Source: Bispira polyomma (Eukaryota). From it: a DNA stretch of 64,000 nucleotides. The stretch is taken from positions 13,082,001-13,146,000 of the forward strand of contig OZ287752.1 in assembly GCA_965649765.1 (NCBI GenBank), read 5' to 3'. The translations under genes were made by a program, and so were the position numbers. This document shows positions 1-64,000 of the stretch, piece after piece. The notes under the pieces were generated by a model. It did no database searches. It saw only the letters and a program-made list of their open reading frames with translations, and was not told the origin of the DNA. How positions within the stretch are numbered: the first letter of the stretch is position 1; every line of letters begins with the position of its first letter.

Positions 1-194
1 GGTTTTACATAATGTATGGGCCACATAGTGTTTATCTATTAAAAAGCCCAACTAAAATTACATTGTTGAATGAAGTGTAAACAAATTAAATTAAGAATGC
101 TTGTTTAAATATTGTGTGATTTTAAAAAATTAATAGAAATGTCCATATACCATCGTAGTAGAGTGGCATATGTAGGGTGGTGTGCCAAATACAT

Positions 195-325
195 ATATTC
201 TATTTCTTACAAAGAATTGGATAAAGAAATAACATCTTTTGTTTCCCCTTTGCAAAAAATGTTCGCATTCAAACTAGCTTTTAATGAAAAACTTTACTTA
301 TTAATATTATTATTTCTTTCATTAT
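195..325 (-). repeat. Paralogous upstream-flank segment of the Ig receptor gene family; implies another copy left of the window
   Basis: tatttcttac...tttgtttcccctttgcaaa...ttaatatta matches the regions upstream of exon 1 in copy 1 (~4022-4140) and copy 2 (~16432-16545). Confidence 0.65.
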
Positions 326-2299
326 TTTCTTTACATGTTCATTAATTTCCAGATATCATATGTAATTCTTCTATCACTGTATAATACTGATAGACACAAT
401 ACACTAAATCTCAACCTTTCAGACGTCATATCAAATTCCCATCCTGAGTGCAGATTATTGTCATCAGTTTCACAGTAAAGCTGGACTCCATCATCATCCT
501 TGTCCACAGTGAGTTGGTACTCCAGTGTCTTGGCTATCACCACTGCTAGATGTGACGTCCTTCTAAGTCTGAACAACTTCAGTCTACCAGCAGGATTACT
601 GTTTACTTCACAAGTCAAGGTCAGCAGAGTATTCTCATTTACTGTTGAGGATAGGGAGGCTGTAGGTTCACTCACTGATAATTGTACATCTAGAATTTAA
701 CTAGTACGTAACTAAACAAGGCACAATATACCGCGAATACCATTATAAACCTATTAATCAACATCAAACTTTGGTGGAGCAAACCTTATGTGCAGAGGCA
801 TGGTTGACCCCTTAATTACCATTTAATGTAAAGCATTTAACGGTAACATAAAAAATATTGTAATGAGCCACATTATTGCTGATAATTTCTGACTATAATT
901 ACATCAGTGAGATCCTGACTAAGAATGAACAACCATATTTAACATAACAGAAAACAAAGTCAATAGTGACACTAGACTAGGTTACCGTCTCCAAACGAGG
1001 CGTGTTATTGCTGATGTTCTTGCGTATCATCAGTAAATCAAAGCATCAGTCAGGGGAAATTTCAAATATGCCAGAATCTGATTGTAGCCAATTGTTTGCT
1101 GGTTCCAGTTGATGTTTTGTGTACCTAATGTCTAGGCATACATTGTATCATAGTCAATCTATTCTCCCTTTATCTGGTATTCAAAGTGCTAATTGTGTTT
1201 TCTTCTGAACACTATCATTTATCTTCAATTTACCATTTTTAAATTCCAAATTCTAATCATGAAATGATACAAGTGTTGTCATATCTATATGCTTTTCATC
1301 ATAAAATAGGGACAGATCACACGTAAAACTTTATGGGCCGAGGAAGGCTCGTGCTAAAAATGTAACAACACTATAAGTTATAAGAAAAGTCCTTAGGACA
1401 AATGCATACCATGTACAGTTTGTTAAAAAGACTGACGTTCTCAGAAAAATGACATGAGTCTAGGGGACTTTAATGCCATATGTATACAATCTGCCTGACG
1501 TTTGGATGTGATAACACCCATCCAGCTGTATTGTTAACTGATACATAAGAAAAAGGCCTGAGAGCCATAAGTTGAGAGGCCCACTGCAGGAACTCAGACA
1601 GGAAAGCAATGTAATAGAATTCATGACATACTTACAGTACACAACTAAGGTTTCAGTGTTTGATGTGTTCACTAATTCTATTGGTCCCTCACCCTAAGTC
1701 AGTTCATACTGTACTCCTTGACCTTGCGGTTAAAGCTCAGTATCTGTGTACAAGTCACTGTATAAGTCAGGCCATTACTCACCTCACTCTCTGTCTGAAC
1801 ACCTCCACTGTAGTACTCACTGCTTACTTGTACTCTGAAGTCTGTCTGCTCTGTCCCTGGATAGATGAAGGACACTTCACACTCAATAGATTTGGGTGCA
1901 CCCTCAATTACAAAACCTATGGTAGTAACATTCACAGAATATGGAGCAACTGAAATAAATATAGTAATCTATATTTATATAATTACTTCGATGTAACAAT
2001 GGGAAACATGAGATTATGTACGATGACGTTGTGAATATAATAAACCTTAACTGTATGGTATTTTAAATGTTGAGTGATATACTAATAAGGATACTGTTTC
2101 ATGAAACATATTTACTCTATTTTACCTGGATAGATGGAGGACACTCTACACTCAATGGTTTTGGGTTCACTCTCAATTACATTATCTATGGTGGAAAGGC
2201 TCACTGAATCTGGGGCATCTGAAAAATATAAGATTTTGATGTAACAGTGTAACAGTAAAGAACAACAGAAGATGCATGATAACGTTGTGGTGACATTTC

Positions 2300-3420
2300 A
2301 GTAGTGCTGCTCTTTCTTAATTGAAGTCATATTTAGCCGACAGACCTCAAGCAGTTCAAATTGGTTCATTTCTTTCTGACTTTACTAAGCTCGAATTTGG
2401 TGTCCTCAGGGTTAGGCTCTCAGGCCAACCCTTATCTCTTTACATACTAAATCTCTTAGTCACATTTTTAGTCACTATCAAATGTTGTCACAGCTTTTGG
2501 TGACCTCAAAACTTGCCTGAAAGAGGCGAAGGAATGGCTGCTATCAAATAGCTCAAGCTTGATCCTGACAAAACATAATTTGTTGTTTTGTTTTTTTTTG
2601 TTCTAGTAAACAACCCAGTGATTTATCAATTTTGTTTCCAATAAACATCCTGGGGAATATGATATCACCTTCAGATGTTGAACGTTCAGCAAACATGCCA
2701 CTTTTGTCTGTAAATCCTGTTTTGACAGTCTGAGAGATTAAAGCCTACACTTCCTTTTTGCACATTATGACATTAGCCAATTTGTGTGTTTCTGAACCAA
2801 TTTGACATCGGCCGATGTAGCACTTCCTTTTATCAGATATTTACTAAATATTTAATAATAAAAAAAAATATTTTCTTCATTTTTGTACAAAAATAGGACA
2901 GACCTCCGATTTTTTTCCTTCAAGACAGATAAAATATGTTGGCCCAAAACATGTTGGTCGATGTCTGTTCTTATCTGATGCAAATATGCTGAAAGGAAGC
3001 ACTAGGTAGTATTGAAAAAGTGAAAAAAAATCATGCTGAAAGGAAGCGTATGGTAAGATAATTAAAAAAGTTATTTGTCACGGGATACAGCTGTGCTGTT
3101 TGCTAATGGACTTGTGAGGAGTCACACTGACTACTGTATACCCCATTCTGTAAGCAGGCTGTATGGAAAGAACATTTCTCTCCTTACAGGCTTCATGTTA
3201 AATTGTGATGTATGTTCAAAACTGACACACTCATCAACACATCTCTTAATACAGGCCTCTCGAAATACCTTAGCCCATATCTAACCCTTACTCTCAGCAA
3301 GTCAATAGCCATTGTTGTAATCCTAACAAATTGTTATGGAACCACCTATCACTAGATATTAGGAGCTCACTTTCTGTTTTAGCCTTCAGAAGCAAGCTTA
3401 AGCCCTATCTCTAACAAAAA
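2300..3420 (+). mobile_element. Degenerate L2/CR1-group LINE RT fragments interrupting Ig copy 1
   Basis: Remnant peptides KSYLADRPQAVQIG...LEFGV, LKLDPDKT and LSRDTAVLFANGLVRSHTDYC resemble the intact RT ORFs in this window. Confidence 0.75.
2742..3053. mobile_element. MITE (PIF/Harbinger-like) nested in the LINE fragment
   Basis: Imperfect ~20-bp TIRs (gcctacacttcctttttgca / tgctgaaaggaagcgtatgg) with TAA at both flanks. LINE homology resumes on either side. Confidence 0.5.
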
Positions 3421-4986
3421 GCTCTGGTCCTGTGGTCAGTAAAATAAGTAAACACACGACTTTAAGTAGATAGACTAATCCAATCAAGTTGTTTGATGTC
3501 ACTTTTAGGTAAACCAGAATCACAAACTATGGTCATTAAGTCTCCGTGTAAGACATAGAAAGTAGAGCCAGAACTGTAAGGACTTTCATAGTGAGTATTC
3601 ACTAATAATATTGATCAGATAAGACAATATATGTTATAATCTTTACAAATCTTAAAATTAACACTAATAAATGAAATACAATGGACATTATTAGATGTAC
3701 CATAAATTATATGTTATTATATATGAATTACTCACCACTGAAAAGTGTAAGCCAAAACAGCCATTGGACAATAATTTTTACTATTTAAGAAATTATAAAA
3801 AATTATTCATATTATTAGCATACATAAGTCAATGTCCCTCGATGTGTGTGGTACATGTATTATATTATACGTGGAACAAATAAGGAAGTTAATTCATAAA
3901 TACTGGATATCTAGTATCCAGGGCGCCTTTATGTCAATAGGAGTATAAGAAGTGCCACTAATATACTTAACTGCCTGATATCTGAACATATGTATATAAA
4001 TTCTGTGTTTCCAATACAATAGTCTATTTCTTACAGAAATTTAAGTACGAAACCTCATCCTTTGTTTCCCCTTTGCAAATATTCACATATTGGATTTTTC
4101 AAAAAAACTTTTTAATATTAATAATTGTTTATTTTATTAACACTCTTTATTACTTAGGATGAGAAGTGATCATCCATTTTGATTGTTAGGGTTCTGAGAG
4201 CCAGATAAGATCTAATGCAATCAAGACAGTTTTATTTAGTCCAAACCACTGTTTTAGGGCATAAAACATAAATTGGCCCATGTCTAAAGGAATAGTCTTT
4301 AAATTAGTTAATCTCATGAAACATTAGTATTGCAAGAAGACACTCCAGATAAATAGTATATTCGTCTTCAATAATAGTAACAATGCAGAAAGTTTTATTT
4401 CCTGCCGCCTATGATTTGTATAATGATGTCATACATATGTGCACTATTCTGCCATGGGAAATACTAAATGTTGACGATTTAATACACACATGCTTTGTGC
4501 AGTTTAAATTTAGTGTATTACGGGTTCATAAAAATTATGGACTGAGAATCTTTTCAGCAGGTTAGATTGGACCCTTGATTTTTCCCTCTAGGTCAATTTG
4601 CTTATAACATGCATATTATGGGTCCTTCACATTATGTTTTGATTGCGAAAGTGAGTAGCATCAGGGGATCCGTTTACTGGGTTTATTATAACAACAACCA
4701 AACCACAACAGGTCTACCTCCCCAGCTTGTCACCCTGTCAAAGTGTCAAACATTCAACCCACTGTGGGCAAGCAAACTTGTCACCTTTGTTGGCAATACC
4801 AATTAAAAATGTTCACTAGCTAGGAACTGGGTCAACACATTTTCTTGCCAAAATTCCCCACTGGGGTCAGAAAAGCCCCCAGCCTTCATTCTTGGTTTAA
4901 CTCTCTGGGTGCAAGAGGAAAAATTCCCTCCCTCCCTTTAAACTATAGGAAAGCAGTCAAGTTTAGGTCAATAGAGTTTGGACTTT

Positions 4987-7062
4987 GTGCGATGTAAATG
5001 AATGGACCAATGCTGCCATTACAGAGGCCAAAAGACGCAAACGCCAACTTGAGCGTCAATGGCAACGCACAAAATCCTCCTTAGACAGAAGCCGTTACCG
5101 TATCGCCACAAATAATTACAACAGGTTAATAACTGATGCCAAAAAGCAACACTACGACTCCATCATCACTGAAAATCAGGATAATCCCAAAAGGTTATGG
5201 GCCTCCATAAACAAAATTCTACATCGAACATCAGAGAAAGTTCTCCCCATAAACCACTGCCTTACTTTTTTAGCAGAAAAATTTGGAAAAATTTTTATTG
5301 AAAAAATCAGCAAAATTCGTGACGCCTTCCCAACGATACATCACTTCAACCCTCCAGCCCCAGGATATAAGGTTTGTAACCTGTTTCATTTTAGTACACT
5401 GTCAGAGCCTGAAGTTCTGAAACTCATCAAATCCTCTACCATTAAATCTTGTGACTTAGATCCCATCCCAGCAGTTATACTGAGTCAATGTCTTGACATT
5501 CTTGTCACACCCATAACAAATATATTAAATTTTTCTCTTCGGGATGGTGTTTTTCCCACCTGTTTCAAGACGGCAAACGTAACTCCCTTGATTAAAAACC
5601 AAGGGCTTGATAAAAACCAGCTCAAAAACTACAGACCGGTGTCAAACCTCAGCTTCGTCTCAAAAGTCATCGAGAAAGCTGTAGCTAAACAAATTTCTGA
5701 CCACCTTAATAGACAAAACATTCAAAATCGCCACCAGTCTGCTTATAGAAAATTTCACTCTACAGAAAGTGCCCTTTTTTCAATTAGCAATGATATCAAT
5801 CTTGCACTGAACCGCAATGACACAGTGGCCCTCACCCTTCTAGATCTCTCAGCTGCTTTCGACACTATTGATCATGTCCTGCTCTGCGACACTCTCAAGC
5901 AGTGGTTCGGTATAAATGGCAGTGTCCTTAAATGGATCAGATCCTACCTTACTCTTAGAGCACAAAGAATTAAACTAGATGATCACCTATCATCTTCCAT
6001 AAAACTTCCATATGGAGTACCCCAGGGATCCGTCCTTGGTCCTCTACTTTTCACCCTTTATACACATCCTCTCAGCACTGTCATCAATAAACACAATATA
6101 AAACACCACATGTATGCAGACGACACTCAAGTCTATCTCTCCCTCAATCCACAAAATGCAGATACTAACATAGACCTACTTGCAGACTGTCTGTCTGATG
6201 TCCAGGCGTGGATGAACTACTCCAAACTAAAGCTTAACCCAGAAAAAACAGAATTCATCCTCATAGGAAACAAGAAAAACAGTGAACTCCTAAAATCTTT
6301 GTTTCCCATCTCCCTGCTGGGAAAAGACCTGGGTGTCACTTTTGATTCAGCTTTTTCGTTCGATACGCATTTTGCCAACATCTGTTGCTCCTGCTATTAC
6401 CACATACGTGATATCAAAAGAATCAGAAACCACTTGTCCATGGACACAGCGATAACTGTGGCAAATGCCCTTGTGAGTAGCCGCCTCGACTACTGCAATT
6501 CTCTCTTGTACGAAGCAAACAAGTCAAACATTAAAAAGCTCCAGTCCATCCAAAACTACCTATGTAGGGTCATTTTTCGCCTGGGTTGTCGCACAGATGT
6601 CACTCCTTACCTCAAAAAATTACACTGGTTGCCCATTGAATCTCGAATTTTGTTTAAGATTCACGTTACCACTTTTAAGGCTGTAGTCACTCAACAGCCA
6701 CCCTACCTTGCCTCCCTTCTTTCCTTCAGTAACCGTAAGAGAGGAAACAGACTCTCTGTCACTTCGGTCAGACCAATCAGAAAGGCGGGTTTCAGAGCAT
6801 TCTCCACTGCAGCTCCACGGTTATGGAACAGTCTCCCAGTCGACCTCAGATCAGTTGATACGCTTATCGGTTTTAGGAAAAAGCTTAAAACCTATCGTTT
6901 TAATCTTGCCTACCCACCTTAGCTTTCCTCGTGCACGCTTCCACTTCCTTCCTTACGACTTTACAATTTCCACGGACTTAATGATTGGACTAATGATTCT
7001 GCTGTTGCGCTTTAGAAGATGCCTAGCATCAATAAAGCGCGTTAAAAATCCATAATAATAAT
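4987..7062 (+). mobile_element. 5'-truncated L2/CR1-group LINE with an open reverse transcriptase ORF (4985-6922)
   Basis: RT motifs NYRPVSNL, LLDLSAAFDTIDH, GVPQGSVLGP and YADDTQ; C-terminal LHWLPI...F..AAPRLWNSLP; short 3' UTR ending in (taa)n. Confidence 0.95.
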
Positions 7063-7886
7063 TAATTAAAATGTTAAGTCTCCATAGAGCAGGCAGCCTT
7101 TTTCAAAGCTTCTTGTTTTAGCCTTTGCTAAGGCTACACTTTATTGTTGTATTTTGTAAGGCATTAGGTTAAGTGTCCAAGCTCTGACCATGTAGTTTAG
7201 TAAGTATTTGTTATTTTTATATGTATTAGTGATTTTAGCAAATTTTATTATATACACCTTACGTTATACATTTATATTAATCATTTTAACACAATCCTAA
7301 CCTAACAACTTAAGGCCACCTTAACAAATAAAAACTAAGTCTAACTTTAAGGTTCCCTTAACCAAGTGTAGGGTCACCTTAGGACTAAGGTTAAGGCCAA
7401 AAATAGTCTAAGGACTAGTTAGTAGGGGGTGTACGAAATAACGTGTGTGTGCAATAAATAGCCCAAATGTATCATATGGTGTTTTTACTTTTCTTGTGTT
7501 TAAAGTTATCTGCTTTCCCTCACAATTCCAACCTTTCAAACTGTAACCTGGGTAAACTGGGAAATAATGGCTAGTAATCTGTTCAGCAGGTAAGATTTGA
7601 CCCTCCATCAAGATCAAATGGCTGTCTTCAATTATGTAAGGCCCTTTTTGTTTTAGGGACGTAATGTTTTGCATATTAATGGTCCTGAGGTTTGTAATGT
7701 GAAATCAATTTGCTCCAAATTATAGTCTAGGAATCTTCTGAGCATATCAAATTTAACCCGTTCTTCAAGTTCAAAAGAGTGTATCCATACTACTTATTGG
7801 TCAACAGGTTTGTGTCGTGAAATTAAGTTGTAGAAAGCCATAGGCTTAATCTTTCCACCAGGTTAGATTTGACCCTTGATCCTTCC

Positions 7887-9541
7887 CGTACATGAGGAAA
7901 GCTAAGGTGGGTAGGCAAGATTAAAAAGATAGGTTTTAAGCTTTTTCCTAAAACCGATAAGTGTATTAACTGATCTGAGGTCAACTGGGAGATTGTTCCA
8001 TAACCGTGGAGCTGCAGTGGAGAACGCTCTGAAACCCACCTTTCTGATTCGTCTGACCAAAGTGACTGAGAGTCTGTCGCCTCTCCTGAAGGAAAGAAGG
8101 GAGGCAAGGTAGGTTGGCTGTTGAGTGACTACAGCATTAAAAGTGGTAAAGTGAATCTTAAACAAAATTCGAGATTTAATGGGCAACCAGTGTAATTTTT
8201 TGAGGTAAGGAGTGACGTCTGTGCGACAACCCAAGCAAAAAATGACCCTGCATAGGTAGTTTTGGATGGACTGGAGCTTTTTAATGTTTGACTTGTTTGC
8301 TTCGTACAAGAGAGAATTGCAGTAGTCGAGGCGGCTACTCACAAGGGCATTTGCCACAGTTATCGCCTTGTCCATGGACAAGTGGTTTCTAATTCTTTTG
8401 ATGTCGCGTATGTGGTAATAGCAGGAGCGACAGATGTTGGCAACATGAGTATTGAACGAAAAAGCTGAATCAAAAGTGACACCCAGATTTTTAGCATTTT
8501 CGGAAGGTAGTATGTCTTTTCCCACCAGAGAGATGGGAAACAAAGATTTTAGGAGTTCACTGTTTTTCTTGTTTCCTATGAGGATGAATTCTGTTTTGTC
8601 AGGGTTAAGCTTTAGTTTGGAGTAGTTCATCTACGCCTGGACATCAGACAGACAGTCTGCAAGTAGGTCTATGTTAGTATCTGCGTTTTGTGGATTGAGG
8701 AAGAGATAGACTTGAGTGTCGTCTGCATACATGTGGTGTTTTATATTGTGTTTATTGATGACAGTGCTGAGAGGATGTGTATAAAGGGTGAAAAGTAGAG
8801 GACCAAGGACGGATCCCTGGGGTACTCCATATGGAAGTTTTATGGAAGATGATAGGTGATCATCTAGTTTAATTCTTTGTGCCCTAAGAGTAAGGTAGGA
8901 TCTGATGCATTTAAGGACACTGCCATTTATACCAAACCACTGCTTGAGAGTGTCGCAGAGCAGGACATGATCAATAGTGTCGAATGCAGCTGAGAGATCC
9001 AGAAGGGTGAGGGCCACTGTGTCATTGCGGTCCAGTGCAAGATTAATATTATTGCTGATTGAAAAAGGGCCCTTTCTGTAGATTGAAATTTTCTATAAGC
9101 AGACTGGTGACGATTTTCAATGTTTTGTCTATTAAGGTGGTCAGAAATTTGTTTAGCTACAGCTTTCCCGATGATTTTTGAGACAAAGCTGAGGTTTGAC
9201 ACCGGTCTGTAGTTTTTGAGCTGGTTTTTATCAAGCCCTTGTTTTTTGATCAAGGGAGTTACATTTCGGGAGTTACATCCCGAAGAGAAAAATTTAATAT
9301 ATTTGTTATGGGTGTGACAAGAATGTCAAGACATTGACTCAGTATAACTGCTGGGATGGGATCTAAGTCACAAGATTTAATAGTAGAGGATTTGATGAGT
9401 TTCAGAACTTCAAGCTCTGACAGTGTGCTAAAATGAAACAGGTTACAAACCTTATATCCTGGGGCTGGAGGGTTGAAGTGATGTATCGTTGGGAAGGCGT
9501 CATGAATTTTGCTGATTTTTTCTATAAAATTTTTTCCAAAT
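7887..9541 (-). mobile_element. Second, near-identical copy of the same LINE in inverted orientation (stop codon, frameshifts, both ends truncated)
   Basis: ORFs 7902-8630, 8631-9017 and 8927-9253 are nearly identical to 4985-6922; TGG>TAG at 8631-8633. Confidence 0.93.
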
Positions 9542-10343
9542 TAGAGAAAGCTCCAGGTCCAGCCCTGTTGGTAGTTTTCCCTTCTTAAGGTTTCTGAGAG
9601 AAATGCGCGCAGCAAGGTAGGATGCAGGGAGAAAGCACCTTTGAATGTGGTTACATGGATTTTAAACAAGTATGCATTCTGAGACTGTCATTTTAAAGTT
9701 ATAGCCACTGCAAATTATCTGTTACTACATGGCATTGACTTCGGGTTGTCAGAAGGGTAGATTTTGATGTTGACTTTCTGTGGTTTGTACAATAATTAGA
9801 TCACTCCAGTAGATTGATACCAGTATATTTTAACACTGGAACACTACATTACTTCGAAATTATTTATTCTTTTTAAAACATTTCAGAAGTCAAAACCAGA
9901 ATCATAGATGACTATGGTGATACAGATTGCTAAATTTTCAGTAAACATATTTCCTTTACCTAAAGTAAAATATGAGTCTCATGACCTCTTGTGATGCACC
10001 ATTATTGATGTTTGGTGCTCCAGGTTAACAAAGTTCAGTTTGAAATTTAAAATATTATTTAATATCAAGATTATATAACAAAGTATGCAGATTATGAATT
10101 ACTAAAATTAAGATTTAATCTTAGTAAACTATATGTACGGCTTATTGTCATCTATGAACAGGATACACAGCAGACCCCAGTCCAGTTATAAATTAAGTAC
10201 ATGCAATATGTTATCACAACAATTTTGTAACATCTAAGTATCCAACATTCATTAAGTATATACACAGCTGCTATCCTTGTTATATACATGTATCGGTTAA
10301 GTTCTGTTCTTCTGTACATCTGTAGGGTACAAGCAGCAGATCC

Positions 10344-10584
10344 TCAGTTAATTGTTTCATATGTCACTTGCTGCAATGACAATGTTAAAATCAATTTAAA
10401 CAATTCTTTTCACACCAAGTTATGATATTTAGATATAATTATTTGAGGATTATCAATAATGTGGTGGCCATACCTTCAAATCTGTGTACTCAGCTGGTGG
10501 TGTTGGTTCTTCTGGTTTTGCCATCTCATAGTTACTGATTTCATGTGTAGATGTGACATTTTCATATGTTGTTGGACTTTGATT
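10344..10584 (-). CDS. Cytoplasmic tail exons of Ig copy 2 with tyrosine motifs
   Basis: 10474-10584 encodes NQSPTTYENVTSTHEISNYEMAKPEEPTPPAEYTDLK|gtatgg; 10344-10370 is gcag|QVTYETIN TGA. Both exons have paralogs, with matching splice sites, at 22520-22630 and from 22374. Confidence 0.8.
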
Positions 10585-13500
10585 CTTAAAAATATGTCAC
10601 AATTAAATAACACCATGTTACCAGACGGAACTAATGTAAAAATACTCAAAGAAAGGGACAAACATTACACAAACTATGTTTTCAACTAGTATGCAATTCT
10701 GTTAAACGTAATGCTATGCTTTTTATGACTTACTGAAGTCCCTTTGGTAGTGTCAGCATTTTGGTTCTGGCTCCTCCTCAACAAAATCAGGGCAACTGTG
10801 AGAAAACCAACTATGGTAGACAGAACTGCTATTCCTGCTATTAGTCCGGTGTCTTTATTTGTAACGATATCTGAAGAAAGAGCCAAAAAAGGAACCTTGA
10901 AATAAAGCTTGCAATTCTAATTAATAATCGTGTTTAGTGTTAAATTCATACAAATTGTATACTTTTGTAGTGTACAAATTTTGTTATTGTATAGGACAGA
11001 TATGTTGCCTTTCACAGGTCAACTTACTTTTGTCCCTCATACTAAATTGCTGGGCTGTTACTTCATCAGTATCCTGATATATTACAAGGTAATACTCCTC
11101 TCCATCATATATTGTGCCCACTGTATATATTGTAACATTGGCATCAGTAATCTAGTAAATTGAAATGCAATTTTGTCGTCCATTGTTACACTTCAATAAA
11201 GCAGCTCTTGTGTAGTTTCCATCTATGTGTTCCCAGTACAAGGCCACAATCTCATCATATATATTTGCCTTCAATAACCCTCTCACAGATGGTAGACCTT
11301 AGATAAAGCAAAAAAAAATAACTACAACTCCAAGGTAAATGATGTAATGGTGATTTCTTTATATTTTTATTCAAATGTATATATTTATTGGTATTTAAAG
11401 TGTTTTCTTGACTCCTCAAGTACAGCAAATCAGTAGTGCTGCTCAAGACTGCTCACGACAGAGGATTATTCATTTAATAATGTTGTCAACATTCCTGAGC
11501 CACTAGGAATATGACAAATTTCTTCTGTCCTCTGTGTACCTAAGCGAGCAACCCACCCACTTTGCAACAGTGGCAAATTTGTACATTATACTATTTTACT
11601 TAACTATGTCCCCCTTGCATATTACCAATTGGTGTCTATGTAATATACAAAAATATCATAATATCAGTAAAAAAATATATTGGGAATATATTTTAGTTTT
11701 ATAGCTCCTTGGGTAAAAATATACATTTATTGAATAATTATAGTTGCACAGCCAAATACATGCTGGTACCTAAAGTTGTAACTGATATCTCTGGCTGGTG
11801 ATCACTTTCTCCATATTGGTTTTGAGCTTGAACCCTAAAGAAATACTCTGTATCAGATAATAAATTTGACACTTTGTACATAGTTCTCTTGCTATGTTCA
11901 CTGGTCTGAATTTCATCATAATACAGTATTTTAGTGTCCCCTTGATGTCTGTAATACACTGTAAATGTTTGTGTTACAGGACTCCTGCCGGCAATCCATG
12001 ACATAGTCACTGATATGGCAGTTATTGACTCAATTATAAAGGAGTGTGGTGGCTCTGGAACACCTGAAACACATGAAATAGGAAAGACTTACCAATAAAC
12101 ATAACTAACACTAAAAATGTTAGTAATTATCAATATTAAAAGTCAGTATGAGGGATTAGTACACTCCTATTTTGTACTATTCTGTTAGCATACCTGTTGT
12201 TCCGAAAACGTTGCCCGGTCGCATCTTGTTTTTTTATAGTCCCTGACCTTGATTTTCTAGATACACTCACAGTACATTAGCAGGATGGAAAAAAATTAGA
12301 TATTTTATAAACCCTAAAACATTCAATTTAAAATTTGACCATAGTAAAACATACCTCTTTCCAGTAACTCCAATGAAAAACTAACAGGCTGTTGAATACC
12401 ATTAGTCACAGTAACTGTATACACTGTGTAGTCTTCTATTTGTACGGTATTTATCACCAGTTCAGAAATAAATACTTCATCACTCATTTTTCTTGAATTC
12501 ACGCCATCAGTGATACTTGATCCACCAACTTTGCTCCACATAAAGGCTGCTACAATGTCACTAAACTCAGGAAAAGCTCTCACTGTGACAGTAAGAGTGA
12601 CTTGTTGATTTAGTCCAGCATAGAAAATCACAGTATCTCTACTGAGAAAAAGTGGTGGATCTGAAGGTACAGTGATATAAGTAGGATACACTAAATGTAA
12701 AACAGATAGCAATGTAATGTAATTCCTACAGTACACATATACAGTTACTTACAATGTACAACAACTTGTATCCCTCCTGTATCACTGCCCACTGTATTCC
12801 CTGCAGTATATCTATAAGTCCCTGCATCAGTGTACACTGCCTTCTCTATACTCAGCTCTGCGTTCTCTATCTGATCTGGTAGAGCCTGAGATGTGGTATC
12901 CTCATATTTAGGTTCAAACTCCCATAATTGGCTTGTGATTTCCACAGGGTTACCAACCTTAATGTTACAGCGAATAGCAAGTTCTGACCCTTCTTCTATT
13001 GTGATTGATGCAGTTTGAGCTGCTATGTCTGGAGGATCTGATTGAAAAGAAACATTACAAAAAACATTTAATGTAATACAAAATATGGTAATAAGACATG
13101 AAATAATCAGGGTATAATTTTTGTAAATATTTTTTCTGCCATTTAACGGCAGAAACATTTTCAGATTACATCTAATGACCAGCAATGCTTATAGTATAAG
13201 GCAAAGTTTTAAAATACAATGTGTGTTCATCTAAAAACATTTTCATATTACATCTAATGACCGGCAATGCTTATAGTATAAGGCAAAGTTTTAAAATATA
13301 ATGTGTGTTCACCTAAAACAAAAATCTAGATTGTCCAACTAATAATTATTCGTAATAAACAGTATTGCAGAAATGTTATAAGTTTAAAATCACCCTAAAT
13401 TCAACAGTTTTACTTTTTCTTCAGTAACTGTTTCAAGATACATCCTGGCTAATATACTTTTGATGGGTTTAAAGTTTTCTATGGGATGTGGTAAAATATT

Positions 13501-16194
13501 GTGTCAATAACATTACTATTTAGAACCACAACATAATGTGAATGACGGGTAACATGTAGTTAGTGACTTTTCATTCCTAAAAGTAGAAAATGAAAATAGG
13601 TTTACATGTCTATTAAATCCAAAATATGTAATTCTTCTATAACTATATAATTATAATAGATGAAACTTACACAATACACTAATTCTCAGCCTTTCAGACT
13701 CCACATAAAATGTCCACCCTGAGTGCATATTATAGTCATCAACTCTGCAGTAAAACTGGGCTCCATCATCATCCTTGTCAACAGTATGTTGATACTCCAG
13801 TGTTTTGCCTATCACCACTGCTACACGTGTAGTCGTTCCAAGTCTGAATAACTTTAATCTACCGGCAGGATTACTGTCTACTTCACAAGTCAAGGTCAAC
13901 AGAGTATTCTCATTTACTGTTGAGGATGGAGAGGCTGCAGGTTTACTCACTGATGATGGTACATCTGGAATTTGACAAGTACTTAACTGAATAAGGCACA
14001 ATATTACCCTGAAAACCATTATGAACCTACTATATTTGGTATAGCAAACTTCGACTGCAAAGGTATGATTTAAGCCTTAAGTAGAATTCAATGTGTATCA
14101 GTTATTCTGATTAAAAAAATATATTTGGCTAAGCCTATACAAGCAATAGTAATGTAAACAAAACTTTTTGTAAATCCAGCTACTCCACAAAACAAGTCAA
14201 GGTCTGTTATTTTGTCGATAGTGTGCACACTCTCATTAGAGTCACCCTAAAGTGACTTCAGTTCACAAAACACCCTATACTCTAGTTTGTGTGGTAGCTC
14301 TGAGAGGCTAGTATGGTGTGTGTTATATATTGGACAACAGTTGACTAAATTGATAAAACTGTTGGACATGTAGTATTCTCGTATTCATCTTTATCTGCCA
14401 TTCAAACCACTAGTTATTTTATTTTACTTTTGAACACTATCATTTATCTTCCATTTTTTAAAATGCAAATCCTAGTCATGGAGTGATATAAGTGTAGTTA
14501 TGCCTATTTACTTTTTATCATGAAAGAGCAAAAGAGTACCAGTAAAATTGATAGGCCGAGACAGGCAAATGCTAAAACAATTGTATTCTAGAAACCAAAA
14601 TATGACCACTATAAGAAAACTACTTGGGACAAGTTCATACAATATAATAACGATAAAAAGACACACCTGGCTGTTGGATGTACCAGCTAGGTATTGCGAA
14701 CTAATATATAGAAAAAATGCCTGAGGCCTTAACTGATGTTTTGAGTACATTTGATTTTAAAACTGATTCTTCAGTGTAGCAAATCTACAGTTCATATATG
14801 CAACAATTTTGAAACATTTTATGTAGAGCACCTTGTGATTTGGTAGCTCTACACAATCTACATACATATCATATTTTCATGTTTTATCATGGTTATTAGC
14901 TTCATGTCTTACACACCACTAAGTGACATATTAGTTTGTTGATGACACACCAATAAACACAATGCTGAAAGAATGAGCTCTAGCCTTACACAGGAAAGCT
15001 ATGAAAAACAACTTCATGGCATACTCACAGTACACATCCAGGGTTTCAGTGTTTGATGTTTTCACTACTTCTATTGGTCCCTCACCCCAAGTCAGTTCAC
15101 ACTGTACTCCTTGACCTTGCTGAGCACGGTTAAAGCTGGGTGTCTTTGTATAAGTGACTGTATAAGTCAGGCCATTACTCTCCTTAATCTCTGTCTCAAT
15201 ACCTCCACTGTAGTACTCACTCCCGACTTTTACTCTGAAGTCTGTCTGATCTTTACCTGGATAGATGAAGAACACTCTACACTGGATGGCTTTGGTTACA
15301 CCCTCGATTACAATACCTATGGTAGAAAGGCTCACAGAATCTGGAGCATCTGGAATAAATATGGTAATGCATATATAATACATAGTTCAAACCTTTCAAT
15401 GTCACAATAAAAAACATGAAAATTTGTATGTGACATTCAAAAGTAAAACTCAAAGAAATGTGTATATAAATGTTGATCAATATACTATTGGGATACTGCT
15501 TCATAAAACACATTTAATTTATATAATAAGAATAGTTCAAACTAGAGCTACTGTACCCCAAATTTCCCCGGTCAAATCCAACACCTTATTTCCTTCATCT
15601 CGGGAACCTGTAGTCTGTACCTGACATAGATACTTTAGACCATCAGTCAGTATATCCACATCATGTACACTCAGCCTGTATTCTGTACCACTGAACTCAT
15701 ACTCTACATCTCTCCCAATGAACTCATTCTCCAGTTTACTCTTGCTATCTGGTCTGTAGTAAGTAAACACACGATTTAAAGTAGCTTGATTAAACCAGTC
15801 AAGTTTTCTGATGTCACTTTTAGGTAAACCATAATCACAAACTAGGGTCATTGAGTCTCCGTGTAAGATGTAGAAAGTAGAGCCAGAACTGTAAGGACTT
15901 TCATAGTGAGTAGTCACTAATACTTCTGCATATACTACTAACCTCTATGAAACGACAAGTTGATGTAGAGTTATTAGGCATATTTGCTGGCTTCACTGAA
16001 TCCATATATGTGTATATTTTTTATGTGTCAGTAATATTGATCATACAAGACAATACATGTTATAATCGTTACTAATCTTAAAATCTACACTAATAAATGA
16101 AACACAGTATTAGATGTACTATAAATTATATGTTACTATCTATTAATTACTCACCACTGAAAAGTGTAAGCCAAAACAGCCATTGGACCATCAT
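10344..16194 (-). CDS. Ig-superfamily type I membrane receptor copy 2: SP, V-set Ig, 4 Ig, 2 FN3, TM, ITSM/ITIM-like tail
   Basis: Exons: 16155-16194 (MMVQWLFWLTLFS); ~15557-15916/15945 (V-set, acceptor ambiguous); 15029-15349; 13671-13964; 12753-13037; 12355-12660; 11770-12063 (FN3); 11028-11297 (FN3, internal TAG); 10734-10870 (TM); 10474-10584; 10344-10370 (QVTYETIN*). Exons 3-8 are phase 1-1 with lengths divisible by 3. Confidence 0.85.
11028..11297 (-). CDS. Second FN3-like exon of Ig copy 2 (missed by the ORF track); in-frame TAG at 11152-11154
   Basis: tctaag|GT CTA CCA...; reads GLPSVRGLLKANIYDEIVALYWEHIDGNYTRAALLKCNNGRQNCISIY*ITDANVTIYTVGTIYDGEEYYLVIYQDTDEVTAQQFSMRDK|gtaagt. 270 nt; homolog at 23078-23240. 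Confidence 0.75.
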
Positions 16195-16739
16195 ATTTAC
16201 TGATTAAGAAATTATAAAAAATTATTCATATTATTAGAATACATATGTCTATGTCCCTTGAAGTGTGGATTGCATGTATTATAGTATACGTGGAACAAAT
16301 AAGGAAGTTATTTCGTAAATACTGGATATCCCAAAGGGGTACCTTATGTCAATAGAAATATGAAGACGGCAAATGTTGTACTTGAGTGTTTAATATCTAT
16401 ACATATGTATATATATTCTGTGTTTACAATAGTGTATTTCTCACTGAATTTGAAGTACAAAACCACATCTTTGTTTAGCTTTTGCAAATATCCGCATTCA
16501 AGCTTTGTGCTGAAACACTCTACTCATTAATATTATTAATATTCTTTTTGTATATTTTTGGTTTCCATCACATAATTCTCACAATGTACATCTGTACATT
16601 TTAGTACAACAACAAAATACATACATATAACTATGTTGTTGAAACAAAAGCAAAGAAATTTGATGTAAAACTCACAAAAGCTCAATACATAAAGCATGTA
16701 AAACTGATACGTAACTATTTATATACTCCCAGTTCTATA

Positions 16740-19700
16740 AACTGGAGATGCCAGAGCGTTAAGATTTTAAGCAATGACATTTGTAGCTCTCTGGTTGGTT
16801 GTTTTGTTAGGCTTTTTTAGTGCAGTCTAGGATGCCTGGGAGTCGCCCCCAGGGTGAACTTGTAACTGAGTTTTGAGGATTTCATACTCTTTAAGGACTC
16901 CACTTACTGTCTCCCCTCATCATAAACGTAAGGTGGAGTGTTGGTGCCACGTAAATTGTACATTTTACTTATTGTGCTCACAAACATAGCTATTGCACGC
17001 CGCATCAACTGTCACAAAAAGTTATCTATACCACTTCAGATACAAACAACATCAAGAAAGCGATACACATCAAACAGTCTGGTGTCTGTAACAAAGTAAA
17101 AAATCATTTTCCGCCGGTTGCCAATACCATAAACCTAAGTCTTATCTTGCTCCTTTGTGGTGATGTCTCTCTAAACTCTAAATACCTATTAAGTTTGGTA
17201 TGGTGAACTGCCGTTCCATCTGGAAAAAAGCCCGGTCATGCAAGATAATGTGAATGCCGTCAAATATGATATTTTTGCCATCACAGAATCACACATTAGG
17301 TTAACTGACACGCCTGCTTTTCTCAGATCACTAACTCCAGTTGACTACAATCTTGTTCAAAGACCACGTCAGTCTGGGCTGGGTGTTGGTGTAGGCGTTT
17401 TTGTCAAAACTAATTACAACTTCAAAATAATCAGTAGTCCATATTATACTACCTTTGAAAATATAATCATAACAGCTGCTTTTCCAGATTATAGCTTGTC
17501 TTTTGCATGTATTTATCGGCCACCTACTTCCAATATGGCAAGTTTTCTGGATGAATTCTTATCATATGAGTTTTCTCAGCTCTGCCAGCTCCTCATTTGT
17601 GGTCAGTGGTGAATTCAATATTCACAATAATTTTAGCTCTATTCTGGATTCCTGCAATCTAACTCAGTATATTTCCACTTCCACCCACATTCATGGTCAC
17701 ATCTTAGACCTCATTCTAGCTCCCACAGATCTTGAGTAAGTTAGAAATACTAGGTGCTCGGATTTCATATCTGATCATGTAGTTGTTTCATGTGACGTCA
17801 ACGTAATACATCAAACTGAATCAGTCAAGCGTACTGTCACTTTCAGGTGTTATCATTGTATTGACATGTGCAAACTAAAGTATTACCTGTCTACCATTCC
17901 CTTTGGCATAGACCCCTGCAAAAATGCTACTGATTTGTTTATTTAATACATCAGTGACCTTAAACTCTTACTTGACAGACATGTCCCGGTAATAACTAGA
18001 TTACCAAAAAAACAGCATTAAAATGGGTTACTGAAGCATACCGCACAGCTAAAGCACTGTGCCGTCAATATAAAAGAGCCTGGCGAAAGGAGAGGGGTCC
18101 ACTATACAGATCCAGTATAAAGAAACAGGTTGCATGGTGCAATAAATTTTTAAATAGAGCAAAAAAAATCACTATAAATCAGTCATTCACAAAACAGACA
18201 AAACCTCTGGCAAGAATTGCGCAGAGTCCTCCATACCACACCCGAGTCCATCCTTCCAGCATTTAAATCAGGAAAATCTCTAGCAGAAAAATTTGGGATT
18301 TTCTTCAGTGAAAAAATTCAGAATATCAGAAACATGTTCTCTGGCTCAAATACATGTTGCATCCCCCCTGCCAGACCTCCACCGAATTTCTCTGGCTTTA
18401 CCCAAGTTTCACAAGATGAAGTCCTAAAAACTATTAATGAATCCCCTACTAAAACCTGTATGTTAGACCCCTGGCCAACCTTTCTGGTGAAGGAATGCAT
18501 CGATATACTTCTACCTATCTTCTATCACTAGACTTGTCAACCACTCTCTTGCATATGGTATTGTACCTGATAAATTTAAACAAGCTGTAGTTACTTCCCT
18601 TATAAAGAAACCAGTATCAGGCCTAAGTTTCATCTTTAAGTTAGTGGAAAGAATTGGTGCAAAACAAATAACAAAACATATCAACAAAAATGGTTTAGAA
18701 AATCGCCTGCAGTCTGCTTATAAACAGGGACATTACACTGAAACAGCCCTTCTATCCATCAAAAATTAAGTACATATATCTCTTTCAAGAGGTGAATCTA
18801 CAGCACTAGTCCTCCTCAACCTATCAGCAGCTTTCGATACCTTTGATCATGCTACCTTGCTTGAATACTTGTCATCTTGGTTCGGTTTTCATGGTACACT
18901 TCTCGAATGGTTCACTTTATATTTCTCAAGTCGACGTCAGTCTGTCAAAATAGGCTCCACTCTGTCAGATTTGTTAAAGCTTGAGTTTGGTGTTCTACAA
19001 GGGTCAGTTCTGGGCCCAATCTTGTTTTTTTTGTACACTACTCCGCTCAGCTATATCAATAGCAAACATAGCAATATCAAGCACCACTTTTATGCTGATG
19101 ACACATAGCTGTATGCTCATCTCTCATATAAAAATGCCGCAACTTTTCTCGATAATCTAACAAGTTGTCTCCGTAATGTTAGAAAATATAATGCCAACAA
19201 GCTTAAACTAAACCCAGACAAGACTGAGTTCACACTATTTGGATCACAGGCTGATAGATTTAAGGATTTTTATCCAGTCAATATTTTAGCAAACAAGTTG
19301 TACCCTGCCAGTGTTGTCAAGAACCTGGGTGTGTGGTTTAATTCTATGTTTTCCTTCTCCAAACAATTTCATGAAGTTTGCAAATCTTGTTTTATCAAAA
19401 TTAGGGATCTAAGAAGGGTTAGGCGCTATTTGTCAGCCAGTACTGCTACTATAGTTGCAAATGCCCTGGATACAAGTCAACTGAACAACTGTAATTCTCT
19501 TTATAGAAGTTTTTTCAAGGCTGACATCTGTAAGTTGCAATGCATCCAAAACTCGTTAGCCAGACTGGTGGCCAACCATTACAAATACTTCCGTGTAACT
19601 TAACGGTCTTAAGAAGTCTCCACTGGTTACCCATTAAGTTTAGATGTATGTTCAAAACAGCTACTTTGGTCAACAAATTCTTAAATTATGGCCTTCCAGC

Positions 19701-20094
19701 ATACAGGAATCCATACCTCACACCTTACACATGCAGTTATATTACCAGAAGCAGACTGGAAAAAGTTACCTCACCATACCAAGATTTATCTCAGCAGTAC
19801 ACAAATCTAAACGTCAGTTTAACAACAGCTTTGCCTGTGAAGCTGCAACACTCTGGAATAGACTACCTGCCGAAGTTCATTGTGCAACCTCACTCACATC
19901 CTTTAGAAAAAGACTTAAAACCTACCTATTCGACAAGGCTTTTCCACCTTAGCCCTAAATTCATTGGGGTCTCCATGGTGCTGACCCATGCTTGTCTCAC
20001 GAAAATGCAAATTGAATAAGTATACTGTTTGCGCCTTATAATCTCCTAAGAAGGAGAGATTTAGCACTATAAAAGTTAGATTAGATTAGATTAG
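16740..20094 (+). mobile_element. Degenerate, near-full-length L2/CR1-group LINE (APE endonuclease + RT) with (TTAGA)n tail
   Basis: APE motifs VNCRSI, DIFAITESH, IYRPP, G(E)FNIH, THIHGHILDL and SDH; RT motifs GVLQGSVLGP and YADDT; many stops and frameshifts; ttagattagattagattaga at ~20076-20094. The 5' boundary is approximate. Confidence 0.9.
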
Positions 20095-20989
20095 ACAGAT
20101 CAGTTACCTAGGACAATGTTGGGTCTATAAAAGTAATGTTAAGGCATTAGGTTCAGGGCAAAAGTATATACCATCCAAAATAGAATTTTAAAGCCTAATA
20201 AGAACTATATTTAATTATATTAATTCAGGGTTTAAATTTTAAGACCAATTATAACAATTTATGTTTACTGTAATATTTAATTTCAAGTTCTATATTACAC
20301 ATCACATTATACATCACATATCTAAATAGTCTTTTAATTAGTTGGTCTCATGAAACATTAGTAATACAATAAATTTGTAATAATACTGAAGTTAATGCAG
20401 ATAAATCCTGAAGAATATTCGGCTTCAATAACAGAAACGCTGCAGGCTGTATTATTTGCCACAACCTCAGATTTGTGTAATGGTGTAATACATGTGTGCA
20501 CTAATTTGCCGTGGAAAATACCAAATATTTATGCTGTAGTACACACATGCCCTGTACACTTAAAATTGGGAGTATTTGAGTTTGTTTTGAAAAAACTGTA
20601 TAATTTTAAAAATTATCGACTGAGAATCTTTTCAGCAGGTTTGATTTCACCTTTGATTCTCCCCTTTAGGTCAATTGCCTTATAGCTTGCTTATTATGGG
20701 TCCTTCACATTAGGAAACCATGGCTGGGAATCTAGTCAGCAGATAAGATTTGACCTATGATACTCTTTCAAACTCAAATGGCTGCCTCCATAAATTTAAG
20801 GCCCTTTTCTTTTGAGGTCTTGCTTATTGTTTTCAATACTACTAAAATTTTAGTAATTTCAAAAATTATATTATCTTATTGAAGCTTATATATTGCAGTT
20901 ATAATTGATTTGACACCATAAAAAGACCATTGATGCGAGACACAACAACAGTATCAATTATCTAATCAACAAGTCAAAAAAAACAGGGG

Positions 20990-21390
20990 AGTGTACAGAG
21001 AGGGAACTAAGGTGAATGAGCAAATTTGAAGAGATAGATTTTAAGACTTTTAAAACTTAGAACGTGTTTTAATTGATCTAAGCTCAACTGGGAGAATATT
21101 CAATAACATAGGGGTAATATAGAAAATCTCTAGGTCCAGCCCTGTTGGTATGTTTTATAGAGGAAAAGGAAAGTCACTTTCAATTCTTACGGATGCTAAA
21201 GGAAAGGTGAGCAGCAAGGTAGGAGAGATGTTGTGAGATGACAGCTTTGAATGTGGTTACATGGATTTGAAACAAAATTCAATAGTGAATAGGAAGTGAA
21301 TGTAATTTGTTGAGGTAAAGAGAGACTTTAGTATAGAACCACAGACAAAAAATGATTTTACACCAATAGTTTTTAGTAGACTGTAACTAG
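20990..21390 (-). mobile_element. Old L2-like 3' fragment shared with the paralogous unit (~9545-9670)
   Basis: Remnants such as LHSLPIHY..LFQIHVTTFKA; ccagccctgttggta...ttgaatgtggttacatggattt is present in both units. Confidence 0.6.
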
Positions 21391-22236
21391 TGGCAGCCAT
21401 CTTGCTTTTTAAAATGAGACCAAAGTTCAGCAGAAGCAGGAATTTATAGTAATAAACATCTTTTGAAATTTGGTGAGGCTACCTGCAATAGCAAAGTGAA
21501 GTACAATCTGTTTGAACCTAACTGCATCTAAACAAAGGTATCTACCAGATGTCAAACACATTATGACTAGGTTCAAAATTTATTAAAAATATATTGATAG
21601 ACACTTGACCGTTACACATTTGGAGTTAGTAAAGTTCAAAAAAAAATTCTATATGCTTTTGCAAATATGGTTTCAACTTAGATTTTAAAATCATTGGAAG
21701 TAATTATTCTGAGATTGGCAGAGTCATTGAAAAGTTTTAGCCACTTTAAATTTTCTGTTTGTACACGTAATTGACTTTGGGTGTGAGGTGATCTGACTTT
21801 GATAAGTGTTGATTCTCTGTGGGTTGTACAATAATTAGGTCATTTAAGTAGTTTGGTGCCAGTAAATTCTAACATTGGAACACTACAACATTTACTTGAA
21901 ATTAATTACTCTTTTAAAATAATTTTGACTCTTTTTAAAGTCAAAAACAGAAGCATAATTGACTATGGTATAAAGATGGTTGAATTTTATTTAAACTATA
22001 TTTACTTAACTCGTACAGTAATAAAGTAAACTATGAGTCACATGACCTCGAATGCTGCTCCAATAATCATGCATGATGTTCCAAGTTAAAAAAAAGTTTA
22101 TTTAATATTAAGATTTTACAACAAAGTATGCGCATATGCATGGCATATTTTCATCTATGAACAGGGCGCCCAATAAACTGAGGTCCAGTTATTACTTCGG
22201 TGCTGTAATATGTTATCACAAAAATGTTTCTAACAT

Positions 22237-23561
22237 TTAAGTATTTAAAGTTGTATCATTAAGTATATACACAGTTGCTATCATTGTTATATATGTTTTG
22301 ATTAAGTTCTTTTCTTCTGTACATCTGTGAGGTTCAAGCAGCAGATCCTCAGTAATTGGTTCATATGTCACTTGCTGCAATAACAAGGTAATACACATTT
22401 ATAGTATCTGACTAAAAATAATAAGTTGAGTTAAAGGCAATTTAAACAAATTTTTGCACAGTAAGTTTTTATATTTGCATGTAATTGTTTGAGAAGTATC
22501 CATTATGTGATGGCCATACCTTCAAATCTGTATACTCAGCTGGTGGTGTTGGTTCTTCTGGCTTTGTCATCTCATAATTACTGATTTCATGCGTAGATGT
22601 TACATTTTCATATGTAGTTGGACTTTTATACTAATAAATATGTGACAAATAAATAACAACATGTCACAAGAAGAAAATGTAAGTAATGTAAACACACATT
22701 ACATATGGCACAAACTATGTTTTCAATGATGCAAGTGTTTAAACATAATCTTTTGTTTTTGATCACTTACTGAAGTACATTTAGTGGTGTCACCATTTTG
22801 GTTTTGTCTCCTTCTCAACAAAACAATCAGTATAATTAGGGCAACGGTGAGTAAACCAACCATGATAGACAGAACTGCTATTCCTGCTATTAGTCCAGTG
22901 TCTTTCTCTACACAAATATCTGCAGAATGGGCTGAAAAAAAGAACTTTAAAATAAAGCTTACAATTCTAAACAATAATCCTGTGAAGTGTTACATTATTA
23001 CAAATTGTGTACTTTGTGTGTACAAGTTCTCTTATCCTATATATGACAAATATTTTGTCTTTTACATGTCAACTTACTTTTGTCAGTCATTCCAAATTGC
23101 TGGGCCATTACTTCATCAGTATCCTGATATATTATAAGGTAGTACTCCTCTCCATCATAAACTGTGTCCACTGTATATGTTGTAAGATTGGCATCAGTAA
23201 TATTGTAATTGTAGTTGGACATAGTAGACCATTCATTGCAATGTAATTCCTACAGTGCACCTATATAGTTACTCACAATGTACAACAACCTGTATCTCTC
23301 CTGTATCACTCCCTACTGCATTCTCTGCAGTATATCTATAAGTCCCTGCATCAGTGTATACTGCCTTCTCTATAATCAGCTCTCTGTTCTCTCTCTGGTC
23401 TGGTCGAGCCTGAGATGTGGTATCTTCATATTTGGGTTCAAACTTCCATAACTGGCTTGTGATTTCCGCAGGATTACCAATCTCAATGTTACAGCGAATA
23501 ACAAGTTCTGACCCTTCTTCTATTGTGATTGACGCAGTTTGAGCTGCTATGTCTGGAGGAT
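22237..23561 (-). pseudogene. Ig-superfamily receptor copy 3 (3' half only: Ig4, partial FN3-2, TM, tail)
   Basis: Open Ig4 exon 23277-23561; truncated FN3-2 23078-~23240; TM exon 22771-22919; tail exon 22520-22630; last exon from 22374 with a 1-nt deletion moving the stop to 22237. No upstream exons were found before the DIRS/ISL2EU block. Confidence 0.8.
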
Positions 23562-23714
23562 CTGATTGACAGAGAAAAGAACATTACAATAAACATTTAA
23601 TTTAATACAAAATATAATAACAGACATGAAATGATCAGGCTATAATTTTTGAAAATATTTTTTTTCGCCATTTAACGAAATATTTGCAGATATACTACAT
23701 CTAATAACCTGCAA

Positions 23715-25420
23715 CTTTTCAGCGTGTCTAGGTTTAAATAGTATACAGACTAGCTGTGACATAAATAGTATAGATGTTAATCAGTCCAGTGTAAGCTGGG
23801 CTTTTGCTGATAACTATTCAACCGGTACTAAGATTCTTAACAGTAGTGACTGGAAGAATAGTGATCAAAATAGTTGGGAGACAATTTATGATACTAAGGG
23901 TACTCGTCGGGTACATATTAGGAACAGTACTGAAGGGCACACACAGACTAGCTGTGAAACAGCTAGCACATATTCACAGTTAAGTCTCAGTTATAGTACA
24001 ATGCTTGACATTAATTCCATAGACTGTAGTTTACAAACTGAATCACAGGACCAAGGACCAAGGACCAACGTCAGCATACCCTTTGGCCTACGCTCTGGCC
24101 CATGTGCCTGCCAAATGACAACGGACGGAATTATATATCTTATGTTGAAAAATAACCATTGGTGTTATTCGTATCTGGAAGACTGCATAAGAGTTGCGCC
24201 TCCAGGAAAGGCTAACAATGCCTTTATCACACTAAAAAATCAAATTCTCAATCTCGGGTTACCAATAAATCAAGATAAGGTAGATGCACCCACTGAAAGC
24301 TTGACATGTCTATGTATCAATATTAATGCCAAAACAGGAATATTGACTATACCTGTGGATAAATTATTAGATGCAAAACAATTGTGTGAACAATGGTCAA
24401 CAAAAACTAGGGCTACCAGACGGAGTCTACAAAAACTACTGGATAATTTACTTTATATCCACCTCCCCCCCCCCCCCCCTAATGTTTCTATAAGGCTAAC
24501 AGATGATTTCTGCAAAGACAGTAATTGGTTTTGCCAATACCTAGACGAGTACAATGGTATTACGGCTATGCACAGAGTGTCAGAAATTACACACCACATA
24601 TTTGTGGATGCCTCTCTAAGAGCGATGGGGTTTTTTTGGAACAATAAAGTTTACTCGGTGTACATTCCACAAGAATATCACAATGCATTGAGTATTGTTC
24701 ACTTTGAGGTGGTGAATATTGTGGTGGCGTTTCGCTTGTGGGCTAAGCAATGGGCCAATTTAAAAGTCGCTGTGCACTGTGATAATATAGCAGTGATTCA
24801 TGTCCTTAATAGGGTGGGTTGTAGGGATGGCTTCTTGAATGCCTGTGCACACACACTATGGCTATTACAAGCAAAACATAACATAGATGTTTCCATAGAA
24901 CATATTAGTGGGGTCACAAATATTTTTGTTGATATCCTTTCTCATTGGGCGCACTATGGTGGCACAAATAAGACAGAAGTAACATTCCTTAAAAATTACA
25001 ATTCGCACCACGTTGGTCAGGAATTACTGATCCCTAATTATAACATTTAACTTTGTAGGTAATCCCCTGGCGAGAGACTTATTACAAGGGGTCAACGTGC
25101 GTGTTCAGTCCGGGTTCAGACCACGAACCTCCACAGCATACAAGGCAAAGTTCAGACTTTACATGGCCTTTCTTACAAAACTACAACTTACTTCTCCTCA
25201 TAACCTTCAATCTGTATTGATGTTCGTCGAGTACATGGCACAGCAAGGGCTTAGGTCCCAGACTATAACAGGGTACTTGGCAGTGCTTAGGCACTTTTAC
25301 AAGATTTATAACTTCCCCACACAGGGCTTGCCACACAGGAAGCTAAGTTTGATGTTAAAGTCAATAGCAAGTAATGCCCTCCTTAAGTATAAGGTGAAAG
25401 GGGTGTTTACAGTCAGACAA
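23715..25420 (+). mobile_element. DIRS-type (tyrosine recombinase) retrotransposon fragment: RT-RNase H ORF 24001-25050 and YR N-terminus 25097-25420
   Basis: RT motifs PFGLRSGP and YLED; RNase H motifs FVDAS, EVVN, HCDN and HISGVTNIFVDILS; followed by RPRTSTAY...GLRSQTITGYLAVLRH, typical of the YR N-terminal domain. Boundaries are approximate. Confidence 0.85.
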
Positions 25421-25500
25421 ATGTAAAAGACAGTGATGGTCATAAAAATGTTCAGACAAATGTAAAAGACAGTGACGGTCATGCAAACGTTCTAAGTAGT

Positions 25501-25653
25501 AAGAAGCTGTATTGTTACTGTGAAAGTAGAAACACAGGGAAAATGATCGGGTGTGATAACCCCACATGTAAATATGAATGGGTATATATGAAATGTGCTC
25601 AACTGACTAAAGTCCCAAAAGGTCAGTGGTACTGTAGAGATTGTAAAAAATAG
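25501..25653 (+). pseudogene. ING-like PHD finger remnant, probably the 3' end of the transposon's accessory gene
   Basis: KKLYCYCESRNTGKMIGCDNPTCKYEWVYMKCAQLTKVPKGQWYCRDCKK*, a C4HC3 pattern with His replaced by Tyr; convergent with the transposase. Confidence 0.75.
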
Positions 25654-25724
25654 TCACTTCTTAAAGCAACACCAACAGTGTTAGTAAAAATAATATGGTA
25701 TGACACAGTGAAAATGCATATGAA

Positions 25725-25967
25725 TTTGGATATTTAACCTCCACTCTAGTACCTGTTTAGGTTATATTGGGACGGGTAGTTGGAAACGCTGGAGGAAACA
25801 CTGCATACAGTTGATCAAGGTTCTGCACCAAAACCAGCGGCTCACAGTAAGGAAGTACCCCCTTTCCCACATAGGCATTGACGGGAGTCGAACTCACGCT
25901 GCCCATAGGTGAGAGACCAGTAATTGTGAGGCGCAATGCTTGCTAACCACTAGGCCACCGCGGCCCC
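25725..25967 (-). mobile_element. tRNA-derived SINE (family A)
   Basis: A box TGGCCTAGTGG and B box GTTCGACTCC on the minus strand; TSD aaaatgcatatgaa at 25711 and 25969. Confidence 0.85.
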
Positions 25968-26253
25968 TAAAATGCATATGAAGCCTGCACCAAAGTGCTA
26001 AAGGTGGGAATCTAACCCACTAGGTGGCTTAAGCACATATACATTTTAACCATATAACCACTAAAACTGAAGCATGTTAGTAGAAAGATCAGTCCATCAT
26101 TAAAATATAAATGTGTGACACTGATTAAAAATGCATATGAAGCCTGCACAGAAATGCTACATGTGGGAATCTAACCAACTAGGTGGCTTAAACACATAGG
26201 CATTTTTAACCATATAACAAACTAAAACTGGAAGATGCAAGTAGTAAAATTAA

Positions 26254-29200
26254 TCACTCCTTAAAAACAATACCTTCTCCAAGGTTGGTTAGTGATGCAC
26301 ATACTGTTACAATTTTATCTACTGTTGTCAAGTATAGTGATTCTGACGCATCTTTGATACTCTTAATTAACTGATAGGGCAGTGTACCTTGTAAAATTGC
26401 AAAACGATTTTTTATAAGCCCAATGACCCTCTTTATGTGATTGCCTACTGATAAAATTTTACGTGACATTTCTACATCTTTAGCAGACAGTTGTTTTTGG
26501 CCTTTGGTAAAGGCAGGAATTATTAATTCAGAACTACACACAGTTGCAAAATCCTCCACTAATGTAAAACCCCTGTCTGCGAGTATTTGATCAAAGGGCA
26601 TATGTAAATTTTGAGAAATAAAGCCTGATTCACGAACAATTTGTACATCAGATGCTCTACCGCCATATGCTTTTGACAAAAAGGTTACTGCTCCATGAGG
26701 GTTACAGCAAATAAGAAATTTAACTGTGCAATGTTTTTTGTAGTTTGAATATGTTTGTGCCCTTGCTTTGAGGTTTTTTTGGAGAATCTATAAAAATTTC
26801 AAAACAGTCAATATTTGACGTTAATCTGGGAAATTTTGATTTAAATACAGGGAGAATCAGAAGGAAAATGTTTTCTCTATCAGGCCATTTCACCAAAAAG
26901 TTAATTTTTGCACACAATAAATCTGTCCATCTCCAAAAAATATCCCATGTAGTTGATTTTGGGATACCAAACAAATCCCAAAGAACCTCAACAGCAGGAT
27001 TTTGGCATAAATTAATCCGTGTTAACAACAACTGATCCACAACACTTAACACACAGTTGTTTTGTTGTGTACTCACAAATGTTTCCAAATACATAAAAAG
27101 ACTGTTAATGTTTTCATTAGATAGGCCAGTATATGGTTTACATTTAACATCTGATACTAAAATATGCTAGCCAAATTTAAGGTGCGAAAACTTGGCTTTG
27201 GCCTCATCCCTCTCAGTTCGTAGCTGGTCCATTTCGGTAAATATAGCTACAAGGTCAGTCTGAGATTCCTCCGGTTGCTTAGGTGGAATATCTGGTGCGT
27301 CATCAATGTGGTTTCTGTTGGGTGGCTTGTGGTCACCATCAGTGTCATTCTATAAATTTAAAGTATTCAGTTCATAGTCATCAAATAAAGTAATAAATAT
27401 AATAAATTCGCAAAAGGTGGAGAGATTTGTCTGCATAAAATGCTTCGTGCTTACTGGATTTACAATCTTGAGTAATTTCCTAGTGTTTTTTCTGCAAAGA
27501 GTAATCTTCATATTTAAAATGTTTCACAAGTAAATATATATGTCTTGTTGAAAGTATTACAACCAAATTGAAATGCATCATACTTAAACATTAGACATCA
27601 CTGAATAACTATCTGAATTAGCTATGGTATCAAATGTTATTTTTTGTATCTATATTGCTATATTTTTCATCAGTTGGATCGATCGATATCAAAATATTAG
27701 AATTTGGTTAGCTTCAAACGTATGACATATAGTTATTTCTTATACCCTAAATACTGCTTGTTTTAAACATGGTGGTAAAAGTAAACAACATTTTAAAGTG
27801 CAACAAATTGCTTTATTCAGCAATTAAACTCTTTAAAATAAGATAAAAATGTCAAACTATTTCATTATTTGTAGTTAGAAAAGTTATTTCTGCGATATTG
27901 ATATATCATTTAACAATTCCGATATTGGCACTCGGTCCAGGCGTGATAAATATATTGATATACATTACCATATGTTTTACAAATACTTAATTGATTGGTT
28001 TACTTGTGCAAAAATGTTTTATTATTATTAGTGTGATGATTTCCTTTTGTAAAATGTTGATCTGCATGCCGTTAAAATTTACTTCTTGTTTTTTATTGTC
28101 AATAAATTGTATATCTCTACATTAAGACAACTGATGATTAAAAAATAAAAATTGTGACAATGAACCTACATTTTGCTGTGTTTTTCCTTCTTCCACATTC
28201 CAATTGTCTGCCTCTGCAAAAGAGGACTTCAACACCTGGCATTTCACACCCACAGTCTAGAAGTTAACAATACTATCTTGCTTAAATGGTGATTTCAATA
28301 TGCCGATTTGGTGAAAACAGGGCAAACGTGGAGGTCGGGAAGAATATCTAGCATGCTTGATATTTTGAAAAAGTTCCCCGGAACCTAAAAACATAAGAGT
28401 ATAGATCAGTCAGATCCTATCGCCGATACGGTCGATCCTAGGTTTTAAATTTGCCAAGTTTGGGTATTCATTAAGCTATATGTAAGCAAAACATTAAAAT
28501 TTGTGTACTTCAGTGACTTATTTTGTAACCTGCTATTTTAAAAAAAATTATATATTCTAAATAATTTCTGGCTTTCAGTTACCTGAAAATCAGGTTTTCC
28601 ACAAAGTATTGTCGCTTTAAAAAAGGTGTTATATATTTACACTGTTGCTTGAAATTGCAACTCTTTTCAAGCTTCTCTGCTCCGCCCTCTCATATCTTCT
28701 ACATCTTGCCTGTTGACTTGAACATGCCTCTTTTGCAGACCAATTGGAATGTGGCCTTGGTACACTTGGTATATGGTCTGGATGGCCAGGAGTATTGTTG
28801 GCACATCCTAAAGAAAAAGGGAATAAATATATTAACATGGTTAACAACCAACATGGTTAACAACTAACAATAATTATACATGAATGAAACTATGTGCAGA
28901 GTCTATATTAAGAAAATGCTTTGCACCAGAAGTAAAATGTGAAACTATTATCCTATGCATATATATATCATTCTCTATAAAATTTGTTACAAATTTATGA
29001 ACATAAAATTTGTTTTAAAATATTTGGGTGTTTACTGTCGCTTTTAATGTCAGGTGTTCTATTCACAAAGGGAAATTTATTGGTGGATGAAGCCAGTAAT
29101 ATTTGATGATCATGAAATTTAGGTGATATTTTGTATGTGAATATATTTGAGATGTATAACTAAAATTAATTTCCCCTTTCTTTATTATCGTACACCAAAG

Positions 29201-29487
29201 AGGATTAATGAAACTCTAGTCAAGTTAAACTCATTTTTATCTCTGTTTATTGACCATTGCACAAATGAATTTTTGAATACAGAACACACCAGTTACGAAA
29301 TGGTTTCCACACAAATACAAATTTTTGGCCTCTGGCATCCATGTTGACCCATCTGAGTTTATTGTACAACAGTATGTGATCCATTTCTGTCGTCTCGCAA
29401 ATTCTTTTAGTGACGAAGAAAATCTGCAGAAAGACCTTTGCAGTTGTAATAGTTCTTACACCACCCAGTAGCACATGATGACGGCAT
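26254..29487 (-). mobile_element. Degenerate THAP + HTH + DDE_Tnp_4 transposase (ISL2EU / PIF-Harbinger-related DNA transposon)
   Basis: THAP remnant 29290-29487 (MPSSC..C.N...FCRF...RRQKWI...W.P...LCGNHFVTG), continued by GCANNTPGHPDHIPSV (~28807); HTH-like 26720-27094; DDE motifs IDCFEIFI, SKAYGGRASD, ILADRGF and RVIGLIKNRF.IL. Confidence 0.85.
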
Positions 29488-29716
29488 TCTGTAATCTCCA
29501 AAATAAAAAAAACTTAAAATTTAAATAGTTATTAAGAATAATACATACCATCGGATCACATTTTCCCGTCAACCCCAAATGTTACACGCTAGTCTGGTGG
29601 AAGTAGCTTGCACATACCCATTGCCTCAGCCATATTGAAGTTTACATGGACTTTGTACTGATTTTACTGGGTGGCCATGGGTAGGCGCCACCCGTGTAAT
29701 GATCAGAAACAAACTT

Positions 29717-29925
29717 CTAATCTAATCTAATCTAATCTAGTCGTACTTTTATAGCGCTTAATCTTTGTACAACAAATTCTAAGGCGCAACAAACCCAGAA
29801 CGTTAATCGCAAATCAAAAATAGTGGGCGGATGGAAGTCGTAACCAGGGAGACTACCGTAAATGGTTGCGACGGCTAAGGTGGAAAAGCCTGTTCAAAAA
29901 GATAGGCCTTCAGCTTACTCCTGAC
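29717..29925 (-). mobile_element. Short 3' end of an L2 LINE with (TTAGA)n tail
   Basis: Nearly identical to 55256-55460. Confidence 0.9.
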
Positions 29926-31614
29926 ATAACAAACAGCCTTATAAAAACTACAAACTACTTCTTGACAATAAATGATGGATATGCACTTGGCAAATTGTAA
30001 AAACAACCATTTTAGTATCAAATTTCATGATGAAAAGTGACCAGTTCATATTTTTAGTGGCAATAGAAACTTATGAATTACATATTAGATAGGAAGATAT
30101 ATTCTTAATTTAGTTAAAATTAACTAAACACATGTTAATACTTCACTTTCAATTTAAAAAAAATATCATTCATTCCAAATAAACACATATCTCCATTATT
30201 GAGCATATCTAAACTGCAATTATAAAGAATTAATAATTTAACTAAGGATATAAGTTATGTAAGCACTTCAGCTGTGACTTGAATCTGAAGATTCCTTTTA
30301 TTAAGAATATACCAGGAGGCTATAATGTACTATATATGACATACATATGGAGGCTAGTAACCTATACAATACAAATCAACATACATAAAAATTGCAAATC
30401 GAAGAAAGTACGTAGTGCAAATGAATGATTATATAATAACCACTGCATAATATATAGCAATTCGTAATATATAATGTCAATAATATGCCCAATGTACAAT
30501 ATATTTTGTTAAATAAAGACAGTCAGAAACTACAAAAGTTTAGTGATAGTGAAGCGCAATGCTTGCTAACCACTAGGCCACCGCGGCCCCGGCTTATGTC
30601 ACAAAAATCCCGACAGATTTTAATTGTCCTCATTCTAGCCAGAGATACAGAGGCCTAAACATATCTGACATGTGAATCTGAAGTTGTGCGAGTTGGGAAT
30701 TATAAGACCACAGGGTTAGTAATCACAAATATTCTTTTCTTTAAATTTAGGAGTTAAGGCTCAGCTGATGAATTTTGGTTTTAGTATTAACCGCATTAAC
30801 ACTAAGCTAATCTTAAATGTTGTAACCAAAAAAATCCCAAGTTTTATAAAATAAGTTAACACATGGACCTTTTCCTCCAAAGGGGTCGTTTGGTGGTATT
30901 TTTGGTGTGTAATCCTGTTAACACAAACAAAACAAACCAACAAACAGCGGCAAAAACATAACCTAGCCTTTCTCATAAGGATTTGTCAAAGTGAGTTTAT
31001 ATATTTTATATACAATATGGCAGCCGATGTAAACAAAATCTATTGAAAAAATAAAGGTCAACATCGAATATTTAAAATTTAGATGATAAAGTATATTACC
31101 TGCAGGAATTAGACCTATATTATTGTTTTGATGAATTTTCGTTATAACTAAAGGCGATAATATAAGAGTTTTAACTTAAAACATACATGTTTTCGAGTCC
31201 CCAAATTGCAAATTTAACTCTGATTTTCAAAATAATTTGGCCCTTAACTGAGTAAATGTGTGAATATACCTCTCCGCTTTTGCCTTCATCACCCGCCTCC
31301 AACGTTCATTTTTGTTAACTGAAAACAATTGGTAGGGTACCTGAGTCTGGGTTTGATTGTAAATTGTCGAAAACTTCCTTTGTCTTTGCAGTAGGCACAT
31401 TGGTGGTGGAGTCGACGGTCTTGGGAGTGGTGGTTGTGGGGCGAATGCAGATTCCTAGGGCAGCAGTTGTCGTTGACGAATTAGTTGCTGCTGTCAGGTT
31501 GGCTAAAAAAAAAGAAACAACAGCCATTGACAATATTGGAATGGTGTAATGCTTCAAACAAAACCAGAGAACAACAGTTGACCGTATACAAACATGTGGG
31601 ACACCAGTGTCACC

Positions 31615-31871
31615 AGGTGGCCGTGGTGGCCTAGTCGTTAGCAAGCATTGCGCTTCACAATCACTGGTTTCTCACCTCTGGGCGGCGTGAATTCGAATCC
31701 CGTTGATGCCTATGTGGGAAAGGTGGTAGTTCCTTACTGTGGGCCGCTGGTTTCTCTGCAGAACCTTGACCGACTGTATGCAGTGTTTCCTCCAGCATTT
31801 CCAACTACCCGTCCCAATATAACCTACTAAAAGGTACTAGAGTGGACGTTAAATATCCAAATTCAAATTCA
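31615..31871 (+). mobile_element. tRNA-derived SINE (family A)
   Basis: GGCCGTGGTGGCCTAGTCG...ATTCGAATCC...(aaattc)n tail; accagtgt at both flanks. Confidence 0.85.
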
Positions 31872-33809
31872 ACCAGTGTTACTTGTGGCTGTATTATAAA
31901 ATTTAGATTGATTGATTTGACTTTGATTAGGTTGTACATCGCTTTCAACAGCTTAAAGGTTATAAATGGGTGGATGAGAAACCATTGCTGAAGCCACTGC
32001 TGTAAATCACCGACCTACATGGTGAATTCAGATTAATATAAGATATGACCACTGGTTTTATCCACCCTCAAAATCGACCTTGATCTAGCCATCATGATAT
32101 TATGACCTAAGCAGATAAAGGTGAAGAAAAAACACTTAAATTATGATATAATATTAATAAAAGAGGTATTTTTATATACAAACCAAAGGATAATAATACA
32201 TTGGGGTAGTGTAAAAAACCTTGTATGCACCTAGCGCTGGATCGTCCCTGTGACACAGTCCATTAGCCACCGCTTCCGCCGCAGCACTATTTAATGCTGC
32301 GTAATCGTCGAACAGAAAGTAGTTCTGCCCCTCCAGCCGGGGGAAGAGGCCAGCCCTTGTATCTCATCCTCGTCTACGCACGGACGGGCGACCCCGAATA
32401 CCATGATGTTGTGCCCGAGACTACGTACCCCCTCGGCAGTCTGCAGGGCTCTAGCACAAAGATAAATATTGTTTGAGTATTGTAATGGAGAGACAAAGTA
32501 TTTGCCAATTTATTTACGTAAATTACTGTACATATGAAAATGATTACATATTTGGCAGACATTAAATTTTTGATGAAAGTAAAATATAGGAAACATTTAG
32601 TATATCAGTAGTGATTGTAATATTGTGAGTTGTGTATCTTGTGAAACACTGTTATTGTATTTTTTTGTTAATTTGTGTATGTTCTGTAAAATTGTGTTGT
32701 ATGTTGTGTAAAACTATGTTTTTCAAGTTTCAGTATTTATAACATATGATTTATGTGAGAAATAATAAAAAAAAAAAAAATTTCTTATCAAATACAGCCA
32801 GATACCGTTTTCCACAGAAATAAACTAGATGTGCTATATAAGTGAAAACTAGAATATTAAATTTACTAGCAACTTACTGCTTGTCGCTTATATATAGTGC
32901 TTTATTTAATCGATATAACTATATTTACCTGTGGGGTAACCTAAACTCTCTGAATTGAGTGATTAAAGCTTTTTAAAAATGAATAGTCACAAGTATCGGT
33001 ACATTTCCAGATGCAAGGGACTTCCCAACACACACAGCCTTTACATTGAGTTAAATATCTGAGGTTCGAGATTCATTGAGACTTGTATTTTCAAAGGATT
33101 TTGTCTTTTAAAAAAAGACACAGGTAACACACAGTGTAAAATACAATAACATTCTGATGGCCACTATATATCAAGGCATCCCTAACACACCCTCAGTTTG
33201 GACTGGTCGATTGCTTTTCAACCAATCTATGAAGGCCATACATATCACTTCAAAGATGGTGGTGCCCCTTTTATAGAATAACGACAAAAAGAAAATTTAT
33301 TGTTCCACTTCCTTACTTGTCCTTGTCTTCCGATGGCCCGGTGATCACTAGTAGCAGCACGTTCTGACTGTTCGCCCTGTTGTTGACTGTCGGCCTATTG
33401 ATGTAGCAGTCCAGGGCCCCAAAGGTTATCCTGAGGTCTCCACCTAGGTACCTGGACAGATAAATTTATTTATGATGCCAGGCATTTTATAAAGTGCAAC
33501 ATCATTGTAAAAGTTAAAATCAGTCTGTTTCCGAAGCAAATTTGTGATTAGGGGTAGGTGCTGTAACAGAGAAGGTATAGGATTTTGAATTGGGATATTT
33601 AACGTCCACTCTAGTACCTAGGCATGGAGAAGGCATAGGATCCAGTCCGTTTATTAGTCCTGGTATCAGAGAGACTAAAATTCTGTTTCCTCCTTGGTAA
33701 GCCTGCTAAAAAACAAGAGTAAGGCAAGATATGCATTATAAATGGAATACAAAATGGAATAAAAAAAACAAGAGAACTGTGCATACAAGATGGTAGCCAT
33801 AGTAGGCCT

Positions 33810-34560
33810 TGTTACATATAAAGACATTGTGGTATGTTAAAGCACTCTCCTAGAGTGACCTATTTCTAGATTTGGGGAAACCCCCTAAGCTTCTAGACGC
33901 TGATTCTATTTTGTTTCTGTTGTTTTTGAAGTTGTGTAAATCTGTTTACATCTTATTCTGGAACCTTCTAGCAATTGTTGTTTACATTCTCTAGCTGTAG
34001 TATTTATAAGGGTTGAAAGCCTGGCCACAAACTAGAGTTTATTGAGTTGGTGTGCTGTACGAACTGCTATACTGTGAAACACTTTATTTATTTTCCTGTG
34101 GATATAAGCTGATTATTATATACGTTTTGTGGTGAACTCATTGGAGTGAACTGGATATAAAGTTGGGGATCTACCAGAGATTAAATTTGCTGCATATTGG
34201 ATATTGTTTGCATCCTGGATTGGATAGCTTAGTTGTGCAAACTTTCTGGATTCTGGATATATACATTTTGTGATCGTGGACTCCGAACAGATAACAGGAT
34301 ACAAGCATTGTGTTAGTGGACACTGAGCAGATCTCAAAACAGATTGTTGGATACAGTGGACAAACTTGTTTTTTGTTATTTACGTAGACAGGACTGTGGT
34401 CAGGTCAGATTGGTTTTATAGTTGTATTATTGTATGAACTATTAAGAGTATATCATTTGACTGTAATTGGGTAATTGTTATTTTAATTGTTTTGTCTTTT
34501 CCTGTTACAATTTAAAAGCAACCGGTAATTGCTACCGCGCTTGCTCCCCTGACCGTAACA
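33810..34560. mobile_element. Solo LTR (Gypsy-like) in an intron of gene C
   Basis: TGTTAC...GTAACA termini, 4-bp TSD gcct, and an internal TATA-like tatttataag at ~34001. Confidence 0.7.
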
Positions 34561-36419
34561 GCCTGAAGATGCTTTCTTAAGTCTCCCTACCTTTGTACAA
34601 CCAGTTCACAAGTCAAAAAAACAATTTAACAATAGTTTCTCATGATGCTCTTTAGCTGTAGAATGATCTGCCTCATGATATTTACACTGCCTCTTCACTT
34701 GCCTGTTTGAGGAAAAAGCTCAAAACCTATTTATTTAGCAAGGCCTTTCCATCTTAGCCTCCTTACCTTTATCTGGCGTCTCCATTGTAACGACATCTGT
34801 ACGTCCAATAGTGCATGAGACAGAAAATCATTTTTTACTATTTCATGTAGCCATTGGATATAACAGGGGTCATGACTATAGGCAGTGCAAATATCATATG
34901 AGGAACTATTGTTGAAATGTCCTTTTGACTTATTAACTAATGGTACACAGTTAGCAATACTTGAGAAAAAAGCCTTATTTAGCCTACTACGCTTTTTTTA
35001 TTGATTTGGCAAGTATAAGAACACACACACACACTCGTACTCACAACTTACCTCATGTCCTGCAGACTGGTTGTGGCTCTGCGGCTGGAGGTGAGGTAGG
35101 ACCCACTGGATAAGAAGACCGAACTGAACTGGAGAAAGTTGACTCTCATCTAGGAGAACAAGTATGTCATAGGTTAGCATTTTATAAGAAACCAAAGTCT
35201 TTAATTGGAAAAGTTAGCAGTTGCATTGAGCAGCCATGTTCAAAGCAGATTTCCCTAACAGTCACATCATTAGGGGTTTAATGTTATCCTAAAGGTATAC
35301 TAGCAGTAAGGTTTATACGTCAAAAAAATTATGGGCACCGTACCATGTCCAGTAAATTGTAGGATGGTTCCTAAACATAGGGTCACATTATAACAGCCAT
35401 ATTTTTCGGAGCTGAAGAAGAATAAACCACTGACACTACACATATATTGTTTACAACTTGGTTTATTCATTATTTTTACCAAAACTATTTAATTTTAATT
35501 TTTAAAATTTAAATTTTTTTAATTTTACTTTACTCACCTGTCCAAATGAAATCTGCAGATTCCGTCAATCCACCAGGTTAATTAGAAACTCCCGGATATG
35601 GTTAAAGTTAGCTGGAGTGATGTCATCGCTGCTGTCTATGACCACGGTTAAATCCACGGCCTCCGAACATATCTGCGCATGGTTACCCAATGCCATGAAG
35701 CCCAAAATTACACCGAATATAATCACTGTATTCGTCATGGGTTTAGGCTCCAACTCCATTGTCTTTTTTATTATTCCTTTTCAAGAAACACGTCGACAAT
35801 TTTTACATCACACAAAGTTGTTTAGGACTATATTCACCCGTTGAACTCCAGGTGGTTGTTGACTTAACAGCCGTATAACATTTGTTACTCCCAGAACCTA
35901 TATCTCGGTCGGCAAGCAGTCGACACCGCCCCACAAAAATATTACTTTACTTTGCCTTCAGCTCCTTACAATAGCGATTACAATTTTAGTGTATGTTTGT
36001 AAACCTATTAGCCGCAAAAAAATATATTCCTTCTATTTCCTGGCGATAGTTTTTTTCTCTGGGGTCAAAAATGTTTAAATCCCTCAAAAATATATCAAGA
36101 AGTCGTAAATAGTCCATATATTCATTTTTGACACTGGCAAAGACAAACCATCTGAAAGCTTATACATATATTTGTTTTAGTAAATTGAATTTTTAAAAAA
36201 AAAAGCCAATTGAACTAATCTCCCGTTTCTCCATTTGTTTCACTCCATATTAGTGTCTAAATTTTGTTTGTTTTCTCTCGAAATTTATTTGTGTCTCAAT
36301 AGGAATGTTTACCAAGTAAAAACAATTGAAAAATGACTATTTCATACACTCAGATATTACTATACACAGATTATACACATTTTCAACAGTATATACCTTT
36401 CTGTTTGATAACAACAAAA

Positions 36420-39400
36420 AAATAAATATATCCTATTTTCACCTTTCTTTTATCCAACTATATGTATATATGATCTATTCCAAGCTTAATTTCACTCTAT
36501 TTACACATACAGTACAAACCTTAAAAACACCATACATTCATAAGGAATTAGGGTTTCTCTCTGTTTTTTCTCTTTCTTAACCAGAAAAATGAATTTGACA
36601 TAGTGCCAAACCTTGTGTTATATACCAAGAAACAACATTTAAAGGAGGATATTTCACTTCATGTTTATTTAAGTACAAAATTGTAAATAGGAATATTAAA
36701 GTGTTGTTCGTCCTATTTGGCTTTCAATAAGGGGTGGGGTGGGGGTTGCGGGTTTAGGGTTTGGGGCAAATATTACATATTACAAATCATAAATATATAT
36801 ATATATATTACAGTATAAAAAAAATACCCTCAGACATTTTTAGTAGCATAAAAGGGGAGAATATTTATCAGTTCATAATATTACAACTAGTATGGTATGA
36901 GTTAGGTACACAAATAGTTGTTTGCTGTCTCTATTTCCTCCAATATTATTACATAGTTCTAGCATTCTTATTGTCGTCACCATCACAATTGCCACCAAAA
37001 ACAAAACCCGTTACCTAGCACATACAAACTTGCCCCCCTCAACCAAGTCATCCCAATGTGATAGCAATGGAGGCTCTGTATTTAAGCTTAGGCCATATTT
37101 GGCGATTTTTTCAACTTCAGTAATTTCCGCGTTATCAAATATTTATCGGCTTTTTTGTTCATCTGTGTAGCCGGAGATCAGAGACCATATGAAGAGTCCT
37201 GCCTCCTATACCCTCCCCCGATTTCCAGGGTTGAATAGGAGCTCTGGGAGGCAGGACTATCAAGGTGTTGTGTGTCTCGAGCTCCCACCACGGAGCAACC
37301 CAAACAAAATTTAACCAAAAATATGATATAATTCATATATTAACCAGCAGATAAAACATATTTCAGTGTATATTTATTTGATAAACATGCTTAAATAAAG
37401 TTATAAGCTCCACTAAAGTGAGCAGTATTAATGACACATATTATTGGCATGTTTAGCAGGATTAGAGGAGAGTTTATCTCCTCATATATATTCACAAAAT
37501 GTTGTAAATATTTATACATGTATGATGGAGTATTATTATTGATTATACATTGTTACATGATACTTTATAGTCATAGTGGCAAATTTGATCAAAGTTTAAA
37601 AACATTTTAAAATTCCTGTATAGATGTAAATTAAAAAAACAAAACAATAAAAAACATGTAAATTAATATCCCAAACAGCATCACATCTTTCCATCACAAT
37701 AAAACACATTAAACCATGTATAAACTCCATACAAAGAGGCTATACCAATATGACCCCTATAATAATTACTGTATAACCTCCATATAAAGAGGGGGGCCGC
37801 GGTGGCCTAGTGGTTAGCAAGCATTGCGCTTCACAATCACTGGTCTCTCACCTCTATGCGCCATGAGTTTAAATCCCATCGATGCCTATGTGGGAAAGGT
37901 GGTAGTTCCTTACTGTGGGCCGCTGGTTTCAGTGCAGAACCTTGATCAACAGTATGCAGTGTTTCCTCCAGCGTTTCCAAATATAACAGTCGTCCCAATA
38001 TAACCTAAACAGGTACTAGAGTGGACATTAAATATCCAAATTCAATTCAACTCCATACAAAGAGCCTATGACCTTAAAATTAAAACTAGTCTATGACCTT
38101 GTCATAAAGAGGCCTACCTTTAGGGACTTACAGACATAGGTTCTAGAAGTAAGAAATGGCATGAGCTGCTGGCCTACAGCATAGGGATAGAAAGGGTGTA
38201 AGCATTAAGACATGGGGTGTTTTAAAAGGTGAGGTAAAATTTTACAGGTCAAAAATAAAACTCAGCCTGAAATATATTACATCTTCTTAAAATAATACTG
38301 CCAAAATTTTGATTGTCACAAAAGTGACTTACCTTACCCACAAAATTTGTGGTAACCAATATGACCCTTTGCCAAATAGTTAGTGACAAAAGCACTGGTG
38401 ACAAGATTGACAGTGAGGAACGTAAATACTCTTCAATCCAGACACATAAAATCCTATTGGTAACAATTTTGCGACTGTGAGTAAGTTGATATTCCCTCAT
38501 AGGACAAATAAATGCATTTGACGAAAGCAAGGTAAACAGTTGGCTTGTATTAGATATACTTGTATTATATGTATCGTTTTGTACATTTGTTTTCCGTTTC
38601 CGACTATTTCCGTATATCACTATTGTAAGTTATCCGAGTCAGTCATCGTCAGTTATCAGTGTGTGAAATGTACCTAGATACACGTTTTAACCGGTAGATT
38701 TGTGTGTTAGTAACGAAAAAGTAAATATATCCCATTTTTACCTTTCTGTATATATACATAATATTTTCCATGCTCAATTTCACTCTGTTTACACATACAG
38801 CATCAACCTAAAAAATCACTATATATTTCCTTAATGATTAGGGTTTCTATTTGTTTTCCTCCTTTTTAACCAGCAAATGAACTTGAAATAGTGCAAAACT
38901 TGTTGTTTACCAATTAACAACATTTAAAGAAGAACATTTAATTTCATTTCCTCCATGGTTTAGTTAAGTACAAAATATTACATAATAAGTGTTGTTCACC
39001 CTATTTGGCTTCCTATAGGGGGGCAAATAAGTCATATTTTTCAAAGCACATATATAAATTCCAGTAAGACATGTCCTTAGAGAACTGGTGGTAGCATATA
39101 ATTAAGAAAATTTATCAGAGCACAAGTTTCCACTACTATGGTATGTGTTAAGTACACATATAGTTGTTTGCTGTTTCAATTCCCACAAAAATTATTGATA
39201 ATTCCAGCATTTGTCATTTTTGTGACCGTCAAAATTGTCACCAGAATGTTTTTGTCACTTTCGTCACCAATTTAAGTTTTGTTATATTACTTTGACACAA
39301 GAGGTTGACAGTTTTATTTTTTGACATATGTACCTCGGTATACGGACACGTCATTCCCAAAACAAAGGCCGTCCCCCAGCATATACAAACTTGGCCGCAA

Positions 39401-39440
39401 CCAAGTCATCCCCATATAACAGCAATAAAGGCTCCGATAG
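36420..39440. repeat. Diverged direct repeat of ~0.7 kb (about 36420-37080 vs 38720-39440)
   Basis: Shared collinear blocks such as ttcactct.tttacacatacag, attagggtttct, aagtgttgttc..cctatttggct and aaccaagtcatccc. Confidence 0.65.
37791..38050 (+). mobile_element. tRNA-derived SINE (family A)
   Basis: GGGGGCCGCGGTGGCCTAGTGG head; TSD ctccata(t/c)aaaga. Confidence 0.88.
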
Positions 39441-40252
39441 GTACCCCCATAAATATTATTAAATTTTACGTCAATTCCTTGAAATAGGAAACTGTTAGTA
39501 CGGCAGACTTTTTTATTTAAAAATAAAATGTGAGGTTGTTTAATGAATGCCGGAAGAACTCTGTGGGGTGTGTTTTAGTGAATCCAGCTATCTGTGAACT
39601 ATTTTCCGAAAAAAATTTCCTTTAGTTCCCAGGAATAGTTTTTTTCTTGTAGTCGCAAGAGTTAGGAAGAAGTACTTATGCTTCATTGAGCTTTATGTCA
39701 CATGTGTAATCAACTGACCACACTTGCTAAAAAATAACATTGTGGTTGCCAAAGGTGACCCTTTCGGAAAAAGAAATTGTCGGTGACCAAATCACTGGTG
39801 CTGATACTGACAGTGACGAAATAAAATGCATTTTATTTCAGACACCTATAATCCTCCTATTGACAGTAATATTGCGACTGTCAATTTGTAAACAATGTTG
39901 CATAATTCCCTCACTGGACAAAATAAAGGCATCAGAAATAACAGGTGAATAGCTTCTTAATATCTGTGTGTGTTGTGTTGATATAAGTTATCATATATGT
40001 TGTCTGATGATATATTCTATTAATATGTAACAGTTTAGATATATTTATGTGTTGGGTTTTCTTCATTGAATTCTGTATTATTGTCTAGTTTTAATGTCAG
40101 TTTTGTTTTTTAAAGTATATTTTTTTTTAAATGTGCCCAATTTCTGCTCTCTTCAAACTATTTAATGGACTTGTCTGGAGAGTTTTTTTTAAATAATTGT
40201 TATAGTGTGTAAAGAATTATGCAATTATCTACCTGTATTGGACTATTGGAGT

Positions 40253-40451
40253 CAGGAATCTAAAATTCGCCGCTGTAGCTGTAATTTAAGACAAATTAAT
40301 AAAAACTGGCGAAAAAAATAACTGGAACTTAGGTAATTAAGGCGAAATAGTCACAAAAATCTCAATATCAGCAATTATTACCCACAATTCGACCTAAAAC
40401 ACATTTTCTAGGTGGCGAATTTGAGATAGAGTGGCGAATTTTAGATTCCTT
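40253..40451. mobile_element. Small MITE (hAT-like CAGG terminus)
   Basis: TIRs caggaatctaaaattcgcc / ggcgaattttagattcct. Confidence 0.55.
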
Positions 40452-41049
40452 GGATAATTGCATAGTCAGAAATACAGTCTATAAATTTATTTTTTGAAAA
40501 TTCCAGAAAGAAAACTCTTTAACAAAAATAAAATCGCAAAATTATCCCTATACAGTTTAACAGGGGGAAAACTTTTGGCCCACTTTGAATGAAGTGACCC
40601 TCAACACCTGTTCAGCCTACCATACCGTCCATATGTGAATGGGGCATAAGCCAGTGTTGTAACCCATTAGGCCTATACATATAATGGCTTGGATGACCAT
40701 TGAGCCATGTGCCAGCTAGTGGTAGACTAAAGAACCTTAAGCATGACTTGATAAATACTGTAAACAACAGAAATTACTTGGCTCTGCTGTAAACTTATAA
40801 AGAGGCTTGCTGCTGCTGGGATTTGATAATGGGCTGTCATGGATCTTGAGAATAATAGTCCAGTACATTAACAGTTGATCTTAATGGGAAACTACATAAG
40901 CCAGAGTGTTTAACGCGCTGATATACATGAATATTACATGCCTCTTCAAACATCAGAATCAATCAGCCAATAGAAAAATGAAAAAAACATAGTCAGGTCG
41001 TAAGGATGGATGCATCAGCGATGGATGCATCAGCGCCCAGGACTACTGC

Positions 41050-41540
41050 GGATAGGCGAGCCTGAAGAGATAGGTTTTAAGCCTTTTCCTAAAACCAGAA
41101 AGTGTATTGAGCAGTCTGAGTTCAACTGGAAGACTGTTCCATAACATACGGGCGGCGACCGAGAAGGCTCTAAATCCAACCCTCTTGGTGGGTTTTTTAG
41201 AGGAAACAGAGAATCTCTTTTTCCTCTTTTAAGGTTGCTGAAGGAGAGCTTAGTAGCGAGGCTCTTGAGAGAGGCTTTAAAAATGGTTACGTGCATTTTA
41301 AACAGGATTCAATATTGAATAGGAAGCCAGTGAAGTTTCTTGAGGTATGGAGTGACATCAGTACGGATATCCAAACAAAAGATGACTCTACATAGATAGT
41401 TTTGAATGGCCTGTAACTTATTCATGTGGGACTTATTGGCTATATACAGAAGAGAATTACAGTAGTCAAGGCGGCTACGTACAAGAGCGTTGGCTAAAGT
41501 GAAAGTGATAGCAGTATCTAGTGACAGATGGATCTTGAGA
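41050..41540 (-). mobile_element. Degenerate L2 3' fragment
   Basis: HLSLDTAIT..LANALVRSRLDYCNSLL...LHWLPI, related to the 4987-7062 family. Confidence 0.8.
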
Positions 41541-41742
41541 TAAATAGTCCAGTACACTAACAGTTTAGGTAAAGGGGAAACCACAGAAGCCAGAGTGTTT
41601 ATTGCGCTGATATACACGGATATTACAATACCGTTGTCCCCATATAACGCCTATTGTTGAGGACTGAATCCATTTTACCCCTGTGTGTATCGGCAAGCAG
41701 TTTCCTTTTTTTTTCTTTAACTTCCTTCAACAATAGCAAATT

Positions 41743-41980
41743 TTGAATTTGAATTTGGATATTAAACGTCCACTCTAGTACCTTTTAGTAGGTTATATTG
41801 GGACGGGTAGTTGGAAACGCTGGAGGAAACACTGCATACAGTTGGTCAAGGTTCTGCACTGAAACCAGCGGCCCACAGTAAGGAACTACTACCTTTCCCA
41901 CATAGGTATCGACCGGATTCGATTTCATGCCGCCCAGAGGTGAGAGACCAGTGATTGTGAACCACTAGGCCACTGCGGCC
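41743..41980 (-). mobile_element. tRNA-derived SINE (family A)
   Basis: Reverse complement of the 37791 copy; TSD caatagcaaatt. Confidence 0.85.
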
Positions 41981-42849
41981 AATAGCAAATTGTTAGTACA
42001 GCAGACAACTTTGTTTTAAATAAAATTATACTTGAGGCTTTTTATTTAATGCTGAAAGTATAGTATAATCTGAAGTGGTGTGTGTTTTAGTAACTCCAGC
42101 TATCTGTGTAACCTATAACCCAAAGAATAATTCCCTTCAGTTAATACATTGCATTTACATTTTACATTTATTTACTAAATAATACTTCTTTTTGGGCCAC
42201 CTACCTTTTATAAGGTTTAACTTATACATTTTGGTGATCACACTGCTTCATTTAAGGTGACCTTAAATTAATCTGGTTGACAGAAATAAGCTAAATTTAA
42301 AGTAAAAATTTAAACTCAATGTAAGTCAACCTCAAATTGAAAACTTAACGTAACCTTAAAATGAACATTACTTCATTTAGGTTGATCTTAAACTCAGGTA
42401 TGGTGACCTTAAAAGAAATCTGTCAAAAGATCTTAGAACTAACTTAGATAATAAACTAATATACCCCATATGCTTTCATCACTGGCTTTCAAGGGCAAAA
42501 GTAAACAAGGTTACGGGAGAGGCACTGTTCACTTAAGAGTCAAAAGTGTTAAGTATGTTTAACTCCTGATTGGTTGTTCAGTGCCGCAGTTATAGTATAA
42601 TAAAAAAAAAACTCTTGGCTGCAATATTATTTTATTACACATCAGTGTTCTTAAATAACACAACAAATATTTGTTGTATATTAAATATACATACTATTTT
42701 ACAGTTTCTTTTTTTGTATATGAAATACACAGCAATTCACAAAATACAATTTATGGCTCTTTTAACAAAAAATATGGCTTTTTAGGTCATGGCTTTGTTT
42801 TTAATTAAACTACCTACTACCACATAATAACACATTTTCTTGTATATAA

Positions 42850-43480
42850 AGCCCTGGTCACATTGACTTCGTTCGAGTTTACGTTCATTTCATTTTTTTA
42901 TTTTGAAAAATGTAGCAATTGGAAATAAACAAAGTGAAATTCTGGAAATGTAACAAAACATCAACGTACAGGCCATTTTGTACACGTTCTAGACATGTTT
43001 GTACATGCATTTAATACATTTTTGTAGACATTTTAATTATGTTTGTATTGTCAGTCATGTTTCTAAACACATTAGCCACATTTCTAAATAAGCTAGCCAC
43101 GTTTTTAAAAATGTTTCAGTTTCGTTCTCTCCCGTCACCATCGTAAATAGGTTGCATTCGCTTCATCTATGTCTTTGACGTTTCTGGTTATTATTTGGAT
43201 GTATAATATGTCTTACTGGCATCCTTTACATTTATATGCGCATTGAAGACATGTTATACGCAAACACACCGCCAGTTTTAGTAGAGATCGTCAAATATGC
43301 CACAAACATGCTTACATTTCGTGCAGCACGAAATCATAAAATTAAGGGACCATATCACTTACGTATAGATACATTCATGTATGCATACTTCATCCACTAT
43401 GGAAAACTTTCACCTTTTATTTGCTATTTTTAGCCATTTTTTTAGGGAAATCAAAATGTAAGCCTAGTGTGACCAGGGCC
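42850..43480. mobile_element. PIF/Harbinger-type MITE
   Basis: TIRs agccctggtcaca / tgtgaccagggcc, TAA TSD, no ORF. Confidence 0.8.
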
Positions 43481-44206
43481 TAAAATACAAATAAAAAATG
43501 CAGAATTTCAAAACATGATTATGGCTTTTACAAAAGGAATGGACTGCAGTTGTAAGGACAACTACAATCTAGACACATATAAAATATAATTACATATCAA
43601 AAGAATAACAATAATATCAATGTAAACAAAACATGTAAACAAAAAAATGTAAACAAAACAATATATACAAGGCTAGAAGTAAGTTATGGCTTTTACACAA
43701 TATATATGGCTGTTTGTTTGGAAAGACTATCTAGAATAGATAATATACATGTCACTATAATAAAATACAAAAAAAAATTTAAAAAACATATAACATAGAA
43801 AGAAAGAACAAGCAGAATAATACAAATGTAAACAATCAATGTAAAAAAAAAAAAAAAAAAACATATGACTTGTTTAAATGACTAGAATATCATAATGTAA
43901 CTAAAACAAACTTTTTAAAAAATCCTAATTAAATGAATTTGTTGTCAACAAAAACCACCAGCACAAACCAAACAATATACAGTAAGTGCAATAAAACAAA
44001 ACAAAAATCCTCATATATAAATAAAAAACAGTTTTATATTATAAAATCTACAACAATATATTAAAATACAACTCAGCAACCCTTGCATGACATTAGAGCT
44101 GAGTAATGTCCAGTGTTCTCATGTGATAAGTTTTTTTAGTTTGTGCCACAGTTTATATCCCCTGGTTGGTGGTGGTCAGGGATATCAAGGTCATCATGAC
44201 TAAAGC

Positions 44207-47200
44207 TTAGGACTCTGGGCCGACCCTGCATAGTGAGAGATATACAAATACAGTGTTCAAAAAAAAAAAAAACATATGCATGTGTAGCTGACCGAATGCA
44301 GGCCTGGCCGTTGATATTTATCTTGACCATTTCAAGATAATGGTCTGACTGTTTGTGGACCTACCAAAAATTATTTTTAATAGTTTACTTGTAACATTTA
44401 TTGCTCGGTGAGTGTGTGCAAACTTTTATTACAGTGAATGTACTTATAATTAAATTTTGATATCTCCATAATAAATGAATATTTAATAAATTTAGTACAT
44501 AATACCTTGAATTCAGAATTCTAGATAGCAAATGACAATTACAACCACCTTCCCCTTTTTACTCCTCCATTTCAAAAACTTCATTTCATTGTGGTACGTA
44601 CCTCTTCTTACTTTGTGCCTCTTTCACTATGTGGCTTAAAGTTGATGTTATTAGTTCCACCAATGGGTACCTACTAGGTATGTAGTTACTTTACTTAGTA
44701 TATCACTGTTGTGTCAATTTCTAAACCTAACTGGGCCAGTCCCTTGCCAGTTTTTAATGCCCCAAATTGATGATGCCAGGCATCTTCTAAACGCAACATC
44801 ATTGATAAGTTGTTAAAAATGTAGTCTGTTTCAAATGCATATTCGTGATCGTGAGTTGTATACTTAACTTACTAGTCATATATTTACGTTGTGTTTGGAC
44901 TAGACGGGGCTAGTCCCTTTCTATCGTATTTTTGTTCTTTTTTTAGTTATCACTTCTGTATGCCCGCCTATATGTGGGTTTCGTTACTATCTTTATGTTG
45001 ACTCTGGTGGTTATTTTAAAATTGTACTATCTTTACTATCTTTCAAATTAACCTACTTGGTTCATACAAATTTTGTAAATACTGTACATATATACTAATA
45101 TTGTGTGCAAAAATAAATCTGCCAATTTCTATCTTTTTATTATCTTTAAGGTTTTATTGATAATAATCTATTGATCTGGTTATCTTGTTTTTGAAATCTT
45201 GGTACTAGAAGTTGAAAAATTAATTGAATTCATTAGCAACAAAATAACTACTTTGTAGATGCCTCTATAAAATATGATTGTCATTGTTCTTAACTTGTTT
45301 AAGTGTGAGATCTATACTGTCTTTTTTTTTTACTTGATTCATTTTTTATGTGCAATGTGTTTAATCTCATACATGTGTATTGATGATGATCAATGCTATG
45401 TTTTTAATACTATTTTATCAAGTTATAATAATGCGTGTTTAATATTGATCTGGTCTACAATTTTGTATGTTTTTATGATACACTATATCTATTGTAGAAA
45501 AAGAATACATATACAACTGACCGCTTGATTTGGCAGCAGGTCAGGCAGGCGGCTCCGGGGCCCGTGCAGTAGATCTGCCCCCCACAGCAGCCCGGTGTCG
45601 CCACTGGGTTGGTGCTGTAGTTGCAGCACTTGTCAGCCAGTCTGTGGTGGCAGCAGCAGCAGAGGATCAGAGTCAGGGCAAGAACCAGCAATACTACACT
45701 CTGCAGAAGCGCCACGAGTTCTGGTGGGAAAAACAAGTTAATAGCAGTAAAGATACCGTTACATTTTTAGTAATTTTTAACTCATAAATATATGTTTTAG
45801 AATAGTTATTGCAATAAATCAGTAAACACTTATAACATTTTTTTTTTTTCATTTTTTTATTCTCAATTTTTTTTTCAGGTTTCAATTCATTTAGTCACTC
45901 TTTTTCACAAATATAGTAGGTCTATTTTTGTTACAATTATATGAACCACATTCATGTCTTAGTGTATTGATACAGTTTCACATCATCTGTATGAATGTAT
46001 TGAATAGAAAAATATAAATTGGAATAAAATAAAGTAATGGTTATTTAAAAAAAACTAGGTGTTCAGCTTAAATGAATTGTATGTGAAATACTTGTTGGTT
46101 TATATCTTCTAAAAGACAAGCTTTTTAAAGTCATAGATTATGTTATTTTTTTGGAAAAAAATATTTTATCAACTGCAAAAGAGTAAATAATCAGAATCTC
46201 CTATTTTTTTCAAATTAATTTGCATACTAAAAACAAATAGTAAATATTATTTTAACATATAAAGAGCTACAAAATTGTGTAAGTAAAGACCACCCTGTAC
46301 ACGTCATACTTTAAAAGTGTTTGATCACAAACTAAGACTGAGGTGACGGAAAAAGTTAAATCCATGACTAATTTACATGGTGTTATTGCATCAATATCAA
46401 AATATCAGAAACCACTTCATCCATCTCAGTTTTCTTGCAATAAAAATTCTCTAAATTTGTTTTCGGATCCATCCAAGTGTGTTGTTCGGTCAACATTACC
46501 GCCCAGGATTATGGCACTATTTGCTGACAAAGTGTTGCTTGTGCAAGGACTACACTTTTAAATACAGTGAAACTTGTATATCATGAAGGGAATGCTTGAA
46601 AACGGTCTCATCTAGGTGAGGTCTAGGTGTTTCTATGGAGCTGAATGTCGTGCTATAAACTTGTGATATGAGGCCTGTAATATGTCCAAACCGTCTCTCC
46701 TATAAAGGTCAAGTATTGCTATTTGGAAAAATTTAGGCAGTCTCCTGTCACACAACATAAGAGTGGTATTTCAACACAGACTATTTGTTGTAGGAAAATT
46801 CATGGGATGATTTCAAAAGTGGTCTTTAGGTAGGAATGGTCATTTTCTGAGAGTGGTGGTCACTAGTACAGGTTTGACCGTATCTGAGATAATCCATAGC
46901 GCTTTGGGTCCCTCATTTTGGGAAACCTCTGTGGTGTTGTGAGCACGAATCTTGACCCTGGTGTGTGTGGATGTGGCAAAGTTGACAGTAGACACTTGCT
47001 GAAGGCCAGTAGTTTGCCAAGCAAGAAACAGCTGGACTCCAATTGACTCTGTTCTAATTTCTGGCCAGGGGTGAACTGCGCACCGTGATATATATATATA
47101 TATATGATGCAATACGTGTAGAAAGTGATGTTTTAAGGCTCCAACTTATCTAATCTAATACAGCAACAAATGATAGCAAAGCATAACATATTATTAAACT

Positions 47201-50200
47201 AGCAGTATTATGAACGCCTGTGTGATAACCTTACCCATTGTGACCTAAGGTGGCCCTACTAGTAGTCATTTATAAACACCTGTTTCTCACAATCACTGGT
47301 TTCTTCTACCATTGAATCTAGCTGTCATGATATGACATACGTTGTTAAAGGCAACGTAAAACAACAACTAAAGTAAATTTCTTCTGGGAGGGACCACTAT
47401 GTGACCTAATGGTTAGAAGTGCCTGGTTCACAATCACGAGTCTCTCTAACCAGCATTGGTTCAAATCCCTGTCTTCCCTTCATGTGGAGAAGTTTGCTAG
47501 CTACTTGCCGTAGGGTTCGTGGTTTACAGTGGCGCTTCTTCCACCATTGAATCTGGCTGTCGTGACACACCCTAAGCTACCGAAGGTGGCGTGAAAAACC
47601 CAGCTGGATTGTAAATTACTTGTGTACAACTAACATAGATGTTGAGTTTTGACTTATGTTCATACCTATGAGCAGGGCTCTATTCCATGTCTGTCCTGGA
47701 AAGTAGAATACACATAAAAAAAACACATTTATATAAAATCATAAAAACAGCAATATAACTTCTTTTTTTTTTATTTAGGCAATTTTTACCAAAAATACAA
47801 TACAATACAATACACAAACAAAAAACATTATAGAATTACTCAATAGAAAAACAAACAAAAAAAAAACAATAATACAAACAAACACGCACTTGCCTACATG
47901 ATACAATTATTGTTAAGACACTGTGACGTTAAATATATTTAATACTATTTATATTTCAGAAATAATCTTCTGTTTATTTGGCCATATAACTTTCATCTTT
48001 ACTTTCTTTACTTGATCATTGATATCAGCTAAACCTTACAGAAACATTTTACAGTCCTTCCAATAGGGTTCTTTATTATTTATTTCACAATCATGTATGA
48101 AGTTTTTAAAGTACCTAATAGAACAATTAAATTCGTTTTCATAGCTAATATAATTTTGATTTTTAAGTCCAAAACCTAGAATTATATCCCTTTTATCCTC
48201 TCATATGCTGCACTCAAGTTATGGAATGACCAACCACAATGTATTAGATGCTCACCTTCTAATTAACATTTAAAAGCAAGCTGAAGACCTATCTTTATCA
48301 AAAAACCATATCCCACCTGACATGGTCTTACTATCACCAACTCCCTCTCTGGAAACTCTCTAGGTTGCGAATTTTAGATTTCTTATTATATACTTTATAA
48401 TCATATATACCTGCTGTTTTATACAACCTAATTATGGGGAGTAAAGGGCTTTACAGAAAAATTGGAAATAATATAATAAAAAACAATTACATAGACTACT
48501 GCCGGCCTGCACGACACTACACCACACAGCAATTGGCCTTGGGATACCAAAACCAAATCACAAATACCAAAACATAGCTCTTTGTTGAGTGTTTTGTCCT
48601 GATGAGGGCAAAAAAAGGTATGCTGGACAGAAATTTGAAGTACATCCAGTGTACAATTTCTAGGGCCCCCTTTTCTAAAGGTTACAAAAAAAAAAAAAAA
48701 AAATTGGCCTTCGGAGAAAACTATAAAAAAACTGTTGCATCGTTAGGTTACCCCATGTAGTATTTAGCAAAATCATTAGGATTGTGTAGTGTTATGCCGT
48801 GATTGATGTGAATAGTACTGTGGTGCTGTGACGTGTTGTCCCCTGTACTGTGGTGCAGTGTAGTGTCGTGTAGGCGGGGGTTGTAAAGGCCTTTAGAACT
48901 GTACACCTACCTTCAGTGGTGCCTGTGGTATGCACTGCAGTGACATCACAGTTTGTGGTGGTGGTGACTATGGGACTGGAAGCGGTATCTACTTCAGTGC
49001 TCGTTGAGGGGTCTGTAGGTCCAACCGTTGTAGTCGTCGTAGTCGTAGTCGTCGCACTGTTGCCTGCTTGGTATAGATAAAGTAAAAAAAAGAAGGTTGA
49101 ACTTTGTAACAGTGTGTTATAACTGAGTAAAGGTTAATTAGCTCATTAAACACTCAGGATTCATGTGTTTCCCCTTTAGCTCAACTGTTAGCATACTAGA
49201 ATAATAACATGCCATGACAACCCAGGCGCAAATCCAGGCAGTGGTAAGCCTTTTGAAAAGTTTTTCAGCAGAGCGGAGTCATTTATGTTGTTTACATGGT
49301 GGAGAAAAATTGGAAATAATATAATAAAAAACAATTACATAGACTACTGCCGGCCTGCACGACACTACACCACACAACAATTGGCCTTGGGAGACCAAAA
49401 CCAAATCACAAATACCAAAACATAGCTCTTTGTTGAGTGTTTTGTCATGATGAGGGCAAAAAAAGGTATGCTGGACAGAAATTTGAAGTACATCCAGTGT
49501 ACAATTTCTAGGGCCCCCTTTTCTAAAGGTTACAAAAAAAAAAAAAAAAAAATTGGCCTTCGGAGAAAACTATAAAAAACACTGTTGCATCGTTAGGTTA
49601 CCCCATGTAGTATTTAGCAAAATCATTAGGATTGTGTAGTGTTATGCCGTGATTGATGTGAATAGTACTGCGGTGCTGTGACGTGTTGTCCCCTGTACTG
49701 TGGTGCAGTGTAGTGTCGTGTAGGCGGGGGTTGTAAAGGCCTTTAGAACTGTACACCTACCTTCAGTGGTGCCTGTGGTATGCACTGCAGTGACATCACT
49801 GTTTGTGGTTGTGGTGACTATGGGACTGGAAGCGGTATCTACTTCAGTGCTCGTTGAGGGGTCTGTAGGTCCAACCGTTGTAGTCGTCGTAGTCGTCGCA
49901 CTGTTGCCTGCTTGGTATAGATAAAGTAAAAAAAAGAAGGTTGAACTTTGTAACAGTGTGTTATAACTGAGTAAAGGTTAATTAGCTCATTAAACACTCA
50001 GGATTCATGTGTTTCCCCTTTAGCTCAACTGTTAGCATACTAGAATAATAACATGCCATGACAACCCAGGCGCAAATCCAGGCAGTGGTAAGCCTTTTGA
50101 AAAGTTTTTCAGCAGAGCGGAGTCATTTATGTTGTTTACATGGTGGAGAAAAATTGGAAATAATATAATAAAAAACAATTACATAGACTACTGCTGGCCT

Positions 50201-53200
50201 GCACGACACTACACCACACAACAATTGGCCTTGGGAGACCAAAACCAAATCACAAATACCAAAACATAGCTCTTTGTTGAGTGTTTTGTCATGATGAGGG
50301 CAAAAAAAGGTATGCTGGACAGAAATTTGAAGTACATCCAGTGTACAATTTCTAGGGCCCCCTTTTCTAAAGGTTACAAAAAAAAAAAAAAAAAAATTGG
50401 CCTTCGGAGAAAACTATAAAAAACACTGTTGCATCGTTAGGTTACCCCATGTAGTATTTAGCAAAATCATTAGGATTGTGTAGTGTTATGCCGTGATTGA
50501 TGTGAATAGTACTGCGGTGCTGTGACGTGTTGTCCCCTGTACTGTGGTGCAGTGTAGTGTCGTGTAGGCGGGGGTTGTAAAGGCCTTTAGAACTGTACAC
50601 CTACCTTCAGTGGTGCCTGTGGTATGCACTGCAGTGACATCACTGTTTGTGGTTGTGGTGACTATGGGACTGGAAGCGGTATCTACTTCAGTGCTCGTTG
50701 AGGGGTCTGTAGGTCCAACCGTTGTAGTCGTCGTAGTCGTCGCACTGTTGCCTGCTTGGTATAGATAAAGTAAAAAAAAAGAAGGTTGAACTTTGTAACA
50801 GTGTGTTATAACTGAGTAAAGGTTAATTAGCTCATTAAACACTCAGGATTCATGTGTTTCCCCTTTAGCTCAACTGTTAGCATACTAGAATAATAACATG
50901 CCATGACAACCCAGGCGCAAATCCAGGCAGTGGTAAGCCTTTTGAAAAGTTTTTCAGCAGAGCGGAGTCATTTATGTTGTTTACATGGTGGAGGAAAATT
51001 GGAAATAATATAATAAAAAACAATTACATAGACTACTGCCGGCCTGCATGACACCACACCACACAGCAATTGGCCTTGGGATACCAAAACCAAATCACAA
51101 ATACCAAAACATAGCTCTTTGTTGAGTGTTTTGTCATGATGAGGGCAAAAAAAAGGTATGCTGGACAGAAATTTGAAGTACATCCAGTGTACAATTTCTA
51201 GGGCCCCCTTTTCTAAAGGTTACAAAAAAAATTTAAAAAAAAAATTGGCCTTCGGAGAAAACTAAAAAAAACTGTTGCATCGTTAGGTTACCCCATGAAG
51301 TATTTAGCAAAATCATTAGGATTGTGTAGTGTTATGCCGTGATTGATGTGAATAGTACTGCGGTGCTGTGACGTGTTGTCCCCTGTACTGTGGTGCAGTG
51401 TAGTGTCGTGTAGGCGGGGGTTGTAAAGGCCTTTAGAACTGTACACCTACCTTCAGTGGTGCCTGTGGTGTGCACTGTGGTGACATCACTGTTTGTGGTT
51501 GTGGTGACTATGGGAGTGGAAGCGGTATCTACTTCAGTGCTCGTTGAGGGGTCTGTAGGTCCAACCGTTGTAGTCGTCGTAGTCGTCGCACTGTTGCCTG
51601 CTTGGTATAGATAAAGTAAAAAAAAAGAAGGTTGAACTTTGTAACAGTGTGTTATAACTGAGTAAAGGTTAATTAGCTCATTAAACACTCAGGATTCATG
51701 TGTTTCCCCTTTAGCTCAACTGTTAGCATACTAGAATAATAACATGCCATGACAACCCAGGCGCAAATCCAGGCAGTGGTAAGCCTTTTGAAAAGTTTTT
51801 CAGCAGAGCGGAGTCATTTATGTTGTTTACATGGTGGAGAAAAATTGGAAATAATATAATAAAAAACAATTACATAGACTACTGCCGGCCTGCACGACAC
51901 TACACCACACAACAATTGGCCTTGGGATACCAAAACTAAATCACAAATACCAAAACATAGCTCTTTGTTGAGTGTTTTGTCATGATGAGGGCAAAAAAAA
52001 GGTATGCTGGACAGAAATTTGAAGTACATCCAGTGTACAATTTCTAGGGCCCCCTTTTCTAAAGGTTACAAAAAAAAAAAAAAAAAAATTGGCCTTCGGA
52101 GAAAACTATAAAAAAAACTGTTGCATCGTTAGGTTACCCCATGTAGTATTTAGCAAAATCATTAGGATTGTGTAGTGTTATGCCGTGATTGATGTGAATA
52201 GTACTGCGGTGCTGTGACGTGTTGTCTCCTGTACTGTGGTGCAGTGTAGTGTCGTGTAGGCGGGGGTTGTAAAGGCCTTTAGAACTGTACACCTACCTTC
52301 AGTGGTGCCTGTGGTGTGCACTGTGGTGACATCACTGTTTGTGGTTGTGGTGACTATGGGAGTGGAAGCGGTATCTACTTCACTGCTCGTTGAGGGGTCT
52401 GTAGGTCCAACCGTTGTAGTCGTCGTAGTCGTAGCACTGTTGCCTGCTTGGTATAGATAAAGTAAAAAAAAAGAAGGTTGAACTTTGTAACAGTGTGTTA
52501 TAACTGAGTAAAGGTTAATTAGCTCATTAAACACTCAGGATTCATGTGTTTCCCCTTTAGCTCAACTGTTAGCATACTAGAATAATAACATGCCATGACA
52601 ACCCAGGCGCAAATCCAGGCAGTGGTAAGCCTTTTGAAAAGTTTTTCAGCAGAGCGGAGTCATTTATGTTGTTTACATGGTGGAGAAAAATTGGAAATAA
52701 TATAATAAAAAACAATTACATAGACTACTGCCGGCCTGCACGACACTACACCACACAACAATTGGCCTTGGGATACCAAAACCAAATCACAAATACCAAA
52801 ACATAGCTCTTTGTTGAGTGTTTTGTCATGATGAGGGCAAAAAAAGGTATGCTGGACAGAAATTTGAAGTACATCCAGTGTACAATTTCTAGGGCCCCCT
52901 TTTCTAAAGGTTACAAAAAAAAAAAAAAAAAAATTGGCCTTCGGAGAAAACTATAAAAAAAACTGTTGCATCGTTAGGTTACCCCATGAAGTATTTAGCA
53001 AAATCATTAGGATTGTGTAGTGTTATGCCGTGATTGATGTGAATAGTACTGCGGTGCTGTGACGTGTTGTCCCCTGTACTGTGGTGCAGTGTAGTGTCGT
53101 GTAGGCGGGGGTTGTAAAGGCCTTTAGAACTGTACACCTACCTTCAGTGGTGCCTGTGGTGTGCACTGTGGTGACATCACTGTTTGTGGTTGTGGTGACT

Positions 53201-56200
53201 ATGGGACTGGAAGCGGTATCTACTTCAGTGCTCGTTGAGGGGTCTGTAGGTCCAACCGTTGTAGTCGTCGTAGTCGTAGTCGTCGCACTGTTGCCTGCTT
53301 GGTATAGATAAAGCAAAAAAAAATAAGGTTGAACTTTGTAACAGTGTGTTATAACTGAGTAAAGGTTAATTAGCTCATTAAACACTCAGTATTCATGTGT
53401 TTCCCCTTTAGCTCAACTGTTAGCATACTAGAATAATAACATGCCATGACAACCCAGGCGCAAATCCAGGCAGTGGTAAGCCTTTTGAAAAGTTTTTCAG
53501 CAGAGCGGAGTCATTTATGTTGTTTACATGGTGGAGAAAAATTGGAAATAATATAATAAAAAACAATTACATAGACTACTGCCGGCCTGCACGACACTAC
53601 ACCACACAGCAATTGGCCTTGAGATACCAAAACCAAATCACAAATACCAAAACATAGCTCTTTGTTGAGTGTTTTGTCATGATGAGGGCAAAAAAAGGTA
53701 TGCTGGACAGAAATTTGAAGTACATCCAGTGTACAATTTCTAGGGCCCCCTTTTCTAAAGGTTACAAAAAAAAAAAAAAAAAAAAATTGGCCTTCGGAGA
53801 AAACTATAAAAAAAACTGTTGCATCGTTAGGTTACCCCATGTAGTATTTAGCAAAATCATTAGGATTGTGTAGTGTTATGCCGTGATTGATGTGAATAGT
53901 ACTGCGGTGCTGTGACGTGTTGTCCCCTGTACTGTGGTGCAGTGTAGTGTCGTGTAGGCGGGGGTGGTAAAGGCCTTTAGAACTGTACACCTACCTTCAG
54001 TGGTGCCTGTGGTGTGCACTGTGGTGACATCACTGTTTGTGGTTGTGGTGACTATGGGAGTGGAAGCGGTATCTACTTCAGTGCTCGTTGAGGGGTCTGT
54101 AGGTCCAACCGTTGTAGTCGTCGTAGTCGTAGTCGTCGCACTGTTGCCTGCTTGGTATAGATAAAGTAAAAAAAAAGAAGGTTGAACTTTGTAACAGTGT
54201 GTTATAACTGAGTAAAGGTTAATTAGCTCATTAAACACTCAGTATTCATGTGTTTCCCCTTTAGCTCAACTGTTAGCATACTAGAATAATAACATGCCAT
54301 GACAACCCAGGCGCAAATCCAGGCAGTGGTAAGCCTTTTGAAAAGTTTTTCAGCAGAGCGGAGTCATTTATGTTGTTTACATGGTGGAGATCAGCAGAAA
54401 AATCCCCCCTCTCATAAGCCAAGCAAGTTAGTAGAGTTAACGTGGTAGTAGTATAAAACCTGAGGACAGGTCTTTGCAAGGGAGTGGCATCGAATATCCG
54501 TGTATATCAGCGCATTAAACACTCAGGCTTCTGGGTTTCCCCTTTAGCACAACTGTTAGTCAACAAGACTATTAATCTCAAGATCCATGACAACCCAGGA
54601 TCAAATCCCAGCAGTAACAAGTCTCTTTATATGTTTACAGCAGAGCCAAGTTATTTCTGTTGTTTATAATTGTACCAAAAAGCATCACACTTTTGGAAAT
54701 CGATTGAGATCGCTGAATCAAGACAAATTCAAATACAGCGCATATTAGATTTACAGTTCATATAATTTTGTTTGGAATAGCCTGTCAGAGTGATGATATA
54801 AGTTTTGATAATAATTATAACTACTTAACTATTCTGTTAAAGGGTGAATGGTGTTTTAAAACAATAGAAAAAGTAAAAAACAAAACAAATATTTTTCTTT
54901 GAAATAAAAACATGAATTAAAACAATATGTGTAACCTCTAACAAAAATGTGACTCTACAAAACACACAAAACATTTTGGATGGGGATCGAATTCTACAAA
55001 GTCCTTCATGTGAGAAAGTTCTTCATGTGCTTGCCGTCGGTTGGTGGTTTACAGTGCTCAAGCACTGGTTTCCCCCACCACTGATCCCAAATAAATTGGA
55101 AATTTGAAAGTATATATCGATTTCTTAATTTGGTATTTAGAGCAGCTAATTAACCCTTTCGTGACTGTTAATGTTAATGTTAATATTTTTACTTCTATAA
55201 CGCCACAATCGATGACCAAGCATCCTCTGTGGCGCATATCCTATTAAGTATGCAATCTAATCTAATCTAATCTAGTCGTACTTTTATAGCGCTTAATCTT
55301 TGTACAACAAATTCTAAGGCGCAACAAACCCAAAACGTTAATCGAAAATCAAAAATAGTGGGCGGATGGAAGTCGTAACCAGGGAGACTACCGTAAATGG
55401 TTGCGACAGCTAAGGTGGAAAAGCCTATTCAAAAAGATAGGCCTTCAGCTTACTCCTGAAAGAGGAGAAAGTTTGAGCCAGGTGAACATGATCAGGTAGG
55501 TTGTTCCAAATGAGGGGGCCATCATGAGCTAGGCAGTGATTGAACTGAACTTTGGATTTGTGGATGCGAGGGTCAAAAGTGGGAATGTTAAGGTATAATT
55601 TATCAGGGTTACTGCGCCTTGTCCTGACTGAGCATGTATATTTGGATAGATGGGGGCTAAAATAAGTGGGTAATCCAGAATTTAGAAATTTATATATTAT
55701 TGTTGCTGTTTTGAAAGCAACACGATATGTTATTGGGAGCCAGTGCAGTGACTTGAGTACAGGAGTAATGTGGGAAAATTTAGAAGTTTTGGTCACAATA
55801 CGTGCCAATGAGTGTTGGATATTCTGAAGGCGTCTGAGATCACTACGAGATAAGGAACGGAACAGAGAGTTGCAGTAATCAAGCCTGCTGCTGACCAAAG
55901 CATTGGCAACAGTGATTGCAGTGGATTTGGAAAGATAGCGTCGAATCCGCCTGAAATCACGGAGGCCAACAAAACATGATCTACACACCAATGCGACATG
56001 GTTAGAAAAGGAGAATTCAGAGTCGAACACCACACCCAGGTTTCGTACTTTGTCAGCTGGAAAAAACCTGCTGCCAAGAATGTCAAGTGGAAAACAGCTG
56101 GACAATTTTTCCCGTTGCGACTTGGAGCCAAACAAAATAAACTCAGTCTTCTCAGGGTTCAGCTTGAGTTTATTTGCTGCCATCCAGTGTTGTACATCAA

Positions 56201-59200
56201 CAAGGCAGTTCTGTAAGGAAGTGAAAGCTGCCTGGGCAGAGGCAGGTGTAAGGTGGATGTACAGTTGGGTATCATCAGCATAGAAGTGAAAGTTTATGTT
56301 TTTGTATACAGCAATAATCTTGCTGAGTGAAGTGGTGTACATGGAAAACAAAATGGGACCCAGGACGGAACCTTGGGGAACACCAAATTTTAACCATGTT
56401 GGGTCGGATAAGATATTGCCAATTTTGACTGATTGGAATCTATCAGACAAATATGCCGTGAACCACTTAAGCGCCATACCGCTGATACCGAACCAAGACG
56501 ATAGGCACCCAAGAAGAACTTTGTGATCAATAGTATCAAAGCCTGCTGACAGATCCAGCAGTACTAAGGCAGTAGGCATACCTTTGGATAAAGATGTATG
56601 AACATCATTTTTGATGCAGAGAAGTGCAGTCTCAGTAGAATGGCCACTTTTATACGCTGACTGATACTTATTGGACAGATTGCTGACGTCAACATGTTGT
56701 TTGATCTGTAAGGCAACCGCGCGTTCTACCAACTTAGAGATATAGCAAAGGCCTGAGACAGGACGGTAATTTTTCAAGTCAGCCTTTGGAAGAGAAGGTT
56801 TTTTTATTAAAGAAGTGACAATGGCCTTTTTAAAATCATCTGGAAAGACCCCATTTATCAACGAGAGGTTGATAAGTTTTGTGATTGAGGGCAATAAAAT
56901 GTCAATACATTCTTTGACAAGGAATGTGGGCCACGGATCTAGCAAGCAAGATTTTACGGGTGATGCTAGTATAATTTTTCTGACTTCATCAACAGTTACT
57001 GTGGAGAAACAGTTGAAGACGGTTGGTGGGGCTGTTGGTAAAGGGGCATTTGGGGCAGCTAATGTAAAACCGTCACGGATTCTGGTAATTTTATCAGTGA
57101 AAAAAGTACTAAAAATGTTTGCCAGTGATTTGCTATTGGAATTTTCGGGTAGTATAGTCTGTTTTTTACGGTGGAGGGTGCTATTTAGTTTTTGCCAAAG
57201 TTTCTTCGGGTCACCCTCGCTTTGTGATATCATGTTGGCATAGTAGGCACGTTTTGAGTCATTTATAGTGTTGTTGCACCGGGTGATCCATTGGCGTAGT
57301 CTAGATCTATTTGTAGTAGTATGCAAGAGCATAGTGCAGTAGACGGAAAAAGATGAAAAAAGGTCGTGATCAGAGAATCAGTCGTGACCATCGTGACCAT
57401 CAGACGCAAGCTAGGGTAGAAAAGTGAGCTGATACAGATGTGTTTTAAGCCTTTTTGTGAAACCCATGATGCTCGTCTCAGTCCGAAGACTGGTAGGGAG
57501 GCTATTCCACTTAGCAGGTGCTGCAACTAAGAATGATTTTGAACCAGCTTGTTTTTTTTGGCAGGAAACCATAGGTAGAGAGACAATTGCCTTTGATGAG
57601 ATTGCTGAGAGACAGCATAGACTGTGACAGTTTTTGTTGTGACCTTGCCAGGGCGGGAGGAGTCTGGTGGGGCTCAGGTTGCTGTCAGGTCCAAAACAGA
57701 TTAGAAGAGAAAGTATTATAGTTACCATAAATATGAGCTTTATTCGCACGTAAGAAATACACACACAAAATGTTGTAATTTCCCGCCCGAGCTTCTGGCA
57801 TAGGCAGAACTTGCTTTATCTAATGAGGGAGGATAGCTGCTGAGTAAGATCTATATTTAGAGATGATAAATGTCTCACTGATGATTCTAGGAGAAAGGTA
57901 ATTAATGTTGTCCCTATGTTTGGGGGGTTGTTGACCAGTGCAATACCTGACAACACAGTCAACTGCATCAGTTACTGTCCTTTATCCCTAACTGAAGAAG
58001 AGAGAGGCTTGAGAAAGTCACCATTTACCAACGTCTCGCAAGGACCTATAGCCTGCTGCCACTGGGGAATAGGGACCGTGCGTGAAAGAGGACTTCCCCC
58101 ATTTTATGTGGTGTCATCCAAGCGACTAGGCACATGGGCATGTATACACATCTTGCCCCAAGGATGTTATACCAAAGAATAAGGTACAATAAAGAAATGT
58201 AAACTACAATACAATGTATGTGTGAAAAAAAGGTTCTCTGGCAAATATAAGTTTACAAGAAAACTGGATCGAACAAGCATAGTAAAAGCAGAATTACCCA
58301 TTAGAGATTCTTCTTATGAATGCAAAATTGATGAAAAGCTGGGCCAAAATTTTGGCAAAAGTTGTATGAAAATGTTTAAATGAAAACAAAATACGTCTCC
58401 ATACTATATATGTATATAGTTCAATTTGTTTGCTTTTTGTCAAAGCAAATATAATATAAATAATATAATGCATATGTTAGAATTGCTGTGTCATAGAGCC
58501 AGTAATGACTTAATATTTTATGTATTGTGTAGTCTAATTTTGTATTGTCTTTTGTCTCAAACAAAATAATGAATAAAAAAAAAGTTTATCTTCTCATATA
58601 TTTTTTGGCAATCTGCTCTATTTTAAGCTGTTACCTATAGAGAATTAGCTTCGAAACCATGTTTAGAAATGTATAACAAAATTGGGTTTTATGTACCAGA
58701 ATATTGTGTTTACGATTGATATGTTATATTAGCCACACGTTTCTGTGTGGAATTATTATGTAAAACCTGACACTAAAAGCTTGCAAATTCCTGGTAACTA
58801 CTACAGTTTTCATACGCATTTTTACAGGCGCCAGAACCACAAAAACACATAATTATTACGTCACAGTGGATAATACAAAGTTTTGATGGTCAGATCAAGT
58901 CATAAATATTACATGTGGTTTAGAGAATAACCCATGATAAGCCAAGGACATATTGTGCTCCAAACCATTGGCAGTAATGTTGTTTACAATTAATTGTTTG
59001 GCAGAATGGAAACAGCCAACTTTGATCTTGGACTTTTAAGTCTAATTGTCAGTGTGTGTTATGGTTGAATAAAACTTTCTCATTAAATGAGTATCTTCAT
59101 TAAAAATTGGGAAAATGCCGTCAGGCCCGAAAGTCATACTCAGCTGACCAAGGGTTCATATATCCCAGCATGACCCTCACAAACAGCTTATATTATGTTT

Positions 59201-62200
59201 ATTATACCAAAGCATTTTTTAGGATTTTTAATAAAGATACTCTACGTAAGTGAAATGGCCTGCTGCAGTGATATGGGGCCCCCCTATATCACATTTCATG
59301 TTATGTCACGTGATTGCACTTTAACCAGTAGGATTACTGGATTCGCCGCAAAGGTATAATTATTTAAATTATATTGCTATACTGTGTGGGGAACAACTTA
59401 ACTCTTTGTGCTGTTCCGACGCTGTAGTATCAACCACCAGATCGCTGTCTTTTACGGCCAAGTGGATTATAAAATACACTATATGTGTGTTAAAAAAGAT
59501 ACTCTGTAGTAGAAACAAGCCTACTTGGCGCGGGAGTGTCCCTGTTGCAAAGTCCGGCCGCAACCGTGGCCTCGGTGCTGTGTAGGTTGGCATAGTCATT
59601 GTACAGGAAGTAGTTCTGGCCCAGCACCCGGGGGTCAGAGGTCAGCTGCTGTATCTCATCCACGTCAACCGCCGAGGTCACTCCTATCACCAGCATGTCG
59701 ATGCCGGCGTTGTGTATGTCCTCGGCCTTTTGGATGGCGCTAGAAAAAGGTAGAAATACCATGAATGGATTTGTCAAGGCAAAAGCAAGACGTATTCATG
59801 CTCAAATCATGGTGAGAATGGTAATGCTTCTAATCACAAGGCAGTGCGTCTAACCACTAGCCAACTACATCTTTTTGTTACTTTTTTATACAAACAAACC
59901 ATTGCTAATACAGTACAGTAAACTCCCTTTTAAGTTGAACGAGAAGTCAAATTCCATTTGATGTAAAGAAATATCTGTATTCCGTCCAACAAAATCTACC
60001 CTTTGTTAAGGGAAAACCCTGCTTAAGTAGAGGTATTTATCCTGGTCCTTTGAGGATCAACTTGAAAGGGTTCAACTGAAATTAGGGGGGTGGGGGGGGT
60101 CTCTGTGCTGAAAAGGTAAGACTCTGGCTTCTCACCTCTGCAGGCGTGGGTTCCAACTGCTTGCCAACACAGACACAGGTTCTAGGAGTAACAAATACCC
60201 TCGGCTGAGACAGATATAACTAGACCTAGCGCATTGGAGAATCCTAGGTAGGAAGCACCCAAGCTGTGGCTACCCTCGTCTGACCTTAAAGGAGGGGTCC
60301 AAGGTCAAATCTGAACACAGCAGAAGATTCTCAGCCCATGATTACCTATAAGTTGGTTTCACATTGAAAACCTATAGGACCAATAATAAGCGAGTTATAA
60401 GCTCATTAAGTTTGGCTATTGTCATTTGACCTCGAAGAAGGGGCACAAGGTCAAACTTCACTACATCAGAAGACTCCCAGCCTACAAATTCATATAGGTT
60501 GCTTTTACATCTCAAAACTGTAGGACCAATAATAAGCGAGTTTTAAGCACTTTTAGGTTTAACTACCCTCGTCTGACCTTGACAGAGGGGCCCAAGGTCA
60601 AATCTGACGACATCAGACGAGTCCTAGCCCATGATTACCTATAAGTTGGTTTTACATTGAAAACCTCTAGGACCAATAATTAGCGAGTTATAAACACTTT
60701 TAAGTTTGGTTATCCTCGAAATGACCTTGAAGGAGGGGACCAAGGTCAAACTTGACCTCATCAGAAGATTCATAGCCCATGATTTCATATAGGTTGGCTT
60801 CACATACCAAACTTTTAGGACCAATAATAAGGGAGATATAGGCACTTTTAAAGTCAGCTATGTGGGGTACTTTAGCACTCTGTGGATGACGTTGAATGAA
60901 GAGCTTTAAGGTCAAATGTCTGCATGGTTGTAGAGGACATATATATGTGTTATACATATCACCTATGAAGATTTTCAACCTTCTAGTTACGAGAACCAGC
61001 CAGTAGAAAAAGATAGATTGTTTTCAAAGAAATGCCTATGGCGGCCATCTTGTTTTTCAGAATGAGGCTAATTTCAGTGGTAGAGATGCTTACCTCCAAA
61101 TGAAGATATCCTGCAAATTTGGCTAAGCTAGATGGTCTAGTTTTTCGCTGAGAGTGTTAACGGTAAAAATCTCTCTACGGCCGCAACGACGGTGGCAGCG
61201 GCAGCGTAGCGAATGCTAAACCAAAGTATCCATCTCGGTGGATACAATAAACTACTGTGAACGGCTGTATATACCTTGTTTTATCCGCAGATGGCCCCGC
61301 CATAAGAAGTATGATGACATTGGGATTGGTACTCTTGTCATTGGAGCGGGGACTTTTGAGGTAGTAATCCAGGACCAGGGCTGTGTCCCTCCCGACCACA
61401 CCTAGGTAACTATAAAATAATATGATAAAATAGATTTTTAAACGTGGTTCATTGATGCCAGGCATGTTCTAAAGCACAACATCATCAACAAGGTTGCCAA
61501 AATCCTAGTTTGGGATGGGGGGGGGGGGGGGGGGGGTGATGTAAAGGAGAAAGATGTCTATGGATGGTAAGTGAGGGTGGGTCTTAAGGTTGCTTCTGAA
61601 ACATTTGGGGGTTTCCTGGTATCTTATATTGGCCCAATACATTGTTCTGTTATTGGCTTCATGTCAGTTTAGTTGCAACATTGAAACTGTGTGGACAGAG
61701 GCACATCTGTCGGATACAGACAAATAAACATACTTTATTAGAAGTATACTGCTGTGTATATAGACATTCAACCAACAGACCTGAGTAGTGTACAGCTACC
61801 ATGTTAGTTTACATGACAATACTTTACTGTGTCAGTTTGTGGCCGGTTGATCAAAAATGCCAACATTTTTGAGAGCTCCCGACACCTCATTGATGCATGT
61901 ATGTAAGACCTGAGAGCCCGGAAAAGTCGAACAAGGACCTCATTTGGAGTCACGCACCTGAGCTAACCCATAGTTTACATGAGTTGTGCCACACTCTCAG
62001 GAATTAGACAGAGATAAGTGCAACCAACACAGAGGGGATTTATCGAGAGCTGTGCAATTTACCTTCGCTTTGCATAATGTGGGTGTTTAATATTTTCAAG
62101 TATATCTTATTTAGTGTAAAACAATATAATACATTATTCTTTGCAATTTGCATTGTACGATGCTATGTATTTCTGCTCCCCATAGGTATCACAATCGCAA

Positions 62201-62508
62201 ATAGTGCAGCGCCTTCGTGTGTATAGAGACTTTTTTATATTATAATTTAATTATAAGAGGGACCTAATTACAATAACAACTCACACATGTTATTAAAATT
62301 TAAAAAAAAATCATATTTGTGGAGACATGGACATGACATTGCATAAACTCGGCTTAATGTGTGTGAGGGTAATTTAATTGGACAATGTTGGCTACAGAAC
62401 CCCAATTTACCGCATGTCGTCTAGTGCAGTCTGGCATCTTCTACTTGACGTTAGGTAATTGCCACTTGGGAGGAAGCTCGAGTGATACTGGATGAAGTTG
62501 ACCCTGGT
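44207..62508 (-). CDS. vWA - mucin-like stalk - TM - Cys-rich tail membrane protein, gene B (5' end outside the window)
   Basis: In-phase exons: 62411-62508, 61275-61409 and 59525-59739 (vWA); seven Thr-rich exons 53995-54147, 53142-53294, 52297-52443, 51451-51597, 50605-50751, 49761-49907 and 48911-49063; micro-exon 47666-47695 (GQTWNRALLI); TM/Cys exon 45522-45720; last exon 44207-44225 (RVGPES*). No stops or frameshifts were seen. Confidence 0.8.
48456..54389. repeat. Tandem array of seven ~847-bp exon+intron units
   Basis: Units start at ~48456, 49304, 50148, 50993, 51839, 52685 and 53536. They differ by scattered SNPs and by poly-A and Thr-codon length changes. Confidence 0.97.
55256..57325 (-). 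mobile_element. 5'-truncated L2/CR1-group LINE with an open RT ORF (55425-57332) and (TTAGA)n tail, intronic in gene B
   Basis: NYRPVSGL, LLDLSAGFDTIDH, GVPQGSVLGP, FYADDTQ; tctaatctaatctaatcta at 55256. Confidence 0.95.
57330..57560 (-). mobile_element. 3' fragment of a different L2-like LINE
   Basis: SFLVAAPAKWNSLPTSLR...FTKRLKTHLY...P*. Confidence 0.7.
60190..61250 (+). mobile_element. Non-autonomous modular element (HINE/pearl-like) with four ~147-bp internal tandem repeats and a 3' hairpin
   Basis: tgacct..aaggtcaaa units at 60281, 60427, 60574 and 60722; a GC-rich microsatellite-like tract at ~61176-61210; hairpin gtatcca-tctcgg-tggatac at 61226-61245. The family assignment is inferred. 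Confidence 0.65.
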
Positions 62509-63214
62509 CTGAAAGTATGATAGAAAACAACTAGCAAACAATTTTCAAATGTGAATTTAGTTGCGTCGCTTTCAAAAACAGCAGTTTTATTGTGGCGGCA
62601 GTCAGAAATTAATGGTGCAAAAAGACCAGGGCTAAAGCCACTGTCTAAACCACCAACTGACAGATTTACGAATCTTACAGAAGGTAATTAGAAATAAATA
62701 ACTATCCATATAAGTCTGACTTATGGCAAAAAAACTGTCAAACTTTCCTGCACGAAATAAATAAATGGCGATTCCAACCCACATTGGTGAGAAGCCAGTA
62801 ATTTATGAGCAAAGCGCTCCTGTCTACCAGGCCGCCGTGGCCCATAACATGCCAATGGTGTTATTTCTCTTAAAGTAGATACTAGTTTAGGTTTAATCTT
62901 AAAAACGTAGCACGAAAACTCTCTAGTGTCTACTGCCAACTTCCTCACAACCACACCCATACCAGGACTGAGGCTCCAAAAATTCACACAAATCAAGATA
63001 TAAGAGGCGAGTGTTTTACCTACTAAACACACCCCTGATCACAAAGGTTCTACAGTAAATTCATGCAAAAAAATAAATAAGTAATGAATATTTTTCTACT
63101 TGTAATTTGCATTTTGAACGTGCCTTATGAATTTGAGGCATTTGCTTAATACAACAACAGAATCTATTAACTATTCAAGATATCCCCCAAACATAGCCAA
63201 GTTTAGAAACTAAA

Positions 63215-63835
63215 GGGGATAAGCGAGTTTGAAGAGATAGGTTTTAAGCCGTTTTCTTAACCGAGAGAGTGTTTCAACTGAACTATGCTCAACTGGAAGA
63301 CCATACTCCTGAGAACACACACAGAGAAACACAGCAACACACAGAGAAACAAATCTAGATCCAGCCCTGTTGGTAGGTTTTATAGGAACAGTTGGTTATA
63401 TAGGAACAGAAAGTCTATTTCAACCTCTCTTAAGGTTGCATGAAGGAAAGGCGAGCAGTAAGATAGAAGGGGCTGTTGAGAGAGATAACAGCTTCACAAA
63501 AGAGTGTTTACGTAGATAATCAAACCAAATGCGATAGTCAATAGGAAGCCAATGGTAATTCAGTCTTATCTAATCAATTCCACAATGGCACTTAATCTTT
63601 GTACTAGCAGATTCTAAGGCACAAAAAATCATGTAATCATGTTATGGTGGACGGAAAAGGAGGTCATTACTAGGGAGGGAGTCGGTGATGGTGAGAAAAT
63701 GTGAGGAGGGATAAGCTTTTCATAGAGATGGGTCTTGGGCCTGCTTCTAAAATTAAAAGAGGTGAGTATCTAATATCTTATGGTAGGTCATTACATAACT
63801 TGGGTGCAGTGTATCAGAAACTACGATTGAATAAT
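63215..63835 (-). mobile_element. Two adjacent degenerate L2 3' fragments
   Basis: HWLPIDYRI...LRKRLKTYLF and APKLCNDLP...FRSRPKTHL remnants. Confidence 0.65.
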
Positions 63836-64000
63836 TTGTTAGGATTACCACAACAGGCATTGACTTGCTGAGAGTCAGGGGTACTCACAAACAAACACTC
63901 ACTAAACAACACTGCTACTCACTGTTGAAAAGCTAATCTGCAAGTTTGGCACAAGCACGAGATTGTAGAAGAACTGCTTTACCAGAGTGTCATTTGGTTG

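Follow-up and report, generated by a model that had tools for sequence, protein, structure and literature searches.

Clusters of diversifying receptors with ITIM-bearing tails have already been described in vertebrates, in a tunicate (FcoR) and in a cnidarian (Alr). The Alr genes of Hydractinia form a 41-gene family (bioRxiv 10.1101/2022.03.04.482883), and in the inhibitory Ceacam receptors of Xenopus diversification falls on the CC'C''FG face (PMC5112662). For lophotrochozoans, the literature within our limited open-access coverage yielded one oyster example, a single gene, and no family from an annelid. The oyster protein, CgNCAM1, has three Ig domains, FN3 and two ITIMs; it has been shown to bind microbes and to recruit SHIP2 (PMC11841013).

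We analyzed a 64,000-nucleotide stretch of the Bispira polyomma genome (the window; contig OZ287752.1, positions 13,082,001 to 13,146,000). Sequence comparison within it bears out the original prediction of three head-to-tail paralogs and the flank of a fourth; the paralogs lie on the minus strand, and the flank is the upstream one. The receptor cluster is real, and none of its three copies in the window is intact. The window probably holds a decaying outlier of a large family of type-I IgSF recognition receptors that is restricted to its lineage and has tails of inhibitory type, and the window shows the death side of receptor gene turnover. Its features are as follows.

180–347, minus strand: upstream flank of the fourth copy, 71% identical to 4005–4155
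396–3775, minus strand: copy 1, a 5' half pseudogene
4985–9542, no strand assigned: between copies 1 and 2, an inverted pair of LINEs (reverse transcriptase) that are 92.7% alike
10344–10370, minus strand: copy 2 last exon T2, terminal ITIM VTYETI followed by the stop
10474–10584, minus strand: copy 2 tail exon T1, with TTYENV, SNYEMA and AEYTDL
10734–10870, minus strand: copy 2 TM exon, helix without a charged residue
11028–11297, minus strand: copy 2 membrane-proximal 90-aa beta domain, a symmetric exon, FN3-like by position only
11770–12063, minus strand: copy 2 FN3 exon (Pfam fn3 E 6e-13)
12355–12660, minus strand: copy 2 Ig5 exon, I-set without Cys, acceptor conserved
12753–13037, minus strand: copy 2 Ig4 exon, I-set, F-strand Cys changed to Tyr
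13671–13964, minus strand: copy 2 Ig3 exon
15029–15349, minus strand: copy 2 C2-type Ig exon, CD80-like C2-set
15557–15922, minus strand: copy 2 V-set Ig exon, donor conserved among paralogs
16155–16194, minus strand: copy 2 signal-peptide exon of 40 nt, phase 1, with its ATG at 16194; an ATG exon also occurs in the paralogs
22330–23561, minus strand: copy 3, a 3' half fragment

Copy 1 has a signal-peptide exon without an ATG (3775–3736), half of a V exon that contains a TAA (3607–3433), a duplicated C2 fragment (2218–2126) beside a frameshifted C2 exon (1949–1636), and an Ig3 exon that has lost its donor (689–396). Copy 3 retains Ig4 (23561–23277). A deletion reaches from the Ig4 intron into the final ectodomain exon, which is left as a remnant to 23078, and TM (22919–22771), T1 (22630–22520) and T2 (from 22374, with an altered end) follow. 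Its 5' half is missing: no V, C2 or Ig3 match was found between 23.7 and 64 kb of the window. The signal peptide and V exons of the fourth copy lie 0.7–1.2 kb left of the window, and this copy is also broken. The local cluster on chromosome C5 (12.96–13.17 Mb) consists mostly of pseudogenes disrupted by deletions and LINEs. Only about one in 12 local copies is intact, and an apparently intact paralog (C5 12.991–12.999 Mb) lies ~85 kb left of the window.

Copy 2 had been proposed to splice into a receptor with a V domain, four Ig and two FN3 domains, TM and a tyrosine-motif tail. The splicing itself stands, with AG/GT exon ends and ectodomain exons that are all phase 1-1; the open frame does not. 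Counted with the Ig5 acceptor common to the paralogs (12660; the AG at 12690 occurs in copy 2 only), codon 684 is an in-frame TAG (11154–11152); among the DNA-run pieces listed, none covers this codon. This stop and the replacement of the Ig4 F-strand Cys by Tyr speak against copy 2 as a working receptor. It is most likely a young pseudogene, and otherwise an exon-skipped receptor or secreted ectodomain. Homology searches, run exon by exon, give the layout SP-V-C2-3xIg-FN3-(unclassified 90-aa domain)-TM-60-aa tail. Only the first of the two proposed FN3 domains is FN3 by profile. The second, the 90-aa domain, had no match by Pfam, hhalign, Atlas, Foldseek or VIA; its model has seven predicted strands (pLDDT 56).

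The family to which these copies belong comprises at least 60 loci, most of them on C5. Exon matches in the genome comprise 74 FN3, 64 T1 and 140 C2 exons, mainly between 10.6 and 27.4 Mb of that chromosome. Further members lie near 46, 64 and 70 Mb of C5, at C6 14.4 Mb and at C11 48 Mb. Pseudogenes are frequent and their lesions independent. Across the family, stop codons occur in only 7 of the 74 FN3 and 3 of the 64 T1 matches. Similar V+C2 heads are joined to dissimilar stalks and tails, so heads and stalk/tail modules have apparently been recombined between genes, as judged from match coordinates and identities only. One locus at ~21.14 Mb has Ig5 (37%) and C2 (47–50%) matches and no T1 match.

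Close homologs are confined to one sister species, which keeps the receptor architecture and tail motifs and is the only source of single-domain matches to the V profile at E<1e-20. Weaker V-profile matches are generic multi-Ig proteins, and the FN3 exon likewise matches only generic proteins (titin/Dscam/PTPR). The Ig5 exon found no named homolog in a length-limited search. One-to-one orthology to a conserved single-copy adhesion gene, which would have counted against the original prediction, is excluded because of the copy number.

The distal domain is V-set: it has the B–F disulfide, the C-strand Trp, the D-x-x-x-Y-x-C motif and both C' and C'' strands. Its model has strands A'BCC'C''DEF, the best fold matches are V domains, and C27, W41, R69, D92, Y96 and C98 are invariant among paralogs (residue 1 is the codon at 15917). 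Codon models, in our own implementation with 6–9 paralogs and naive site posteriors, detect positive selection in V type A (M2a/M1a LRT 41.8, omega 5.9 on 9% of sites; M8/M8a 41.5) and in V type B (LRT 17.1). The tests were not significant for C2 (LRT 4.4) or for Ig4, Ig5, FN3, the last domain and T1. Among the exons tested, positive selection is thus confined to the V domain, where it falls on the GFCC'C'' face. The selected sites in copy 2 are K38, K59, K61, L97, Q99, T103 and R106, and omega on the front face is 1.65 versus 0.50 in the remainder. The signal persists when V exons of broken genes are left out (LRT 28.0), and null simulations on mosaic trees gave an LRT of at most 6.4. For the other domains, M0 omega is near 0.7 in C2, Ig4 and the last domain, 0.27 in FN3 and 0.31 in Ig5. 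The equivalent V face is also used for adhesion codes in neural wiring, which counts against an immune reading.

The spliced T1 exon of copy 2 carries both predicted motifs, TTYENV and SNYEMA. VTYETI supplies a terminal ITIM ([ILVS]xYxx[ILV]) in copy 2 and in most paralogs, and ITYEVV, VNYDNI and LTYETL do so in the related species. Shuffled 60-aa tails contain at least one ITIM and one ITSM with P=0.0014. A strict ITSM is not supported: TxYxx[VI] occurs in copy 2 and in most of its close paralogs, not throughout, and the −2 Thr is replaced by A, A and Q in the related species and by V in one paralog (L046), leaving [ST]YENV as the conserved core. All four tail tyrosines are retained in three tails of the related species, and identity between the two species is 29/36 at Y, Y+1 and Y+3 versus 38/98 elsewhere. 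YENV and YE[ML]T lie outside the inhibitory consensus motifs, and this counts against an inhibitory reading. An ITAM reading of the copy 2 tail was rejected, as its YxxL and YxxI are four residues apart. The TM is uncharged in the members examined, with no adaptor-pairing residue. No ITAM, and so no activating twin, appeared in any tail read (about 12 in this genome and four in the relative); all are of ITIM type.

Dozens of paralogs, many pseudogenes, selection in V only and conservation of the tail tyrosines between two species agree with the predicted lineage-specific, inhibitory-type family under birth-and-death evolution, for which we infer an inhibitory function and an immune role. The V face would bind a fast-changing outside ligand, either of microbial origin (an adhesin or a surface) or a self marker that varies. 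Receptor clustering would lead a Src-family kinase to phosphorylate the tail. The terminal ITIM, AEY[TA]DL and YENV sites may then recruit SHP-2 or SHIP, with Grb2 at YxN, and SHP-2/SHIP recruitment would dampen an immune response or an epithelial one. Microbes that exploit or evade the receptors could drive the turnover of the V face and of the genes. A broader proposal, which we make tentatively, is that C5 holds an annelid system like the leukocyte receptor complex, with selected V heads on inhibitory and activating tails, and thus independently evolved lophotrochozoan paired receptors.

The receptors might instead be polymorphic determinants of self/allo- or gamete recognition, with homophilic or self-marker V binding and an ITIM tail that signals ‘self’ as in an Alr-like system. 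The selected V face is the surface used in V–V binding, and Alr shares the distal V domain, Ig stalk, pseudogenes, exon shuffling and multi-Mb complex, as well as FN3 with an unrecognised disulfide-bearing beta domain adjoining the membrane. We nevertheless consider this unlikely. The V diversity was measured among paralogs rather than alleles; three DNA runs, all from one study and probably from the assembled animal, were identical (603-nt pieces, half of the V exon); and the V-profile search surfaced no sequence similarity to Alr or FcoR.

Somewhat less probable again is a neural or developmental code for adhesion that arose by expansion from a Sidestep/nephrin-type gene, with tail tyrosines docking Nck/Grb2-type adaptors for cytoskeletal signalling. 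A V domain followed by a CD80-like C2 domain, as seen here, is typical of the Sidestep/nephrin-type group, and YENV is a Grb2-type site. Five Ig domains with FN3 is also the Sidestep layout (PMC10084454). A wiring code, however, fits poorly with an omega far above 1, with so few intact local copies and with relatives in a single sister species. Mostly neutral duplication in a repeat-rich region, with gene conversion and decaying pseudogenes mimicking selection, is very improbable: the largely pseudogenic local cluster and the omega near 0.7 of three domains suit it, but the few stops family-wide, the constraint on FN3 and Ig5, the grouping of selected sites on one V face, the low mosaic-tree nulls and the architecture and motifs conserved in a second species do not.

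For the preferred reading of inhibitory recognition receptors, the sites and genes named here allow ‘variable head, conserved inhibitory tail’ to be tested as a general animal solution, and the selected ligand face of a family of 60 or more genes could reveal what these invertebrates recognise.

Compared by description, CgNCAM1 likewise comes from a lophotrochozoan and is a type-I protein that combines Ig and FN3 domains and a TM with an ITIM tail; it differs in having three Ig and one FN3 domain and in being one gene with no reported cluster or selection (PMC11841013). [quoted passage not shown] The Bispira family departs from it in the extra membrane-proximal 90-aa domain, tails that finish in N, G, E or H after the ITIM with no PDZ-type end, 60+ versus eight copies, and strong positive selection. 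With that many paralogs and V matches at E<1e-20 only in the sister species, it is also unlike a nephrin or Sidestep orthologue, a conserved low-copy gene with named orthologues.

Alr is close in gene number (tens of IgSF genes spread over a multi-Mb complex), in its V, Ig and Fn3-like domains and in its tyrosine-motif tails. The Ig domains of Alr are often without the core disulfide and Trp, whereas the Bispira V is canonical and keeps C27, W41 and C98, and the Alr tails diverge more than the ectodomains and commonly hold ITAMs, whereas the Bispira tail is the conserved part. Botryllus FcoR is likewise a multigene IgSF family of an invertebrate, whose products carry ITIMs among other tyrosine motifs and whose genes recombine with one another; these genes pair head-to-head with fester-family genes and include hemITAMs (PMC12582321), whereas the Bispira genes are mostly head-to-tail, with no partner gene seen within the window. 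We know of no FN3 in CEACAM/SIRP/CD300-type families, and no sequence homology to them was detected. The likeness lies in a V domain diversifying on the CC'C''FG face above an ITIM/ITSM-like tail (PMC5112662), and in clustered, species-specific expansion with gene-to-gene exchange, seen in Bispira from match tables only. On the best reading, these receptors serve recognition in an arms race and recruit SH2 phosphatases; they would work in the manner of CEACAM/SIRP, Alr or FcoR and belong to none of these groups.

The window lies at C5:13,082,001-13,146,000 within a 1.04-Gb animal assembly. As originally predicted, it contains three tandem paralogs, which window self-comparison places on the minus strand at 330-23,714, and the flank of a fourth. 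Copy 2 does splice into a multi-exon receptor: its eleven exons are all bounded by AG/GT, and the ectodomain exons are uniformly phase 1-1. The proposed architecture, SP-V-4xIg-2xFN3-TM, is partly confirmed. The predicted model of the V domain is a V-set fold (weak Pfam support), the second domain exon resembles a CD80-type C2 domain, and Pfam supports Ig3, Ig4, Ig5 and one FN3. The other supposed FN3, the last ectodomain exon, is instead an unclassified, conserved 90-residue all-beta domain with a conserved cysteine pair, without a match in any library compared. Occurrences include:

Window 11028-11297, minus strand: 90-aa cysteine-pair beta domain of copy 2
Locus L042, 2296-2562: the same domain
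Locus L049, 19188-19454: the same domain

The copy 2 tail has 60 residues, with tyrosines 22, 34, 48 and 56 in the motifs TTYENV, SNYEMA, AEYTDL and VTYETI, respectively. It contains no ITAM. Only 0.14% of tail shuffles yield an ITIM plus an ITSM. Y22 and Y48 are 26 residues apart, a spacing that resembles the tandem-SH2 sites of SIRP-alpha and PD-1. Elsewhere, the tyrosine-motif exon T1 is tandemly duplicated at G000:C5:17329564/17329789 and 21576854/21577081 (G000 is the source genome), which would double the signaling motifs. Activating-type tails had been suggested as a check; among the tails read, neither species showed one, or a charged TM. A family member lies on C5 at about 21.14 Mb, and no T1-type exon turned up there. 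A paired receptor system is a possible but unproven reading.

When 1.84 billion proteins were searched with a V profile, strong single-domain matches came only from the sister species (ENA ERZ22147071). Its tandem genes encode V and C2 domains, Ig domains in varying number, FN3, the same 90-aa domain, TM and tail; one gene is interrupted by a stop in its last ectodomain exon. All four tyrosines persist in three tails, with identity of 29/36 at motif positions versus 38/98 elsewhere. In the ‘ITSM’, [ST]YENV is retained but the -2 threonine is not, and the terminal motif is ITYEVV, VTYEGM or VNYDNI. A fourth gene has a second tail type, with a duplicated exon, each copy carrying YEN (AYEN) and the ITIM LTYETL:

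Locus L052, 11523-15349, sister species: second tail type, on a type B head

Selection was tested with our own implementation of GY94 site models. The M2a/M1a LRT was 41.8 for nine type A V exons (omega 5.9 at 9% of sites; M8/M8a 41.5) and 17.1 for seven of type B. C2 was not significant (4.4), and Ig4, Ig5, FN3, the last domain and T1 gave about 0-1. The maximum LRT in simulated nulls, including mosaic trees, was 6.4, and the V LRT is still 28.0 once V exons from broken genes are excluded. Selected sites 38, 59, 61, 97, 99, 103 and 106 fall on strands C, C'' and F and the FG loop of the predicted model. Omega is 1.65 on the front face versus 0.50 in the remainder, a split along those predicted strands that describes rather than independently tests the sites, since it was drawn after they were seen. 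The same V face diversifies in pathogen-bound Ceacams (PMC5112662).

Separate exon-by-exon genome searches gave dozens of paralogous matches per exon type: at least 26-32 V, 140 C2, 47 Ig5, 74 FN3, 32 TM and 64 tail, nearly all on C5 at 10.6-27.4 Mb. Stops occur in only 7/74 FN3 and 3/64 tail matches. The local cluster (12.96-13.17 Mb) has ~12 heads and 10 tails; its sole gene open in every exon examined, at 12.991-12.999 Mb, is 70% (V), 98% (Ig3) and 95% (T1) identical to copy 2. Genes at 17.0-17.55 Mb are 73-85% identical to copy 2 in FN3, mostly 81-89% in tails and mostly just 28-47% in C2, with V not detectable. Heads at 19.03, 70.67 and C6:14.48 Mb are 67-76% identical in V and merely 35-47% in the FN3 exons below; two of these three genes have no T1 match. 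Judged by match tables alone, modules look to have been exchanged. Stalk length varies through exon duplication; members with three to five tandem C2 exons lie at G000:C5:11.99-12.07, 20.6-22.2, 25.02 and 27.44 Mb. In public DNA contigs, introns are single-copy and exon depth is many-fold.

The window copies are all broken in the assembled sequence. There, the reading frame of copy 2 meets a TAG at 11154-11152 (K, N or T in paralogs), and its Ig4 has lost the second cysteine, kept by several paralogs and the sister species. Skipping the TAG-bearing exon would preserve frame because the exon is symmetric. However, the same exon has stops at different codons in three other paralogs and a frameshift in one, a pattern better explained by repeated decay than by a switch. 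Of copy 1 just the 5' half is present, lacking an ATG, and of copy 3 just the 3' half, which has suffered an internal deletion. At G000:C5:13172056-13172934, 67 kb upstream of copy 3, lies a frameshifted SP-V-C2 head with neither an Ig3 nor a tail match nearby; it is possibly the separated 5' half of that copy. Transposon remnants occupy the expected place of that half (24001-27100), including:

Window 25097-25426: ORF with an integrase SAM-like domain, DIRS-like by eye
Window 26254-26679: DDE_Tnp_4 piece

Other repeats include two young inverted LINEs about 1 kb apart and 92.7% identical (5280-6937, plus strand, with a 645-aa RT ORF; 7887-9542, minus strand), a decayed third upstream of copy 2 (about 17000-20090) and an intronic one at 55425-57332 (635-aa RT ORF). 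A SINE-like element of tRNA origin, about 250 bp long and found in the sister species too, lies at 25715-25967, 31616-31873, 37792-38051 and 41743-41961. At 48455-54390 a unit of about 847 bp is repeated seven times in tandem at 98% identity; the array falls within a spliced gene whose vWA-like exon (59490-59777) has unnamed homologs only. A 147-bp tandem repeat has four copies at 60267-60851.

The family combines a V head under positive selection, a conserved four-tyrosine tail, an uncharged TM and rapid gene turnover. We think it probable that these are inhibitory receptors: ligand bound at the GFCC'C'' face of V would cluster the receptor, its tail would be phosphorylated by a Src-family kinase, and a response would be damped by SHP-2 or SHIP, joined by Grb2 at YxN. 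A role in allorecognition is unlikely. The 90-residue domain is reminiscent of the Fn3-like part of Alr proteins. A Sidestep-like wiring code is slightly less plausible still, and Sidestep differs from the family in tail and copy number (PMC10084454). Neutral proliferation is very improbable.

A literature search without most subscription journals found no publication on a comparable annelid family. In its probable mode of action the family resembles CEACAM/SIRP-type clusters, Alr and FcoR, but it cannot be assigned to any of them by the tests that define these systems. The oyster protein CgNCAM1 shows that an Ig-FN3-ITIM protein can work in the damping manner proposed here in a lophotrochozoan (PMC11841013).

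Follow-up and report, generated by a model that had tools for sequence, protein, structure and literature searches.

A vWA-headed, mucin-stalked membrane protein gene of a lineage-restricted paralog family, predicted from sequence and likely copied by way of a DNA circle

What kind of protein is encoded on the minus strand between positions 62508 and 44207 of the 64,000-nucleotide stretch analyzed here (the window, C5:13082001-13146000, from an animal assembly with a size of 1.035 Gb and 75 contigs), and how did its gene come to lie there? A preliminary description, made from the letters alone, had proposed a receptor for adhesion or recognition at the surface, from a family that it could not name. 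This is still the best reading and is supported by the present analysis, with a function that we infer from sequence. Four points go beyond that description, namely a family of paralogs, EGF-type stalks in two of them, a lost metal site in the head, and a circle-type origin of this copy, referred to below as gene D.

The 13 exons from 62508 to 44207 were found to join in frame as claimed, giving 1743 nt (580 residues plus stop) with zero internal stops in a DNA-based splice model and GT-AG ends. The first coding exon, which had been expected in the next window, spans L001:1138-923 and starts at window-equivalent 64138, but its 3' 78 nt already make up the last 78 bases of the window (64000-63923). 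The full model has 14 exons, with GT..AG borders in 13/13 introns, and predicts a type I membrane protein of 652 aa that carries, in this order, a signal peptide, one von Willebrand A (vWA) domain, a stalk, one transmembrane segment (TM), and a Cys-rich tail. The parts of gene D are listed below, partly in comparison with its counterpart on contig C13 (the C13 copy).

63923..64000, minus strand: coding exon 1, 3' part; signal peptide and, of the vWA domain, strand A bearing D-S-S-S-D as well as helix 1; match to Pfam VWA at positions 1-28 with E=0.13
62411..62508, minus strand: exon 2, 98 nt; vWA strands B and C and the next helix; 11/98 nt differ from the C13 copy
61275..61409, minus strand: exon 3, 135 nt; Arg at the MIDAS Thr position, Ala at the MIDAS Asp position
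59525..59739, minus strand: exon 4, 215 nt; C-terminal half of the vWA domain; 4 silent changes and no replacement relative to the C13 copy
55256..57313, minus strand: LINE-like element inserted into intron 4, with an open frame of 650 aa that looks like a reverse transcriptase; same strand as gene D, short target-site duplication
48911..54147, minus strand: seven tandem exon-plus-intron stalk units of 844-853 bp each, 98.1-99.9% alike
54147-53995, 53294-53142, 52443-52297, 51597-51451, minus strand: Thr-rich stalk exons, 147/153 nt, phase 1-1
50751-50605, 49907-49761, 49063-48911, minus strand: further Thr-rich stalk exons, 147/153 nt, phase 1-1
47666..47695, minus strand: 30-nt exon preceding the TM, protein-identical to the C13 copy
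45522..45720, minus strand: exon of the TM and the cysteine-rich cytoplasmic tail
44207..44225, minus strand: final coding exon with the stop codon

The seven stalk exons sum to 349 codons, exactly the length that had been given for the Thr-rich stalk, and the 357 aa between the vWA domain and the motif WNRALL contain 154 Thr and 40 Ser (54%). The TM appears as a single hydropathy peak (2.85 at residue 582), and the tail behind it holds 12 Cys in 52 aa, again in agreement with the preliminary description; it is short, and a recognized signaling motif is absent from it. With a Thr/Ser/Pro-rich tandem-repeat ectodomain plus a TM, gene D has the layout of a membrane-tethered mucin. Over the stalk array, one X1 contig shows a depth of 119 compared to 16-23 in single-copy contigs, which fits several stalk copies, depth not being the same as copy number. 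No splice joints occur in the X1-X3 sequence (contigs of unclear kind, from two samples of one study), which speaks neither for nor against expression; from the DNA, we infer that the exons are spliced into a single transcript. Judged by its sequence, gene D is a real, intact, and unnamed vWA-stalk-TM-Cys-tail gene of a lineage-restricted family.

The vWA assignment of the head held up in several comparisons. Pfam VWA was matched by single exons, exon 4 with E=0.0035 and exon 1 with the E=0.13 listed above, both under the curated cut-off, while the first match in the ESM Atlas was a VWA cluster with a score of 0.92, and a vWA profile of the family matched Pfam-positive full domains with E of about 1e-22. 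We thus place the predicted head of gene D in the vWA domain superfamily. The fold was seen on the model of a relative, P0120 (pLDDT 94), and not on the spliced D protein; the structural matches of this model include collagen VI, mussel PTMP1 (TM-score 0.86), and integrin I domains (about 0.8 for that of integrin alpha-1). Named vWA relatives stem from annelids, an orthonectid, Hydra, and abalone and bear labels such as 'cartilage matrix protein-like'.

The head differs from most of these relatives at the metal site. The five MIDAS columns read D-S-S-T-D in 15/16 database relatives, but D-S/T-D/E-R-A/V/T in all 10 derived family domains that were aligned. Gene D reads D-S-D-R-A and thereby lacks the DxSxS...T...D metal site, and its ligand binding therefore cannot be of the integrin type. 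All five MIDAS residues are kept in the paralog g1, which shares intron positions and tail type with the family. The invariant Arg together with the new acidic residue suggests a salt bridge that would replace the metal. The binding face of vWF A domains is that of the edge strand. That these domains bind collagen and are without a MIDAS is stated in the excerpted text of PMC7893114. On the opposing side, one database relative, P0148, likewise has an Arg at the MIDAS Thr position.

Gene D is one of 13 paralogs, of which g1-g9 lie in tandem at C13:3.04-3.38 Mb, one lies on C12, one at C5:12.2 Mb, and two, D and its neighbor gene C, in the window; the count was obtained from genome searches, whose numbers are minimum values, and from scanning the retrieved stretches with profiles. 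Exons 2 and 3 measure 98 and 135 nt with the same intron phases in 11/11 copies modeled (g1 and g2 excluded), a recurrence beyond chance, and vWA identities across the family range from 46 to 97%. A TM and Cys-tail exon is present in 10/13 paralogs in the same vWA-stalk-TM-Cys order, while the search for such an exon in g7, g8, and C gave nothing. Gene C is broken by a TGA in exon 1 and a frameshift in exon 4, neither of which occurs in its C13 copy, and the copied segment stops behind its stalk exon.

31341..35759, minus strand: gene C, broken paralog; exons 35759-35538, 35149-35052, 33451-33317, 32450-about 32231, 31502-31341

Most paralogs have stalks of Thr-rich mucin exons, with a length of about 600 aa in g9. 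The stalk of g3, however, consists of 17 EGF exons (16 recognized by pattern and one read directly), and that of g4 of 46 EGF exons in tandem. The presence of such unrelated stalk chemistries at the same place fits the role of a spacer. A glycosylated residue contributes about 0.25 nm of extended length and an EGF module 2.5-3 nm, and at these values the head would stand about 90 nm high in D and over 110 nm in g4. The TM exon regions of g2 and g3 differ at only 5/301 bases although their heads are distant, which looks like a sign of exon exchange. With regard to the tails, none of the seven scanned with Pfam reached a family at cut-off (best E=0.013, a TM family), and neither CYSTM nor any other named Cys-rich membrane module of Pfam was recovered in them.

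Neither of the two outcomes that would have refuted the preliminary description occurred: the vWA-stalk-TM-Cys order recurs in 10/13 paralogs, and no named family emerged from Pfam, protein searches, or the open-access literature. The search for homologs of the same architecture that it had proposed yielded no full-length database protein with vWA, stalk, TM, and Cys tail. Among the best 150 of 609 matches to an exon-4 profile (E up to 0.001), no protein shows a TM with a Cys-rich tail behind it, and the closest of them are unspliced exon fragments from ENA with about 50-72% identity. A tail profile gave 0 matches among 7997 scored candidates, which is weak evidence, and nothing usable for the tail was returned by the ESM Atlas. 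An exon-4 word search produced one match among 33 candidates, an unspliced fragment; a scan of JGI metagenomes gave three weak loci, none with other family exons; and a PDB search with the exon-4 profile gave two chance matches. The same longest contig is given for P0004, P0008, and P0013 (377,693 bp), and a second one is common to P0154 and P0162 (108,116 bp), which suggests that a cluster of the family may exist in another animal. In an exon-4 tree of 71 columns, in which 5/22 branches are well supported and which cannot show a single clade, P0049/P0162 group with g2 (95/92) and P0004/P0008 with g8, g9, and g12 (85/89); from these cross-species pairings in a weak tree, the subfamilies likely predate the split. 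In the titles and abstract starts of the open-access literature, no description of a vWA-stalk-TM-Cys-tail architecture was found.

The second part of the question, the arrival of gene D at its present location, is answered by the borders of the copied segment, which extends beyond the window.

25413..64000, on to window-equivalent 71534, no strand assigned: insert copied from C13 with genes D and C, 46,122 bp
25413..30541, minus strand: permuted piece of the insert, equal to C13:3277672-3282591; DDE_Tnp_4 transposase frame; base-exact continuation C13:3282592 at window-equivalent 71534
30542..30594, minus strand: joint at which the donor segment ends C13:3331103 and C13:3277672 meet, separated by about 53 nt of SINE-like filler
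25031..25412, plus strand: acceptor site in a multicopy retroelement, within its tyrosine-recombinase frame, which breaks off at 25412 and resumes at window-equivalent 71535; 14 nt lost

Read along the minus strand, window-equivalent 71534 to 30595 corresponds to C13:3282592-3331103, followed by the filler and by 30541 to 25413, which corresponds to C13:3277672-3282591. The two ends of the insert are adjoining donor bases (C13:3282592 and C13:3282591), and the insert is therefore a circular permutation of a 53,432-bp segment. The donor was opened inside a transposon with DDE_Tnp_4 and YqaJ frames, and in 5/5 other copies of the acceptor retroelement examined, both flanks lie 14 nt apart. Permuted blocks, adjoining donor bases at the ends, a contiguous acceptor, and short indels only are the marks of a circular intermediate, and all of them were found; a DNA circle hence likely carried this copy of gene D to its chromosome. 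Duplications through circular intermediates have been described for yeast, tilapia vasa, cattle KIT, and 16 human cases (excerpts of PMC7450558), and the background part of that paper, as excerpted, names only yeast, tilapia, and cattle before the human cases.

A haplotype mis-assembly behind this C5 copy was also considered and is unlikely because of the permuted order and the split acceptor element. The joint at 25412/25413 is crossed by contigs of X1 and X3, thus in both samples, with 233 and 30 letters; the 30 letters on the shorter side miss the 31-letter bridging threshold by one. Compared with the C13 copy, gene D has seven stalk exon-plus-intron units instead of one, and the LINE-like insertion in intron 4 is found only in D. 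Gene C is about 90-92% like its C13 copy, compared to 95-97% for the rest of the insert, and in view of this lower likeness the donor may have been another allele. For the copies on C12 and at C5:12.2 Mb, no flank similarity remains by which a circle-type origin could be recognized.

The comparison of D with its C13 copy further revealed that the divergence is unevenly distributed over the head. The introns differ at 143/5448 bases (2.6%), whereas mature exon 1 plus exon 2 differ at 20/177 replacement sites (11.3%; Fisher p=1e-7 against introns) and at 5/54 silent sites (9.3%; p=0.014 against introns), and since the silent sites are raised as well, pN/pS is only about 1.2 there. Against pooled synonymous sites, the replacement rate of exons 1-2 was not significantly higher (20/177 vs 9/143, p=0.17). 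Exon 3 has 5/99 replacement and 0/36 silent differences, and exon 4 has 0/160 and 4/53, respectively, the chance of zero at the intron rate being 0.015; the replacement contrast between exons 1-2 and exon 4 amounts to p=2e-6. In seven other paralog pairs, pN is lower than pS wherever differences exist.

The two highest 100-bp divergence bins of the comparison sit on exons 1 and 2, and CpG decay accounts for 4/25 of the differences in these exons. Both copies carry independent multi-base codon changes there that match no other paralog. Gene conversion from a known paralog was tried as a cause of this divergence but finds no support, as none of the seven other paralogs compared has the changed codons. 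The changed residues fall on helix 1, its loop, the strand-C hairpin, and the next helix, as mapped on the model of the relative P0120 with the general vWA topology. The contrast between exons 1-2 and exon 4 thus shows purifying selection on exon 4, and the other, N-terminal half of the domain is at least unconstrained and probably driven.

Taken together, we favor, with a probability of roughly 0.55, gene D as a metal-independent adhesion or recognition receptor whose vWA head would be carried by an O-glycosylated stalk, face a fast-changing partner, and be anchored by a palmitoylated tail. The Thr-rich stalk likely holds the head above the cell surface. Binding of the partner by the head is likely metal-free and likely involves the side of the domain that surrounds the edge strand; a salt bridge between the invariant Arg and the additional acidic residue presumably takes the place of the metal. 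The partner could be a microbial, parasite, or cell-surface ligand engaged in an arms race. Palmitoylation of the cysteine-rich tail would likely serve anchoring and clustering; cysteines beside the TM are palmitoylated in CD4, TLR2, and Fas (excerpts of PMC7655920). The family would vary reach, through the number and type of stalk exons, separately from specificity, through the surface of the head. The nearest analogy in function is found in snails, where parasite resistance is controlled by clusters of divergent single-pass genes (PMC7494358, PMC13712769), but 'von Willebrand' is absent from the main-text portions of these two papers.

A structural role is the possible, though rather doubtful, competitor. 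As a membrane-tethered mucin or matrix anchor, D would have a head that self-associates or binds collagen or cuticle unspecifically, a stalk that builds glycocalyx, and a weakly constrained variable half. The nearest full-length relatives are indeed of the matrix type (collagen VI, PTMP1, integrin I, and those labeled 'cartilage matrix protein-like'), g7 and g8 with their mucin exons may be secreted, as no TM exon was found for them, and pN/pS is near 1 in exons 1-2. However, relaxed constraint predicts a divergence at about the intron rate of 2.6% and not 11%; it also sits poorly with the independent multi-base changes on both copies, and the EGF stalks of g3 and g4 are not mucus-forming.

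It is improbable, by contrast, that D is a decaying or silent duplicate, or one cut short by the same-strand LINE in intron 4, so that the full protein is not made here. The co-copied gene C is broken, the LINE-like insert is peculiar to the D copy, and the start of the TM has acquired a Glu and a Gln that are not present in the C13 copy; but 14/14 exons are open, every splice site is canonical, and exon 4 has accumulated silent changes only (p of 0.015 for zero replacements at the intron rate). Least probable is a diverged member of a named family, be it anthrax-toxin-receptor-like, TRAP/MIC2-like, integrin alpha, collagen VI, or matrilin. These families have the vWA fold in common, and a TM with juxtamembrane Cys resembles the anthrax toxin receptors, yet the 652-aa model has no MIDAS, Ig-like, TSR, propeller, or collagen part, and the profile searches described above (none of the best 150 of 609 matches with TM and Cys-rich tail, and 0/7997 for the tail as weak evidence) point away from them.

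A wider proposal can be put forward tentatively. The 13 genes would form an undescribed spiralian receptor system in which a MIDAS vWA domain was converted into a metal-free, Arg-plugged module under diversifying selection, reach was set by stalk exons (1-7 mucin, 17-46 EGF), and DNA circles seeded members on other chromosomes. Each part is of a known kind; the new aspects lie in how the parts are combined, in the swapping of stalks, in the conversion of the MIDAS, and in a copy brought by a circle. One genome thereby offers a compact series, from the ancestral metal-binding vWA receptor g1 to twelve derived copies with heads at very different heights, which makes the switch of a vWA domain to metal-free binding and the separate evolution of stalk height and head specificity testable. 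The family would add a vWA-headed member to the few known spiralian recognition clusters, and the insert provides a base-exact invertebrate example of gene duplication via a DNA circle.

For better comparison, the family can be set beside known systems. Collagen VI, matrilin-like proteins, PTMP1, and integrin alpha I share head fold and sequence with it, but the family has only one head, which sits on a stalk followed by TM and Cys tail, is devoid of collagen, coiled-coil, and propeller parts, and has the MIDAS replaced in its derived members; where collagen VI and matrilins are secreted with several vWA domains and a collagen helix or coiled coil, D has one vWA and one TM. The anthrax toxin receptors ANTXR1/2 have a signal peptide, one vWA domain, a single TM, and juxtamembrane cysteines; their MIDAS is intact, their spacer is Ig-like, and their tail is long. 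D is alike in the first four features, but its MIDAS is lost, its spacer is a 357-aa stretch of 54% Thr+Ser (mucin or EGF stalks in the family) in place of the Ig-like domain, and its tail is the 52-aa one with 12 Cys. Apicomplexan TRAP/MIC2 combine a vWA head, an extended repeat stalk, and a single TM with a TSR domain and an acidic tail with a subterminal Trp. D resembles them in having its head on an extended stalk with a single TM, and MIC2 is among the PDB matches, but it has neither TSR nor acidic Trp tail, has lost the MIDAS, and belongs to an animal gene cluster. GPIb-alpha, TIM-1, and PSGL-1 bear a ligand-binding head on an O-glycosylated stalk with variable repeat number and palmitoylatable Cys beside the TM; D is similar in its predicted O-glycosylated stalk, variable repeats, and Cys, whereas the head is different, and the stalk of the family varies by duplication of whole exon-plus-intron units and can be swapped for EGF repeats. 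The GRC, PTC2, and LG5R genes of Biomphalaria are likewise clustered, divergent single-pass genes of a spiralian with gene gain and loss (excerpts of PMC7494358 and PMC13712769), but von Willebrand is not mentioned in their main text. Finally, the circular-DNA duplications in the excerpted part of PMC7450558 likewise show reversed block order, short indels at the joints, and no long homology, whereas the case described here comes from an invertebrate, with the circle opened in a DNA transposon and landed in a retroelement.

The segment at window 25413-64000, continuing to window-equivalent 71534 (the same numbering carried beyond the window end), is a circularly permuted, base-exact interchromosomal duplicate of G000:C13:3277672-3331103. 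The opening point of the permutation lies within a DNA transposon, and the insert landed in a retroelement, where 14 nt were lost. Most of the insert is 95-97% alike to C13, whereas the region of gene C, the broken paralog (window 30595-38300), reaches only ~85-92%, which may reflect a different donor allele or replacement at a later time.

An indel of ~30 nt upstream of the signal peptide has left gene D, the vWA gene with a Thr-rich stalk, with a different start codon from that of its C13 copy (L001:1138-1180 compared with G000:C13:3301315-3301333); both remain in frame. Intron 4 of gene D (window 55256-57313) holds a near-intact LINE-like frame of 650 aa on the same strand as the gene; it is absent from the C13 copy and could cause a premature end of gene D transcripts. 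Intron 3 contains a degenerate tandem repeat (window 60267-60851, four copies of 147 bp), a very high-copy repeat genome-wide judging by contig depth.

The insert sits inside one broken Ig-FN3-TM gene, between C2 and I-set exons of the same strand. Tandem genes of this type, with V, C2 and I-set Ig domains and several of them broken, occupy window 334-23622 together with L009-L012 and L002-L003 (window-equivalent -32400 to 90961), possibly forming a second cluster of recognition genes. Further out, L004 (window-equivalent 96543-100810) carries exons that tentatively resemble the pointed domain of Ets proteins and the tail of a CLC/CBS channel; a protein search with the former gave no match.

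Among the tandem paralogs on C13, the stalks of g3 and g4 are arrays of EGF exons (L022-L028), whose repeat unit is exon plus intron, ~420 bp:

G000:C13:3154588-3161530, g3, 17 near-identical EGF exons
G000:C13:3193948-3213800, g4, 46 near-identical EGF exons

In g7 and g8 (G000:C13:3326402-3347300), mucin exons are present and no TM exon was found; both are possibly secreted members. The TM and tail exon of g2 (G000:C13:3089526-3089826) differs from that of the distant g3 (3163502-3163802) at 5 of 301 bases, a similarity that suggests conversion or exon exchange. The complete MIDAS, the vWA metal site degenerate in derived paralogs including gene D, is kept in g1 (G000:C13:3037918-3064559; L070-L072, L013), a candidate ancestral member of the cluster whose tail exon encodes 23 Cys.

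Follow-up and report, generated by a model that had tools for sequence, protein, structure and literature searches.

Seven tandem exon-plus-intron units with candidate stalk exons in a predicted VWA membrane-protein gene of Bispira polyomma

A predicted VWA gene and its seven-unit array

The window, a 64,000-nucleotide stretch of the Bispira polyomma assembly (contig OZ287752.1, positions 13,082,001 to 13,146,000), harbours a gene whose predicted product comprises a signal peptide, a VWA head, a stalk, a transmembrane helix and a cysteine-rich tail (Table 1). Host exons 1–4 and the transmembrane exon are all open and bounded by canonical ends. The donor of exon 4 and the acceptor of the transmembrane exon are both in phase 1, and the slot between these two exons is occupied by a tandem array whose phase 1-1 units match it. 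In five related genes a donor is found at the place matching the end of the transmembrane exon, which implies one more exon; a terminal exon 3′ of the transmembrane exon was looked for and not found.

Table 1. Features of the window and of the block that extends beyond it
Feature	Position	Strand	Details	Evidence
Left half of tyrosine-recombinase retroelement	23653..25412	+	split by block	Phage_int_SAM_1 E=6.7e-5, weak RVT_1
Circularly permuted copy of C13:3277672-3331103	25413..64000		continues to window-equivalent 71534
Closing junction of permuted block	30542..30594		53-bp filler	matches dispersed repeat
Second VWA-family paralog	31341..35760	-	one S/T-rich stalk exon (31502-31341)	broken: stop in exon 1, frameshift in exon 4
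Predicted transmembrane helix and Cys-rich tail exon	45522..45720	-	starts in phase 1
Tandem array, seven exon+intron units	48456..54389	-	844–854 bp; unit starts 48456, 49304, 50148, 50993, 51839, 52685, 53536	unit alignment; public-run contigs
Stalk exon candidate U7	48911..49063	-	153 nt; single Ser to Cys change	sequence and paralog comparison
Stalk exon candidate U6	49761..49907	-	147 nt; U6 vs U5 units, 1 substitution	sequence and paralog comparison
Stalk exon candidate U5	50605..50751	-	147 nt	sequence and paralog comparison
Stalk exon candidate U4	51451..51597	-	147 nt	sequence and paralog comparison
Stalk exon candidate U3	52297..52443	-	147 nt	sequence and paralog comparison
Stalk exon candidate U2	53142..53294	-	153 nt	sequence and paralog comparison
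Stalk exon candidate U1	53995..54147	-	153 nt, phase 1-1, Thr/Ser-rich	sequence and paralog comparison
LINE-type reverse-transcriptase fragment, intron 4	55256..57313	-	absent from C13 twin	RVT_1 E=4e-34
Host exon 4 (VWA C-terminus)	59525..59739	-	ends in phase 1	Pfam, profile matches
Host exon 3 (VWA)	61275..61409	-	phase 2-2	also conserved in paralogs
Host exon 2 (VWA)	62411..62508	-	phase 0-2	C13 twin comparison
Host exon 1, 3′ part (predicted signal peptide, VWA start)	63923..64000	-	exon starts 138 nt beyond window

Searched as single exons against the Pfam VWA profile (PF00092), exon 4 gives E=0.0035 and exon 1 E=0.13, both below the 23.8-bit cut-off, and a profile search with exon 4 retrieves VWA-like proteins. 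The MIDAS motif of an intact VWA domain reads DxSxS...T...D; here the DxSxS and TDG-type motifs are replaced by DSSSD and MAGPS, and metal binding is therefore doubtful. A Pfam search of the transmembrane and cysteine exon gave no match, the ESM Atlas no usable match and word-index protein searches a single relative; a narrow literature search for this VWA-stalk family found no match, which does not imply absence from print. In the predicted stalk 191 of 349 residues are S or T, and the transmembrane window has a mean hydropathy of 2.85. If spliced in, the seven-unit stalk would probably be O-glycosylated.

An earlier note on this DNA described a recently amplified cassette of seven exon-plus-intron units, each with one phase 1-1 exon of 147 or 153 nt. 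The array indeed consists of seven head-to-tail units, every one of which contains an AG...GT-bounded open segment of one of these lengths and of that phase. The variants listed in the note were likewise recovered: nine Thr in U1, U2 and U7 and seven in U3–U6; ASTP in U1, U3 and U4 and ASSP in U2 and U5–U7; VTTV in U1–U4 and VTAV in U5–U7. The statement that introns are as similar as exons is borne out by mean pairwise differences of 0.9% and 2.3%, respectively. The units differ at 25 sites in all, eight of them among 147 exonic positions and 17 in the introns, an exonic excess that is not significant (Fisher P=0.059); the mucin exons are no more conserved than their introns, unlike the exons of the EGF arrays described below. 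Sequence and paralog comparison mark the repeated Thr-rich segments as exon candidates. A view of the Thr-rich block as a piece of a dispersed repeat was rejected, as the exon matched only the seven units and a twin gene on C13 (40 scored candidates); many genomic copies were found only of the DNA lying 3′ to that exon's donor (query 249–351) and of one intronic stretch.

Exon indels among the units and the C13 twin are all multiples of three. The predicted exon keeps the reading frame in each unit, so that splicing of all seven would extend the stalk from ~50 to ~350 residues. In so young an array the intactness of the splice sites carries no weight: with 25 substitutions, the probability that none falls in the four invariant columns is 89%. 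The units might instead be alternative exons, mutually exclusive or variably included, that yield transcript-specific stalk lengths like the splice variants of oyster bindin or SmPoMuc, for which the available portions of PMC5712786 and PMC2576457 offer precedent. Symmetric phase 1-1 exons would keep the frame for any subset and the acceptor carries a tandem AAG-CAG, but the splice signals are almost identical across the array, no sequence feature singles out one unit, and introns of ~700 nt pose no steric bar; alternative use of the exons appears quite improbable. It departs from the preferred reading, inclusion of all seven, solely at the splicing step. Stalk length may, as the earlier note proposed, be tunable through copy-number polymorphism or exon skipping.

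The one-unit twin and the permuted block

The twin gene on C13 holds one unit, with a 150-nt in-frame exon, together with both unique flanks. It differs from the window units at 15–20 of about 700 intronic positions (about 2.6%), compared with 1–9 (0.9%) among the units themselves. In a tree the units are monophyletic and the twin occupies a long branch; U1–U4 are unresolved, and U5–U7 group with support of 91/90. Judged by these sequences, the seven-unit array is the derived state relative to the one-unit twin. The recent amplification proposed in the earlier note is thereby strengthened, by the twin, by the monophyly of the units and by the multi-copy depth of unit contigs.

In the twins, exons 1–2 of the VWA head differ by 9%, as against 3% in flanking DNA. 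Positive selection on the head is not shown, as synonymous sites are raised too (7/69 vs 20/237, exons 1–2), and pN/pS in these exons is below 1. One-sided conversion from the sister paralog is unsupported: eight changes fall on the window side and 13 on the twin side, with 13 unpolarised.

The whole host locus is carried by a 46-kb block that copies part of the C13 cluster in permuted order. The two outer ends of the block on C5 adjoin in C13 (3282591|3282592 continuous), and the empty-site state was read from intact copies of the split retroelement, in place of the orthologous site: in 3/3 intact copies retrieved from among 33 matches, the sequences flanking the block on C5 are separated by 16 nt. 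From this arrangement, the block is likely to have moved from the C13 cluster through a DNA circle; a 53-kb piece would have been circularised, or copied by template switching, and then inserted on C5. Template switching can yield the identical permuted order without a free DNA circle. Divergence between block and C13 is uneven (1.9–8.9%), so that a different C13 haplotype may have been the donor and the array may be older than the move. The segmental duplications through circular DNA of Chicote et al. 2020 (PMC7450558, in the part available) are similar: the order of the block is flipped, the donor's ends meet within the copy and those of the copy sit side by side in the donor, the acceptor has short indels, and the breakpoints fall in non-homologous repeats. 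Their range of 22–3918 kb includes the block size. They differ in that 1–27 bp are reported at the junction, whereas here a 53-bp filler is seen, in an invertebrate genome.

Public runs bear on a further explanation, that a single unit was expanded in assembly or that a C13 haplotype was wrongly placed on C5 as the block. The unit stands at about 4–7 times flank depth in 3/3 runs of the organism (X1 3.9–4.2x, X3 5.8–6.2x, X2 4.3–7.2x, each a ratio to the average over the flank contigs listed with zero differences and not a copy-number measure); the k-mer multiplicity expected for seven units is 4.9–5.4. The array is therefore not an assembly expansion, the outcome that the earlier note had named as refuting its proposal. 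The three runs come from one study and represent no more than two samples, and X1 and X3, though from a single sample, give different values (about 4 and about 6). One run contig spans the head-to-tail junction by 29 letters, below the 31-letter rule. U5 and U6 are so alike that the number of units could be wrong by one, and the runs may come from the assembly's own sample. Yet 25 sites separate the units, contigs of window type and twin type coexist in the runs, and the block is permuted and interrupts a retroelement that lost a few bases at the site; an assembly artefact is already largely refuted and most improbable. The X2 variants at 46012, 46032, 47464, 47470 and 47627 were rejected as a second individual, having the same letters as the C13 twin. 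Run X4, from another organism (share 0.05), gave short repeat matches only and was excluded from the junction and depth comparison.

A recurrently filled slot and the route to seven units

Other members of the family hold different cassettes in the same slot. Two paralogs in this genome carry 17 and 46 EGF exons, 16 and 45 of them with intact ends, and in these arrays exons have diverged less than introns (5.2 vs 7.4%; 3.1 vs 6.8%); further paralogs contain 2–4 Thr/Pro exons. Repeated cassette amplification is thus a family habit, explained by a phase-1 slot that tolerates any number of symmetric exons. The donor context that closes the final stalk exon of the sister paralog is near-identical, with GTTEG encoded and GTAGGTGT following. 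The in-window paralog, credited with a single Thr-rich exon in the earlier note, does possess one S/T-rich exon, of phase 1-1, but the gene is broken; its C13 counterpart is without the exon 1 stop and the exon 4 frameshift. A pattern search for transmembrane exons in four paralogs (C13:3329200, 3344864, 3363866 and C12:4833049) found none.

The same note saw only an aga microhomology at the unit junction. AGA is indeed the overlap, but a few bases further out, at 48454 and 54395, there is a 9-nt match, CAGAAAAAT; by chance, 23 of 2000 random 45-nt flank pairs have a 9-mer in common. Non-allelic recombination between repeat copies was rejected as the first event, with just one breakpoint in that repeat. 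The first unit duplication may have arisen via short homology, with no long repeat involved, and the likely route to seven units is a single microhomology-mediated duplication and then unequal crossing-over. A burst could have produced four to five units at about equal distances from one another, with U5–U7 generated by later crossovers. The mosaic pattern held up in part: in the four-gamete test nine of the 28 informative pairs of sites are incompatible, but the signal comes mostly from two or three sites, falling to 6/21 when one homopolymer-adjacent site is left out and to only 1/15 when a second is also removed. These sequence comparisons lend modest support to recombination among units. 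Adjacent units resemble each other more (Mantel, 214/5040 permutations).

Taken together, head-to-tail copying probably made seven frame-keeping units in a predicted VWA membrane-protein gene; spliced in, they would lengthen the stalk from ~50 to ~350 residues. With the stalk exons included in the mRNA, the VWA head would be raised further off the membrane. The gain may be adaptive or merely tolerated. It is rather unlikely that the array is a neutral passenger, an unselected tandem duplication in a decaying C5 duplicate, with exons that splicing leaves out or that are not expressed at all. Such decay would suit the broken neighbour gene within the block, the same-strand LINE fragment in intron 4 and mucin exons without a conservation excess over introns; the two odd cysteines gained by the host copy, in exon 2 and U7, would fit relaxed selection. 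Against it, every host exon located is still open and has canonical ends, exon 4 differs from its twin at 0/162 nonsynonymous and 4/51 synonymous sites, exon indels preserve the frame, and the family repeats the amplification in genes with clear exon constraint.

Comparable systems and significance

Exon-plus-intron mucin arrays are already known as a kind, and the array alone represents no new mechanism. The rarity implied by the earlier note was overstated, in view of published mucin cassettes with concerted evolution (PMC2576457, in the portion available) and of the larger EGF arrays in two paralogs. According to that portion, in SmPoMuc of Schistosoma mansoni a mucin-repeat exon and its flanking introns form a ~1-kb unit present in up to ~20 tandem copies, with introns over 93% alike, in a multigene cluster for which unequal crossing-over or conversion is invoked. 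The tandem genomic units of mucin exon and introns are the shared feature, with no homology claimed. The SmPoMuc exon measures 27 nt and microsatellites lie between units, whereas here exons are 147–153 nt and no separator of this kind was seen; for SmPoMuc, length polymorphism, splicing and glycosylation have been demonstrated, whereas the present type I VWA-headed protein is a prediction from sequence. Spider silk and Coccidioides SOWgp, as cited in the same portion, likewise have introns more homogenised than exons in tandem exon-plus-intron units; the proteins are unrelated, and in the present array the excess of exon differences falls short of significance and may stem from three linked changes.

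Human LPA kringle IV type-2, in the available part of PMC11462820, is also a protein-coding VNTR of genomic units, but with 5.6-kb units, 1–40 per allele, a folded kringle and measured polymorphism, against 0.85-kb units in one assembly here; the paralogs' EGF arrays are its closer analogue. Pacific oyster bindin is an invertebrate recognition protein whose repeat number shifts by exon duplication, recombination and splicing, and its F-lectin repeats are a diversifying binding domain (PMC5712786, portion available). There the binding domain is repeated; here the repeat is a predicted spacer, and pN/pS of the head exons compared is below 1.

The value of the locus lies in a single assembly with an unusually full record of the one-unit ancestral and seven-unit derived states, a before-and-after natural experiment. 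The record also resolves the breakpoints to the base, shows which way the gene moved and includes sister genes amplifying EGF in the same slot. Two general questions become open to direct test: whether mutation pressure or selection for ectodomain length drives the expansion of symmetric-exon slots, and whether mucin and EGF spacers can replace each other as rulers for one head domain. An O-glycosylated residue spans about 0.25 nm; if the exons are spliced in and glycosylated, the stalk would grow from roughly 12 to 85–90 nm. A more speculative, doubtful reading sees an undescribed family of polymorphic head-plus-adjustable-ruler recognition receptors (self/non-self or gamete). It would combine a VWA head diversifying in exons 1–2, a slot refilled independently so as to set the distance between head and membrane, spread of whole genes from chromosome to chromosome as DNA circles, and stalk lengths that segregate within the population. 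The contents of the slot are 1–7 Thr exons, 2–4 Thr/Pro exons or 17–46 EGF exons.

The seven-unit array and its host gene

The array lies on contig C5, between exon 4 and the transmembrane (TM) exon of a predicted minus-strand gene, with its units numbered U1–U7 in gene order. Each unit carries one exon candidate that is open, bounded by AG and GT, 153 or 147 nt long and in phase 1 at both ends, with a predicted product of 48–50 Thr- and Ser-rich residues. Unit and frame analysis thus bears out the seven-unit array of in-frame phase 1-1 exons claimed in the earlier note, and all the variant patterns quoted there (Thr number, ASTP/ASSP, VTTV/VTAV) are present. Introns are indeed as alike as exons, the mean pairwise divergence among units being 0.9% and 2.3%, respectively. 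Variable sites number 17 in introns and 8 in exons, an exonic excess that is not significant (P=0.059). Three exonic changes are fully linked and shared by U5–U7, at 48930–48939 and the same sites in U5 and U6. All three strengthen a short palindrome around CACTGCAGTG; one episode of template switching, in place of three independent mutations, may therefore account for them.

Host exons 1–4 keep frame when joined and encode a predicted signal peptide and VWA-like domain; the VWA scores of single exons fall below the Pfam cut-off. A profile built from ten paralogous exon-4 translations retrieved 569 proteins: those inspected are VWA-like, and among ten looked up one has an octopod and one an annelid source name. 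Three close relatives hint at a gene cluster in another assembly. The metal-binding motif of the host head looks degenerate. With all seven units included, the predicted stalk would comprise 349 residues, 55% of them Ser/Thr. Intron 3 holds a 147-bp tandem repeat in four copies (60267–60851), common to the twin described below and a locus ~20 kb upstream.

Positions of the host gene, the array and the EGF arrays of two paralogs (window numbering; values above 64000 lie on C5 beyond the window end)
Feature	Position	Strand	Remarks
Host exon 1	63923-64138 (window-equivalent)	-	starts 138 nt past window end; predicted signal peptide
Host exon 2	62508-62411	-	joins in frame with neighbours; VWA-like
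Host exon 3	61409-61275	-	joins in frame with neighbours; VWA-like
Host exon 4	59739-59525	-	VWA-like; ends in phase 1
Array, seven head-to-tail units	48456-54389	-	844-854 bp each; exon candidates on minus strand
Host TM exon	45720-45522	-	phase-1 start; hydrophobic helix and Cys-rich tail
EGF-array paralogs (17, 46 exons)	G000:C13:3154589-3161529, 3193949-3213796		near-identical EGF exons

Four public runs were considered, none recorded as RNA, of which three (X1, X2 and X3) come from the organism and may all derive from the assembly's own source. The unit is at raised depth in these runs: mean word depth of unit contigs is 70–76 in X1, 111–119 in X3 and 351–582 in X2, against about 18, 19 and 81 for the listed zero-difference flank contigs, a ratio of about 4 to 7. 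Seven assembled units predict a mean 31-mer multiplicity of 4.9–5.4, to which the twin could add up to 0.4. Contig word depths are not copy numbers, and X1 and X3 disagree despite representing one sample; the depths rule out that assembly inflated a single-copy locus, and they do not fix the number seven. One X3 contig spans a unit-to-unit junction and stops 29 letters beyond, below the 31-letter bridging rule, where a k=31 graph is expected to stop.

A one-unit twin and growth of the array

Searching the genome with the exon turned up one more full copy, the eighth, on contig C13. It belongs to a twin of the whole gene in which both unique flanks are present, with a single unit whose 150-nt exon is in frame. 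Over about 700 intronic sites, units differ from the twin at 15–20 and from each other at 1–9. The twin is the ancestral state, within the same genome, and supports the cassette amplification proposed in the earlier note; that stalk length is tuned by copy-number polymorphism or exon skipping is a hypothesis, so that the interpretation as a whole is partly supported.

The AGA microhomology reported at the unit junction is seen, and a few bases past it lies a match of 9 nt. A dispersed repeat covers only one of the array breakpoints. Adjacent units are more similar than distant ones (214/5040 permutations); the tree leaves U1–U4 unresolved and groups U5–U7 at 91/90, below the starred level. The first unit duplication would have occurred via short homology and unequal exchange between units would have followed, a sequence of events that fits the AGA overlap, the single repeat-borne breakpoint and the likeness of neighbours. 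The recombination test on units lends modest support to exchange, with four-gamete conflict in 9/28 site pairs that rest on few sites.

Across 46552–46833, twin-type and window-type contig depths are 8.5 versus 13.8 and 5.9 versus 15.4 in sample S1, and similar in S2 (69.5 versus 80.4). As twin-type depth in S1 is about half the window-type value or less, the twin may lie on one haplotype only there. Relative to window-equivalent 64125–64155, the twin (L001:325–345) is missing 30 nt, among them the start codon of the window copy, which aligns with that of a sister paralog. In its place the twin offers an in-frame ATG further upstream; in the window copy this upstream ATG opens a 7-codon frame.

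Transfer from C13 and evidence on function

Window 25413–71534 aligns to C13:3277672–3331103 as two blocks in swapped order, a circular permutation. C13 is continuous across both outer ends of the C5 copy, which is flanked by two halves of a single tyrosine-recombinase retroelement, 16 nt apart in 3/3 intact copies fetched (33 matches); C13 is therefore the donor. The ends of the C13 segment are joined at 30541/30595, with a 53-bp filler between. The permuted block lies, perhaps by coincidence, inside an element of a class that integrates as circles. The signature of the block is the one described for human duplications through circular intermediates (PMC7450558); template switching, with no free circle involved, is a possible alternative. 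Divergence along the moved block is uneven (1.9–8.9%), so the donor may have been another haplotype and the array could predate the move. About 10.6 kb of C13 (3287028–3297662), holding a THAP/transposase-like ORF, is missing from the C5 copy (window-equivalent 67509), and the block contains a DDE_Tnp_4 transposase remnant (26257–29500, E=1e-39).

Between window copy and twin, exon 4 shows no amino-acid differences and four silent ones. Exons 1–2 differ at 28/310 sites against 133/4386 outside exons (P=1.5e-6), three times the divergence of surrounding non-coding DNA, with changes on both lineages. Silent and replacement sites are raised equally, so positive selection is not proven; the sequences are consistent with local diversification or with balanced alleles of old age. 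The moved block also carries a broken gene, whose C13 counterpart is open in the exons compared. This broken neighbour, a LINE fragment in host intron 4 and intact splice sites that chance alone predicts at the age of the array count against function of the C5 copy.

Paralogs and known exon arrays

Searches with exon 4 matched eight places in a C13 cluster and two within the window, with single further matches on another part of C5 and on contig C12, besides weaker VWA matches. In the slot that follows exon 4, the sister carries two Thr-rich exons, of which the second has a donor context nearly equal to the unit's; another paralog carries four Thr/Pro exons, in cassettes that are older (75–82% identity). 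Two more hold EGF exons in about 420-bp exon and intron cassettes, with intact ends in 16/17 and 45/46 (one broken donor, one shifted exon end) and exons more conserved than introns. Cassette amplification appears repeatedly in these VWA genes and, judged from sequence, would be a family habit. The 46-exon array shows higher-order 419/474-bp patterns.

SmPoMuc, in which exon 2 and introns form 1-kb units in up to about 20 copies, with concerted evolution and variable splicing, is the direct precedent for a mucin cassette array (PMC2576457). Further cases are LPA KIV-2 (PMC11462820) and oyster bindin (reviewed in PMC5712786). Narrow literature searches found no paper on this gene family, which is weak evidence. 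The kind of array is already known; this case stands above routine through its single-unit twin, a translocation of circular type that is resolved, and a slot in which mucin and EGF exons interchange.

Elsewhere in the window, a separate minus-strand cluster of duplicated Ig/FN3 and TM exons (334–23583; I-set and fn3 matches) includes an inverted 1.7-kb LINE pair at 5280–6937/7887–9542.
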